In this document: in pieces, positions 1-64,000 of the stretch
Layout: each line of letters starts with the position of its first letter
How positions within the stretch are numbered: position 1 is the stretch's first letter
Source of the DNA: Eledone cirrhosa
Lineage: Eukaryota
DNA length: 64,000 nucleotides
Reading direction: 5' to 3'
NCBI GenBank assembly: GCA_964016885.1
Contig: OZ024745.1
Location: 11,594,001-11,658,000, forward strand
The notes under the pieces: model-generated
What the model saw: only the letters and a program-made list of their open reading frames with translations
Told to the model about the DNA's origin: nothing
Databases searched by the model: none
Position numbers and translations under genes: made by a program

Positions 1-933
1 AACTGCCATCTACCTGTCACACACCTCACAACTTTGATCTACCTGTCACCCACCTCACAACTTCCATCTACCTGTCACCCACCTCACAACTTCCATCTAC
101 CTGTCACCTACCTCACAACTTCCATCTACCTGTCGCACCCCTCACAACTTCCATCTACCTGTCACCTACCTCACAACTTCCATCTACCTGTCACCTACCT
201 CACAACTTTCATCTACCTGTCACACACCTCACAACTTCCATCTACCTGTCACCTACCTCACAACTTCCATCTACCTGTCACCCACCTCACAACTTTCATC
301 TACCTGTCACCTACCTCACAACTTCCATCTACCTGTCACCCACCTCACAACTTCCATCTACCTGTTACACACCTCACAACTTTCATCTACCTGCCACCCA
401 CCTCACAACATCCATCTACCTGTCACCTATCTCACAATATCCATCTACCTGTCACCCACCTCACAACTTCCATCTACCTGCCACCTACCTCACAACTTCC
501 ATCTACCTGTCACCTACCTCACAACTTCCATCTACCTGTCACCTACCTCACAACTTTCATCTACCTGTCACACACCTCACAACTTCCATCTACCTGTCAC
601 CTACCTCACAACTTTCATCTACCTGTCACCCACCTCACAACTTTCATCTACCTGTCACCTACCTCACAACTTCCATCTACCTGTCACCCACCTCACAACT
701 TCCATCTACCTGTTACACACCTCACAACTTTCATCTACCTGTCACCCACCTCACAACATCCATCTACCTGTCACCTATCTCACAATATCCATCTACCTGT
801 CACCCACCTCACAACTTCCATCTACCTGCCACCTACCTCACAACTTCCATCTACCTGTCATCTACCTCACAACTTCCATCTACCTGTCATCCACCTCACA
901 ACTTCCATCTACCTGTCACACACCTCACAACTT
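1..933. repeat. 29-bp minisatellite (ACAACTTCCATCTACCTGTCACCCACCTC), about 32 units, truncated by window start
   Basis: Direct periodicity. The 301-aa ORF cycles through three frames every 29 aa, which marks it as an artefact. Confidence 0.97.
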
Positions 934-989
934 TACTGACCACTGGTCACTGATTTATGTCCTTGGAGGTATTATTATCTCATTAGCAG

Positions 990-1165
990 TATTGGGAGAG
1001 GGTCTGACGCCATGCTTTGCAACAAAAAGTTTCGGCCCTTTGAGTTCTGAGTTCAAATTCGGCCTAGGCTAATTTTGCCTTTCATCATTACGGGGTCGAT
1101 AAAATAATGTACCAGTAATGCACTGGGATAATTGCTGGCCTTGTGTCTAAAGTAGAAACAATTAA
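990..1165 (+). mobile_element. tRNA-derived SINE with Nin/Deu-like central domain
   Basis: B-box-like GAGTTCAAAT followed by TTTGCCTTTCATCATTACGGGGTCGATAAAATAATGTACCAG. The motif recurs about 20 times in the window, including a partial copy at 1300-1420. Confidence 0.75.
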
Positions 1166-1554
1166 TATCTCACTGTTGTCATTGATGGCATTTGGCTGTT
1201 TTAACATCCATTTAAACAATTCTGCTGGAAAAGGAGTTTTCCACAGATGATGCCAACCGTCTTAACAAAAGACACACCAGATATTGATTTCAATAATCAT
1301 TCGTTAGCTTTCCACCCGTACGGGGTCGATAAAATAAAGTACCAGTAACGTACTGGGGTAGATTTAGTCAACTTTACCCTTCTCTTGAAATTTCTGGCCT
1401 TGTGCCAAAATTAGAATTAAATGTTCATTGGTTATTGTTTGAAGCGCGAAACAACAACATCAACAAAAACAACATGGAAAATATAAACAAGGAAGCTATT
1501 TACTCGAGAAAACTAAATATATTAAACAACATAAGTTGTAAAAGAAACATAAAA

Positions 1555-2138
1555 TAATATATAAAAAAGTATGTAATGATATATGTCCTAATAATATATA
1601 GAAAAGTATGTAATAATATATGTCCTAATAATATATAGAAAACTATGTAATAATATATGTCCTAATATATAGAAAAGTATGTAATAATATATGTCCTAAT
1701 AATATATGTCCTAATAATATATAGAAAAGTATGTAATAATATATGTCCTAATATATAGAAAAGTATGTAATAATATATGTCCTAATATATAGAAAAGTAT
1801 GTAATAATATATGTCCTAATAATATATAGAAAAGTATGTAATAATATATGTCCTAATATATAGAAAAGTATGTAATAATATATGTCCTAATATATAGAAA
1901 AGTATGTAATAATATATGTCCTAATATATAGAAAAGTATGTAATAATATATGTCCTAATATATAGAAAAGTATGTAATAATATATGTCCTAATAATATAT
2001 AGAAAAGTATGTAATAATATATGTCCTAATATATAGAAAAGTATGTAATAATATATGTCCTAATATATAGAAAAGTATGTAATAATATATGTCCTAATAA
2101 TATATAGAAAAGTATGTAATAATATATGTCCTAATAAT
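1555..2138. repeat. 34/37-bp AT-rich minisatellite (ATATATAGAAAAGTATGTAATAATATATGTCCTA)
   Basis: About 16 tandem units, with an optional extra ATA. Confidence 0.95.
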
Positions 2139-2458
2139 AACGAAATAAAATCTATTGGAGAGTTCTCTAGTTTCGGGTGTCGAGAACTGAGAAAACACAG
2201 AGAACTATTGTATTTCAATATCTTCCTACACTCAATAGTAGTAGTAGTAGTAGTGATGGTAGTAGTAGTAGTAGTTGTTGTTGTTGTTGTCGGTGGTGGT
2301 GTTGTTGGTTCAGTGTCATTGTCCTCTTAGTTGCTGTTGTTACCAATCTATGTGTGTGTATATGTATATATATGTATGTGTATATAAATATATATATATA
2401 TATGAGTGTGTGTGTATGTGTGTATGTATATATATACATACATATATATATATACATT

Positions 2459-2493
<35 letters not shown>

Positions 2494-2659
2494 TTGTATG
2501 TGTGTGTTTGTGTGTGTATATCTCTCTTTTTGCACTGATTAATGTTGAAGAAAAATCGATAATTGTCAGAAATGCTTTACCAAATGTTCTAAAATATTCT
2601 TGTTGTTATTGTTATTTCACTCTCAGATGTTTCATACTTTCTTATCTTGAAAACCTTAT

Positions 2660-3215
2660 ACTTCTTCTTTTTCTTTGTCTTCTTCTTCGCCCACTTATTC
2701 CTGAGAGGGTCGTGGGGGCAGAGTCATCAAGCACTCCTTCCACCGGAAGTAACCATCTCCAACTGACTGATCCAGCTGGATCCCAAGCGAGACCAGCCAA
2801 GCTCATAGATGTTATCCAACCATCTTGTTCGGAGTTTACCCCTGGGTCTCCTGCCAGTTGGTTTTCTCCATACAAATCTGTCCACTCCACTTTCCTGAGA
2901 CATTCTAACCCCATGTCCATAGTATCAGAGCTGTGATCTCTCAATTTGGAGAAGTAGAGACTCTACCTGGAGTGACTCTCTGATCTCAGAGCTACACACT
3001 CTATCGAGTAACGTTACTCAACAGGGAAGTAGAGACTCTACCTGGAGTGACTCTCTGATCTCCAAGCCACACACTCTATCGAGTAACGTTACTCCAAACA
3101 CCCTTCAGAGAAACCTCATTTCGGCCGCTTGTATTCGCAATCGAATTGTTTCGGTCATTACCCAAGATTCATGACTTAGGTAAGGGTTGGCACGAATACC
3201 GAATTGAAGACATTT
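2660..3215 (-). mobile_element. 3' fragment of an RTE-type LINE (decayed)
   Basis: Minus-strand translation: FVPTLT..HESWVMTETIRLRIQAAEMRFL..GVTLLDRV..EIRESLQVE..YYGHGVRM..GRRPRGKLRTRWLDNI, with a (GAA)-rich tail. Internal duplication of about 70 bp (2951-3019 / 3026-3094). Confidence 0.8.
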
Positions 3216-3234
3216 ATTTATATATTTATTTATG

Positions 3235-3520
3235 GTGGCGGGTTTCCATTGGTTACGACGATGAGGGTACTAATTGTTCGAAACAGCCTGTCTATGAAAT
3301 TAACGAGTAAAAATGGCTGAGCATTCCACAGACACGTGTACCCTCAAAGTAATTCTCAAGTAGATTCAGAGGGACATAGTGTGTAACAAGACCGGCCCTT
3401 TAAAATACAGGAACATCTCAGGTTCTCCAGGCCACTGGAGTAGCGTGAAGTAAATTGTCTTGTTGAAAGACACAACGTACGGCCGATGTGGGAACCGAAC
3501 TCTTGACCTAACTACTAAGA
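3235..3520 (-). mobile_element. tRNA-derived SINE (second family), decayed
   Basis: Reverse-complement tRNA-like head near 3490-3520, and a CTGGAG..CGTGAA..TGTCTTG segment shared with 58483-58818. Confidence 0.55.
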
Positions 3521-5182
3521 CTTTATATTAAAACATATAACATTACAGATGTTCTAATGTGTTCACTGTTGTCTAGTTGCTCTGATGAAATGTACTTCAG
3601 TATTTCGTTCAGGTCCTCTATGTTCTCGTTTCAAATCCCACCGAGGTCAGTTTTTCATCCTTTCAGTCTCGATAACATAAATTACCAGTCAAATAACTGG
3701 CTCGATTTAAAGGATTTACCCCTTCCATAAAATTGTTGGCCCTGTGTTAAAATTAGAAAGCATTAGCATTTGATTTTGTTTTTCTTTTACATTGGACAAT
3801 ATAATTAATGATCTTCATTTTCTTTCTCTATAATCATATTTTGTTGTTCTACCACGTGATGCTATCATCTGAAAGATTTGTCACGTGTCCGTGTGTTTAT
3901 GAAACCCTAGGTAGTAAATGACTTTTCACGTTTGGATGGGGAATATTGACGAACTGTGGTTCTTTAATCTCAGCCTGGAGAAAGTGAAACCTTTAGAATT
4001 ATGGAAGGTGGTTCAACAAAGGAAGGTGTTTAGCCGAAGTTTATGGATTTGAGAGATCCATAGGGTTAGTGGTTAGGGTTAGTGGTTATCGCCAATTTCT
4101 TAATATTAAATGAACAGAAAACATATTTCCCGCTTCATCAGATTGGGTTCTTATCTATAGCCTTTCACTTTCTCAAAGTTGCATTCAGGTTCATTATTGA
4201 GATCCAATGAAACACCGCCCAATGATATAGAGCCTTTACTGTTCACAATGAGATTGTTTTACTATGGTTCCTATATAATATACGAGAACACCAGGTGTAA
4301 TGTATAGATCTCGGTCCTTTTAGCCATTACTTTCACGCCATGTCGATCAGCTCAACTGTAAATCCATTAGACGATAATTTCTATCAAACTTTCCATTTAT
4401 AATCTCCCCTTATATTTTATTTTTGTCAAGCCACAACCAGTCAAGCTTTCCGTGTGTTTTAACCGTCACCATTTTGATTGTATTTTTATTCACACATCTC
4501 TCTTCTCTCACCCACCCTGAATACATATTAATAATTACTTTATCACACATATGAGATGTGCTAGTATTTCAATGTAACATTTTTATTTTCCTCTATTATG
4601 TTTTTTCCCAAAGCAACACACTATCAACGAATTCTAGAAGTATGTTTTGAGCAGGTAATTTGTGTTTTGAGACAGTAAAGGTAGTGTATTGACACTAATA
4701 ATGAATTAATAGCATGTGAAGGTTAAGTTGAAATGGAAGGATTTCTATAATATCTTCTTTAGGCTCCACTAAATATTTGTAAACAACCTGTTAATTCCTA
4801 TAGAATGATGTTGGTGTATCTAGCTATGAAAACCTTTCTATGGTAGAATTTATGTCAATAGATTGTGCATGATTTGCGTGAATAACAGGACTATATCATG
4901 ATGCAAAGATTCCTGTAATTAGCATGTCACTTGAAGCGTTTTTCAGATAACAATATAACTAACTATAGGTGAAATATTGATTCCTAACATAGTGAAAAAT
5001 GAAACTAATATGCAGGCTAGAATGATGATGGCTTCCATAAAGTATACGGTTGTTTGGAGTCCACAGAAAGGTATCTGCAGCCATCCATCACCATCTACTT
5101 TAAACTATAATTACCGGAGGACTGAACACTTCGCACTAACGAAATACTCGTTAACTGTAATCATAATAGGTATCCTAATATA

Positions 5183-5253
<71 letters not shown>

Positions 5254-5257
<4 letters not shown>

Positions 5258-5442
5258 AAGTATGACCCCGACGGCGGAGATCAAGCCGTTTCGACAGCTA
5301 TCTAGTCCAGAAATAGCCGTCGAAACGGCTTGAGCTCCGCCGTCGGGGTCATAATTTTTCCTATTTCCCACTCTACTACCCTAAGTATTGAGTACTTTGG
5401 TGCGTTATGGTCCATTTGGTTCCTTACCACAATTCCTTCGTT
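5254..5442 (+). mobile_element. Family A fold-back mini-element in (TA)n
   Basis: Inverted arm GAAAAAGTATGACCCCGACGGC..., turn near 5300, forward arm, then an ~85-bp tail ending CCTTCGTT. (TA)n on both sides. Confidence 0.85.
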
Positions 5443-5483
5443 ATATATATATATGCATGTATATATGTGAGTGTGTGTGTGAC

Positions 5484-5527
<44 letters not shown>

Positions 5528-5532
<5 letters not shown>

Positions 5533-6272
5533 AAAATCGGAATTAAGAGTATTCCGCAGTTCACTGTAATAATAATAATAATAGTATTATTAGCTCAAAG
5601 AAAATAGGGAATTTCCTTCCGAGCTCAAATGTAAGTATATATTACACAAAGAGAAATGTGTTAAACAGTGAGAAGTGTGTAAAGAATTATTACAAGTGAT
5701 TTCACCGTTACTGTATAGGGAACAATATCTACAGGTAAGCAATTAAATAGAAAAAAACCAGATCAGAATCAAATCTCTGGATTGGAATTTTAAATCACAA
5801 ACCTTATAACTATATTTTGCTGATACGAACCTAGTTTTTCGTTTCACCACTTATATGTGTCACCACCTATATGTGTAGAATAACAGTCCAAAATGGATCA
5901 TCAGTCAGCAAACTGCGAGACTGAATCCTGCACATCTAACCTTCGTAGCTAGAGAGATTGCAAATAGACATGCGGGCCAGAGTGGGCGAAATCACGTGTT
6001 ATTCGAATCAAATAACGGCTCTCTTTGTGTAATATATACTTACATTTGAGCTCGGAAGGAAATTCTATATTCTTGTTTGAGCTAATAATACTATTATTAT
6101 TATTATTACAGTGAACTGCGGAATACTCTTAATTCCGATTTTTGTATAATTAATGAGCTCCAAATTGTTGAGCTAATAATTCGCATGGTTGGGCTGCACT
6201 TTCTAGCATCTTCCCCAATCCATGAGAGCCGTTATTTGATTCGAATAACACGTGATTTCGCCCACTCTGGCC
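5528..6272. mobile_element. PLE-type terminal region with nested inverted repeats
   Basis: 5528-5653 is the reverse complement of 6018-6147, and 5974-6021 is the reverse complement of 6223-6272. Contains an HHR on the minus strand and abuts (TA)n. Confidence 0.7.
5816..5912 (-). ncRNA. Type I hammerhead ribozyme, canonical core
   Basis: Minus strand: TTTGCTGA-CTGATGA-T CCATTT...AAGTGG T-GAAA-CGAA loop TTCG-TA-TCAGCAAA. Perfect 8-bp stem I and 5-bp stem III. Confidence 0.85.
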
Positions 6273-6282
6273 CACCTGTCCC

Positions 6283-7074
6283 TTGTATATGTGCAACCCC
6301 GAAGAACTAGAGAGACACATACAACACTTCATCCACCGTATGCAGTTCTCTGGTTACAATCAGAGAGATAAAATCAGAGTGTATAGAGGACCCAGAACCA
6401 AATGGGAAAAAATGGTAAATAATGACACAAATGGGACCTGCCCCTTGTATAGGAGCAACTTTTGGAATAGAATAGAAAGAACTAGGAATAAGGCTAATAG
6501 AATAAACTCATGGTATGATAGCAGTAAATACCAGAGTGTAATGTTTATCGATACAACCCCTAGAGGTGAATTAGCTTACAAATTTAGAAGGGCCCTAGAT
6601 AAACATAAACTCAATATTAAGATAGTAGAAAGACCAGGTACCTCCATTAAAACACTTATTAGCAAGACATACCCTTTTCAAAGACCTCCCTGTATAGATA
6701 AGAAATGTATAATCTGTAAATTAAGTCCCCATATTAACTGTAAAACTAGAAATGTAGTATATAGCATAAGATGTACTGAAGGACAATGTAGAGGTAAAAA
6801 TATAGTGTACATAGGTGAGACAGCTCGTAGTATAGGGGAACGGATAAATGAACACTGGCGGGACCTTCAAGATAGTAAAGAATCATCTGTACTCTACCAA
6901 CATGCTAAAATAGAACATAAGGGTAAATTAGAGAACATAGAAATAAAAATAGTATCTACACACAGAAAAGACGTAATGTTTAGACAAATCACAGAGGCAA
7001 AAAACATAAATGAATTACAACCAAAATTAAATAGAAAACATGAGTGGAACAGCAACATCACAACTTACAATTAA
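6283..7074 (+). CDS. Penelope-like element ORF, 5'-truncated: RT thumb/linker, Cys-rich knuckle and GIY-YIG endonuclease
   Basis: MQFSGY, CxxxxCxxC...C, VVYSIRC...VYIGETARSIGERINEH...EAKNI...LNRKHEW. Open for 263 aa and followed by an HHR-bearing 3' region ending at (TA)n near 7471. Confidence 0.9.
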   Translation: MYMCNPEELERHIQHFIHRMQFSGYNQRDKIRVYRGPRTKWEKMVNNDTNGTCPLYRSNFWNRIERTRNKANRINSWYDSSKYQSVMFIDTTPRGELAYKFRRALDKHKLNIKIVERPGTSIKTLISKTYPFQRPPCIDKKCIICKLSPHINCKTRNVVYSIRCTEGQCRGKNIVYIGETARSIGERINEHWRDLQDSKESSVLYQHAKIEHKGKLENIEIKIVSTHRKDVMFRQITEAKNINELQPKLNRKHEWNSNITTYN

Positions 7075-7276
7075 GGAGAAAATGAAAACACACACGCTCA
7101 TAGAACAAACAACCAACCAGTAACATGTAAATAAACAAATAAATAAACGAATATAAACACACACAGACACCCTGATGTAACACATGCGCAAACTAAGCAC
7201 ACAACACACACACAAAAACAATATGGCCTAGAACAGAACAAAGGAGAAGCACAAAAAACAAAGAAAAGAATCTCCA

Positions 7277-7319
7277 GTCACTGAAGAGGACACATATTCT
7301 GTGACGAAAGAACTTTGAC
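7277..7319 (+). ncRNA. Minimal hammerhead ribozyme in the PLE 3' region
   Basis: GTCA-CTGAAGA-G GACACA tattc TGTGAC-GAAA-GAAC-TT-TGAC. Stem I is GTCA/TGAC and stem III is very short. Confidence 0.75.
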
Positions 7320-7812
7320 AATATATAAACAACCATCTGGTTGTGGAACCAACCAACCAACCGGATATTTATAAATTCCTAAATTTATAAATTTATTATA
7401 ATAAATTGAAGTGAAATCATATGGTGCGTGTGTTTCTTATTGGCAACATGACCCTCCCAAAGTATAACAATGTATATATATATATGTGCGTATATATATA
7501 TATTTTTTTTTTTCACCTCAGAGCCAAAGGCCCTCAGTTGTTGTCACGACATCTTTCTAGGAGAGGGAAAAATAACCTGTGGCTTCGGAAGCATCCGATG
7601 ATGTTGACCAGTTCTCCTTTTCGGGTAGTCTATTTGATGCTCAGTGAGTGGCCTTTCCCCACTTAAAAAACCTTCAAAGCACAGGCATTGCTTGTTCGGG
7701 GTATATTACTGGTTCGTGTTGCTGACCGTAGCCTAAAAGTGCACCAAACTCTATAATCTGACAAGCGGTTGCAGTACTCTTTGCAGAGTTTTCAGCCATC
7801 ACATATATATAT

Positions 7813-7879
<67 letters not shown>

Positions 7880-7959
7880 TATATTATATATATATATACA
7901 ATTGGTGTTGGATGCTTAAAGCGTCCGCATGCGGTAGGCCGTTTGAGCACTCGATATGT

Positions 7960-8187
7960 ATCAGTTTTGCAAGAGATGTCACCATCAATGGACGTGTTAT
8001 TTTTATCTCAAGACTTTTTTTCCAATTCCATCCCGCCCGTTCCCTTAATCTATTTTATTTCTCATTCTTTCTTCTGATGAAGGACTAGCGTCCGAAACGT
8101 TAAGACCCTCTTCCTGCTATATCAAGCGTTAACCTAATATATACCTACCATATACTGTACTGATTGTGTTGTTATTTCTGTTTACCT

Positions 8188-8191
<4 letters not shown>
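7960..8191 (+). mobile_element. PLE-type 3' terminal fragment (family F) with minimal HHR at 8070-8105
   Basis: TCTT-CTGATGA-A GGAC tagc GTCC-GAAACGT-T-AAGA. Closely similar copy at 60218-60462 and a diverged partial copy at 62617-62740. Confidence 0.85.
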
Positions 8192-8253
<62 letters not shown>

Positions 8254-8429
8254 CAAGGTAGAGGTGAATGTAACAGTGTATATATATTCAGGTGTGAATG
8301 TAACAGTGTATATATATTCAGGTGTGTATATAACAGTGTATATATACATTAATGGTTACGGTGACTCTACTACGATACAATTGTTTAACATTCCCAACAT
8401 ACGATGTCAGATCAAAGGACTTGTAAGAA

Positions 8430-10015
8430 CACATATACACATACATACATATACACACACATATACACAAATACATACATATACACACACATATACATAT
8501 ACACACACACATACATATACACACATACATACATGCACACATACATTCACACACACATAAACACATAAATACATACATACATACACATACACACATACAT
8601 ACATACATACATACATACATACATACACATATACATACACATACATACATAAATACACATACATACACATACATAAATACATATATACATACATACATAT
8701 ATGCATACACATACACATACATACATACATACATACATACACACAGACATACATACATACATACACACATAAACATACATATATATATACACACACACAC
8801 AAACACACATACATGCATACATACATACACACACATAAATACATACACACAAGCACACATACATGCATACACATACATACACATACACACACCACACACG
8901 ACACACACCACACAACACACACACACCACACACACATACACACACACCACACACACCACATACTCCATACACACACCACACACACCATACACACCACACA
9001 CACCGCACACACACCACACACACACCATACACACCACACATACCACACACGCCATACACACACACCACACCCACCACACACACCCACCACACACGCACAG
9101 ACACACACACACACCATACACACCACACACCACACACTACACACACACCACACACCACACAACACACACCACACCACACAACACACACCACACCACACAC
9201 ACACACCATACATCCCCCACACACATATCACCCCCCACACCTGACACCAGACCATACACACACCATACACCACACACACCACACACCACACACCACACAC
9301 ACACCACATACCACACACACACACACACAACATACACCACGCACCACACACACCACACACCACACACACACCACACACACACCACACACAACACACACCA
9401 CACGGCACACATCACCCACCCCCACCCCCACACCAGATACCACACCACACACCACACACCACACACACCACACACACACCACACACACACCACACACAAC
9501 ACACACCACACGGCACACATCACCCACCCCCACCCCCACACCAGATACCACACCACACACCACACACCACACACACCACACACACACCACACACCACACC
9601 ACACACCACACACACCACACACACACCACACACCACACACACCACACACCACACATACACCACACACCACACACAATACACACACACATCACCCCCACCC
9701 CACCCCCATACACCCACCACACATACATACACCACACACCACACCACAACCACACACCACACACACACCACACACGCCACACACACATACACCACACACC
9801 ACACACCACACACCACACCACACACCACACACCACACACACCACACACACACACACACCACACAAACACCACACCACACACCACACACACCACACACCAC
9901 ACATACACCACACACCACACACACCACACACCACACACACACCACCCCCACCTCATGCCCCCACCCCCATACACATCACACCACACACACACACCACACA
10001 CCACACACACACACG
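8430..10015. repeat. Compound CA-rich microsatellite ((CATA)n grading into (CACAC)n)
   Basis: Low-complexity tract that accounts for all the H/T- and C/V-rich ORFs here. Confidence 0.95.
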
Positions 10016-10413
10016 AAGATGAAGTTGTGAGGCATGGTCCAATGATTTAAATTGTTATGAGGATCAAAAGTATCAAATATATTTTATGAATAATGTATCG
10101 TAGAAGAGATTGTATGGAGGTACCTTTAGAGCGTGGCCTCACTGTACGCCCTCTAATATATATTCTCAGATTGCAACCATATTTTTTCAGGCTTAATGCA
10201 AAATATATAAATCAATAAAGCAATTATCTTGTGTTCCGATCACTATGTTGACCCAAGCTACATTGATTATAAAGCATGTGATAAGTCGGAGAGAATACTT
10301 TCAGCATTCACTGATTCTGTTTGTATGTTTCAGATGGTAGAGCGATGAGAGGCGTGCTATATGTAAAGTTATATATGCAACAACACAGAAGGAAAGAGGA
10401 AGAAAATAAAGAA

Positions 10414-10414
10414 T

Positions 10415-10489
<75 letters not shown>

Positions 10490-10534
10490 AGAAAGAGGAG
10501 GTAGAGAGAGATTGGGGGGAGAAAGAGAGAGATG

Positions 10535-10604
<70 letters not shown>

Positions 10605-10657
10605 AAGGGAAGAGAGAGAGAGAGGGAGTAGAGAGAATTTGAGGGGAGAGAGAGAGG
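10414..10657. repeat. Interrupted (GA)n microsatellite
   Basis: Seen directly in the sequence. Confidence 0.95.
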
Positions 10658-10807
10658 AAATACATATTTTAAGGACATCACTAATCAGAATCTCATCAAC
10701 CCATACAACAACTTTATTCTTTGAAGGTTTTTTTCTATACTTTACTTTACAATTGTTTGATATTAACTGTTTTGTGTGAAGGGCAATTATGAAAATAATA
10801 ATCTATG

Positions 10808-10980
10808 GTTGGTATCTGGTCACCAGTTGGTATCTGGTCACCAGTTGGTATCTGGTCACCAGTTGGTATCTGGTCACCAGTTGGTATCTGGTCACCAGTT
10901 GGTATCTGGTCACCAGTTGGTATCTGGTCACCAGTTGGTATCTGGTCACCAGTTGGTATCTGGTCACCAGTTGGTATCTG
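10808..10980. repeat. 18-bp perfect tandem repeat (TTGGTATCTGGTCACCAG), about 9.5 copies
   Basis: Identical units, each containing the quasi-palindrome CTGGT-C-ACCAG. Confidence 0.97.
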
Positions 10981-11039
10981 CTCTAATACCTTTGGTAAAG
11001 CACATAAAACGCTACACTTCAATTGGTATGTATGAACCT

Positions 11040-11326
11040 GCAACTCCTAATGGAAATACCGGTCGCTCTCCGACAGCTTTGCGGTTGTACCCTTGGCAGT
11101 GGAGACTTCTGGTCTCCTCCGCCCTAGGGCTACTTCCCTACTCACCACCATAGGCGCTGAGCTGGCCAGCCGCAGGTGTGAGCCTCGAGAGCTGGAATGG
11201 CCTTTCCAGCGCGTCTCCCTTGCCGTCCTCCGGGGAAACGCCTTCTCCATTCTGTCCGCCGGGGCTGTGGGGAGGCCACCAATATGATTGACTGACTTGT
11301 CCTTTTATCAGTCAGATGTTCCAGTG

Positions 11327-11331
<5 letters not shown>
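11040..11331 (+). mobile_element. 3' end of a CRE-clade non-LTR retrotransposon
   Basis: FAVVPLAVETSG...LLTTIG...EPRE..W.FQRVSLAVLRGNAFSIL matches the CRE C-terminal P.A.ET.G / QR.S.A..RGNA signature. GC-rich and ends at (TA)n. Confidence 0.75.
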
Positions 11332-11373
<42 letters not shown>

Positions 11374-11377
<4 letters not shown>

Positions 11378-11480
11378 AAGTATGACCCCGACGGCAGAGC
11401 TCAAGCCGTTTCGACGGCTATTTCTGGACTAAATTAGAATTTTTAGCCTGGTGAATACATAGCCGAACTTTTCAAGGTGA
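11374..11480 (-). mobile_element. Family A single arm containing a decayed HHR
   Basis: Closely matches 53281-53385 and is flanked by (TA)n. Confidence 0.85.
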
Positions 11481-13939
11481 TATATATATATGTAAAAGAA
11501 ATCAAAGAACGCCTACGTACTCATACAATTTTTATTTGCTAACAATGTTACATCCATACCATTGGGCAGGAATCATCAGAGCTTTAAAAATAAAATTACA
11601 ATGCTGAGTATAGGCTCTACCGAGCTTCGTCACATGAACATTAGAAATACAATAGAGGGCAACCAGAGGGAGATCGGAAATGGCGAGTATTGAGAGAGCG
11701 CATAGTGGGGTTGTTATTCAGCACTACAGCTAAATGCAATGGTACAGGCAGATTTTTTTTCAAGATGCAGAAGCACGCGAGGGCACACAAAAGCAAAAAA
11801 TATAAGCAATAGCTAAAATATATAATAATAAAGTAAAAGGAAAGTAATAATATAAAGAGATAAAAAAAATTTTAAAAAAGAAAAAAGAAAAACTTTTTTA
11901 AGGCACACAAAAAACAGAAGATATGCGTTGGTCACTATATATAACAGGTGATTTAGTTCTCCATAACTTAGAGTTATAAAAATACTAAAAGGCTCCCAAG
12001 GTACCTTCAGAAATCCCAATTGGGATTTTATTCCCCTATAGTATACATAATCAAGGTATACTAGTAGGTTACGGAATTATGTGGACCATGGGTGCTATAC
12101 CTGTATATATACATGCACCACATAAATAAATACAGACCAAACACAAGCAAAGCAGGGTTATTGCATGATCAGGCAAAAATGGTTAAGTCGCTAAAAAACA
12201 CACCTCTGGCGAGGAGTCACAACATATTCATATCTACCGAAGAGGTTATAAAGATAGTGGATTATCAGTAGATAGTAATCCGGTCCAGGGTTTACAACAT
12301 ATGTAGATGGTCCTTAAAGTTCAAACCAGTCGGATTTAAACGATCACCAAAACAAAACATCACATATAGTAACATGCGATACAGGTTGAATACATGCATC
12401 TAAAAAATCCCCACGTGTTCAAAATCCCAATCGTGAGGCACAATGTATCCGAGTCGCAGCTCCGGATTCTGTACAACCAAATTCACCACACCCAATCCAG
12501 CCGCAATACATCAAGATAATGCCAGGTTAAGCGTAGCAGTAATACACTGTTGGCCAATACAGCACGTGGACTAACAATCTATACAAAATAGAAAATAACA
12601 CAAAGTGCTCAAATCAGTAAATCTACCAGGTACCCCAATATGTCCATTAGGTGGGGTCATACCCAAATAGGTATATAAAAATTATCTAAGACAGCTTACA
12701 TACCAAGCGGAGATTTAGGAATTCTGCTCCATCAAAAATAAACACACGCTACTTCATTCTTCACCACTATGTGCAAAACACATCAATAAATGACGTAAAA
12801 GGCAGACACAGGTCACGTCTTCCTCACCGCTACGGGTATATACACATCATTTCATGACGTAGCATTTACATACGGAGTGTTACTCCCTCCAATCACCAAG
12901 TTACGACGTTACAGTGGTAAAGAAAGGGGGGGGGGGACTAATCTAACGTGTTAACTATAAGGCTATTTAATTCGAACAGTCACCAGAAATTTAAATTTTA
13001 ATCACCAACTAAATAATCGTACTAATTCAACAATATTTGTACAAAAAAAACTATATTAATATTAATTATTAATGGACCTCCAGGATATTCAAGTGTTATT
13101 GAATCGTTGTTATCTTATGATATGACAATAAGCCCAGGGATAGCTATACTAATTCTAATATAGGGAGTGTAGTTAAACAGATAGTATAAAAAATAGTATA
13201 AAAATAGGTTCTATGGTAAAGGGAACTCTAATTATCCTAAGGTGCAAGCACCGTGTCTCCAACCCCGGTACGAGCCACATAATTGCCAATATGGGGAGCG
13301 GGCAGTGTACTTAAGTCCCGTAATAGGGAGGGCCAAACTATAGAACTAGATACACCTAAATGGGTCTGTAGGTCTAATCCAATGGGGTTAGTAGTAGAAT
13401 TACCCTCTTCGTAATGGCAATGTGCTGCCATATATGATACAGTATCATTCACCATCAAGTAGGGACAATATTTAGGACGTTATGCCAACGATCAGGGACC
13501 AGAAGCTAAACGAAATAAAAAATAAACACAAAAGAATCCAAAGCCCAAGTTTGGGCAAGGCGTATACTCATACATAACAGACCTTCGAGTTGGGGGCTGA
13601 TGGGTTGTGTCATTACCCGACCACGGTGGCTGGTGGCTATAGGGAAGCCACGAAATGAACGTCCCATGGTGGTCACCCCTGGGAATCTAGACTTTCACAC
13701 CTTGGGTCGGGAAAACCGGAGATCAACCGATCATCATGCAACATGCAAATGCAATGGAACAGAAGGCCCCAATTTTCCTACAAACCTACAAACTGAGGGA
13801 GGTCCACAGGAGGGGAAGGTAGTTGGTTAAGGAAATAGGAATAATGATGCGGAAAGTTAAGAAAGTGCTACAGGGGTACTTAATGAGGGGGCGAGTTAAC
13901 CATCAGCAAATCTAAGTAATTGGCTTAAAGTGGTAGAAG

Positions 13940-16080
13940 GAATTAAGATTCCTTTGTATACAAGAAGAAAATATCTCAGATTTCCTATTAAGCAGGTTAC
14001 ATCTAGAGTATATTATGGCGTGAGACTCTAGAAGGCATAGGTTACAAGTTTTGCTCGGGGGGGGGGGGGGGGGCAGTAGGGCGTAGATTTAGTCACCAAT
14101 CTTCAAAAAAGGGTATAATCGATATTATCATTTTTTTTATAAAATGAACATATTTAGCTAGGGAGGTGGCATTCTTGAGCCTATCGTATTTAAATGTATA
14201 TTTGTGGGAGTTGTATCTAGTCTTAAACGAGGTGGAAATAGAGCCCACATATGTTTTGGTGGAGGTTGCAGTTACAACATCACATGCATAAAATATGTTT
14301 CTCACGAGGCATTTGCCCTTCAAAGGGCAATTTACATTCAGTCTACAATTACAATTTCGGTGTATGTTGCTGTTCGTGTCCCGGGAGGGCCTGTTGGTAA
14401 GACCTTCCCGATATGGTATATGTTCTTCAGAGGTGTTGCCACCAAACCCAGGCTCCTCATTTAATGTGTTAGGTTGTTGGTGGTCAATTATAGAATTGAT
14501 TGTGTCGAAATCAGCTCTAATTTTCCTATTATTAGTGCGTGCTAGGTGGTAGGCCAAGTTTGGGGTAGTGGAGTAAGATAATTTAATCGTATTTTTATTA
14601 AATATACTATGGTATCTACTGCCAGGTGGGAAATTCCTTTCTAGGATTAAGAAGAAGGCTTTGGGTATGTTAGTTAAGACTTCCGACTTGTAGGGTGGGT
14701 TAAAGTATGTGTTCAGTCTTCTATTTTTTCTATATTTTCTATTATTCCCCACAGGAGTCAGGTGAAAGTTAGAAGTACCAATACCCCTACCGCCGTCAAT
14801 ATTATTTCCGCGATATACTTGCTGTGAAACTCTCGCATTACTTAGGTCACCACTCCCATACAAACTACGATGTTTATATACTCTAGATCTGATCATACCG
14901 CTATTATTGCCACCAGCAGGAATATGGGGAGGATGTACAACAGGGCCATTCCGTCTGGGTCGGGCCGAACCAATCACCGTATGGGTCCTATCCCTACTCC
15001 TATTACTATTACTATTATTATTCACAGATATATTGTGCGTAATTATATTATTAGGTCCAGCATGAGTGGATTGGGAGCTAATAGGTATGTAAAATAGTTT
15101 ATTCATATATCCGGACCTTGCTAGTGCTTTATTTAATATTCAACATTTGAGTTTAAAATGTCTTCATTACAAGATAAGAGGCTAATTCTATTAGATACGC
15201 CTTTAATAATTGCATTTAATACTGATTGAGGATGGTTTGAATTGGCATTCACATATGTCAGTCTCTCATTAGGTTTATGATAAGGTGTGAAGATCTTATT
15301 TTCTAGGTCAAGTGTTACATCTAATAAATTCACTGTTCTATTATTCTTATCTATAGTGATGCTAAGGTTAAAACCTTTAAAGAATTTACGTACGTCATTC
15401 TTTGTCCTTTCAATGTTATATTTTTTATGCTCACGGGTGAGGCGGGCATCGTCATGGTATAAGCCACCGCGAAGATATGAAGTGCTTTGTGCAGCTCATG
15501 AAGTAGGTAAATTCCAACCAAATCGGTGACCTGTGCAGAGTCGCCGGATCCCATTGTGATATCAAAGTTGTTAGTCGTGTTCTTCCGGGTCCATAATTGC
15601 TCCTCAAATAGGATTAAAGTTTTACGTGCGGCAAGAACGATATCAATTTGGGATCTGGTTAGATCACTATTCTGCATGGCCAGGATTAGGACCTTGTTCA
15701 AAAGGATGGGGGATATAGATGTGTAATACGAATCAATATCAAATTGGACGAACATAAGGGATTTATGGTTACTAATGCTGGAGAACCATTGAATCATTCC
15801 TCCGTATTCCCCCACAGTTTAAGGTAAATTTTATTTCTAATTACTGGAATGACTCCATCTAGAATCTTCTTACTTATGATCCCAATGTCCGATTTAGATG
15901 GGAAAATCAATCTAACAGAGGGGTTGCTAATAAAGTCTTCCTTGTTATCTTTTAGTGTAAATCTAGTTTGCTTAGGGGTGAATGGTTGGGTATACTTATC
16001 TAGTTTTAATTTTCTAACAATATCGAGGCCCTCCTTATTTATTTCATCCAGGTTAGTGTAGGTTGTCTTTTTATAGTTCT
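13940..16080 (-). pseudogene. PLE reverse transcriptase plus GIY-YIG endonuclease, frameshifted
   Basis: TLKDNKEDF..RLIFPSKSDIG, FDIDSYYTSI, FDITMGSGDSAQVTDLVG, GGLYHDD, NLLDVTLDL, SNHP, YFNPPY, CNCR..CPLKGKCL, IFY...YVG..FKTRYNSH, CNLCLLE..LLNRKSE. Confidence 0.9.
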
Positions 16081-16085
16081 TATTG

Positions 16086-16158
16086 TAATTTTATTTTTAA
16101 AGCTCTGATGATTCCTGCCCAATGGTATGGATGAAACATTGTTAGCAAATAAAAATTG
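16086..16158 (+). ncRNA. Hammerhead ribozyme in the inverted pLTR
   Basis: GCT-CTGATGA-T TCC TGCC caat GGTA T GGA T-GAAA-CATTG-TT-AGC, plus a distal AT-rich stem I. The partner copy (11527-11598, minus strand) has GAAA changed to GTAA. Confidence 0.85.
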
Positions 16159-17039
16159 TATGATTATGTAGGCGTTCTTTGATTTCTTTTACATATAACG
16201 GCTCTGTTCTTGTACAATACTGTCATAAATACGACACGGTGCAGGTGCGTTTATGCGCACACGCTCAGTGGTCTAAGTTTTTATATATAAATATATATAT
16301 ATATACATTTATGTTTAGGTTGTGCCTTGAAATCAATTAGTTTTAACCCGATATACATATACATCGTATAGGTATTGGCTGTAGTGACATACAGTGTGTT
16401 TGGACATTTTAAAAACCTGTTAGATCCGATTCCTTCTCCTAGTCTGAACACAGCCGATTTCTTCCAAAGAAAGAGGAGAGAGAGAGAGTGGGGGAGGGTG
16501 AAAGGAAGTGAGGAAGATATAGAAGAAGAATCGAATCCAATAGAGAACTGGTACATTTTTATCGATCTCGAAATTAGGAACGATCAAGTTTACCTTGGTG
16601 CAGGGGGTGGTGACTAAGAGCGAAAAGAACTGAAACAAATATCGCAAAACATTTAATCCTGTCTTCTAACGACTCTGCCAATTCGTCGCCGACACCCTAC
16701 ATTTTACTTAAGCTGTGATCTTAATTGCAACACCTACACCATAACGTCTAACACATAAAGCTGTAAAACTTCTATCTTTTATACCACCGTCACTACTAAC
16801 GAGAACAATCTATGCAGCCACAGAAAATCAACAAAGGAACTTCTATGTAATCACTGGAATTGCTAGAAACATCTTCTGACAAAATGGCCGTTAAATCACA
16901 CCATATAGTCTTCAAACAGAAGATATATGGAAGACTAAATAGGGTAAGATCAGATACACGATGTTTGATAAAATACATGATGTTTATAAGTTGAACATTT
17001 CTTATCATACATGTACTAAATCATGACTAGCCTAGGGCT

Positions 17040-17620
17040 ATACAACACGGCATAATGGGTTGCATCCATTTTTTATTATGCTGGCTTGATAATTTTTTGT
17101 TGGCAGACACTGATCTTGTACTGATATAATCAGTCCTTCAGTCTCCGATTTCAGTCCAGAGGATGCCAACCACTGATGGGTTAAAGTTTTGTCAACATCA
17201 GGATTGTTAGCTCTTTCTGGGTATTTTCCATACAGAGGCTTTTCTTGCCATTTCTTAGCCAGTTTCTGTAGCAGTTCTTTCTTTGCAGTTACTTTTACCT
17301 GCTTTGCTTTTTCTGTTTTTCATTGCAGCAGTAAATAGAACTTCTGAAATTTGTAGTTCATTACTGTATCTTTGTGCATCTTTTGTAATGGAGTATGATC
17401 TTTTGATGCTCTCATGTTTCAAAACGAGTTCGATCATCCAATTATGTGATTCCCTTAGATATGTAGATAATCCAATTGCTGCAGTTTTCAAAGCAATATC
17501 TAACTGGATTAACCCACGTCCTCCTTCTTTCCTAGGGAGATATATGCTATCTGTATCTGCCTTAGGGTGATGCATTCTGTGCATGGTTAAGAATTTTCTA
17601 ATATTTGTATCGAGCCTTTT
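17040..17620 (-). mobile_element. R4/Dong-type LINE fragment (post-RT region)
   Basis: MHHPKADTDSIYLPRKEGGRGLIQL, WQEKPLYGKYP, HQWLASSGLKSETEGLI, and PLCRV zinc-knuckle start. Confidence 0.8.
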
Positions 17621-17734
17621 TAAACGACATTCCTTGAAGTTTATTTAACTTATCCATAAATTTAGAAACTAAAATTTAAAATATAAATACCTAAAAACCA
17701 TATTTCAACAATTTAAATATGGGATAAAATGATT

Positions 17735-17925
17735 GTTTCTACTTTTGGCACAAGGCCAGCAATTATCCCAGTGTATTACAGGCACTTTATTTTATCGGCC
17801 CCGTAAGGATGAACGGCAAAGTTAACCTCGGCGGGATTTGAACTCAGAATGGCAAGGGCCGTATCTCCATGCGTCAAAGCATGGCGCCTGACCCTCTACC
17901 GATACTGCCAATCCACCGTCCTTGA
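17735..17925 (-). mobile_element. Nin/Deu-like SINE copy
   Basis: Reverse complement of the 43540-43715 copy. Confidence 0.75.
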
Positions 17926-19280
17926 TATAGGATTAAATAATGAAATCTGTGTTTAAATATACTTCTTCACATTCAGTTGTTCAATTTTCATCGACATTTG
18001 GGCTAATATGACAGGATATTGTTTAGCGTTGAGGGCTGTGAGGTGGTAGAATCAGTAGAGCATCGGAGAATATAATTTGTGGTAGTTCTTCTTTCTATGC
18101 CACATCATGTCTGATGGTTGGTAAATATGTAATGAGCAGTTATGACACATGTACGTATGTATGTGGGTATGTGTGTGTGTATGTATGTGGGTATGTGTGT
18201 AAGTATGTATGTAGTGTTTATATGTGTGTGTGTTTATGATTGCATGTATCGTCTGCGTCTGTGTATGTATGTGGGTATATGTGTAAGTATGTAGATATGT
18301 AGTGTTATTTTCCTACACGGAGCCTCGTTAGCATTATACCAAACACTATCCTGGGGTCCCCCACATGGGGTTGGTGGGTCCCCTTGCCGTATTTAATTAC
18401 AACTTTCTAGGTTCAGGATTCAAATCCTGCCGAGGATAACTTTGCCTTTAATTCTTGAGGCTTTGATAAACTATCAGATAAATAAGATCGATATAATCTA
18501 CTTTTACCTTTCCCACAAATTACTGGCCTGGTACCAATGTTAGAATTGATTTGGGATTTTAAAGAAAACTGATTCATTAAACTGATAGTGCTTTTGTTAG
18601 CAGTGGTGGGCTATAACTACTAAAAGGTTACTAGTATGACTAGGTAACATGTAGAGATATTTACCACAACACATGTAGTAGTATTGACTGTATTACAGGT
18701 AAAATGGTGATTAAAATAACTTTTCATAATAAGTGTTACATAATTCTGAAATTTCGATTAGAAATTTAGATATATATAGGGGATTATTGAGAGATTTTAA
18801 CTCGACATTTTACTTGGGAAAAAAAGAAAGAAAATTTTTTTGATCAAATCAACGACCTTTAAATTTAGAATAAAAGAAATCTTCAAAAAACAGCATACTT
18901 AAACGGTTTTATAAAACTAATTTAGATTATTTCCAAGAATGTTATTTTTTCTACTTGCATTACTACATTTTGTATATTTAAATTTTGACTAAAAACAAGT
19001 CAAAGACTTCTTTTTACGAGTCTAGGAAAACATCGAAAAATGTGAAGAAATCTTTGATAGATTACATTTGACATGTTCGCTTTCGTTGTTTTATTTTAGT
19101 TCGTTCTATAAAACGTTGTTTTATTTGAACTCAGAACATAAAGGGTCGTAACTAAAAGCCGACACTCCACCGACTCTACTGTTAATCCACTGCCCCTAAC
19201 ACACCCTTGAAATAATGGTTTCTGATTTAAGCAATTTTTGGGGAGGGGCAAGTCGATAAATCGGCCCTAGTGCATTACTG

Positions 19281-19334
<54 letters not shown>

Positions 19335-19413
19335 ACTTATTGTAACCCAAATTGATTTTTCATTACTTAAGGGCAATGGTTTAGCAGTAGAATCGGTCGG
19401 ACAACACACACAC

Positions 19414-19444
<31 letters not shown>

Positions 19445-19448
<4 letters not shown>

Positions 19449-19570
19449 AGTTACGATTTTAGGAATGTGATTGGGACTACATGGATGAGGAAACCACGAT
19501 CCAGAGAGGAATGGACGTCGTGCTGTGACCAGCGGCGCCGAATGGACACCCGACAGACTGGTCGGTCAAG

Positions 19571-19574
<4 letters not shown>
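19445..19574 (+). mobile_element. Extreme 3' end of a probable RTE-type LINE in (TA)n; second copy at 58318-58440
   Basis: Both copies share TGTGACCAGCGGCGCCGAATGGAC..CGACAGACTGGTCG.TCAAGGTGA, with a tandem (TCAAGGTGA)n tail in the second copy. Confidence 0.55.
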
Positions 19575-19659
<85 letters not shown>

Positions 19660-19664
19660 GTTCT

Positions 19665-22600
19665 TCTGGTTTTATAATTTCACAAAGTTTTCCCAATAGA
19701 GAGAGAGTCAGTTTCTAACAAAGACACAAGACTCTTTTATTCAAATTTACACAACTTCAACTAGGTAGATATGTATGTCTGTCTGCATGTGTAGATATGG
19801 ATGTTATTGTATGTGTGTATGTGTATGTTTTTAGTTGTATGTGTGCATGTGTATATGCTTTGTATCTGTACATGTGTATATGCAGTTATTAGATGCAAAA
19901 GTTTTGGAATGTTTTACATATTTTTACTGTTCCATTAATGGATTGTACTTGTAATTTCCTAACTAGTTGTGTTCTTTCTGTTCCTGTGAAGCCTAGCTTC
20001 TCAAGATTTGTATTGAGGCAGTTACTAACATACCCTAGTCCCCCAATAACCACAGGCATAAATCTGAAGGTGTAATCAGTTCTGCATAAATATTCTCCTT
20101 TTCGCTAATCTTTGATATTATATTGGCATCTGCTGGGCAGCTAATTTACACTACTGTGCATGCTTTCTTCTCCCTGTCCCATATCATAATATCTGGTCTG
20201 TTATGCCTGCATTTTATTGGGGTTTTTACTGGAACAATCCACCAGTACTCTTTCATATTATGTACGTGGATGTCTTCCACATTGCTGTAGCTTTTAATGT
20301 GTTTATTGTCGGGGCTATCTTTTTTACGGACTGTATTGTACAGTGTTTTGGCCACTACATCATGCCTAATAGGTAGATAGTACCGCGATGACATCTTTGG
20401 ACAGCTGCTGATGACATGGGTGATATCCTCGTCTCTTTTGGGAATCAGGTATTTCGTGTTAATCTACTGTTCTTGGATGGCAAAAGAGTATCCTTCAAAG
20501 TGGGAGCCAATATAGCGGTTGTTGGTCCAAGATAGACTACTTATCTTATTATATCTATATTACTCTCATTCTGGAGCTCCCTGGCAACATATCCATGCAT
20601 GATTTTTTGCTGATAAGCATGCAGTTTTTCATCCATGGATTCACTGCGATACTGCTGAGCGACTTCCCTGGTGAGATTTTGATTATCACACAGGGAATAT
20701 CTCTCGAGGAGTTCCTTCCCAACTCTCATGATCTTATCTGTTTCATGCAGATAGACTTGATCGAGAGGCGGGCTCCTACGCTTCGAGGTTCGTAGATGTC
20801 GGAGGGATATGATGTGACATTCAAATGCTGTCTGAACTGATGTTAGGCCTCTGCCTCCCTGCTTACGTTTCAAGTAAAGGCGGTCTATGTCACTGTTGAT
20901 GTGGAAGTTTCCGGTGTTGTTTAGTATTTTTCGAGTTCCAACATCAACTGCTCGGATTTTGTCTATTGTCCAATTGAGTATTCCAAACGTTGGTGTTAGG
21001 ACAGACACAGCAAGCACATTGTGAGCCACTGTTTTGTTTTGCGCAGAGAGTTGAGAGAGTTCCGATGACCAAATCTTTCTTAATCGGGTGTAGTATTCCC
21101 TGGTTATGCGTTCCTTATTACAGATACCATTATAGGATATGTTCTCATCTATCCCCAGGTATCTGTAGTGGTCCTCATAAGATATCAGTGAAACAGTTAG
21201 GCCATTGATGAAAATGTTGCTAGATTGGGTTGTTGTTTTTTCCCGCTTTACAGTCATGTATGAGCATTTATCTTGGCCAAACTCCATTCCTATATCCTTT
21301 GAGAATGTTGTAACCAGGTCAAGATTTTTCTTCATCCCATCCATCTTCTTGGCATAGAGTTTCAGATCGTCCACAAAGAAATTATGGGTTAGGTTCGTAT
21401 TTCTGTTCTCCTGCGAGCCAATAATGTATCCCTCACATTTCTTGAGCAGAAAGGACAAGGGGTTTAATGACAAGATGAATAATATCACAGAGAGACTGTC
21501 CCCCTGAAATATACCCCTGCGATATTTTATTTTATCAGTGAAAATAGAGTCCCCCCCCCTCTCTGTCTTTAACCTTATAATAGTAGCCCAAGAAGAAGAC
21601 AGCTTCTCTATGACTCTGACAATAATGTCTGGGACTTTAGCAAGTTGGAGGGCCTCTATCATCCAAGAGTAGGGAACAGAATCGAAAGCTTTCCTGTAGT
21701 CCAGCCAGACTGTAGCCATATTCCTCCTAAGTTGTCACACCTCCGACATCGCAGTTTTGTTGGTTAGGAGTTGTTCAGCACATCCCAAACCCCTTTCTTT
21801 CCAGCTGCTTGTTCATCTGTGATGATGTTATTATTTTCACAGTGATCTTGGAGGAATAGGTTCAGGCAGGCTGTATACATCTTATACATCAGGTTCGGGC
21901 ATGCAATGGGTCGATAGTTTTTTGCCAAGTGGGTTTCTTTGTTCTTGGGGACCAGTAATGTTTGTGCTAATGTCAACCATTCTGGTTGAAATTCTTCTTT
22001 TCACCCCATATTTTGCTCCAAAAGGAATCTATATCTTTCTGGGATGGGCCTCAGTGACACTTATTATTTTGTTCGTCATATCTCTATAGACTGATGTTTG
22101 GTTTCGTCTGAATGTTTTATTAAGCACTTTTCTCTCATCTACCTTCTTCAGGTATCGGCGTTTTTTGCTAACAGCTCTCAATTTTTGTTTGAGGATGATC
22201 AGCTTATATTGAAGAGTTCTGTTTCTACTGTTACCAAACATCGTCTCTATTTTATTTGTCACTCTTTGTTGGTGAGGAGTGAGGTTTTTTTGTGTTTGTT
22301 TGCATGTAAGGAGCATTGTCACATATCCTATGGTTTTTCGTAGGTCAGCAATCTTTTTTTCTATTTTAGTTATATACGATGGTATTTTTGGTGGTGCTTT
22401 GTTCTTGTTAATATCTCTGCTATCACCAAGATAATGCTTCACTGTCGTTGCTAAGGCATATAAACAGGCGTTGATTTGCCAAAATGTTGGGGTTTTTATC
22501 CGTCGTAAATATTCATCCCTATTTCGTCAATAACACGTAATATTTCATTATTTGTTTTTTTATTAAACATTGTCGTTTTAATACGTTCAGCAAGAGAGAT

Positions 22601-23290
22601 ATTTATACATGAGTTAATTTCTTTCTGGAAGATTTCGTTGAGGGAAAATTTCAATTGTTTATACTTTTGATTATTATCATTATCGATAGTATTTTCCACA
22701 ACAGTCGAGGTAGACTCGGATGGTACACGTGGTGTCAAATTTCTTCGATTATTATTATTATTATTATTTCTTCGATTATTATTATTATGGATAGTGTTTT
22801 CCCCAGCATTCGAGGTAGACTTAGATGGTACAGGTGGTGTCAAGTTTCTTACAGGCATAGTTGTTTCAAGGCACTGTTCGACCTGGCTGCTAGGAAGTCT
22901 AGTAGCATGGCGACCTGTAGCACGTGTTGTTGATAACATGTTTGTTGTGGGGGACTTACATCTAATAATATTTATCTTATTTTTACGTTTAACAAATGTC
23001 GCTTGTTGGAGTAATTGTTTCGCTGTGAAATAATTTAGCTCTGGGTGCATTTCGTCCCAGTGTAGCTTCATTCTATTCATATAGCCAATGGAGGGATTGT
23101 TTTTTTGCCATTTTATAACAATTAAATAAATCATTATTAAGTTCGCAACTCCAAGAGAAATGCGATTTATAATTTCGGTTTCTTATGTAGCTACAACTGA
23201 ATAAAGTTTGTTTACCTTTCTTGTTGTTTGTCTTCGATACTTCCTTAATTTTGTTCTTGATGTTGTGTTCAGCCATGCTGTTTGTAGCAA
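19665..23290 (-). mobile_element. Near full-length decayed R4/Dong-type LINE (RT plus restriction-like endonuclease)
   Basis: N-terminal W..ELN..L..CY / GYMNRM..HW; NYRPIAC; WLDYRKAFDSVP; RGIFQGDSLS; FFVDDLKLY; YRYLGI; DRLYLKRKQGGRGL; RHDVVAK; HNRPDI. Several frameshifts. Confidence 0.9.
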
Positions 23291-23853
23291 ATCCTTGTAA
23301 AATGAATTATGTATTTAGTCGGATATCTCTACGAATTCGAATAAAAGGTGTCTTCAGAAGATATAGATAGAAGAATAACCAGTTATTCAACATGACTGTA
23401 GTCGTGGCATTACTGTCGGAGATTGTATTCATCTTAAATTTAATAAAGTCTCCCACGCCAAAATATGCGACTGATCGCCTTGACTGTATGTATGTTTGTA
23501 TGTATGCGTGTGTGTTTGTTTTTTTCTCCCTTATATTGGAAGCCATTTCTTTGGCAGTTTGTGTGACGTGCGGAGTTTGTTTATTTGAAACTGTTATCCT
23601 GGTTAACTTTAGCAATTGTTGACTTAAACCTCAGCAGTTAAGATAAGCTTCAACGACAGACATTGTAGCTAATGTCATTGTAATACAGACGTCCTATTTA
23701 AGAAAGTATAAAAGAAAAGAAGAAATAAAATATGAAGGCGAGAAAATATATTAAAGAAAATATTTAAAATAAAATGAACAGTGAACAAATGTAAGCGAAA
23801 CTAAAGGGGATAAGTAAAAGAAAGAAAGAGAGAGAGAGAGGGAGAGGGAGAGG

Positions 23854-23899
<46 letters not shown>

Positions 23900-24336
23900 A
23901 AGAGGGGGGAGAGAGAGAGAGTGATGTATGACAGAAAATTAGAAAGAATTGTGTAAACTAGGAAAAGCAAATAAAGAGGGAAAAAAAGAAAAGAATGTAA
24001 TTTAATGAGTAAAAGAAATGTAAGAGAAAGTTTCGATTGATAACAGAAAAGAAATAAAATTTATTGAATGCTAGAAAATATCCCAGGTCGAAGAGTTAAT
24101 GTGATTTGGAGATAAATCAAAGTCGTTGAAGCAGTAGATATATATGTAGGGGATTTGATGAGAAAATCTGAGAATCGCCTGCGTTGTTCAGTAACAAAGT
24201 GGGTAGCTACCCACAGCATAGTTTTTCTCTCCAATATGATCACTACCGTCGTTCTATCACTGCAGAGGAATGTAATAGCCAAGGTTTAGCAGAGTGTGGC
24301 ACATGACAATATATCTAGCTATCTACCCCCCTCTTT

Positions 24337-24590
<254 letters not shown>

Positions 24591-25751
24591 ATGTGCAGAG
24601 AAATACAAAATAAAAACACAGATAATGGTTGAAGCGCAGTAAGAATGAACAAGTGTAAGATATATAAGAAGGATGAAAGGAAAACAGAGGAAGAAAAACA
24701 AAGGAATTAGAAGGAGGAAGTGAAATGTTAGGAGATAGTTTAGAGAGAGGCAAAGAGGGAAGATGTAAAGAGAAAGAGAGAAGTAAAGTGTAAAGCAGAA
24801 AATTTACTTATTTACCACCACACTATATTGAAAACAGATGGTGGCTTGTAGGTCACGTGACCGGGTGCCCTGTCTAATAAAATCAGAGATTTTGAAATTA
24901 GTGTATTCCTATGGAAACTGTTAGAAATCTTTATAAATAACAATCGTCTGCGTCTTTTGGAGGGAAAGGCGGGGAGAAAGAAAACAAAATGATTATGGCA
25001 AGAAAGAGAAAAATCTGAAGACATGAAAACCAAAGAAAAAGAAAATACAAGGAAAACAAAAACTGAGAAATAAAACTACAAAGACAAAAAAAAAAATAAA
25101 GATGAAGCCAAATGAAATCAATAAGTTAATAAATCAATCAGTTAGAAAAATATGCGTTAGGGCGTAGGTCAAATTTGATAAATATCAGTACAATATATTA
25201 TTATTACATTACGTTACTTTTAAGCCAACTGGCTTGCTTGTTAACAAGCGTGACAAGTAAGTCAACGGGTCGATTTTTACAGATTTTGTATATACACATG
25301 ATTATTTTCATGATTATATGGATGAATATTTGTGGATATATGCGTAAATATACGTTGATATACGAGGATATCTTGTCGGAATCGATTTTTTCCGCTTAGA
25401 CGTTAAAATTAAAGGTTACTCTTACGAACAGATACATGCAGATAAAATATACTGTTGCACATACTAAACTTATGCAATTATGCAGAGAAGATATGTACGA
25501 TGTAACATATATGTATTGATATTGTGTGCCAAGAATTGTCTGTGTGTGATTATGTGAGATTATTTGCATATATATTTACATAAGTAGCTGATATCTAGGT
25601 ACGAAATGACAACTCTATACAATGTGTGTTCTTTGTTTTTTGTATTTATGAATATATATATATATATATATATGCACACAGACACACCCTCATACATACA
25701 TTATAGATATGAATATATAATGAATCCAGAAGCTTACATATATTTTCTACG

Positions 25752-25782
<31 letters not shown>

Positions 25783-26189
25783 ATATGTTTGGGATACTGA
25801 CAGGCACGCGTGTGTACACACACTCACGTGCAGATATACACACATTCACATGCAAATATACACACACACAACTTTGTATTTATTATTTTAGCTGAAAGCT
25901 AAATTATTTAGGAAAGATCGTTTCATCTCAGGAATAGTTGGAATAATGAGAAATGTAAAAAATATATGTTGGGGTGAAATGTGTGGTTAAATGGGGGGGG
26001 GGGGGGTAAATGGTGGGGAAGTGGTGGTGGTGGTGAATTGAGACTCTGAGAAGACTCTGGTATGGAGATGGAAAGATGAATTATACATTTTTTTAAAAAA
26101 TATCATCAAGAAACCTGTCAACATGCTACGTGCCACGGTATATGATATTAAAATAGGAAAATATATAATATAAGGCGGTGCCCCAGCAT

Positions 26190-26350
26190 GGCCTCAGCCA
26201 GATGACTGGAACAAGTAAAAGAGTAATACAATGTTAGAAAGAGAAATGTAATATAAAATGTTTTACTCAAGGATATAAAGTATCGCCCGGTCTGGGAATC
26301 GAACTCACAATCTCACGATCGTGAATCCGAATCTCTAATCACTAAGCCAG
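26190..26350. mobile_element. SINE fragments (a 3' tail on plus and a tRNA head on minus)
   Basis: GCATGGCCTCAGCC...GGAACAAGTAAAAGAGTAA also occurs at 57692-57732. GGGAATCGAACTCAC...CACTAAGCC matches 58760-58815. Confidence 0.6.
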
Positions 26351-27420
26351 GTGTTATGATCGGTAGATAGTATCAGCAATGGAAAGACCACAGGAAACAC
26401 TGCTTCCTTGGTTCATTTGACGAGCTCTACCCCTTTTGGTAAGTGAATGAGGTCTGAGATCTTGACAACGCCACTCCTTCCCTACATTGTTAGGAAACTA
26501 GCCTTGTGCCTAGATTTGAAATCGATACACTTTAAGGAAAGGCCTTTAATGAGAGTAAAATGTTTATTTTTTTTATATAGAGAAGTGATTTATTTCACCG
26601 GAAGTCTATAAACATCAGAAAAGGATGAATGTATTTCTGTTGATAGAAAGGTGTAAATTATGATGTGTTAGGAGTGTGAAGGGCAATTAAGGATGCAAAT
26701 ATTTAAAAATGACTACATTTAAAATTATTGGGTAGGATAGAATTTCGTTTTCACAGCATTGGTTTCTATTTATTATTTCGGTAGCAGCCAATTTACTGTA
26801 GAAAATTTCGGTTTCCGTTGCAGATGACATGGAATGGCATAAAAACCATAGAATTTGATGTTTTCAAATTTTAGCGTTTCTATTTTAAAATCAAAATAAA
26901 CATGTTTTCTATTAAGTTGGAGCTTTCAGTTAAGAAAAGAAAATTCGGAGAGAGGAAAAGGACAGAAAGGGGAAGGGGAAAAGGACCCTCTCATTCCCGA
27001 CCCTTGCTAAACAAGAGAAAAAGAAGAAAAGGACCCACTTATTCCCGACCCTTGCTAAACAAGAGAATGCGCCAAAATTATATTTAAAATATGAACAATT
27101 CATTATGGACGAACAATTCATTATGGACGAAGAAGGTTTAGGTTTGGGATAATTCGAGTTTAGTAAATTACACATGTAGCTTAATGTATTTTATATACAT
27201 ATATATATATAATATCGTTTTGCTTAACTCCTTGTGTGTGTGTATGTGTGCGTGTGTGTGTGGTTGTTGTTGTTGTTGTAAGATAAATTCTGCTAAAAAT
27301 TATGAAATCGTGGTGGGAGATAATATAAGGAAAGTTGATATTAATTGGACGACCTTAAGGAATGGAGATAATAAGAAAAATATATTTTATATGCTATTTA
27401 GTTGAATGCGCTCAGAAAAA

Positions 27421-27494
<74 letters not shown>

Positions 27495-27530
27495 GTGTGT
27501 GTGTGTGTATGTTTATATATATATGTATAT

Positions 27531-29388
<1,858 letters not shown>

Positions 29389-29411
29389 TATATATATATA
29401 TATATATATAT

Positions 29412-29596
29412 AACGAAGGAAGTGTGGTAAGGAACCAAATGGACCAGAACGCACCAGAGTACTCAATACTTAGGGTAGTAGAGTAGGAAATAGGAAAAAG
29501 TATGACTCCGACGTCAGAGCTCAAGCCGTTTCGACAGCTATTTCTGGAAATAGCCGTCGAAACGGCTTGAGCTCTGCCGTCGGGGTCATACTTTTT

Positions 29597-29598
<2 letters not shown>
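29412..29598 (-). mobile_element. Family A fold-back element
   Basis: Tail + arm / turn near 29546 / arm, between (TA)n tracts. Confidence 0.85.
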
Positions 29599-29679
<81 letters not shown>

Positions 29680-30047
29680 GTATCTATTGTTCCATGTTGT
29701 GATTGGTAGAAGTTTGTATGCGTGTATGTATATATCCGTGTGTCTTCCTTCCTTAAGCCGAATATTTCTGATCGGGGGTGGGTGCAAGTTAATTAGAAGG
29801 TCCTCTCTTTACAGGTGTTATCACAGCGATCTCTTTACAGGTGTTACCACACTCATTAGAGAGTGACAGGGTATATATATATGGTGTATATATATGGGAT
29901 TGGAGTAGTTCATCGTGCTTGATAATATGGCGTTACATAACTGCCATCGATTAATCAATATATCGATATTATCATGGTTCAGTTCATCCTTTGAAACGAT
30001 CGTAAAACAATAGCTTAATTAAGCTATTGGTCAACCTAGGTACACAG

Positions 30048-30200
<153 letters not shown>

Positions 30201-30350
30201 CACATAAATGGCGACATCTATGGATATTAGAGTATTCACCTATCTATAATTATACTTAGGTGAATACTCTAATATATACTATCTATAATTATACTTGCGA
30301 TCTCTATGAAAATGTGGCTGCATATTTGTGCGCGTGCGTCTGTCTGCACA

Positions 30351-30453
<103 letters not shown>

Positions 30454-31549
30454 ATGTGTGTATACATACATACACTATTTTTTCTGACTTTCTACATAAC
30501 TCGTAAACATATAACTGTCAGATTTGTCTCTCAAAAGAATTATTGTCATATTTGTTGGTGCAGTAGAGCGTGACTATAAATGTTTATATCACACATACAG
30601 AAGCATATATTGCAAGTGGTAGATTAAGCTATTGGCTAATTTCACACAATCAAGGTTAGCATTCCAGACATGTCGGCTCGACTGGATGTCTGCTAACAAA
30701 AGAATAAAACAACAAAACCAAAAAAGAACGGAATTCATTCAAGTAAAACACTTTTGATGTTTAAAGCTACTAGTCAGCCAAGCAACCAAAGAAGAACATT
30801 AAAAACAAGCCAAAAATCTAGGAATAAAACCCCACAAAAAAGCCGTATCAATGAATGGTGTTGTAAACCTATATTAAGTTGGAGCTGCTATGTCTGTCTA
30901 GTTCTCAAATAGGTACGAAAATACATCTGATATATTTGAATTGTGTGTGTGTGTGCCTTTGTGTGTGTGTGTCTGTGTGTTTTTCTGTGTGTGTCGCTAT
31001 GTGTGCGTGTGTCCGTGCGTCTGTGTGTGTATGTCTGTGTATATATATAGTAATAGATGTAAAGTAGTGGAATTATCATTACTGATTAAAACATTTGCTT
31101 GGTTTGGGGTTATTTCCTATTTCTCTTCTGTAAAGTCAAGTGGTCATAATGACCAATTATATAACATCTTCAATTAGTTTCAAGTATGTCTATTTCATAT
31201 GTTTTTATATTCACTTGTCTTGCATCATTAGATAACATTTGATTCCAATTTTAATATCTGCTGAGAACCATTTTACCTTTTATAATTCCATGATCGTAAG
31301 TTCCAGTCAACTACGAAATTTCTGGCTTTTGTTTCCCCTTTATTATGAACCGTTCCGCACAAAATATTTTGTGGTATATTTCAGTTCATTTTATTCCGAG
31401 TTCAAACAGCCGCGAGGTTAACTTTATGTTCTATCCCTTTGTGAGTCTATGAAATACAGTTCTTATACTACCGTCAATTGTTCCTTTCCAGAAAATGTAA
31501 TATCTTGTGCCTTTGTAATAAAACATTTATATGATAAACATGGCCGAAT

Positions 31550-34500
31550 AGCAGAAACGGCGGAACGGTGAAATAACCGTATTGTGCTACAGAAACGGCA
31601 GAACGGTGAAATAACCGTATTGTGCTACAGAAACGGCAGAACGGTGAAATAACCGTATTGTGCTACAGAAACGACAGAACGGTGAAATAACCGTATTGTG
31701 CTACAGAAACGGCAGAACGGTGAAATAACCGTATTGTGCTACAGAAAGGGCAGAACGGTGAAATAACCGTATTGTGCTACAGAAACGGCAGAACGGTGAA
31801 ATAACCGTATTGTGCTACAGAAACGACAGAACGGTGAAATAACCGTATTGTGCTACAGAAACGGCAGAACGGTGAAATAACCGTATTGTGCTACAGAAAG
31901 GGCAGAACGGTGAAATAACCGTATTGTGCTACAGAAACGGCAGAACGGTGAAATAACCGTATTGTGCTACAGAAACGATTGAACGGTGAAATAACCGTAT
32001 TGTGCTACAGAAACGGCAGAACGGTGAAATAACCGTATTGTGCTACAGAAACGGCAGAACGGTGAAATAACCGTATTGTGCTACAGAAACGGCAGAAGGG
32101 TGAAATAACCGTATTGTGCTACAGAAACGGCAGAACGGTGAAATAACCGTATTGTGCTACAGAAACGGCAGAACGGTGAAATAACCGTATTGTGCTACAG
32201 AAACGGCAGAAGGGTGAAATAACCGTATTGTGCTACAGAAACGGCAGAACGGTGAAATAACCGTATTGTGCTACAGAAACGGCAGAACGGTGAAATAACC
32301 GTATTGTGCTACAGAAACGGCAGAACGGTGAAATAACCGTATTGTGCTACAGAAACGGCAGAACGGTGAAATAACCGTATTGTGCTACAGAAACGGCAGA
32401 ACGGTGAAATAACCGTATTGTGCTACAGAAACGGCAGAAGGGTGAAATAACCGTATTGTGCTACAGAAACGGCAGAACGGTGAAATAACCGTATTGTGCT
32501 ACAGAAACGGCAGAACGGTGAAATAACCGTATTGTGCTACAGAAACGGCAGAACGCTGAAATAACCGTATTGTGCTACAGAAACGGCAGAACGGTGAAAT
32601 AACCGTATTGTGCTACAGAAACGGCAGAAGGGTGAAATAACCGTATTGTGCTACAGAAACGGCAGAACGGTGAAATAACCGTATTGTGCTACAGAAACGG
32701 CAGAACGGTGAAATAACCGTATTGTGCTACAGAAACGGCAGAACGGTGAAATAACCGTATTGTGCTACAGAAACGGCAGAACGGTGAAATAACCGTATTG
32801 TGCTACAGAAACGGCAGAAGGGTGAAATAACCGTATTGTGCTACAGAAACGGCAGAACGGTGAAATAACCGTATTGTGCTACAGAAACGGCAGAACGGTG
32901 AAATAACCGTATTGTGCTACAGAAACGGCAGAAGGGTGAAATAACCGTATTGTGCTACAGAAACGGCAGAAGGGTGAAATAACCGTATTGTGCTACAGAA
33001 ACGGCAGAACGGTGAAATAACCGTATTGTGCTACAGAAACGGCAGAACGGTGAAATAACCGTATTGTGCTACAGAAACGGCAGAAGGGTGAAATAACCGT
33101 ATTGTGCTACAGAAACGGCAGAACGGTGAAATAACCGTATTGTGCTACAGAAACGGCAGAACGGTGAAATAACCGTATTGTGCTACAGAAACGGCAGAAG
33201 GGTGAAATAACCGTATTGTGCTACAGAAACGGCAGAAGGGTGAAATAACCGTATTGTGCTACAGAAACGGCAGAAGGGTGAAATAACCGTATTGTGCTAC
33301 AGAAACGGCAGAAGGGTGAAATAACCGTATTGTGCTACAGAAACGGCAGAACGGTGAAATAACCGTATTGTGCTACAGAAACGGCAGAACGGTGAAATAA
33401 CCGTATTGTGCTACAGAAACGGCAGAACGGTGAAATAACCGTATTGTGCTACAGAAACGGCAGAAGGGTGAAATAACCGTATTGTGCTACAGAAACGGCA
33501 GAACGGTGAAATAACCGTATTGTGCTACAGAAACGGCAGAAGGGTGAAATAACCGTAATGTGCTACAGAAACGGCAGAACGCTGAAATAACCGTATTGTG
33601 CTACAGAAACGGCAGAACGGTGAAATAACCGCATTGTGCTACAGAAACGGCAGAAGGGTGAAATAACCGTATTGTGCTACAGAAACGGCAGAACGGTGAA
33701 ATAACCGTATTGTGCTACAGAAACGGCAGAAGGGTGAAATAACCGTATTGTGCTACAGAAACGGCAGAACGCTGAAATAACCGTATTGTGCTACAGAAAC
33801 GGCAGAAGGGTGAAATAACCGTATTGTGCTACAGAAACGGCAGAAGGGTGAAATAACCGTATTGTGCTACAGAAACGGCAGAAGGGTGAAATAACCGTAT
33901 TGTGCTACAGAAACGGCAGAAGGGTGAAATAACCGTATTGTGCTACAGAAACGGCAGAACGGTGAAATAACCGTATTGTGCTACAGAAACGGCAGAACGG
34001 TGAAATAACCGTATTGTGCTACAGAAACGGCAGAAGGGTGAAATAACCGTGTTGTGCTACAGAAACGGCAGAAGGGTGAAATAACCGTATTGTGCTACAG
34101 AAACGCAGAACTGTGAAATAACCGTATTGTGCTACAGAAACGGCAGAAGGGTGAAATAACCATATTGTGCTACAGAAACGGCAGAAGGGTGAAATAACCG
34201 TATTGTGCTACAGAAACGGCAGAAGGGTGAAATAACCGTATTGTGCTACAGAAACGGCAGAACGCTGAAATAACCGTATTGTGCTACTGAAACGGCAGAA
34301 CGGTGAAATAACCGTATTGTGCTACAGAAACGGCAGAACGGTGAAATAACCGTATTGTGCTACAGAAACGGCAGAAGGGTGAAATAACCGTATTGTGCTA
34401 CAGAAACGGCAGAACGGTGAAATAACCGTATTGTGCTACAGAAACGGCAGAAGGGTGAAATAACCGTATTGTGCTACAGAAACGGCAGAACGGTGAAATA

Positions 34501-37500
34501 ACCGTATTGTGCTACAGAAACGGCAGAACGGTGAAATAACCGTATTGTGCTACAGAAACGGCAGAAGGGTGAAATAACCGTATTGTGCTACAGAAACGGC
34601 ATAAGGGTGAAATAACCGTATTGTGCTACAGAAACGGCAGAAGGGTGAAATAACCGTATTGTGCTACAGAAACGGCAGAAGGGTGAAATAACCGTATTGT
34701 GCTACAGAAACGGCAGAACGGTGAAGTAACCGTATTGTGCTACAGAAACGGCAGAACGGTGAAATAACCGTATTGTGCTACAGAAACGGCAGAACGGTGA
34801 AATAACCGTATTGTGCTCAGAAACGGCAGAACGGTGAAATAACCGTATTGTGCTACAGAAACGGCAGAAGGGTGAAATAACCGTATTGTGCTACAGAAAC
34901 GGCAGAACGGTGAAATAACCGTATTGTGCTACAGAAACGGCAGAAGGGTGAAATAACCGTATTGTGCTACAGAAACGGCAGAACGGTGAAATAACCGTAT
35001 TGTGCTACAGAAACGGCAGAAGGGTGAAATAACCGTATTGTGCTACAGAAACGGCAGAACGGTGAAATAACCGTATTGTGCTACAGAAACGGCAGAACGG
35101 TGAAATAACCGTATTGTGCTACAGAAACGGCAGAAGGGTGAAATAACCGTATTGTGCTACAGAAACGGCAGAAGGGTGAAATAACCGTATTGTGCTACAG
35201 AAACGGCAGAACGGTGAAATAACCGTATTGTGCTACAGAAACGGCAGAACGGTGAAATAACCGTATTGTGCTACAGAAACGGCAGAAGGGTGAAATAACC
35301 GTATTGTGCTACAGAAACGGCAGAACGGTGAAATAACCGTATTGTGCTACAGAAACGGCAGAACGGTGAAATAACCGTATTGTGCTACAGAAACGGCAGA
35401 ACGGTGAAATAACCGTATTGTGCTACAGAAACGGCAGAAGGGTGAAATAACCGTATTGTGCTACAGAAACGGCAGAAGGGTGAAATAACCGTATTGTGCT
35501 ACAGAAACGGCAGAAGGGTGAAATAACCGTATTGTGCTACAGAAACGGCAGAAGGGTGAAATAACCGTATTGTGCTACAGAAACGGCAGAACGGTGAAAT
35601 AACCGTATTGTGCTACAGAAACGGCAGAAGGGTGAAATAACCGTATTGTGCTACAGAAACGGCAGAACGGTGAAATAACCGTATTGTGCTACAGAAACGG
35701 CAGAAGGGTGAAATAACCGTAATGTGCTACAGAAACGGCAGAACGCTGAAATAACCGTATTGTGCTACAGAAACGGCAGAACGGTGAAATAACCGCATTG
35801 TGCTACAGAAACGGCAGAAGGGTGAAATAACCGTATTGTGCTACAGAAACGGCAGAACGGTGAAATAACCGTATTGTGCTACAGAAACGGCAGAAGGGTG
35901 AAATAACCGTATTGTGCTACAGAAACGGCAGAACGCTGAAATAACCGTATTGTGCTACAGAAACGGCAGAAGGGTGAAATAACCGTATTGTGCTACAGAA
36001 ACGGCAGAAGGGTGAAATAACCGTATTGTGCTACAGAAACGGCAGAAGGGTGAAATAACCGTATTGTGCTACAGAAACGGCAGAACGGTGAAATAACCGT
36101 ATTGTGCTACAGAAACGGCAGAACGGTGAAATAACCGTATTGTGCTACAGAAACGGCAGAAGGGTGAAATAACCGTGTTGTGCTACAGAAACGGCAGAAG
36201 GGTGAAATAACCGTATTGTGCTACAGAAACGCAGAACGGTGAAATAACCGTATTGTGCTACAGAAACGGCAGAACGGTGAAATAACCGTATTGTGCTACA
36301 GAAACGGCAGAAGGGTGAAATAACCGTATTGTGCTACAGAAACGGCAGAAGGGTGAAATAACCGTATTGTGCTACAGAAACGGCAGAACGCTGAAATAAC
36401 CGTATTGTGCTACAGAAACGGCAGAACGGTGAAATAACCGTATTGTGCTACAGAAACGGCAGAACGGTGAAATAACCGTATTGTGCTACAGAAACGGCAG
36501 AAGGGTGAAATAACCGTATTGTGCTACAGAAACGGCAGAAGGGTGAAATAACCGTATTGTGCTACAGAAACGGCAGAACGGTGAAATAACCGTATTGTGC
36601 TACAGAAACGGCAGAACGGTGAAATAACCGTATTGTGCTACAGAAACGGCAGAACGGTGAAATAACCGTATTGTGCTACAGAAACGGCAGAAGGGTGAAA
36701 TAACCGTATTGTGCTACAGAAACGGCATAAGGGTGAAATAACCGTATTGTGCTACAGAAACGGCAGAAGGGTGAAATAACCGTATTGTGCTACAGAAACG
36801 GCAGAAGGGTGAAATAACCGTATTGTGCTACAGAAACGGCAGAACGGTGAAGTAACCGTATTGTGCTACAGAAACGGCAGAACGGTGAAATAACCGTATT
36901 GTGCTACAGAAACGGCAGAACGGTGAAATAACCGTATTGTGCTACAGAAACGGCAGAACGGTGAAATAACCGTATTGTGCTACAGAAACGGCAGAAGGGT
37001 GAAATAACCGTATTGTGCTACAGAAACGGCAGAACGGTGAAATAACCGTATTGTGCTACAGAAACGGCAGAAGGGTGAAATAACCGTATTGTGCTACAGA
37101 AATGGCAGAACGGTGAAATAACCGTATTGTGCTACAGAAACGGCAGAAGGGTGAAATAACCGTATTGTGCTACAGAAACGGCAGAACGCTGAAATAACCG
37201 TATTGTGCTACAGAAACGGCAGAAGGGTGAAATAACCGTATTGTGCTACAGAAACGGCAGAACGGTGAAATAACCGTATTGTGCTACAGAAACGGCAGAA
37301 GGGTGAAATAACCGTATTGTGCTACAGAAACGGCAGAACGCTGAAATAACCGTATTGTGCTACAGAAACGGCAGAAGGGTGAAATAACCGTATTGTGCTA
37401 CAGAAACGGCAGAAGGGTGAAATAACCGTATTGTGCTACAGAAACGGCAGAACGGTGAAATAACCGTATTGTGCTACAGAAACGGCAGAAGGGTGAAATA

Positions 37501-40500
37501 ACCGTATTGTGCTACAGAAACGGCAGAACGCTGAAATAACCGTATTGTGCTACAGAAACGGCAGAAGGGTGAAATAACCGTATTGTGCTACAGAAACGGC
37601 AGAACGCTGAAATAACCGTATTGTGCTACAGAAACGGCAGAAGGGTGAAATAACCGTATTGTGCTACAGAAACGGCAGAAGGGTGAAATAACCGTATTGT
37701 GCTACAGAAACGGCAGAACGGTGAAATAACCGTATTGTGCTACAGAAACGGCAGAACGGTGAAATAACCGTATTGTGCTACAGAAACGGCAGAAGGGTGA
37801 AATAACCGTATTGTGCTACAGAAACGGCAGAACGGTGAAATAACCGTATTGTGCTACAGAAACGGCAGAAGGGTGAAATAACCGTATTGTGCTACAGAAA
37901 CGGCAGAAGGGTGAAATAACCGTATTGTGCTACAGAAACGGCAGAAGGGTGAAATAACCGTATTGTGCTACAGAAACGGCAGAACGCTGAAATAACCGTA
38001 TTGTGCTACAGAAACGGCAGAAGGGTGAAATAACCGTATTGTGCTACAGAAACGGCAGAAGGGTGAAATAACCGTATTGTGCTACAGAAACGGCAGAACG
38101 GTGAAATAACCGTATTGTGCTACAGAAACGGCAGAACGGTGAAATAACCGTATTGTGCTACAGAAACGGCAGAAGGGTGAAATAACCGTATTGTGCTACA
38201 GAAACGGCAGAAGGGTGAAATAACCGTATTGTGCTACAGAAACGACAGAACGGTGAAATAACCGTATTGTGCTACAGAAACGGCAGAAGGGTGAAATAAC
38301 CGTATTGTGCTACAGAAACGGCAGAAGGGTGAAATAACCGTATTGTGCTACAGAAACGGCAGAACGGTGAAATAACCGCATTGTGCTACAGAAACGGCAG
38401 AACGGTGAAATAACCGTATTGTGCTACAGAAACGGCAGAAGGGTGAACTAACCGTATTGTGCTACAGAAACGGCAGAAGGGTGAAATAACCGTATTGTGC
38501 TACAGAAACGGCAGAACGGTGAAATAACCGTATTGTGCTACAGAAACGGCAGAACGGTGAAATAACCGTATTGTGCTACAGAAACGGCAGAAGGGTGAAA
38601 TAACCGTATTGTGCTACAGAAACGGCAGAACGGTGAAATAACCGTATTGTGCTACAGAAACGGCAGAACGGTGAAATAACCGTATTGTGCTACAGAAACG
38701 GCAGAAGGGTGAAATAACCGTATTGTGCTACAGAAACGGCAGAACGCTGAAATAACCGTATTGTGCTACAGAAAAGGCAGAAGGGTGAAATAACTGTATT
38801 GTGCTACAGAAACGGCAGAAGGGTGAAATAACCGTATTGTGCTACAGAAACGGCAGAAGGGTGAAATAACCGTATTGTGCTACAGAATCGGCAGAACGGT
38901 GAAATAACCGTATTGTGCTACAGAAACGGCAGAACGGTGAAATAACCGTATTGTGCTACAGAAACGGCAGAAGGGTGAAATAACCGTATTGTGCTACAGA
39001 AACGGCAGAAGGGTGAAATAACCGTATTGTGCTACAGAAACGGCAGAAGGGTGAAATAACCGTATTGTGCTACAGAAACGGCAGAACGCTGAAATAACCG
39101 TATTGTGCTACAGAAACGGCAGAACGGTGAAATAACCGTATTGTGCTACAGAAACGGCAGAAGGGTGAAATAACCGTATTGTGCTACAGAAACGGCAGAA
39201 CGGTGAAATAACCGTATTGTGCTACAGAAACGGCAGAAGGGTGAAATAACCGTATTGTGCTACAGAAACGGCAGAACGCTGAAATAACCGTATTGTGCTA
39301 CAGAAACGGCAGAAGGGTGAAATAACCGTATTGTGCTACAGAAACGGCAGAACGGTGAAATAACCGTATTGTGCTACAGAAACGGCAGAAGGGTGAAATA
39401 ACCGTATTGTGCTACAGAAACGGCAGAAGGGTGAAATAACCGTATTGTGCTACAGAAACGGCAGAACGGTGAAATAACCGTATTGTGCTACAGAAACGGC
39501 AGAACGGTGAAATAACCGTATTGTGCTACAGAAACGGCAGAAGGGTGAAATAACCGTATTGTGCTACAGAAACGGCAGAAGGGTGAAATAACCGTATTGT
39601 GCTACAGAAACGGCAGAAGGGTGAAATAACCGTATTGTGCTACAGAAACGGCAGAAGGGTGAAATAACCGTATTGTGCTACAGAAACGGCAGAACGGTGA
39701 AATAACCGTATTGTGCTACAGAAACGGCAGAAGGGTGAAATAACCGTATTGTGCTACAGAAACGGCAGAACGGTGAAATAACCGTATTGTGCTACAGAAA
39801 CGGCAGAACGGTGAAATAACCGTATTGTGCTACAGAAACGGCAGAAGGGTGAAATAACCGTATTGTGCTACAGAAACGGCAGAACGGTGAAATAACCGTA
39901 TTGTGCTACAGAAACGGCAGAAGGGTGAAATAACCGTATTGTGCTACAGAAACGGCAGAACGGTGAAATAACCGCATTGTGCTACAGAAACGGCAGAAGG
40001 GTGAAATAACCGTATTGTGCTACAGAAACGGCAGAAGGGTGAAATAACCGTATTGTGCTACAGAAACGGCAGAACGGTGAAATAACCGTATTGTGCTACA
40101 GAAACGGCAGAACGGTGAAATAACCGTATTGTGCTACAGAAACGGCAGAACGGTGAAATAACCGTATTGTGCTACAGAAACGGCAGAACGGTGAAATAAC
40201 CGTATTGTGCTACAGAAACGGCAGAACGGTGAAATAACCGTATTGTGCTACAGAAACGGCAGAACGGTGAAATAACCGTATTGTGCTACAGAAACGGCAG
40301 AACGGTGAAATAACCGTATTGTGCTACAGAAACGGCAGAACGGTGAAATAACCGTATTGTGCTACAGAAACGGCAGAACGGTGAAATAACCGTATTGTGC
40401 TACAGAAACGGCATAAGGGTGAAATAACCGTATTGTGCTACAGAAACGGCAGAACGGTGAAATAACCGTATTGTGCTACAGAAACGGCAGAACGGTGAAA

Positions 40501-42704
40501 TAACCGTATTGTGCTACAGAAACGGCAGAACGGTGAAATAACCGTATTGTGCTACAGAAACGGCAGAAGGGTGAAATAACCGTATTGTGCTACAGAAACG
40601 GCAGAACGGTGAAATAACCGTATTGTGCTACAGAAACGGCAGAACGGTGAAATAACCGTATTGTGCTACAGAAACGGCAGAACGGTGAAATAACCGTATT
40701 GTGCTACAGAAACGGCAGAAGGGTGAAATAACCGTATTGTGCTACAGAAACGGCAGAACGGTGAAATAACCGTATTGTGCTACAGAAACGGCAGAACGGT
40801 GAAATAACCGTATTGTGCTACAGAAACGGCAGAACGGTGAAATAACCGTATTGTGCTACAGAAACGGCAGAACGGTGAAATAACCGTATTGTGCTACAGA
40901 AACGGCAGAAGGGTGAAATAACCGTATTGTGCTACAGAAACGGCAGAACGGTGAAATAACCGTATTGTGCTACAGAAACGGCATAAGGGTGAAATAACCG
41001 TATTGTGCTACAGAAACGGCAGAACGGTGAAATAACCGTATTGTGCTACAGAAACGGCAGAACGGTGAAATAACCGTATTGTGCTACAGAAACGGCAGAA
41101 CGGTGAAATAACCGTATTGTGCTACAGAAACGGCAGAACGGTGAAATAACCGTATTGTGCTACAGAAACGGCAGAACGGTGAAATAACCGTATTGTGCTA
41201 CAGAAACGGCAGAAGGGTGAAATAACCGTATTGTGCTACAGAAACGGCAGAACGGTGAAATAACCGTATTGTGCTACAGAAACGGCAGAACGGTGAAATA
41301 ACCGTATTGTGCTACAGAAACGGCAGAACGGTGAAATAACCGTATTGTGCTACAGAAACGGCAGAAGGGTGAAATAACCGTATTGTGCTACAGAAACGGC
41401 AGAACGGTGAAATAACCGTATTGTGCTACAGAAACGGCAGAACGGTGAAATAACCGTATTGTGCTACAGAAACGGCAGAAGGGTGAAATAACCGTATTGT
41501 GCTACAGAAACGGCAGAAGGGTGAAATAACCGTATTGTGCTACAGAAACGGCAGAACGGTGAAATAACCGTATTGTGCTACAGAAACGGCAGAACGCTGA
41601 AATAACCGTATTGTGCTACAGAAACGGCAGAAGGGTGAAATAACCGTATTGTGCTACAGAAACGGCAGAACGGTGAAATAACCGTATTGTGCTACAGAAA
41701 CGGCAGAAGGGTGAAATAACCGTATTGTGCTACAGAAACGGCAGAAGGGTGAAATAACCGTATTGTGCTACAGAAACGGCAGAAGGGTGAAATAACCGTA
41801 TTGTGCTACAGAAACGGCAGAAGGGTGAAATAACCGTATTGTGCTACAGAAACGGCAGAACGGTGAAATAACCGTATTGTGCTACAGAAACGGCAGAAGG
41901 GTGAAATAACCGTATTGTGCTACAGAAACGGCAGAAGGGTGAAATAACCGTATTGTGCTACAGAAACGGCAGAAGGGTGAAATAACCGTATTGTGCTACA
42001 GAAACGGCAGAACGGTGAAATAACCGTATTGTGCTACAGAAACGGCAGAAGGGTGAAATAACCGTATTGTGCTACAGAAACGGCAGAAGGGTGAAATAAC
42101 CGTATTGTGCTACAGAAACGGCAGAACGGTGAAATAACCGTATTGTGCTACAGAAACGGCAGAAGGGTGAAATAACCGTATTGTGCTACAGAAACGGCAG
42201 AAGGGTGAAATAACCGTATTGTGCTACAGAAACGGCAGAACGGTGAAATAACCGTATTGTGCTACAGAAACGGCAGAAGGGTGAAATAACCGTATTGTGC
42301 TACAGAAACGGCAGAAGGGTGAAATAACCGTATTGTGCTACAGAAACGGCAGAAGGGTGAAATAACCGTATTGTGCTACAGAAACGGCAGAACGGTGAAA
42401 TAACCGTATTGTGCTACAGAAACGGCAGAACGCTGAAATAACCGTATTGTGCTACAGAAACGGCAGAAGGGTGAAATAACCGTATTGTGCTACAGAAACG
42501 GCAGAACGGTGAAATAACCGTATTGTGCTACAGAAACGGCAGAAGGGTGAAATAACCGTATTGTGCTACAGAAACGGCAGAAGGGTGAAATAACCGTATT
42601 GTGCTACAGAAACGGCAGAAGGGTGAAATAACCGTATTGTGCTACAGAAACGGCAGAAGGGTGAAATAACCGTATTGTGCTACAGAAACGGCAGAAGGGT
42701 GAAA
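31550..42704. repeat. 11.1-kb satellite array with a 38-bp unit GCTACAGAAACGGCAGAA(C/G)GGTGAAATAACCGTATTGT, about 293 units
   Basis: Line phase recurs every 1140 bp (30 x 38). One common dimorphic site and rare variants. Confidence 0.99.
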
Positions 42705-43374
42705 GTTATAAATTTTAATCAATTTTATGGAGGTAAAAAAGCGATGGATGGCATAACTAGTAGAGCAGTATTGTGTTTGTTCTTCTGTATTGTCCAATCA
42801 AGTATTGGTGTCAATTTGTTCAACTACACCAATAACATTTGTGGGAGTATACCTTATCAGTAATAATAATTACGGGGGGTTGACACAATCGGTAGAGCGC
42901 CGGTTTAATTGTCTTACAGTATTTAGATATTTTTTAATGTTTTAAGACGAAATTCTACCAGAGTCAGATTTTTAATCCCCCGGGACTGATAAATCAACTA
43001 CCTGTTATATACTGAAACAGACGTAATAATCGCTCAACATTTCGTACCTTTGCTGATGCTAGAAATGATAGTTATTCACTCAGTAAGTCGCACTGCTAGC
43101 ACGGATTCCCTTGCTTCTCTCTCAGAATCCAATTCTATTGTTCATCAGAATCGACAGGTCAGGGGTAATGCAGTTTATGTTGTCACAAATCTACTTGATA
43201 TGTGTCTTGGTTTGTCGTCCTCTGCTAGCTCTTCCTCGTGTAGGTCCCACAAAATAATTTCACTAACAATTTCTTCTTTAACTCTCCAATGCCCTGTGAA
43301 TCTGACTCTACACTCTTTGATGATCTCTGACAGTTATTATTTAGTCCAATTGTCCAATTGACAGTTATTATTTA

Positions 43375-43715
43375 GTCCATGCTTTCCAGCATAGTTACGT
43401 CCCTTTGCGATCTGAGTTCAAATCCCGCCGAGGTTGACTTTGCCTTTCATCCTTACGGGGTCGATAAAATAAAGTACCAGTAATGTTCTGGGTAATTGCT
43501 GGCCTTGTGCCAATAGTAGAAATAATTATTTAGTCCAATTGGCAGTGGATTGGCAGTATCGGTAGAGGGTCGGACACCATGCTTTACAGCATAGTTACGT
43601 TCCTTTACGTTCTGAGTTCAAATCCCGCCTAGATTAACTTTACCTTTCATCCTTACGGGGTCGATAAAATAAAGTACCACTAGGATAATTGTGCCAAAAG
43701 TAGAAACAATTATTG
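43375..43715 (+). mobile_element. Two head-to-tail Nin/Deu-like SINE copies (best preserved in the window)
   Basis: TGGCAGTATCGGTAGAG (A-box-like), GAGTTCAAATCCC (B box), and TTTGCCTTTCATCCTTACGGGGTCGATAAAATAAAGTACC. Confidence 0.8.
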
Positions 43716-45289
43716 AGTCCAATTGAGAAGATTCTGCAGTCAATCCACAATATCATTGGCAAAGACATTTCTAACTTGAAAGTCGAATGAAAGTCAAAGT
43801 TAACATCAGTTTAATTGAAAACCTGAATATAGTTGAGTGTTTGGAATGGTTCCGGTATTTTAAGATCCTCAGATCAGCCCTGATTAAGGGGACCTATTAT
43901 CTAAACCATTCCAGTTGTGACCAATATTTTTTGTTTTAGATATAACTTGTTTGAAATAACCTCATCCAATATGTGTATACTATTTTCAGAGATTAGAAAG
44001 AAATGTAGTTGCTATTTCTAGAAGGGTTAGTAATCGTATAAAAGTTCCATCGCTGGTTTAAATATTTCGACGTCTCAATTAAAAGTAGGTTTGAAGAATC
44101 CCAATATTTCTGTTTTAACTATTTGATTTGATCCATTCTTAAAAGTTTCATCATTTCAATTGACACAGCTAAACATACTGGGGATGGAATTTCAAGCGAG
44201 TCATCCTTCATTGCAAAACATTGTAAAGGGGAGTGGATGGACGAGTAAAATCATATTTTGTGGGTTTGTACGCTATACTTTATTACTGAGACATATTATA
44301 AGCTACGTTTATATCAAGTGAAACGAAGGTGTCTCGCATGACGATTCGACCTGCTGACAATAGCAGGCAAATCCCCTTTAAATCACACACAACCGTCATA
44401 AATAAAGAAGGGACACAGTGGAGGTTGCACTCCTTGATATGGAAAAATACTAAATGGTCACAACAGGATTTCCTTTGATCATAAATCTGCAGTTTCAGGG
44501 ATAATCTGGGATTAAATAGCAACAACAACAACAAAAACTTCATTCATTTCATAACGAAAGGTAAATTTGATCAAAGCTTCGGCGATGACAAGGGTTCTGT
44601 CGGTTTAATGACAGATCTAAGAGGTTTTGTTCATAATAGGAGCCAAATCCTCCACAATCTCGACAGAATAAAAGGCTGAGGTTTGGATCATGTTTGAGTA
44701 GCAAAGTAAAAAGAAGAATGGTTTTATGCTTCGTTGGAACTTTCAAGGATGAATGAGATAAAGTGACATGTTTATTTCACAGAATATCAAGAATTACATA
44801 CTGACTGACTTTACCGATAAACTTCAAGTTGAGACAGAACTATGGAAGGAGAGAAGAGACATTAACGCTATATTTCTTTATCGCTGTACAACTGGATTGA
44901 AGATCAAATAACTGGGATAAGTTTCAATTTACTTCTGTATCGAAACAGTTGATCAATGATTCTGGATAAGCTGATATAATTTTAGATGCTGGAAACCTTT
45001 TTCTTTATCAAACCACACAGAAACAGCTATATAGATCGATCTGAAATCACCGAGACAAAACAATTATTGTTTAAGGAAATATATTCAAAACTTTCTCGGT
45101 TATTTAGTCAGACGTGGGTAAAGAGATTGTTTAGCTTTTCGTTGCGATATCAGAGAATGTGAGTGAATCACGGAGTCGCCAAATATTTGTACAAATTCTT
45201 AAGAAAATGTTGAACTGTATAACATGTTTGTATGGGCACTGATTCTTGAGTGATACAAGGTCAGCAATTTGGTGAAGGTAGATTATATA

Positions 45290-45730
45290 AAAATCAATAC
45301 TTAACTGGTACTTTATCGATGCCGGAAGTATGAACAGCAAAGTTGATCTCGACGGCATTTGCACTTAGAAGGTAGAAAGACATATCATAACTAAATACTG
45401 CAGAGCATGTGTCCAAGACCCTTCCATTAGTGCCTACTCTATCTCCTTCTGTATGGGCAATAATGATACGGCTTAATCTGATTTGAATGAAGTTATTCGA
45501 TTCCCGGACCGGGTGATGCGTTGTGTTCTTAAGCAAGATACTGTAGAAATAAGTTGCCACGTCACAGGTGCGAAGCTGTATCGACCATTGCCTTTCCATT
45601 GGCCAATATCGGTGGCATGGAGAGGTGATACTGGTATGCTTGGGTGACAACTGGTTTTCCGTAAACAACCTTGCCCGGAATTATACCGCGGAGGGGAACT
45701 TTCTAGGTGTAAATCCCACGGCCATTAATC
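45290..45730. mobile_element. Nin/Deu-like SINE (minus, 45290-45440) followed by a second-family SINE (plus, 45490-45730)
   Basis: The second part is the reverse-complement homolog of 58483-58818. Confidence 0.7.
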
Positions 45731-46433
45731 CTTGTGATTCATAGAACATAGACGTTATTCCCTGTTTTAGACCATTAATTAAATGAATGTTCAATACGTA
45801 AATGCGTTAGCTTATCGCTGAGAGTAAACCCAAATTATATCTGATTTCTCAGAATGATGTGGAAATACTAAATCAACTTCCAGTAGATCCGAATTACAGT
45901 GTACAGTGTGATATCAAACTTCTTGTTGAGCGCAGCTTTTTGTTAATAAATAGTTTTTGTTTTTTTTCTTAATACTTAAATCACGTCATTAACGCGACGG
46001 CAGAGTCGTTAACACGTTAGAATACTTTGTGGTATTATTTCCACCTTTTTACGTTCTGAGTTCAAATCCCTCCGAGGTTAACTTTACCTCTCGAGCTCGA
46101 TCAAAAAAGGTCAGGTCCTGAGGTCGATTTTTTTCTTTAAATCTCTTTCTCACTTCCTATCTAGTACTACCCCTCTCTCTCTCCCCTCCGCCACTGTCCC
46201 TCCCTCTCTTCCCTCCGCCACTTTCCCTCCCTCTCCCTCCATCCGCCACTGTCCCCCCCCTCCAACCTCTCCCCTATCAGTTCTATTACTGTACATATAC
46301 TCTATTAGTGCTACGGTAAATTTCACTGTTATTCGGAAGTATTATTCTTGTTAATTATATAATTATGTTTTAAACGTTGTTATCACACTTTTCCGTTCTA
46401 GAATTTAACAAGTAAACATGAAATTCAACACCA

Positions 46434-46540
<107 letters not shown>

Positions 46541-46889
46541 TCACACACACACATATATATGTATATATCTGCACACTCACAAAAAAAACAAAAAACACAC
46601 ATATATATATATACACATACTCACACACACACAACACACACACACACATATATATATATACACACTCACACACACACAACACACACACACACATATATAT
46701 ATATACACACTCACACATTTTATATATATATACATATATATATATATATGTATATACACACACTCACACACATTATATATGTATATGTATATGTATATAT
46801 ATATATAATGTGTTTTTTCCTGGGTTTTTCCCCTGTGAGTTACACATGTGATTTTACAAAGCACTGTGTCATCCACAACACTGGCGCAG

Positions 46890-47036
46890 AACAAAATACC
46901 TGTTGATAACGTGATATTCCTCGTTCGATCATTATACCAAAAAGCTTATTGTTTTAAGCAGATAGTATTATTGAATTAGGTGTCACAGAAACCCTGTACT
47001 GGATTTTACCATCAATTCCAGAGGTCTAGGTTTGTT
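46890..47036 (+). ncRNA. Type I hammerhead ribozyme candidate with U3-A8 core and long stem II
   Basis: AACAAA ata CCTG-TTGATAA-C GTGATAT...GTGTCAC A-GAAA-CC..CTGGA loop TCCAG A GG-TC-TAGG TTTGTT, followed immediately by a TA-rich tract. Confidence 0.7.
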
Positions 47037-47040
47037 ATAC

Positions 47041-47095
<55 letters not shown>

Positions 47096-47102
<7 letters not shown>

Positions 47103-47182
47103 GGAAGGCGGTCAATAAGCCATTAACCACCTAAGCCAGAAAACAAGTCAAGCTAAACAGGTCAGACAAAATATATGACATA

Positions 47183-47258
<76 letters not shown>

Positions 47259-47479
47259 TATGTCATATATTTTGTCTGACCTGTTTAGCTTGACTTGTTT
47301 TCTGGCTTAGGTGGTTAATGGCTTATTGACCGCCTTCCCAGTTTATATGGCCTTATAACCTATGTTTATTGCTCTGGTCTTTTTTAGCCCATGGAGCGCT
47401 TGCCAGCATGACTCGCAATTTACGTTACGTTTCTCTTTTTCTACCCGCCGAAATGCGATTCTCGCTGAATTTATATTTG

Positions 47480-47480
<1 letters not shown>
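47096..47480 (+). mobile_element. Family B fold-back element: perfect ~90-bp inverted arms around (AT)n plus a ~135-bp tail
   Basis: 47096-47186 is the reverse complement of 47256-47346. A diverged relative lies on the minus strand at 58020-58250. Confidence 0.8.
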
Positions 47481-47510
<30 letters not shown>

Positions 47511-47661
47511 GGCTTCTACAGGACTAGAACTGTTTCATTCGGGAGAAATTATCACACGCATACATATATATACATATATATGTTTGTGATTATGCGTGCA
47601 CGTGTGTATACATGTGTGTGTGTGTGTGTGTATCTTTATATATATATATATATATATATAA

Positions 47662-47717
<56 letters not shown>

Positions 47718-48039
47718 TTATATATATTTAAAGATACACACACACACACACATATACACACACACGCGCGCATAAACACAAACGTATATATGTATATATA
47801 TATATGTATGCGTGTGTATCTGTGTGTATGTGTATCTGTATGTGTAAGGGGGGAGGTACATGTGCGTGTGTAAGTGCGTGTGTATGTGTATGTGTATGTG
47901 TGTGTGCGTGGAAATTTGCCAATAACAACGTGATGGATTGTAATGCGTCATAATTAGAGAGTGGCAACTCCAGAGTAAATAGAATGTCTTTAACTTGTGT
48001 AGCATCAATCGAAGTTGAAAATTGATACAGTCGGTCATA

Positions 48040-48480
48040 ATAGTGGAGGGGAAGGGGGCTGTGAGGTGGAGGGGGAGTATGATGACGGTGGTGGCGGTGG
48101 TGGCGGCTATGGTGACGGTGTGGGTGGCGTGGGGAGGAGGGGCTATGATGACGGTGAGGTGGGGGTATTAGAAGTGAACGTTTATACGAAGGATAATTCT
48201 ATTGATGCCATCATCACCATCTCCACCACCATCACCACTACAGCGACTACCGCCACCACTACCACCGCCATCATAATCACCACAACCGCCACCACTACCA
48301 CCGCCATCATAATCACCACTAGAGCCACTACCGCCACCACCATCATCATCACCACTACAGCCACTACCTCCACCACCATCATCATCATCACCACTACAGC
48401 CACTACAGCCACCACTATCTCCACCACCACTACATCACCACTACCACCATCTCCACCACCCCTACAGCCACCCCCCCTTC
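48040..48480. repeat. Degenerate (GGT)n followed by (ACC/ATC)n trinucleotide tracts
   Basis: Seen directly; explains the poly-G/poly-T ORF. Confidence 0.85.
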
Positions 48481-48879
48481 TCTCTAACAACAATACATCC
48501 ACAGATCTGTAAACACGGCAGTCACCTAGTCTGCCTCATCAGGGTTTGAATTACTGTGAAGGAACCAATAAATTAGTGCCTCTGTCAGCCGTGCTATTCA
48601 CTTTGGTAGTCAGCCTAATACTAAATCTTAACTATCGCGTCTTAGTAGAATCTAAGTCTTAAAGCACACACTCTGTGTTATAGTCACTGAATTTATTGTT
48701 ATTTGGTAATAGTTAAAGTATTAGTCTTATATTAACTACTGGGCCATCAAGAACCTGAATCACTGTATCTGTTTATGTAAGTGAAGTAGAGAACCAGTAA
48801 CCAGATCGTAAATGTACGAGGAAATACTTTGACATAGAATAACATATTATTATCACTTAAAGATAAGTGGGTGGGTAGG

Positions 48880-49690
48880 GGGCTTAGTCAGATCGGTAGA
48901 GCGACCGACAAAATACTTGGCGTTATTTGGTTTGGAATTTCTACGTTTTGATTTCAAATCCCGTCGATGTTAGCTTTGCCTCTCATCCTTACGAAGAAGA
49001 ATCAACCTCAGTACTGGATTGGTACGTTTTATATCGACCTAGAAATGGTAGGGTGGGGGTTGCAGAATTGCTAGAGCGTCGGATAAAATGCTATTGCGGG
49101 GTTTGATCCGGCTCCTTACATTCTGAGTTCAAATCCCACCGAGGTTAACTTTGCCTTTCGTCTTTCCGGAATCAATAAAATAAAATATGTCATGTAATAT
49201 GATTGATTTAATTAATTTTCCTTTCCCTCAGATTTGCCTCCCTTGTGCCGGATTGACAGAACTGTTCGTGATAAAAATGTTAGTGATAAAAATGTTTTAC
49301 AATATTTAGTTACCGTCTTTTACGTTCTGAGTTCAAATCTCACAGAAGTTAACTTTGCTTTCATCCATCCGAAGTCAAACTGTCAGACAAATGCTGGGGT
49401 CAGACAGTTATACCCTCTCCAAAAGTGTTATGTTATTGTAGCAACATTAACATTCGATATTCGTTGAATGAAAGAATGGCAATAGATGATGGACACGATA
49501 GAACTCCACAAATATTTGGTAGTATTTAGGTCGCGTGTCCGTTTACATTCAGAGTTTAAATCCGTTCGATGTTTATCCTTCCGATGTTGATAGAATAAGT
49601 ACCAGTCATGTAGTAGGGTTGATTTCATTAATTTTGCTCCTCACCCGCGTCCCATCAAAATGTTATCTTGTAGCCTTGTGTCAATATCGT
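48880..49690 (+). mobile_element. Train of four decayed Nin/Deu-like SINEs
   Basis: Repeated GGTAGAGCG..GACAAAAT...TTCAAATC...TTTGCCT.TCATCC modules, all on the plus strand. Confidence 0.7.
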
Positions 49691-50704
49691 AAATCAATAT
49701 GGCGTTGTGTGGAAATAGTAGATTTGTAGAAATGGTAGACGTACAATATTTAGTTTTCTTTTTCTTTATTCTTAGCTAAAAGTTTCAGATTAAATGTTAC
49801 TTTTCCCCCGCTCCTGCTAAAATAACATGTTCTAAGTTCGATGTAGTTTATAATATCTGTGATTTCTGTTGACTCATAGTCTTAATATTTTCACAGCTAA
49901 TGATATTTAAAACGACCTAACTGAAACAAAATCTATTTTATCTTAACCATATAACTACATCTTCTAGCCAAATGAAGTCAATATTTATACACAATGTAAG
50001 CAGTCCAGAGGAAAAGATTTTCATGGGTGGAGTTTGCTAGGCAATGGAAAAGACAAATCTATTGTTGCTACGTCGTTTGAAGAAATTATGATTGTTATTT
50101 TCTTTTTGTTTCTCTATAAATTCATGGCCTTGAGTGGAATTGAGAAATCAATATTTATATATTGTATTGCATCTAGCTTGTTATTGCTACACATAGTAAT
50201 TCCATATTGGTTCTGTTTGCGACAAGGTCTTTAATTGCCATTATTTAATGATTGGTTCCTAGTACTTAGACTTAGTTTCTCGTTTGTGTTCACGAACTCA
50301 ATCTATTAGAATAAAGACAAAGTATAAATTGAAAATCAGTTGCTATTTCATTTGAATATATGTATATATATATTTCTAGTCTAGTCGAAGCCCACGAGAA
50401 TCCATCTGTTAATACTCCGCGCTATTGGTATCCGTTATATAGTGTTAAATCATAAACCGCTTTGTAGTTTAGAATCTGGATTTATTCGAGATAATTGTTT
50501 ATTAACGTTTATTCTACAGTATGGCTGTATAAATCAATTGTGAGAGGAAATCATTCAATTTTCTTACAAAACAAAACAAAGTGAAGAGTGAAGGAAGCAA
50601 AGAATTAGAGTTGGAGTTTATATCTGAGAAGTTCAGAAGAATAGAAAATGTAATGGTGCAAATATAACAGCGGAGTAAAGATCAGAAACCATTAAGGGAG
50701 ATGA

Positions 50705-51370
50705 GGACGATGGACAGTAGAATCATTAGAGCGTCGGACAACATGTTTTTCGGGATATAGTTACGGCCCTTTACGTTCTGAGTTCAAATATCGTCGAAGT
50801 TAGCTTTGCCTTTCATCCTTACGGGATAATGTAATACCAGTAACGATCTGGAGGTCAATTTAATCGACCCCCCACCTACCACAAAAAAAAAATTGTTGAC
50901 TTTTCCTAAATCAGAAACGATTATTAAGGAAGATAAAGTGGATTGGCCGTATCGGTAGAGCGTCGGACAACATTGCTTGTGGCGATTTAAATACGACTTT
51001 CTCCAGCTTTGTCTTTTATCCTTTCGGAGTCGACAAATAAAATACTATTCAAATACTGAGGTCTTTATAATCGAGCTTCTCTCCCCCACCCCCCAAATTG
51101 GTGGCTTTGTGCCCAAATTAGGAACAATTATTAAGAGAGATTAGAGTGATGTATTGACAGTAGAATAAGTAGAGCATCGTACAAAATGCTTTGCGGCATA
51201 TAGTTACAACTTTCTACGTCCTGGGATCAAATCCTGCTGAGATAGACCTTTTTGATTTTCATTTTTCCAGGATCAATGAAATAAAATACTAGTCTAGTAA
51301 TGAGGCTGAATACATCGATTTTCCCCTTCTCGTAAATTGCTGGCCTTGTGCCAAAATTAGAAATAATTAT
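50705..51370 (+). mobile_element. Train of three Nin/Deu-like SINEs
   Basis: Three head-to-tail ~220-bp modules, each ending in variants of CCAAATTAG(G)AA.AATTATT. Confidence 0.75.
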
Positions 51371-52506
51371 TGAGAAGGTAGTGATTTAGTGTGACTGACA
51401 TGTTTGATATGTGAAGACAAATACCAGTTGACTTTACAGTGGTAACAACCCATTTCTAAAATATTTGAAACAAGGAAATGAAATACCAGACTTACTATTG
51501 CTGTAAATGTTGGACTTAAATACAAATACAATTTCAAAGGAGAATATCGGATGCAACCAAGATGTGACAAATTGTAATCTTTAATTCGGGAATTGTAAAG
51601 AATGGGATTAGCGCAATCTTTATTATGAAGACGTTAAAGTATACAAATAACAGCGCAAACGATAATTATGTTTAGATTTTGTTGTTAAAGGAAACTTGAT
51701 TATCAAACTATCAGAGGAAAATGTCTAGAATTACTTCACTGAAGCAAATGCCGATATATTTCATTTGAAGTTGTGTGGTTGTTATAGAATAGATCTTCTG
51801 TTATAGAATAGATCAACTTGTGACAGTTCAATAGTTTACATTCTTTGGATATTTGACACTCTCTTTTAATGGTTAGTTGTATTATACTATAAAATGTAAT
51901 ATTCTAAACTTCCAGTTTCAAGGACAATATAACCCCGTAATTGGTGGGGGAGTCCTTGGGGTATCATATTGACATACGGCGTTTCTTGGGCATTTTAAAA
52001 CATCTCCAGGTCTGAATACAACAGATTTCTTCCAGAGAAAATTAGAGAGTGAGAGAGAGGAAATGAGAAAGATTTATAAAGGAAGAAGCGACCCTATTAC
52101 TTGAGTGGTTCTATTTTTTAGTTGAAAGGCAAAGTTGACCTCGGTGAGATTTGAACTGAGAGAGTAGAGAGCCAAACCGAATACCGCAAAGCATTCTAAA
52201 CATTTTAACGACTCTGTCAATTTGTCGACTTATATAAGTGCCATATGTTTCAATCAAAATACTACCATGGGTCCCTGAGGGGCCCACATGCCACCAGGAA
52301 AGCTGACGGCCTGGCCTGTCCGCCACTGCTTGTAATGTATATAGTGCATTTTAGGCATATTTACAAAATAATTTCAGCCCTTTATATCTGGTTTCTAAAG
52401 TCATTCTAAATTAATGAAATTAATTTTAAAAACATAAAATAATATTTTAAAATATTTCTTGATCTTTTACTTTAGATTGATTAAAATTATTAGCCTATCA
52501 AAAGTA

Positions 52507-52540
<34 letters not shown>

Positions 52541-52547
<7 letters not shown>

Positions 52548-52919
52548 TAAAATAACAGATTAAAGTTTAAGCAAAGAATCGCTGCTTTCACCCTTAACGG
52601 GATCTTCTGAAACTAACAAAGTCAATCTGTAAACGCAGAACTGGATATTTCAAAAAACGTTGCAACCGGAGGAAGACAGGAAGACGATACTTTGGTTCGT
52701 GGAAACGTTCGCTGAACGTTTTGTGAAATATCCAGTTCTGCGTTTACAGATTGACTTTGGTAGTTTCAGAAGATCCCGTTAAGGGTGAAAGCAGCGATTC
52801 TTTGCTTAAACTTTAATCTGTTATTTTAATAAATATTTGCTCTACGGTTCTTATATATTTGATATATATTTATCTTTATCGAGCCCTCTTTGGATTTTAG
52901 TCTTCAAATTTATTATTAT

Positions 52920-52922
<3 letters not shown>
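52541..52922 (+). mobile_element. Family C fold-back element (~120-bp inverted arms plus an ~85-bp tail) in (TA)n
   Basis: 52541-52659 is the reverse complement of 52716-52836. Confidence 0.85.
52746..52821 (+). ncRNA. Type I hammerhead ribozyme with variant CAGAAGA core
   Basis: ACAGATTGA ctttggt AGTTT-CAGAAGA-T CCC gttaa GGG T-GAAA-GCA loop TGC-TT-AAACT TTAATCTGT. The same core is present in the inverted arm. Confidence 0.75.
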
Positions 52923-52956
<34 letters not shown>

Positions 52957-52957
<1 letters not shown>

Positions 52958-53092
52958 CGAATGAGATGTGGTAAGGAACCAGGTGGACCATAACGCACCA
53001 AAGTACTCAATACTTGAGGTAGTAGAGTGGGTAATAGGAACCAGTAAGACCCCGACAGCTGAGCTCAAGCCGTTTCGACGGCTAATTCTGGA

Positions 53093-53149
<57 letters not shown>

Positions 53150-53563
53150 AAACACCTTTCCTCTATTCTCCAGAAAGCCAATACATATATATATATAACG
53201 GAGGAAATGTGGTAAGGAACCAGATAGACCATAACGCACCAGAGTACTCAATACTTGGGGTAGTAGAGTGGTTAATAGGAGAAAGTATGACCCCGACGGC
53301 AGAGCTCAAGCCGTTTCGACGGCTATTTCTGGACTAAATTAACATTTTTAGCCTGGTAAATAAATAGCCGAAGTTGTCAAGGGGTATTTCCTTATATGGG
53401 AAGATTGTATTTTCCCATATAAGGAAGTACCCCTTGACAAGCTACAATCTTCCCATATAAGGAAGTACCACTTGACAAGTTCGGCTATTTATTTACCAGG
53501 CTAAAAATTCTAATTTAGTCCAGAAATAGCCGTCGAAACGGCTTGAGCTCTGCCGTCGGGGTC
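52957..53563. mobile_element. Two family A copies: 52957-53095 (tail + arm) and the longest copy, 53197-53563, with a complete HHR in both arms
   Basis: 53290-53410 is inverted at about 53443-53563, with a stuttered turn at 53412-53441. Confidence 0.9.
53467..53562 (+). ncRNA. Type I hammerhead ribozyme with U3-A8 core (family A)
   Basis: ACC(C/A)C-TTGACAA-G tt CGGCTATTT loop AAATAGCCG t C-GAAAC-GGC ttgagctct GCC-GTC-GGGGT. Predicted cleavage after 53557; mirror copy at 53290-53385 on minus. Confidence 0.85.
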
Positions 53564-53569
53564 ATATAT

Positions 53570-54670
53570 ATATTTTTATGGTAGGGTTGTGTATAGAACG
53601 CTTTTGCTGATACCATTAAAAGAAAATATAGAAGAAATTCTGAGATATTGATTTCAATTTATATAGTTGGGCCAATATTATTATATGAGTTATGTAGACC
53701 ATTATCAGTGATAATTGAATGGTTAAATACAATGTTTAAAAATTTGATCCTTCTAAAACGCAATCAATTTTTACAATTCCGAATCAATTAAATACCACAA
53801 TTTATCTTCAACAAATTGAACATTTTCCTATCCAAAAAGGAAAAACTATATTAGGATAGTAAATATCTTCCGTAAAAAAACGAGTTTCATGAAATCGGAT
53901 TACATTTTACTATTAGAAGAAACTATAGAATCTTAAATTGTTAAATGCTCAATATAAATAAGAAAAAAACATCTATAAGAATAGGAATTTATTTTATTAA
54001 TAAATATCAAAATAATACAATAATATTATTGAAGCAGACTATATTAGCTGAGTTATTTTTACAGATATGACATATTCCTGTAATAGAGTATTGAGTCGCA
54101 TAGAATTATCAACATAGGAATTAATGTGTCAGCTTAAAATGTCATCATCTTTTTACGATATATGAGACAGATCTCTGGAAGAATTGTAATATCTTTAAAT
54201 TCTGTCAAAGAAATAAAATGGGAAAATATCTTTTACTAATATTTTATCGAACCAAAGAATTATTTCAATCAAGAAAAAGAGGCTGTATTAGAAAATTGAA
54301 AGTATAATCTTAAAAATAGATAATTATTTATTTGAAAAAAATTAAACAAACAGCAAGGATTTGTAAACCGATATCATAAAGATATTACGGGAAAGAAGAT
54401 ATCAGATTAATCAGCAAAATAAAGGAGTCTAAAAAGAAAGAAATACATTCCTAATCATCCGAAGTAAAATCATTTAGTGAAAACATAATCACCTCAGGCT
54501 GGAAAAAATATTGAAAAGAATCAATAGATAAACGATAAAACCTTAATACTTGATTAACTCAGATTTATCATTGGAAATAAAAAGGTTTTGTTGTTCACGT
54601 ATGGGGCCCTCTAAATTATACCAGAACATATGGAATTACTCTAATGTGCGAAATATTGAGAAACTTCATC
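53570..54670 (+). pseudogene. Possible heavily decayed PLE RT/endonuclease remnant
   Basis: Scattered motif-like pieces in different frames (YMSYVDH resembling YxRYVDD, IFRKKT, GLHF). Lies just upstream of an HHR-bearing 3' end. Confidence 0.3.
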
Positions 54671-54680
54671 GTCACACACA

Positions 54681-54737
<57 letters not shown>

Positions 54738-54746
54738 ATATATATC

Positions 54747-55359
<613 letters not shown>

Positions 55360-55681
55360 ATGTATGTCCTCGTTGAGCCATATCTACAACTTTATAACCT
55401 TTCTTGTGTAATCTCTACTTAAGTGCAAAATACTGTTTCGTGACGCCATGCCAGCCTAACTTACAAGTAACAACGAACAGCTGGGGTGTATAACAATAAA
55501 TTTAACTATGAAATTGCTGAAAAGTATTTTAACGTTTGTGTGTGTGTGTGTGTGTGTGGGGGGGTTTATTAGTGAATATCAGTAAGAACTAACATCTATA
55601 GCTAAAAAAAGTAGAATGTTGATATTATTATCATTATGAATATAATATATATATATATAGAGAGAGAGATTATATATATAG

Positions 55682-55866
55682 ATTAGAGCAAAAATCACGA
55701 GCGCTCTATCTCAAAATTATTTTTGAAAAGCATTAGAAATGCGCAACCGGTAAAAACTTAAAACTAAAACTGAATACTAACTAATACTTATTACTAATTT
55801 ATACTTATTCCTAATTAAACTATTTTGCACTGGGAACAATTTGTCACCATTTTCTTTTCCTTTTTA

Positions 55867-55870
<4 letters not shown>
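55682..55870 (+). mobile_element. TA-flanked 3' fragment with a decayed U3-A8 minimal HHR (55720-55755)
   Basis: TTT-TTGAAAA-GCAT tagaa ATGC-GCAA-CCGG-TA-AAA, in which GAAA has become GCAA. Same design as 57897-57934. Confidence 0.6.
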
Positions 55871-55910
<40 letters not shown>

Positions 55911-55915
<5 letters not shown>

Positions 55916-56159
55916 GTAATCTGAGTTTTTCGAATATTAATAATAACATTCGATTCGCTAGCAATTATGCAAACAAGCCTCATTTTTAAAGCCATGTCAG
56001 TAGAATAAACCTTTCATTCTTGGCATTGTGTTGGCTTTAAAAATGAGGGTTGTTTGCATAATTGCAAACGAATCGAATGTTATAATCAATATTCGAAAAA
56101 CTCAGATTACATTTATTGTATTCAGTATGTAGAGCAAAATTTTTTCTTCTTTTTTGATT
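55911..56159 (+). mobile_element. Family D fold-back element (~83-bp inverted arms plus a ~45-bp tail) in (TA)n
   Basis: 55911-55994 is approximately the reverse complement of 56032-56115. Confidence 0.8.
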
Positions 56160-56172
56160 ATATATATATATA

Positions 56173-56606
<434 letters not shown>

Positions 56607-57450
56607 ATGTTAATCAACTTTAGATTTTAATTCATTATCTAATATATTTTGCGCGCACAAAACGAGAGAGATTGCGTTGAAGCAACAGCAATCTGTTGGC
56701 TGAACACAAGCGATCTCCACCTAGGGAGCAATCTGTTGGCTGAACACAACCGATCTCCACCTAGGGAACCTAACTTCATATTTCTTCCTTTATTATAGCA
56801 AAAGAAGATCTGATGATATAATTGAAAATAAATAGTTTACGGTATATTAGTTAATTTGTAAATGAGCTAGCACAAAGCTTTAGCAAACATTGCTATATCA
56901 CACCTATCACTTCTGTTTAACCATATAGAAATTCACAATTGAAACAGGCAGCTTCACAGGATGCCATTAATCGATAAATATACTTTCAATATTAAATAAA
57001 CATAAATATTTATATTCTGATATATTTGTTAGTTTTTAATTCATATTTAATGTAAATCACGAGATTTTTACTACTATCACACACACACACATATATAAAA
57101 ACATATACACATATACACACACACATATATACATACATATACACACACATACATACACACACATACACACACATATATATATGCATCAAACATAAAGTGT
57201 TTAATATCTGAATGTTTACGAGATGTATTTATTAATCAATTTAATCAACTTCAACATTCGTGTAGAGCTAGTAAGCCATGACAGATTAGTTGAGGAATCT
57301 GATTCTGTTTTACAATTAAGAAACAAAAAAAAAAAAGATATAAAGAGGGAGAAAAAGGAAAAGAAAGAGAAGGAAGAAAGAGTGAAAAGAAACAAAAATA
57401 CAAAAAAACGAGGAAAACAAAGACGGCTATAAAGCTTATGAAGGTTTCTG

Positions 57451-57486
<36 letters not shown>

Positions 57487-57487
<1 letters not shown>

Positions 57488-57672
57488 ACGAAGGACGTGT
57501 GGTAGGGAACCAGGTGAACCATAACGCACCAGAGTACTCGATACTTAGGGTAGTAGAGTGGATAATAGGAAAATGTTTAAGACCCCGACGGCAGAGTTCA
57601 AGCCGTTTCTGGACTCCAGAAATAGCCGTCGAAACGGCTTGAGCTCTGCCGTCGGGGTCTTGAATATTTTCC
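57487..57672 (-). mobile_element. Family A fold-back element
   Basis: Tail + arm / turn near 57614 / arm. Confidence 0.85.
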
Positions 57673-57731
57673 TATATATATATATATATATGCATGGTCT
57701 CAGCCGGATTGATGGAACAGGTAAAAGAGTA

Positions 57732-57765
<34 letters not shown>

Positions 57766-57896
57766 GTGAGGTATTTTTTACAAAATGAAAAATAACCGAG
57801 GTGTCCTACACGAGTGAAAGTATAAAGAAAAAGAGATGAAATCGAAAATGCAACTGAAGTCTTATTTTTTTAAAAAATATATATATTTATTTGGTT

Positions 57897-57934
57897 CCTT
57901 TACCGGTTTCGCAGTTCTTCTGCTTTTCAAAAGG
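57897..57934 (-). ncRNA. Minimal hammerhead ribozyme with U3-A8 core and palindromic stem III (family L, element about 57760-57968)
   Basis: Minus strand: CCTT-TTGAAAA-GCAG aagaa CTGC-GAA-ACCGGT-A-AAGG. Stems I and II pair perfectly. Confidence 0.85.
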
Positions 57935-57963
57935 TGAGTTGAGATGGAGGGTCTGTGGTTTTT

Positions 57964-58007
<44 letters not shown>

Positions 58008-58256
58008 GATATATTAAAAAAAAACAAATAAAGATTCAACGAGAATCGTATTTCGGCGGCAGGAAAAGCGAAGCGAAACGCAAAAATCAGAAATGATACT
58101 GACAAAGTGGTCAATAGTTAAAAACCAGAGCTAAACAATGTGTTAAGAAGCCATACAAAACTGAAAAGGTGGTCAAGAAGGCATTAACCACCCAAGCCAA
58201 AAACCAAATCAAGCTAAACAGGTCAAAACAAAATAACTGATAAAAAATAAATGATA

Positions 58257-58318
<62 letters not shown>

Positions 58319-58437
58319 CGGCCTGCCCACCCAGCCAGTGGGATGGCGTTATCTTATGGCTAAAACAGCACGACGTACTGTGACCAGCGGCGCCGAATGG
58401 ACGTCCGACAGACTGGTCGATCAAGGTGATCAAGGTG

Positions 58438-58476
<39 letters not shown>

Positions 58477-58482
58477 TATATA

Positions 58483-58818
58483 AAGGGTAAAGACCCCCTT
58501 CGGCCACGAATGACCATGGAATTTGCACCTAGAAAGTTTTCCTCCAAGGCACAAGTCCAGGCAAGGTTGTTTGTGGAAGACCAGTAGTCCCCCATGCATA
58601 CCAGTCTCCCTCTCCACGCCACCGATAAGGTCCAAGGGTAAGGCAATGGCCGATACAGCTTGGCACCAGTGACGTCGCAACTCATTTCTACAGCTGAGTA
58701 AACTGGAGCAACGTGAAATAAAGTGTCTTGCTCAAGGAAACAACACATCACCAGGTCCGAGAATTGAACTCACAACCTTTCGATTGCAAGCCCAATGCTC
58801 TAACCACTAAGCCATGTG
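58483..58818 (-). mobile_element. Apparently full-length tRNA-derived SINE (second family)
   Basis: Minus strand starts TGGCTTAGTGGTTAGAGC...GAGTTCAATTC (A and B boxes), then CCTTGAGCAAGACACTT...TCCAGTTTACTCAGCTGTA, a CORE-like domain. Confidence 0.85.
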
Positions 58819-59144
58819 TGAGTGTTCATCTGCCATGGTATATAGCATATGTTTATGTAGTGTTGATCAGTTAACTGAATATAATTATTAAAATCCTAAT
58901 GTGTTTCAATACTGAGAGAGGCTTAGATTTCCGAAGAACTGCATGGAATAATTTATAGAATGATCCTACATTAATACGGGATTTAAAAAAATCTCTTATT
59001 GTAATTTCCGTTGTGTGTTTCTATATTTCATGTAACGCTTAGAAGGTAATCAAAGCTCAACTAAAGAATGGCTGAGTGAATGGTGGCAGTAGGAGAATTG
59101 TTTAATCTATCAAACATACTCTCACTATCATACACATATCTATG

Positions 59145-59389
59145 GATGTTTGTGTATGTATGTCTATGTATAAATGTATGTTTGTGTATGTATGTTTGTG
59201 TATGTCTGTCTATGTATATATGTATGTTTGTGTATGTATGTCTATGTATATATGTATGTTTATGTATATATATATATATATATGTTTATGTATATATATA
59301 TATGTATGTTTATGTATATATATATGTATATATGTATGTTTATGTATATATATATATATATGTATGTTTATGTATATACATATATGTAT

Positions 59390-59463
<74 letters not shown>

Positions 59464-59628
59464 TTATGTATATATATATGTATGTTTATGTATATATGTG
59501 TGTATTTGTGTATGCATGTTTATGTATATATATATATCTATGTTTGTGTATGTATGTTTATGTATATATGTATGTTTGTATATTTATGTTTATGTATATA
59601 TATATATATGTATGTTTGTGTATGTGCA
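59145..59628. repeat. Compound (TA)n/(TATG/TTTATG) microsatellite
   Basis: Seen directly in the sequence. Confidence 0.95.
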
Positions 59629-60162
59629 CTTGGTAGTGTTTCGCAATATATATAAAAGTATGACAATAACTACATCTATGACAACAGGATGTGTCAGCGA
59701 CATATTAGGCAGGTCTATTTGATTTAATATTTGAGTACAATAAATATATTATCGTTATTCACAGATATACTAGTTAATATAATAATCACCATTCAATAAA
59801 TTTTATATTAAGATGAATCATAGTTTCAGACTAAAAGATATATTCAGATTAGTTTTCATCTCTGCTATTAATTTTATTTTTTAACACAAGAGTCAACGAG
59901 TACATCTGTTATTATATTTAAATCCTATCTTTTTTATCAATACCGATATAAATATATTCTACACAGCACCTTCAGTTCGTGGGCTTCAAATTTCTCTGAT
60001 TCAGATTTTCTTTCCAAGTTGTTTTTTTAAATTTTTTTTTTTTAAAGTTATTTTTCTAGGAAGTTACTTCAAATATATTCCGAACAGAAGATTTCTAGAA
60101 CCTTGGTTGCTCAATACTTAAGCATTTAATTCTAAAAATTAAAAAATTAACTAATGAAAAAA

Positions 60163-60217
<55 letters not shown>

Positions 60218-60462
60218 AAACGCCAGCGCCAACAGTTTTGCAAGAGATGTCAACATGAATGGACCTGTTATTTTTATCTAAAGACATTTTTTTCCAATTC
60301 CATCCCGCCCGTCCCCCCAATCTAACTTATTTCTCATTCTTTCTTCTGATGAAGGACTAGCGTCCGAAACGTTACGACCCTCTTCCTGCTATATCAAGCG
60401 TTACCTAATATATTCCTTCCATATACTGTACCGATTGTGTTGTTATTTCTGTTTACCTTTTA
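60218..60462 (+). mobile_element. Family F PLE-type 3' fragment with minimal HHR at 60342-60377
   Basis: CTGATGAAGGACTAGCGTCCGAAACGTT; homologous to 7960-8191. Confidence 0.85.
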
Positions 60463-60469
60463 TATATAT

Positions 60470-62108
60470 AATCATCATCATCATCATCAGGTTTAGCGTC
60501 CGTGTTCCACGCTTGCATGGGTTTGGACGGGGGTTTTCCCACTTGAGGCAAGAGTGGTTGTCTTGCTCGCATAGGACTGTCTGGCGGGTTTTCTACAGTT
60601 GGATGCCCTTCCTAACACCAACCACATTTACAGTGTGGGGCTGGGAGGTTTTTACCGTGTTGCCTACACGGCCACATTTACAGCGTGGACTGTGTGTTTT
60701 TTGTCGTGACACCTACACGATCTCATTTGTTTCGGCCTGGATGGTGTGGCACCAACACAACTTTACATTGAAAGGGGCGGTGTGGATGGGGTGGAGGTGG
60801 TGGGACGGGGGAGTGTTTTGATAGAGATGCCTACTGACTGTAGTAGGTTTTTACTTTGCATTTAGGTAAGGCGGGTCTTCTCTATTACTGAGTACCGCCA
60901 AAGGTCTCGGTCCAGTGACATTGTCTTGGAGAGGTGTAAGTGTGTGAGGTCGGAGTTTATCAGCTCGTCCCATGTTTTTCTGGGTCTGCCTACTCCGTGG
61001 CTACCGTCTATCTTTATTGCCCTGCACTTTGTTATACAGCTGTCGTCTTTCATGCGCATCACGTGACCGTACCAACGTAGCCTTCTCTCGAGTAAACAAT
61101 ATCTGATCCCTCTTATTTCTAATGTTTTCCTTAGTTCGTTTATGCTTTGCCGTTCACGTATATTACTATTGCACATCCAGCGGAGCATGCAAGCTTCGTT
61201 CCTCTCTAGTCTGCGTATATCCTCTGCACACAATGGCCAGGTCTCACTGCCATGCAGCATTGCTGTTCGTATGCAGGCATCGTATAACCTGCCTTTCATT
61301 TTTAGGGAGAACCCTCTAGTGGCTAATAGTGGTATAAGCTCTCTGAACTTTTTCCATCCAGTTCTGACTCTAGCTACTGTACTTTCAGAGCACCCTCCCC
61401 CACTGCTGATTTTGTCACCCAGGTAACGGAAGCTGTCCACTATTTCTATAGAACCCTCTGCGCAGTTGAAGGAGCTAGTATTTTGGGGCACTTGCTGCTA
61501 CTTATTGCACCAGAGCACCGGCCACATGTAAAATCTATGTTCTTAGTTAGCTTACCTGTGATCCCACTACATCTTTTATGCACCCATACTTTGCATTTGG
61601 GACATAAAATGGAGTTTCTACACACTTTCCTACACACTGAGCATGGCCATTTCCCAGATGGGACTGCCGCCTTATTTTCTTTCCTACAAACTAGAACTTT
61701 AGTCTTAGCCAGGTTAATTTTAAGGCCTTTTGATTCTAGGCCGTGCTTCCATGTTTGGAATTTCTTCTCTAGTTCGGTCATTGATTCAGCTATGAGCGTT
61801 AGATCATCTGCGTATAGGAGTTCCCATGGGCAGCCGGTCTTGAACTCCTCTGTTATAGCCTGAAGGGCAATAATAAATAGTAGGGGGCTAAGAACAGAGC
61901 CCTGATGGACACCAACTTTTACGCTAAACTCTTCACTATATTCGTTGTTAATTCTAACCTTACTGACTGTTTCTTTATACATGGCTTGTATAGCTCTCAC
62001 AAGCCATTCGTCAACACCTAGTTTTCTAAGAGACCACCAGATAATGGAACGGGGGACTCTGTCGAAGGCTTTCTCCAAGTCGACGAAAGCTAAGTATAGG
62101 GGTTTACT
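60470..62108 (-). mobile_element. 5'-truncated RTE-type LINE with an embedded PHD finger, one frameshift near 61480
   Basis: FVDLEKAFDRVP, GVHQGSVLSPLLF, LLYADDL, KTKVL, Cys/His finger, FRYLG, HGSETW, RLRWYGHVMRM, GRPRKTW; (GAT)n tail at 60470-60488. Confidence 0.93.
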
Positions 62109-62213
62109 ATATATATATATATATATATATATCATTTAGTAATATAGAAAGCTAAGTATAGGGGTTTACTATATATATATATATATATATATATATCATT
62201 TAGTAATATAGAA

Positions 62214-62380
62214 ATAGCTTCTACAGGACTAGAACTGTTTCATTCAAAAGAAATCACCAGGAAAGCTTTCGTGGTGATTTCTTTGGAATGAAAGAAGGCA
62301 TTTCTATATCAAACATGATGTTTACACTCTAATAATGTATTGAATACTTTACTTACTGTGGTTACGGCGTTTTGAATCCG
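62214..62380. mobile_element. Family M fold-back fragment; partial copy at 47510-47552
   Basis: TTTCATTCAAAAGAAATCACCA / TGGTGATTTCTTTGGAATGAAA arms. The minus strand of the left arm reads GAAA-CAG loop CTG-TA, the 3' half of an HHR. Confidence 0.55.
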
Positions 62381-62401
62381 ACACACGCACACACACACAC
62401 A

Positions 62402-62529
<128 letters not shown>

Positions 62530-62825
62530 TATCCATATATATATCCATATATATATCCATATATATATACATATATATATATATCACCACCTTTTAAAAC
62601 AAGATTATTTTAGACTAAACGCCAGCATCAACAGTTTTGCTAGAGTGGATGACATGAATGACCTGTTTTTTTCTCAAAATTTTTTTTTCTTTCGTTTTCA
62701 CCCCTGCCCGACTCCTCAACCTTTCTATTTTTTCTTTAATTAAGTAGTCAATGTCACGGCGACGCAAACTTTCAATTTCAATTTCTAAAAATACATAAAA
62801 ACATATATGTCTGTGTGTCTGTGTC

Positions 62826-62856
<31 letters not shown>

Positions 62857-62979
62857 ACACACATAGACACACACACAATATATATATATATATACATATT
62901 GTGTGTGTGTCTGTGTGTATATATATATGTGTGTGTGCGTGTGTGTGTGTATATCCAATACCAATGATATATATATACA

Positions 62980-63119
62980 GGAAAGTGTATGTCCCCGACG
63001 GCAGAGCTCAAGCCGTTTGGACGGCTATTTCTGTTTTCCTATTACCCCACTCTACTACCCTAAGTATTGAGTACTCTGGTGCGTTATGGTCCATCAGGTT
63101 CCTTACCACAACTCATTCG

Positions 63120-63121
<2 letters not shown>
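62980..63121 (+). mobile_element. Family A copy (inverted arm joined to the tail)
   Basis: Arm and tail sequences are as in 5254-5442, with the forward arm deleted. Confidence 0.8.
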
Positions 63122-63175
<54 letters not shown>

Positions 63176-63178
<3 letters not shown>

Positions 63179-63510
63179 GAGGTTATATTTAATTTGTTGG
63201 GATTCAACGAGCTTAAACATTTTTATAACTTATATAAAGCACTCAACAATGGAGTAAATACACAATATATTAATAAATGGAAACTATATTTATAAAACCA
63301 TATTTATTTTAATATACATATTTCAAGGGCAAACCAAGACAAATTATGGTGTCGCTTTCATCAGATAAAATACAGATTTGTTTTATAAATAAATATTGAC
63401 ATACCCGGAAAAAAGAGAACCTTAACGGTTGGAGCTTCCTGGATAGTGACTATCCAGGAAGCTCCAACCCTTAAGGTTGTCTTATAGTTTCCATTTATTA
63501 ATAAAATTGT
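63176..63510 (-). mobile_element. Family E fold-back element with an HHR at 63288-63390 (minus)
   Basis: Near-perfect palindrome at 63418-63479, and 63261-63288 is inverted at about 63484-63510. Minus strand: ATTTATAAAAC..TATTTTAT-CTGATGA-AAG...CTT-GAAA-TATGTA-TA-TTAAAATA..GTTTTATAAAT. Confidence 0.7.
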
Positions 63511-63525
63511 ATATATATATATTTA

Positions 63526-63576
<51 letters not shown>

Positions 63577-63589
63577 ATGTGAGTGAGTA

Positions 63590-63710
63590 AATAACATCGG
63601 ATAGAAGACTTTGCGGTATTCAAATTCCGCCGAAGTCAACTTTGCCTTTCACTCTTTCGATGTCGATAAAAAAGTACCAGTCTACTACTGGGGTTGATTC
63701 TTCCTCTATA
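63590..63710 (+). mobile_element. Nin/Deu-like SINE copy
   Basis: TTCAAATTCCGCCGAAGTCAACTTTGCCTTTCA...GTCGATAAAAAAGTACCAG. Other copies lie near 3590, 18400, 31330, 42880, 46000 and 52110 (minus). Confidence 0.75.
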
Positions 63711-63711
63711 C

Positions 63712-63817
<106 letters not shown>

Positions 63818-64000
63818 TATAATATTATAATGAAATGACAGGAGACTGGACTGGTGTAAATCCTTGAAAGGTTTATTATACTATGATCATTTCAATGACC
63901 GGGTTCCGTATGAATCCGGTGATATCATCAGGTATTCGGAATATAATACGTGAATGTAATAGATAAAATCATGGGGCTGAAAATCGAGGACTCGTTTATC

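Follow-up and report, generated by a model that had tools for sequence, protein, structure and literature searches.

A fold-back insertion with a U3-A8 hammerhead motif in Eledone cirrhosa derives from a Penelope-like retrotransposon by truncation and partial inversion

The window analysed, 64,000 nt of Eledone cirrhosa contig OZ024745.1, contains an inverted repeat at 53197-53567 that is flanked by TA runs. The repeat is made up of a 215-nt minus-strand arm, a 33-nt duplicated piece and a 124-nt plus-strand arm (Table 1), and both arms carry a hammerhead motif of type I architecture, with three helices round the core and the ends in helix I. The elements of this motif, including the UUGACAA core in both arms and C17 of the plus arm, were found by sequence and descriptor scan where a first-pass annotation of the window had placed them, as was the single, different lesion ascribed to each arm, a C>A change in helix I at 53470 (plus) and G10.1>C at 53373 (minus). 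The minus arm has an additional G>A within distal helix I, and the plus arm stops 9 nt past C17, leaving the distal helix I strand absent. The motif is real, but neither arm is an intact ribozyme. A third, intact core 5' half in the duplicated piece had been overlooked. This piece likely arose when the template slipped from one CTTGACAA repeat of the element to another; both repeats are present in genomic copies.

Table 1. Coordinates of the fold-back insertion, its parts and related copies in the window.
Feature	Position	Strand	Details
Tailed arm, Penelope-like element 3' end	53197..53411	-	pseudo-LTR end, hammerhead motif and 78-nt tail
Type I hammerhead motif of tailed arm	53290..53385	-	core 53380-53374, G12 53317, C17 53295
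78-nt tail	53197..53274	-	C17+21 to C17+98
33-nt duplicated piece	53411..53443	+	helix I 5' strand, core 53434-53440 and G10.1, all intact
Inverted arm without tail, same insertion	53443..53566	+	96% identity with the tailed arm across 124 nt
Type I hammerhead motif of inverted arm	53467..53562	+	core 53472-53478; G10.1 53479; helix II 53482-53490 with 53524-53532, loop 33 nt; C11.1 53534; G12 53535; helix III 53538-53542 with 53552-53556; loop III 53543-53551, palindromic; C17 53557; helix I 3' strand 53558-53562
(TA)n target, left flank	53185..53197		window sequence
(TA)n target, right flank	53564..53573		window sequence
Short younger-lineage copy beside fold-back	52956..53094	-	cut off at about C17-40 in helix II; core 5' half absent
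Short fold-back, older lineage B	27531..27722	+	cut off at about C17-35; core 5' half absent
Tail-less copy, UUGAAAA core	11370..11477	-	cut off within helix I 5' strand

A relaxed type I descriptor gave three matches in the window, namely both fold-back arms and an unrelated canonical motif; 100 block-wise dinucleotide shuffles gave a mean of 0.08 matches and a maximum of 2, reached once. The unrelated motif (5813-5912, minus strand) is a type I hammerhead of another family, with an 8-bp helix I, a 5-bp helix III, a CUGAUGA core at 5904 and A17 at 5824. A minimal hammerhead motif with a CUGAAGA core at 7281 and a 2-bp helix III is also present at 7277-7319 on the plus strand, and an ORF remnant ∼200 nt before it (6256-7074) encodes a GIY-YIG domain, has a CX4CxxC linker and likely belongs to a Neptune-type Penelope element. 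Searches with Rfam detected no hammerhead family in the window at E<=1, and none on a U3-A8 copy or a C3-G8 copy at E<=10. The expectation that CUGANGA searches would miss the variant was borne out, and Rfam misses it too.

Hammerhead numbering and the dimer model used here are those of PMC4209133. Helix II begins with one G-C pair, followed by a 2x1 internal loop and 9 bp, and a further 7-bp hairpin lies inside its 33-nt loop; the G-C pair, the 9 bp and the loop length had been described correctly, the internal loop and the hairpin had been missed. Folding placed an internal loop in helix I after 5 bp, and no recognised loop 1-loop 2 contact was identified. When single copies were folded, the hammerhead lay 0 to 2 kcal/mol over the minimum in five of 11 and 3.6-8.5 kcal/mol over it in the other six; it was the minimum-energy fold for one copy of the youngest lineage and lay 1.1 kcal/mol over the minimum in two intact copies of the window's lineage. 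Folding z-scores ranged from -0.4 to -2.5. RNAalifold recovered helices II and III and missed helix I. Cofolding of two copies, a prediction without a concentration term, gave a double-hammerhead form via loop III.

Conservation was assessed over 216 distinct copies, of which 188 were assigned to 13 lineages by hand-made rules and 28 were left out. Divergence within lineages ranged from 10.7% (B') down to <1% in the youngest, which has U3-A8 with G7. The positions U4 G5 A6, A9, G12 A13 A14, A15.1-U16.1, H17 and G10.1-C11.1 were invariant in 13/13 lineages. None of the 11 fixed catalytic positions differed among the lineage majorities, compared with 43 of 75 other unpaired positions; the nominal Fisher p = 5e-4 is no true probability, as the lineages are related and several were found by core-fixing patterns. 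In two core-free searches, with 100 matches listed in each, changes at the fixed positions were confined to scattered single ones. All four bases occur at N7 among the 13 lineages. Three of 29 paired positions differed, with pairing kept in all, and the GAGCUC of loop III was invariant between neighbouring bases that vary.

Covariation was examined in 40 copies hand-picked from 176 to span the lineages, in which 91.1% of cells were paired, compared with 87.9% in shuffles (0 of 500). Helix II showed a G-C/A-U swap (19 copies with each pair) and, further out, U-A/G-C and U-A/A-U swaps; these mostly divide two lineage groups, and the outer two pairs of the helix were broken in 17/40 and 9/40. The five doubly changed pairs were not above shuffle (152 of 500). 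Covariation of all three stems had been proposed as a check on the motif, and in these 40 copies it was obtained for helix II, but helices I and III had no lineage-level double change. Lineage conservation and helix II covariation support a real hammerhead motif with U3-A8, and the hammerhead ancestry of the motif is almost certain.

Longer copies revealed coding sequence for a reverse transcriptase and a GIY-YIG endonuclease on the hammerhead's strand, ∼0.7-1 kb upstream of the hammerhead. The motif sits in a pseudo-LTR in sense orientation, and the ORF of full-length copies is flanked by a motif at either side, with the 78-nt tail running on into the ORF's 5' UTR. In a young copy (L347) the two pseudo-LTRs are 99% alike, with C17 at 2889 and 6007 (3,118 nt apart); the start codon lies 191 nt past the first C17 and opens an uninterrupted ORF of 719 aa. 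This ORF contains reverse transcriptase motifs, RWR, SDKT, a CNCPDRSIC linker (CxCX5C), a YIG motif, CNLC (CxxC) and CKH (CxH), the endonuclease being C-terminal. Of 30 loci retrieved with a probe for the N-terminal part of the ORF, 11 carried the tail together with the motif, whole or as its 3' part, directly upstream of the ORF. A Pfam search of the ORF gave no domain above threshold; 2,054 relatives were found at E<=1e-20, the best of which carries PF01541, and the ORF is ∼40% identical to many proteins ∼700 aa long. By eye, its N-terminal reverse transcriptase region looks like printed Hydra proteins.

Pseudo-LTR partial tandems, 5' inversions and a single-end tail, all marks of Penelope-like elements, were present, as were insertions in TA repeats; the tail is 78 nt, compared with 30-40 bp cited in the accessible text of PMC8557442. 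Judged by its ORF marks against the definition in section 11 of that paper, the element belongs to the Hydra clade. The Naiad clade was rejected because the Naiad endonuclease is N-terminal and the present one C-terminal. The canonical hammerhead of the Hydra clade was not seen among the 100 cores listed, CUGANGA occurring in 0/100. The fold-back, which had been annotated as a family of its own with its pseudo-LTR origin unrecognised, is a 5'-truncated, 5'-inverted insertion of this Hydra-clade Penelope-like element, and has no family of its own. Parts of the element, >=90% identical, also occur in contigs from a second organism, and the family is therefore not limited to one species label. 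Elsewhere in the window, the minus strand carries a remnant of a second, distant Hydra-type element (14093-15818; 37% identity to the family ORF over 205 aa) and LINE-type reverse transcriptase ORF remnants (17255-23182 and 60862-62135), and 31552-42704 is a homogeneous satellite in which a 38-nt unit is repeated 293.6 times with 97% matches.

Exact-pattern counts, which are lower bounds and for which reversed-pattern controls gave 0, yielded at least 28,102 tailed 3' halves in the 3.0-Gb genome and at least 7,929 core 5' halves, both arms counted. Thirty genomic copies had one common 3' end before (TA)n and variable 5' truncation, the end base of the tailed arm in the window being matched within a few nt by the 29 others; an inverted partner was frequent among them and stopped 78 nt short of the common end. 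Most family copies end inside helix II, with half of the core missing. The lineage B copy at 27531 is of this kind: it keeps the 3' half of the motif, as annotated, but not the core 5' half, which is present as UUGAUAA in longer copies of its lineage. Further short family copies, all without the core 5' half, are at 5250-5442, 29412-29601, 56170-56559, 57487-57671 and 62979-63121. The majority of copies are short inverted repeats within TA runs, the form expected if the fold-backs were MITE-like DNA transposons that carry a hammerhead by chance. Against this, the arms are continuous with the reverse transcriptase-endonuclease ORF and unequal in length by the 78-nt tail, the junctions vary between copies, and the motif is far above chance and covaries. 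The MITE assignment was rejected on the linked ORF, the unequal arms and the variable junctions, and we give it practically no weight.

The state of the 3-8 pair was determined in a flank-anchored census with the core left free, counted by hand over the 100 matches listed. There were 72 U3-A8 cores, 24 C3.A8, two U3.G8 (from one insertion) and two with another base at 3; C3-G8 was found in 0/100 of the matches listed. Among the U3-A8 cores were UUGAGAA (32), UUGAAAA (13), UUGACAA (10) and UUGAUAA (10), the rest being single lesions and one ambiguous core. UUGACAA itself, the conservation of which across copies had been named as a check, was not conserved, accounting for only 10 of the 100 listed. 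By pair 3-8, nine of the 13 lineages are U-A, including the window's, two are C.A and two U.G. G8 marks two rare, old lineages: U3.G8 is present in 10/11 copies of lineage C, and lineage B' has U3.G8 in 7/11 and C3-G8 in 2/11, with further B' copies recorded outside these 11. These lineages were found via a search for a base other than A at 8, which gave 104 matches vs 2,940 with A. CUGANGA itself turned up in one rare, old lineage and, beyond it, as isolated single changes. In lineage B, UUGAUGA may likewise reflect single changes; the two arms of one insertion differ at position 8, with A in one and G in the other. The idea that many young copies form a C3-G8 subfamily was considered and dropped, the 76 canonical-core matches being mostly chance upstream CUGANGA or single changes.

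A DNA tree of the endonuclease region (18 copies, 520 nt, midpoint-rooted) took the form of a ladder, from B' and B through C and the window's U3-A8 lineage to the C3.A8 lineages, with the youngest U3-A8 clade nested among the latter and node support of 98-100. On this tree the possibility that C3 arose twice was dropped. A protein tree with distant outgroups left the root unresolved. The simplest reading of the DNA tree, whose root lacks an outgroup and in which recombination is possible, is an early G8 state followed by U-A, one break to C.A and U-A again. The 3-8 pair is favoured, yet was dispensable for a time, since the youngest lineage descends through the C.A state, and this points to a ribozyme that is slow or only partly needed. 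We infer that selection on the pair is real but weak. To call U3-A8 compensatory went too far: position 8 is almost always A, yet 24 of the 100 cores listed have C at position 3. U3-A8 does keep the pairing, but it does not follow that the rate is kept: in a deep mutational scan, activity at pair 3-8 was rescued only by the C-G to G-C swap, according to the accessible text of PMC9901934. It is fairly probable that U3-A8 copies would cleave measurably, and cleavage of element RNA by the motif is probably slow.

All lineages might instead be fully active, including those with C3.A8, if the broken pair is offset by dimer formation, by the length of helix II or by a shift of register by one base (C3-G7). 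The GAGCUC palindrome is invariant, G7 occurs in 19 or 20 of the 24 C3 cores (hand count, 100 matches listed), and Penelope hammerheads are described as often having one more base between A9 and helix II (PMC4209133, accessible text). However, the DNA tree indicates that C3 arose once, on a G7 background, so that the C3-G7 link counts as one event; the register shift would take away N7, and the portion of PMC9901934 consulted reports low activity of single changes at 3 or 8. Full activity throughout is accordingly very unlikely. A wider proposal sees the family as a natural allelic series at 3-8 (C-G, U.G, U-A, C.A and back to U-A), with C3.A8 still cleaving through a palindrome-driven dimer or register shift and helix II acting as a reverse-transcription stop that yields tens of thousands of MITE-like fold-backs; we hold this to be unlikely, if less so.

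Insertions of the family end at C17+20 and C17+98, where in both cases a TAT is shared with the TA target as a microhomology, and loose ends in public DNA contigs were likewise at C17+20 and C17+98/100. Both ends are downstream of the cleavage site. By hand count, ∼76 of 100 tailed arms ran through the cleavage site to G12 or beyond, and a search of the 100 arms for 5' ends clustered at that site gave only 3/100 that start exactly at C17+1. As insertions continue through the cleavage site, the templates must have been uncut or rejoined RNA. The circular-template model in the accessible text of PMC4209133 fits these data, and incomplete cleavage fits as well. A different explanation is that the motif descends from a hammerhead whose cutting is no longer needed and that it serves on uncut templates as a folded handle, for example a dimer contact, a protein site or a priming scaffold. 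The passage of insertions through the cleavage site would agree with this, as would the place of C3.A8, with its 24 of 100 cores listed, on the main line of descent, the U3.G8 pair of old lineages, and the spread of Naiad elements without canonical hammerheads (PMC8557442, accessible text). On the other hand, the positions that never change in the 13 lineages are the single-stranded catalytic ones, with the adjacent N7 free, and the 3-8 pair seems to have regained Watson-Crick form more than once. A non-cutting handle is possible but doubtful.

The 5' stops of 30 tail-anchored copies reaching C17-30 or beyond (L281-L310) were concentrated at the top of helix II, where 23 fell within 22 nt, from C17-34 to -56; the remaining stops were at -75 (one) and at -110 or beyond (six). 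The clustering accounts for the shortness of most family members and for their lack of the core 5' half. Identical junctions were found in different lineages (L302, L307), which suggests repeated independent formation.

The reading that we prefer, with moderate confidence, takes the fold-back as a copy, truncated and in part inverted, of a Hydra-clade Penelope-like element, the terminal U3-A8 hammerhead of which would cut slowly and the RNA of which would be rejoined to a circle. The pseudo-LTR hammerhead would cleave the element RNA slowly after C17 to give unit-length RNA, possibly aided by an RNA dimer formed via the invariant GAGCUC palindrome of loop III. The ends of the unit-length RNA would then be joined to make a circular template; since the inserted DNA spans the cleavage site, either re-ligation or plain incomplete cleavage is required. 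Twin priming is a source of inversions. The TA target may prime two cDNAs, one at each TAT microhomology, which would be joined head to head to produce the fold-back, and a stop of reverse transcription at the top of helix II would leave most copies short and ribozyme-less. The full processing model merits moderate confidence at most.

The U3-A8 variant by itself is not new. What the family offers is a set of dated lineages that differ at one catalytic pair, with the ribozyme otherwise fixed; copy number is a rough measure of success, and cleavage rate could thus be compared with transposition success. It also demonstrates that a very abundant hammerhead family can evade Rfam and CUGANGA searches alike, and that MITE-looking short inverted repeats of TA-rich animal genomes can be Penelope ends. 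A literature search, mostly outside subscription journals, found no paper on the present family or the C3.A8 lineages. As far as the accessible texts go, U3-A8 Penelope hammerheads (2014, PMC4209133) and Hydra-element hammerheads (2021, PMC8557442) are already known; new are a Hydra element with a core that is not canonical, a 3-8 pair that has drifted through four states and a helix II that is a hot spot of truncation.

The closest known elements are Hydra-1_Obim and Hydra-2_Amil (Craig et al. 2021, PMC8557442, accessible text), which share with the present family the single ∼700-aa ORF with a C-terminal GIY-YIG domain, RWK-like and DKT motifs, the CxCX5C linker, CxxC and CxH, the TA target, the pseudo-LTR with tail, 5'-inverted copies and a sense hammerhead ∼100 nt from the 3' end. 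The same text considers that hammerheads in Penelope elements may process transcripts or be mere passengers. In Hydra elements the core is canonical CUGANGA (26/26 rows of File S2), helix II measures 3-7 bp and helix III is short. The core of the present family is YUGANRA; its helix II is long and interrupted, its helix III has 5 bp and closes a palindromic loop of 9 nt, its 3' UTR is ∼0.7-1 kb long and its unit 3.1 kb, and its flanks are unlike the printed Hydra-1_Obim hammerhead.

Natural U3-A8 variants were described by Perreault et al. (2011, PMC3088659, accessible text) as a covariation in nature and called active in vitro, and a helix II of one pair is described there too; U3-A8 is rare there but is the majority state across thousands of copies here. 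The Schistosoma Cercyon Penelope (Cervera and de la Pena 2014, PMC4209133) has the same U3-A8 core covariation, in about 1,300 hits, together with a pseudo-LTR and mostly scattered truncated copies with some close opposite-strand pairs, as here. Its motifs are minimal and without helix III, which is stable in the present family, and the accessible text makes no mention of C3.A8 or U3.G8 lineages; it reports poor cleavage in vitro by animal Penelope hammerheads. Dimeric Penelope hammerheads have been described by Lunse et al., as cited in the accessible text of PMC6765202. Finally, the non-LTR retrozymes (PMC7229834; bioRxiv 2026.07.22.740005; both as far as accessible) are alike in their type I hammerhead, their Penelope link and the precedent that they set for circular RNA. 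Retrozymes are short non-coding tandem repeats, whereas the present motif comes from an autonomous coding element whose short copies are inverted and have half of the ribozyme missing.

Follow-up and report, generated by a model that had tools for sequence, protein, structure and literature searches.

A minimal U3-A8 hammerhead motif in a (TA)n-flanked repeat of Eledone cirrhosa, likely the 3' end of a Penelope-like element

Results

The window analysed here, a stretch of 64,000 nucleotides from Eledone cirrhosa (contig OZ024745.1, positions 11,594,001 to 11,658,000), is microsatellite-rich, animal-type DNA full of retroelement debris. On its minus strand, at 57897-57934, sequence, descriptor and folding identify an intact minimal type I hammerhead of 38 bases, which matches the first-pass annotation of this DNA letter for letter. 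Read 5' to 3', it opens with CCTT (57934-57931), which forms a 4-bp stem I with the closing AAGG (57900-57897). The core TTGAAAA (57930-57924) supplies U3 U4 G5 A6 A7 A8 A9 and thus a U3-A8 pair; stem II, GCAG/CTGC, has 4 bp with G10.1-C11.1 and a 5-nt loop, AAGAA. Downstream of stem II come G12 A13 A14 (GAA), the self-complementary ACCGGT at 57907-57902 (A15.1-C-C-G-G-U16.1) and, as N17, an A at 57901.

All catalytic bases are retained in this copy. More specifically, it contains N3-UGAN-N8-A with a Watson-Crick 3-8 pair, GAAA, U16.1 and H17, a stem I within the 3-5 bp range and open to both ends, a stem II with G10.1-C11.1, and a palindromic 15.1-16.1 segment predicted to be unable to close as a monomer. 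The extra unpaired base that the consensus has between A9 and G10.1 is absent, here and in the second copy described below, which is not disqualifying, as published exceptions exist. By structural definition, the sequence is a type I hammerhead of the minimal class, combining U3-A8 in the core with a palindromic stem III such as occurs in Penelope-like elements (PLEs); descriptor and base-by-base layout agree on this assignment, which had been proposed before. Standard hammerhead numbering would place the cut between 57901 and 57900.

We searched the window with a strict descriptor (TTGANAA, stem II of at least 4 bp, GAAA, a palindrome of 4-8 nt, H, and stem I of at least 3 bp) and, as a control, 400 dinucleotide shuffles of its 44,369 unmasked (non-repeat) bases. 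The single match in the window was 57897-57934, against 0 of 400 shuffles, so that within the window the motif count exceeds that of shuffled sequence. With position 13 relaxed, the window gave two matches, while one shuffle in 400 had one match and none had two. Allowing any Watson-Crick 3-8 pair added one site, a family A hammerhead (8074), with a single match in 2 of 400 shuffles. Rfam gave no match at gathering score in the window, and at E values up to 10 the 42 weak matches in 55500-58300 were microsatellite or hairpin noise with no hammerhead family among them; such silence is to be expected for a motif lacking a stem III loop.

Looser patterns retrieved 7 loci from metagenome contigs, none with stem I, and 70 from viral contigs, where one (L061, 51% GC, with a long weak stem II) had both stems; these 77 loci were treated as chance matches rather than relatives. 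Pattern scans of genome contigs yielded 0 matches, as did a pattern for the 3' part of the element in viral contigs. An nhmmer profile built from the two copies detected no third one within the window, and its weak matches outside the window are the loci retrieved by the motif pattern itself. Chance resemblance within AT-rich, low-complexity DNA could be argued from the position of stem I and the core in runs of T and A, from the folding z of the monomer (-0.94) and from the matches of looser patterns in unrelated microbial and phage DNA. This reading is already largely refuted, and we consider it negligible: the strict descriptor finds nothing in 400 shuffles, only one of the 77 collection matches has both stems, and weakly, and a homologous second copy retains stem II through a double change.

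This second copy, on the plus strand at 55720-55755, is a degenerate relative with the UUGAAAA core, a stem II of 5 bp, ACCGGU, A17 and a stem I of 3 bp, located in a 190-nt piece between (TA)n runs (55681-55870, plus). The homology of the two copies is clear by blastn within the window (49 of 65 nt identical, 75%, E 1.5e-7), and it extends into a 29-nt 5' flank (57935-57963, minus) that starts just after the (TA)n run, in which 19 of 29 nt are identical and which only 1 in 10,000 shuffles aligns as well. Downstream of the motif, over 115 nt of the 55681-55870 piece, the copies are not detectably related (266 of 1,000 shuffles score as well). The relative had been described as having the same core; the homology holds, and the core does not, given that positions 55743-55746 read G-C-A-A instead of GAAA (A13C, at 55744), a departure from the minimal hammerhead core. 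A13 is a consensus core position, and mutation of that core disqualified hits in a published search (PMC3088659). From its sequence, the 55720-55755 copy is thus likely inactive, and we consider it best explained as having inserted independently, as a member of a diverged sister family in which the core has decayed.

The stems of the two copies had also been taken as visible covariation. Among the eight stem pairs compared, five are unchanged, two are compensated (C-G to U-A in stem I, inside T/A runs, and G-C to U-A in stem II) and one is broken, the fourth pair of stem I being A-A in 55720-55755, which leaves that stem at 3 bp. A simulation of independent mutation at the observed rate gave P about 0.012 for at least two compensated pairs; a shuffle control was not significant (118 of 500). 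Covariation is therefore suggestive only, a hint and not a proof, as two sequences cannot establish it.

Two further hammerheads, family A, are located on the plus strand at 8070-8105 and 60342-60377. They have C3-G8, a bulged A and an ACGT palindrome, and belong to 229-nt repeats that are 93% identical. These repeats share a 3' end 83-84 nt downstream but differ in where they start on the 5' side, and stem I of the 60342 copy contains a mismatch. No similarity between family A and the U3-A8 family was detected by blastn within the window, and the earlier view of the U3-A8 motif as a second family is upheld.

Each U3-A8 motif is contained in a piece of about 200 nt that is bounded by (TA)n at either end (about 57761-57966 and 55681-55870). 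At the intact copy, a (TA)20 run at 57967-58006 borders the element on its 5' side and was likely the insertion target, a (TA)n run at 57732-57760 borders it on the 3' side, and the AT-rich 3' part occupies 57761-57896 (minus). Reads and contigs were aligned to 57756-57972, and the counts cover 57756-57859 only, 57860-57972, which includes the hammerhead, having been left out as repeat. On 57756-57859 we counted 1,797 reads in DNA run X21, 2,209 contigs in X1, which may be the source sample, and 30 contigs in X5 (another organism label). By identity, 14 of the X21 reads were at 99% or more, 470 at 95-99%, 882 at 90-95% and 431 below 90%. These counts identify the 3' part of the element (57761-57859) as a diverged high-copy repeat, and dispersal at high copy number in microsatellites was found for this part only. 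A run guessed to be RNA (X15, another organism label) had 0 reads on 57756-57859, which is not proof of absence.

The loose ends of these alignments revealed that other copies meet (TA)n at 57821 (35 X1 contigs, also X5) and that others carry an end near 57761 (17 X1 contigs). The repeat has, in other words, two alternative 3' ends about 60 nt apart, a tail-like double end, which we liken to the optional 3' "tail" of PLEs, a segment that marks two reverse-transcription start sites; at about 60 nt it is longer than the published 30-40 nt (PMC11167929).

The two copies lie 2.1 kb apart on opposite strands in convergent orientation, and therefore cannot share a transcript; with one core broken in addition, they were rejected as partners of a dimer. 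No tandem or inverted partner was found at either site, and neither copy has another on its own strand within the window. Among the window's open reading frames, none of at least 150 aa with a reverse transcriptase (RT) or GIY-YIG domain adjoins either copy; truncated PLE copies normally do not have the ORF. The upstream neighbour, a repeat at 58006-58256, was considered as a possible 5' portion of the element carrying the intact copy and was rejected, its relative at 47268-47496 not being followed by the motif. This neighbour belongs to another (TA)n-flanked family, with a second site at 47097-47496 (76% identical between sites), where an inverted truncated partner lies across a TA run. Membership in the Naiad elements was likewise rejected, as no ORF is linked to the motif and Naiads are described without canonical hammerheads (PMC8557442).

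Two GIY-YIG-like ORF remnants are present elsewhere in the window, at 6256-7074 (plus) and 14093-15139 (minus), both detected by Atlas features, with scores of 0.95-0.97 to clusters partly annotated as GIY-YIG; Pfam recognised neither. No such remnant in the window is linked to the U3-A8 family. At 7277-7320 (plus), 200 nt after the stop of the first, a decayed C3-G8 hammerhead-like motif (stem I GTCA/TGAC, CTGAAGA, a mismatched stem II and GAA-AGAACT-T) brings the number of hammerhead families to three and immediately adjoins a PLE remnant. The second is the C-terminal part of a frameshifted PLE-like RT and GIY-YIG remnant (14093-15818, minus, upstream to about 16200), whose linker reads CxC-x5-C-x4-C and whose long 3' region reaches about 11600; its ends, 11491-11602 and 16082-16193, form a 112-nt inverted repeat, and the descriptor found no intact hammerhead in this region.

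Other repeats accompany these elements. A very abundant short family (5254-5441, 11373-11477, 29413-29598, 52957-53094, 53198-53566, 56173-56556, 57488-57672 and 62979-63120) often occurs as head-to-head inverted pairs inside (TA)n and has a GCCGTC-GAAA-CGGC hairpin with no hammerhead match; it resembles an end of a further element that targets TA. Foldback elements, inverted repeats of 200-290 nt, lie beside (TA)n runs at 55913-56113, 52543-52833 and 53286-53566. An 11-kb satellite at 31552-42704 consists of 294 copies of a 38-nt unit, 97% matched and strongly purine-skewed. Broken non-LTR RT remnants (Pfam RVT_1) are found on the minus strand at 20541-23182 and 60862-62135, the latter with a PHD-like finger after the RT.

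The folding of the 57897-57934 motif was evaluated as monomer and as homodimer. The monomer forms stems I and II at a minimum free energy (MFE) of -6.4 kcal/mol, no better than shuffles (z -0.94), and closing A15.1-U16.1 within it costs 5.4 kcal/mol, with a pair probability of 0.00. Cofolding of two copies gave a homodimer of -20.3 kcal/mol with the double-hammerhead fold, stem I strands exchanged and a stem III formed in trans by the two ACCGGU segments (probability 0.92); the ensemble gain of the dimer is about 6.8 kcal/mol. Cofolding is a weak judge of this, as a palindrome pairs with itself by construction; the family A dimer gave no double hammerhead by the same procedure. The dimer model agrees with published tests on minimal hammerheads (PMC4209133, PMC11167929), including those on a Schistosoma mansoni motif, which was not cut as a single unit and showed low cutting as dimers and trimers (PMC4209133). 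By folding and by analogy with these tests, cleavage is predicted to occur in the dimer only.

Even a dimer may cut poorly, as A17 can pair with U3. The U3-A17 pair is part of the MFE structure of monomer and dimer (probability 0.56 and 0.46, respectively), and A17 is present in both copies. It is the counterpart of the inhibitory C3-G17 trap, which has been proposed as an explanation of the NUH rule (PMC3884650). We weighed whether the motif is a hammerhead derivative that does not cleave: the U3-A17 pair would lock stem I across the position of cleavage, and the motif, if retained, would serve the PLE RT as a signal for protein binding or folding. The predicted pair and the A17 of both copies would fit such a derivative, as would the A13C change that the second copy tolerates and the observation that insertion of an Anolis PLE in vitro did not need hammerhead cleavage (PMC11167929). 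However, in the dimer model the trap contributes no more than 0.7 kcal/mol to each core (-20.3 versus -18.9), G17 variants of tertiary-stabilised hammerheads still cleave (PMC3884650), and the first copy retains every catalytic base, and we regard a non-cleaving derivative as very improbable.

Discussion

We propose that the 57897-57934 motif is a minimal type I U3-A8 hammerhead, solo in a repeat of about 205 nt between (TA)n runs, that this repeat likely represents the 3' end (pLTR) of a Penelope-like retroelement, truncated on its 5' side, that the hammerhead would cut slowly as a dimer after A17 in the tandem transcript of the parent element, and that it is likely silent at this site; we put the probability of this reading at roughly three in four. 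Its sequence, its non-randomness, the homology of two copies, their microsatellite flanks and the high copy number of the 3' part are established. The PLE origin of the repeat is likely, and it is drawn by analogy, because neither copy is joined to an ORF for RT or endonuclease. It is favoured by the (TA)n flanks of both copies, (TA)n being a preferred PLE target (PMC8557442), and by the two GIY-YIG PLE-like ORF remnants in the window, one of them near its own decayed hammerhead.

In the parent element, two copies in a tandem transcript would join through their ACCGGU palindromes, which make a common stem III of 6 bp, and, as cofolding predicts, swap stem I strands to give a double hammerhead, which would cut slowly after A17 of each copy. 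The cutting would probably be helped by the RT-endonuclease protein of the element, judging from published PLE hammerheads, and target-primed reverse transcription may then have dropped truncated 3' ends into (TA)n. The 57897-57934 copy is solo, and therefore most likely a passive relic, inactive in place.

The closest counterparts are published PLE hammerheads. Natural U3-A8 covariation was first reported in 2011 (PMC3088659), and U3-A8 minimal hammerheads are described from the pLTRs of Cercyon PLEs of S. mansoni, where the hits number about 1,300 and most of them are single (Cervera and De la Pena 2014, PMC4209133, the only paper that our literature search returned on U3-A8). The Cercyon motifs (family Sm3; rows 3 and 4 of Fig. 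S3 in PMC4209133, a set of 56 motifs taken here from the machine-read text of the PDF) are likewise type I minimal, with U3-A8, a short stem I and a palindromic 15-16 region, and are mostly single and dispersed; row 4, which is PLE-linked, has a UUGAAAA core identical to that of 57897-57934. In contrast, rows 3 and 4 have an extra base after A9, a 4-nt palindrome and G or U as N17, whereas our motif has no bulge, a 6-nt palindrome (ACCGGU) and A17. The hammerhead of a PLE from the shrimp Marsupenaeus japonicus shares with it the absence of a bulge, a 4-bp stem II, a 6-nt self-complementary stem III and A17; it differs in having C3-G8, with an A17 that is unable to pair with position 3, and in residing within a recognisable PLE rather than a putative one (PMC4209133). 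Drosophila, rotifers and mosquitoes have "small palindromic helix III" variants that we place beside the shrimp type in this comparison, and the bulge between A9 and G10.1 is missing from two of the 56 rows, shrimp and Saccoglossus 2 (PMC4209133).

The Anolis Poseidon element PAc also has a minimal hammerhead near its 3' end, AT-rich targets and two 3' ends, although its hammerhead is C3-G8 and was tested biochemically, cutting only with the protein of the element and being dispensable for insertion in vitro, and its tail of 30-40 nt is shorter than the spacing of about 60 nt seen here (Frangieh et al. 2024, PMC11167929). By analogy with these systems, the 57897-57934 motif would work like a PLE minimal hammerhead, and its membership in a PLE pLTR is likely. 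Each of its features is separately known, and the combination of U3-A8, no bulge, a 6-nt palindrome and A17 occurs in none of the 56 rows of Fig. S3 (PMC4209133). Pairing of the U3-A17 or A17-U3 type was found in 0 of these 56 rows and in no hammerhead paper of our literature search; the principal survey of variants of this kind, Lunse et al. 2017, cited here through PMC6765202 and outside that search, may list the variant.

Also counting against the PLE reading in this form, both copies start 32-39 nt upstream of the motif, a shared start that could reflect a defined 5' end instead of truncation at random. The pieces of about 200 nt could accordingly be complete non-autonomous units mobilised by a PLE, either SINE-like derivatives of a pLTR or solo monomers of a retrozyme, whose 5' end is fixed a short way upstream of the hammerhead. 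Besides the shared start and common flank (19 of 29 nt), this would be in line with the two family A copies, which start 171 and 128 nt upstream instead, and with solo retrozyme monomers reported to derive from pLTRs (bioRxiv 10.64898/2026.07.22.740005). Animal non-LTR retrozymes are short non-coding units with a type I hammerhead, related to pLTRs, of which solo monomers occur; they differ in their tandem units, mostly canonical hammerheads and circular RNAs, no tandem being present here (PMC7229834; bioRxiv 10.64898/2026.07.22.740005). By the tandem-unit criterion we rejected a non-LTR retrozyme, as the window has no such array of hammerhead units and the two copies, separated by 2.1 kb, are convergent and related only in part. 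For a non-autonomous unit more generally, the shared start is seen in only two copies, the unit is not repeated in tandem in the window, the 3' parts of the two copies are unrelated, described retrozymes have mostly canonical hammerheads in tandem arrays (PMC7229834), and RNA run X15 gave 0 reads (another organism label, and not proof of absence). We hold such a unit to be unlikely, while giving it more weight than any other alternative.

A bolder version, in which U3 and A17 are fixed family-wide as a built-in 3-17 lock over the hammerhead's own cut site, to be opened by a partner copy or by a PLE protein, and in which the whole travels as a defined non-autonomous unit of about 200 nt targeting (TA)n, is a long shot.

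Minimal hammerheads, including U3-A8 forms, occur by the thousands in animal genomes as PLE debris, and hence the motif alone matters little. The truncated 3' end of a PLE that we favour adds one more U3-A8 family, with a feature combination absent from the published representative alignment (PMC4209133, Fig. S3). If A17 is conserved family-wide, the family would offer a compact natural experiment on two points: co-evolution of position 17 with the 3-8 pair, and the object of selection on PLE hammerheads, which may be cutting or folding alone, cleavage being dispensable for PLE insertion in vitro (PMC11167929).
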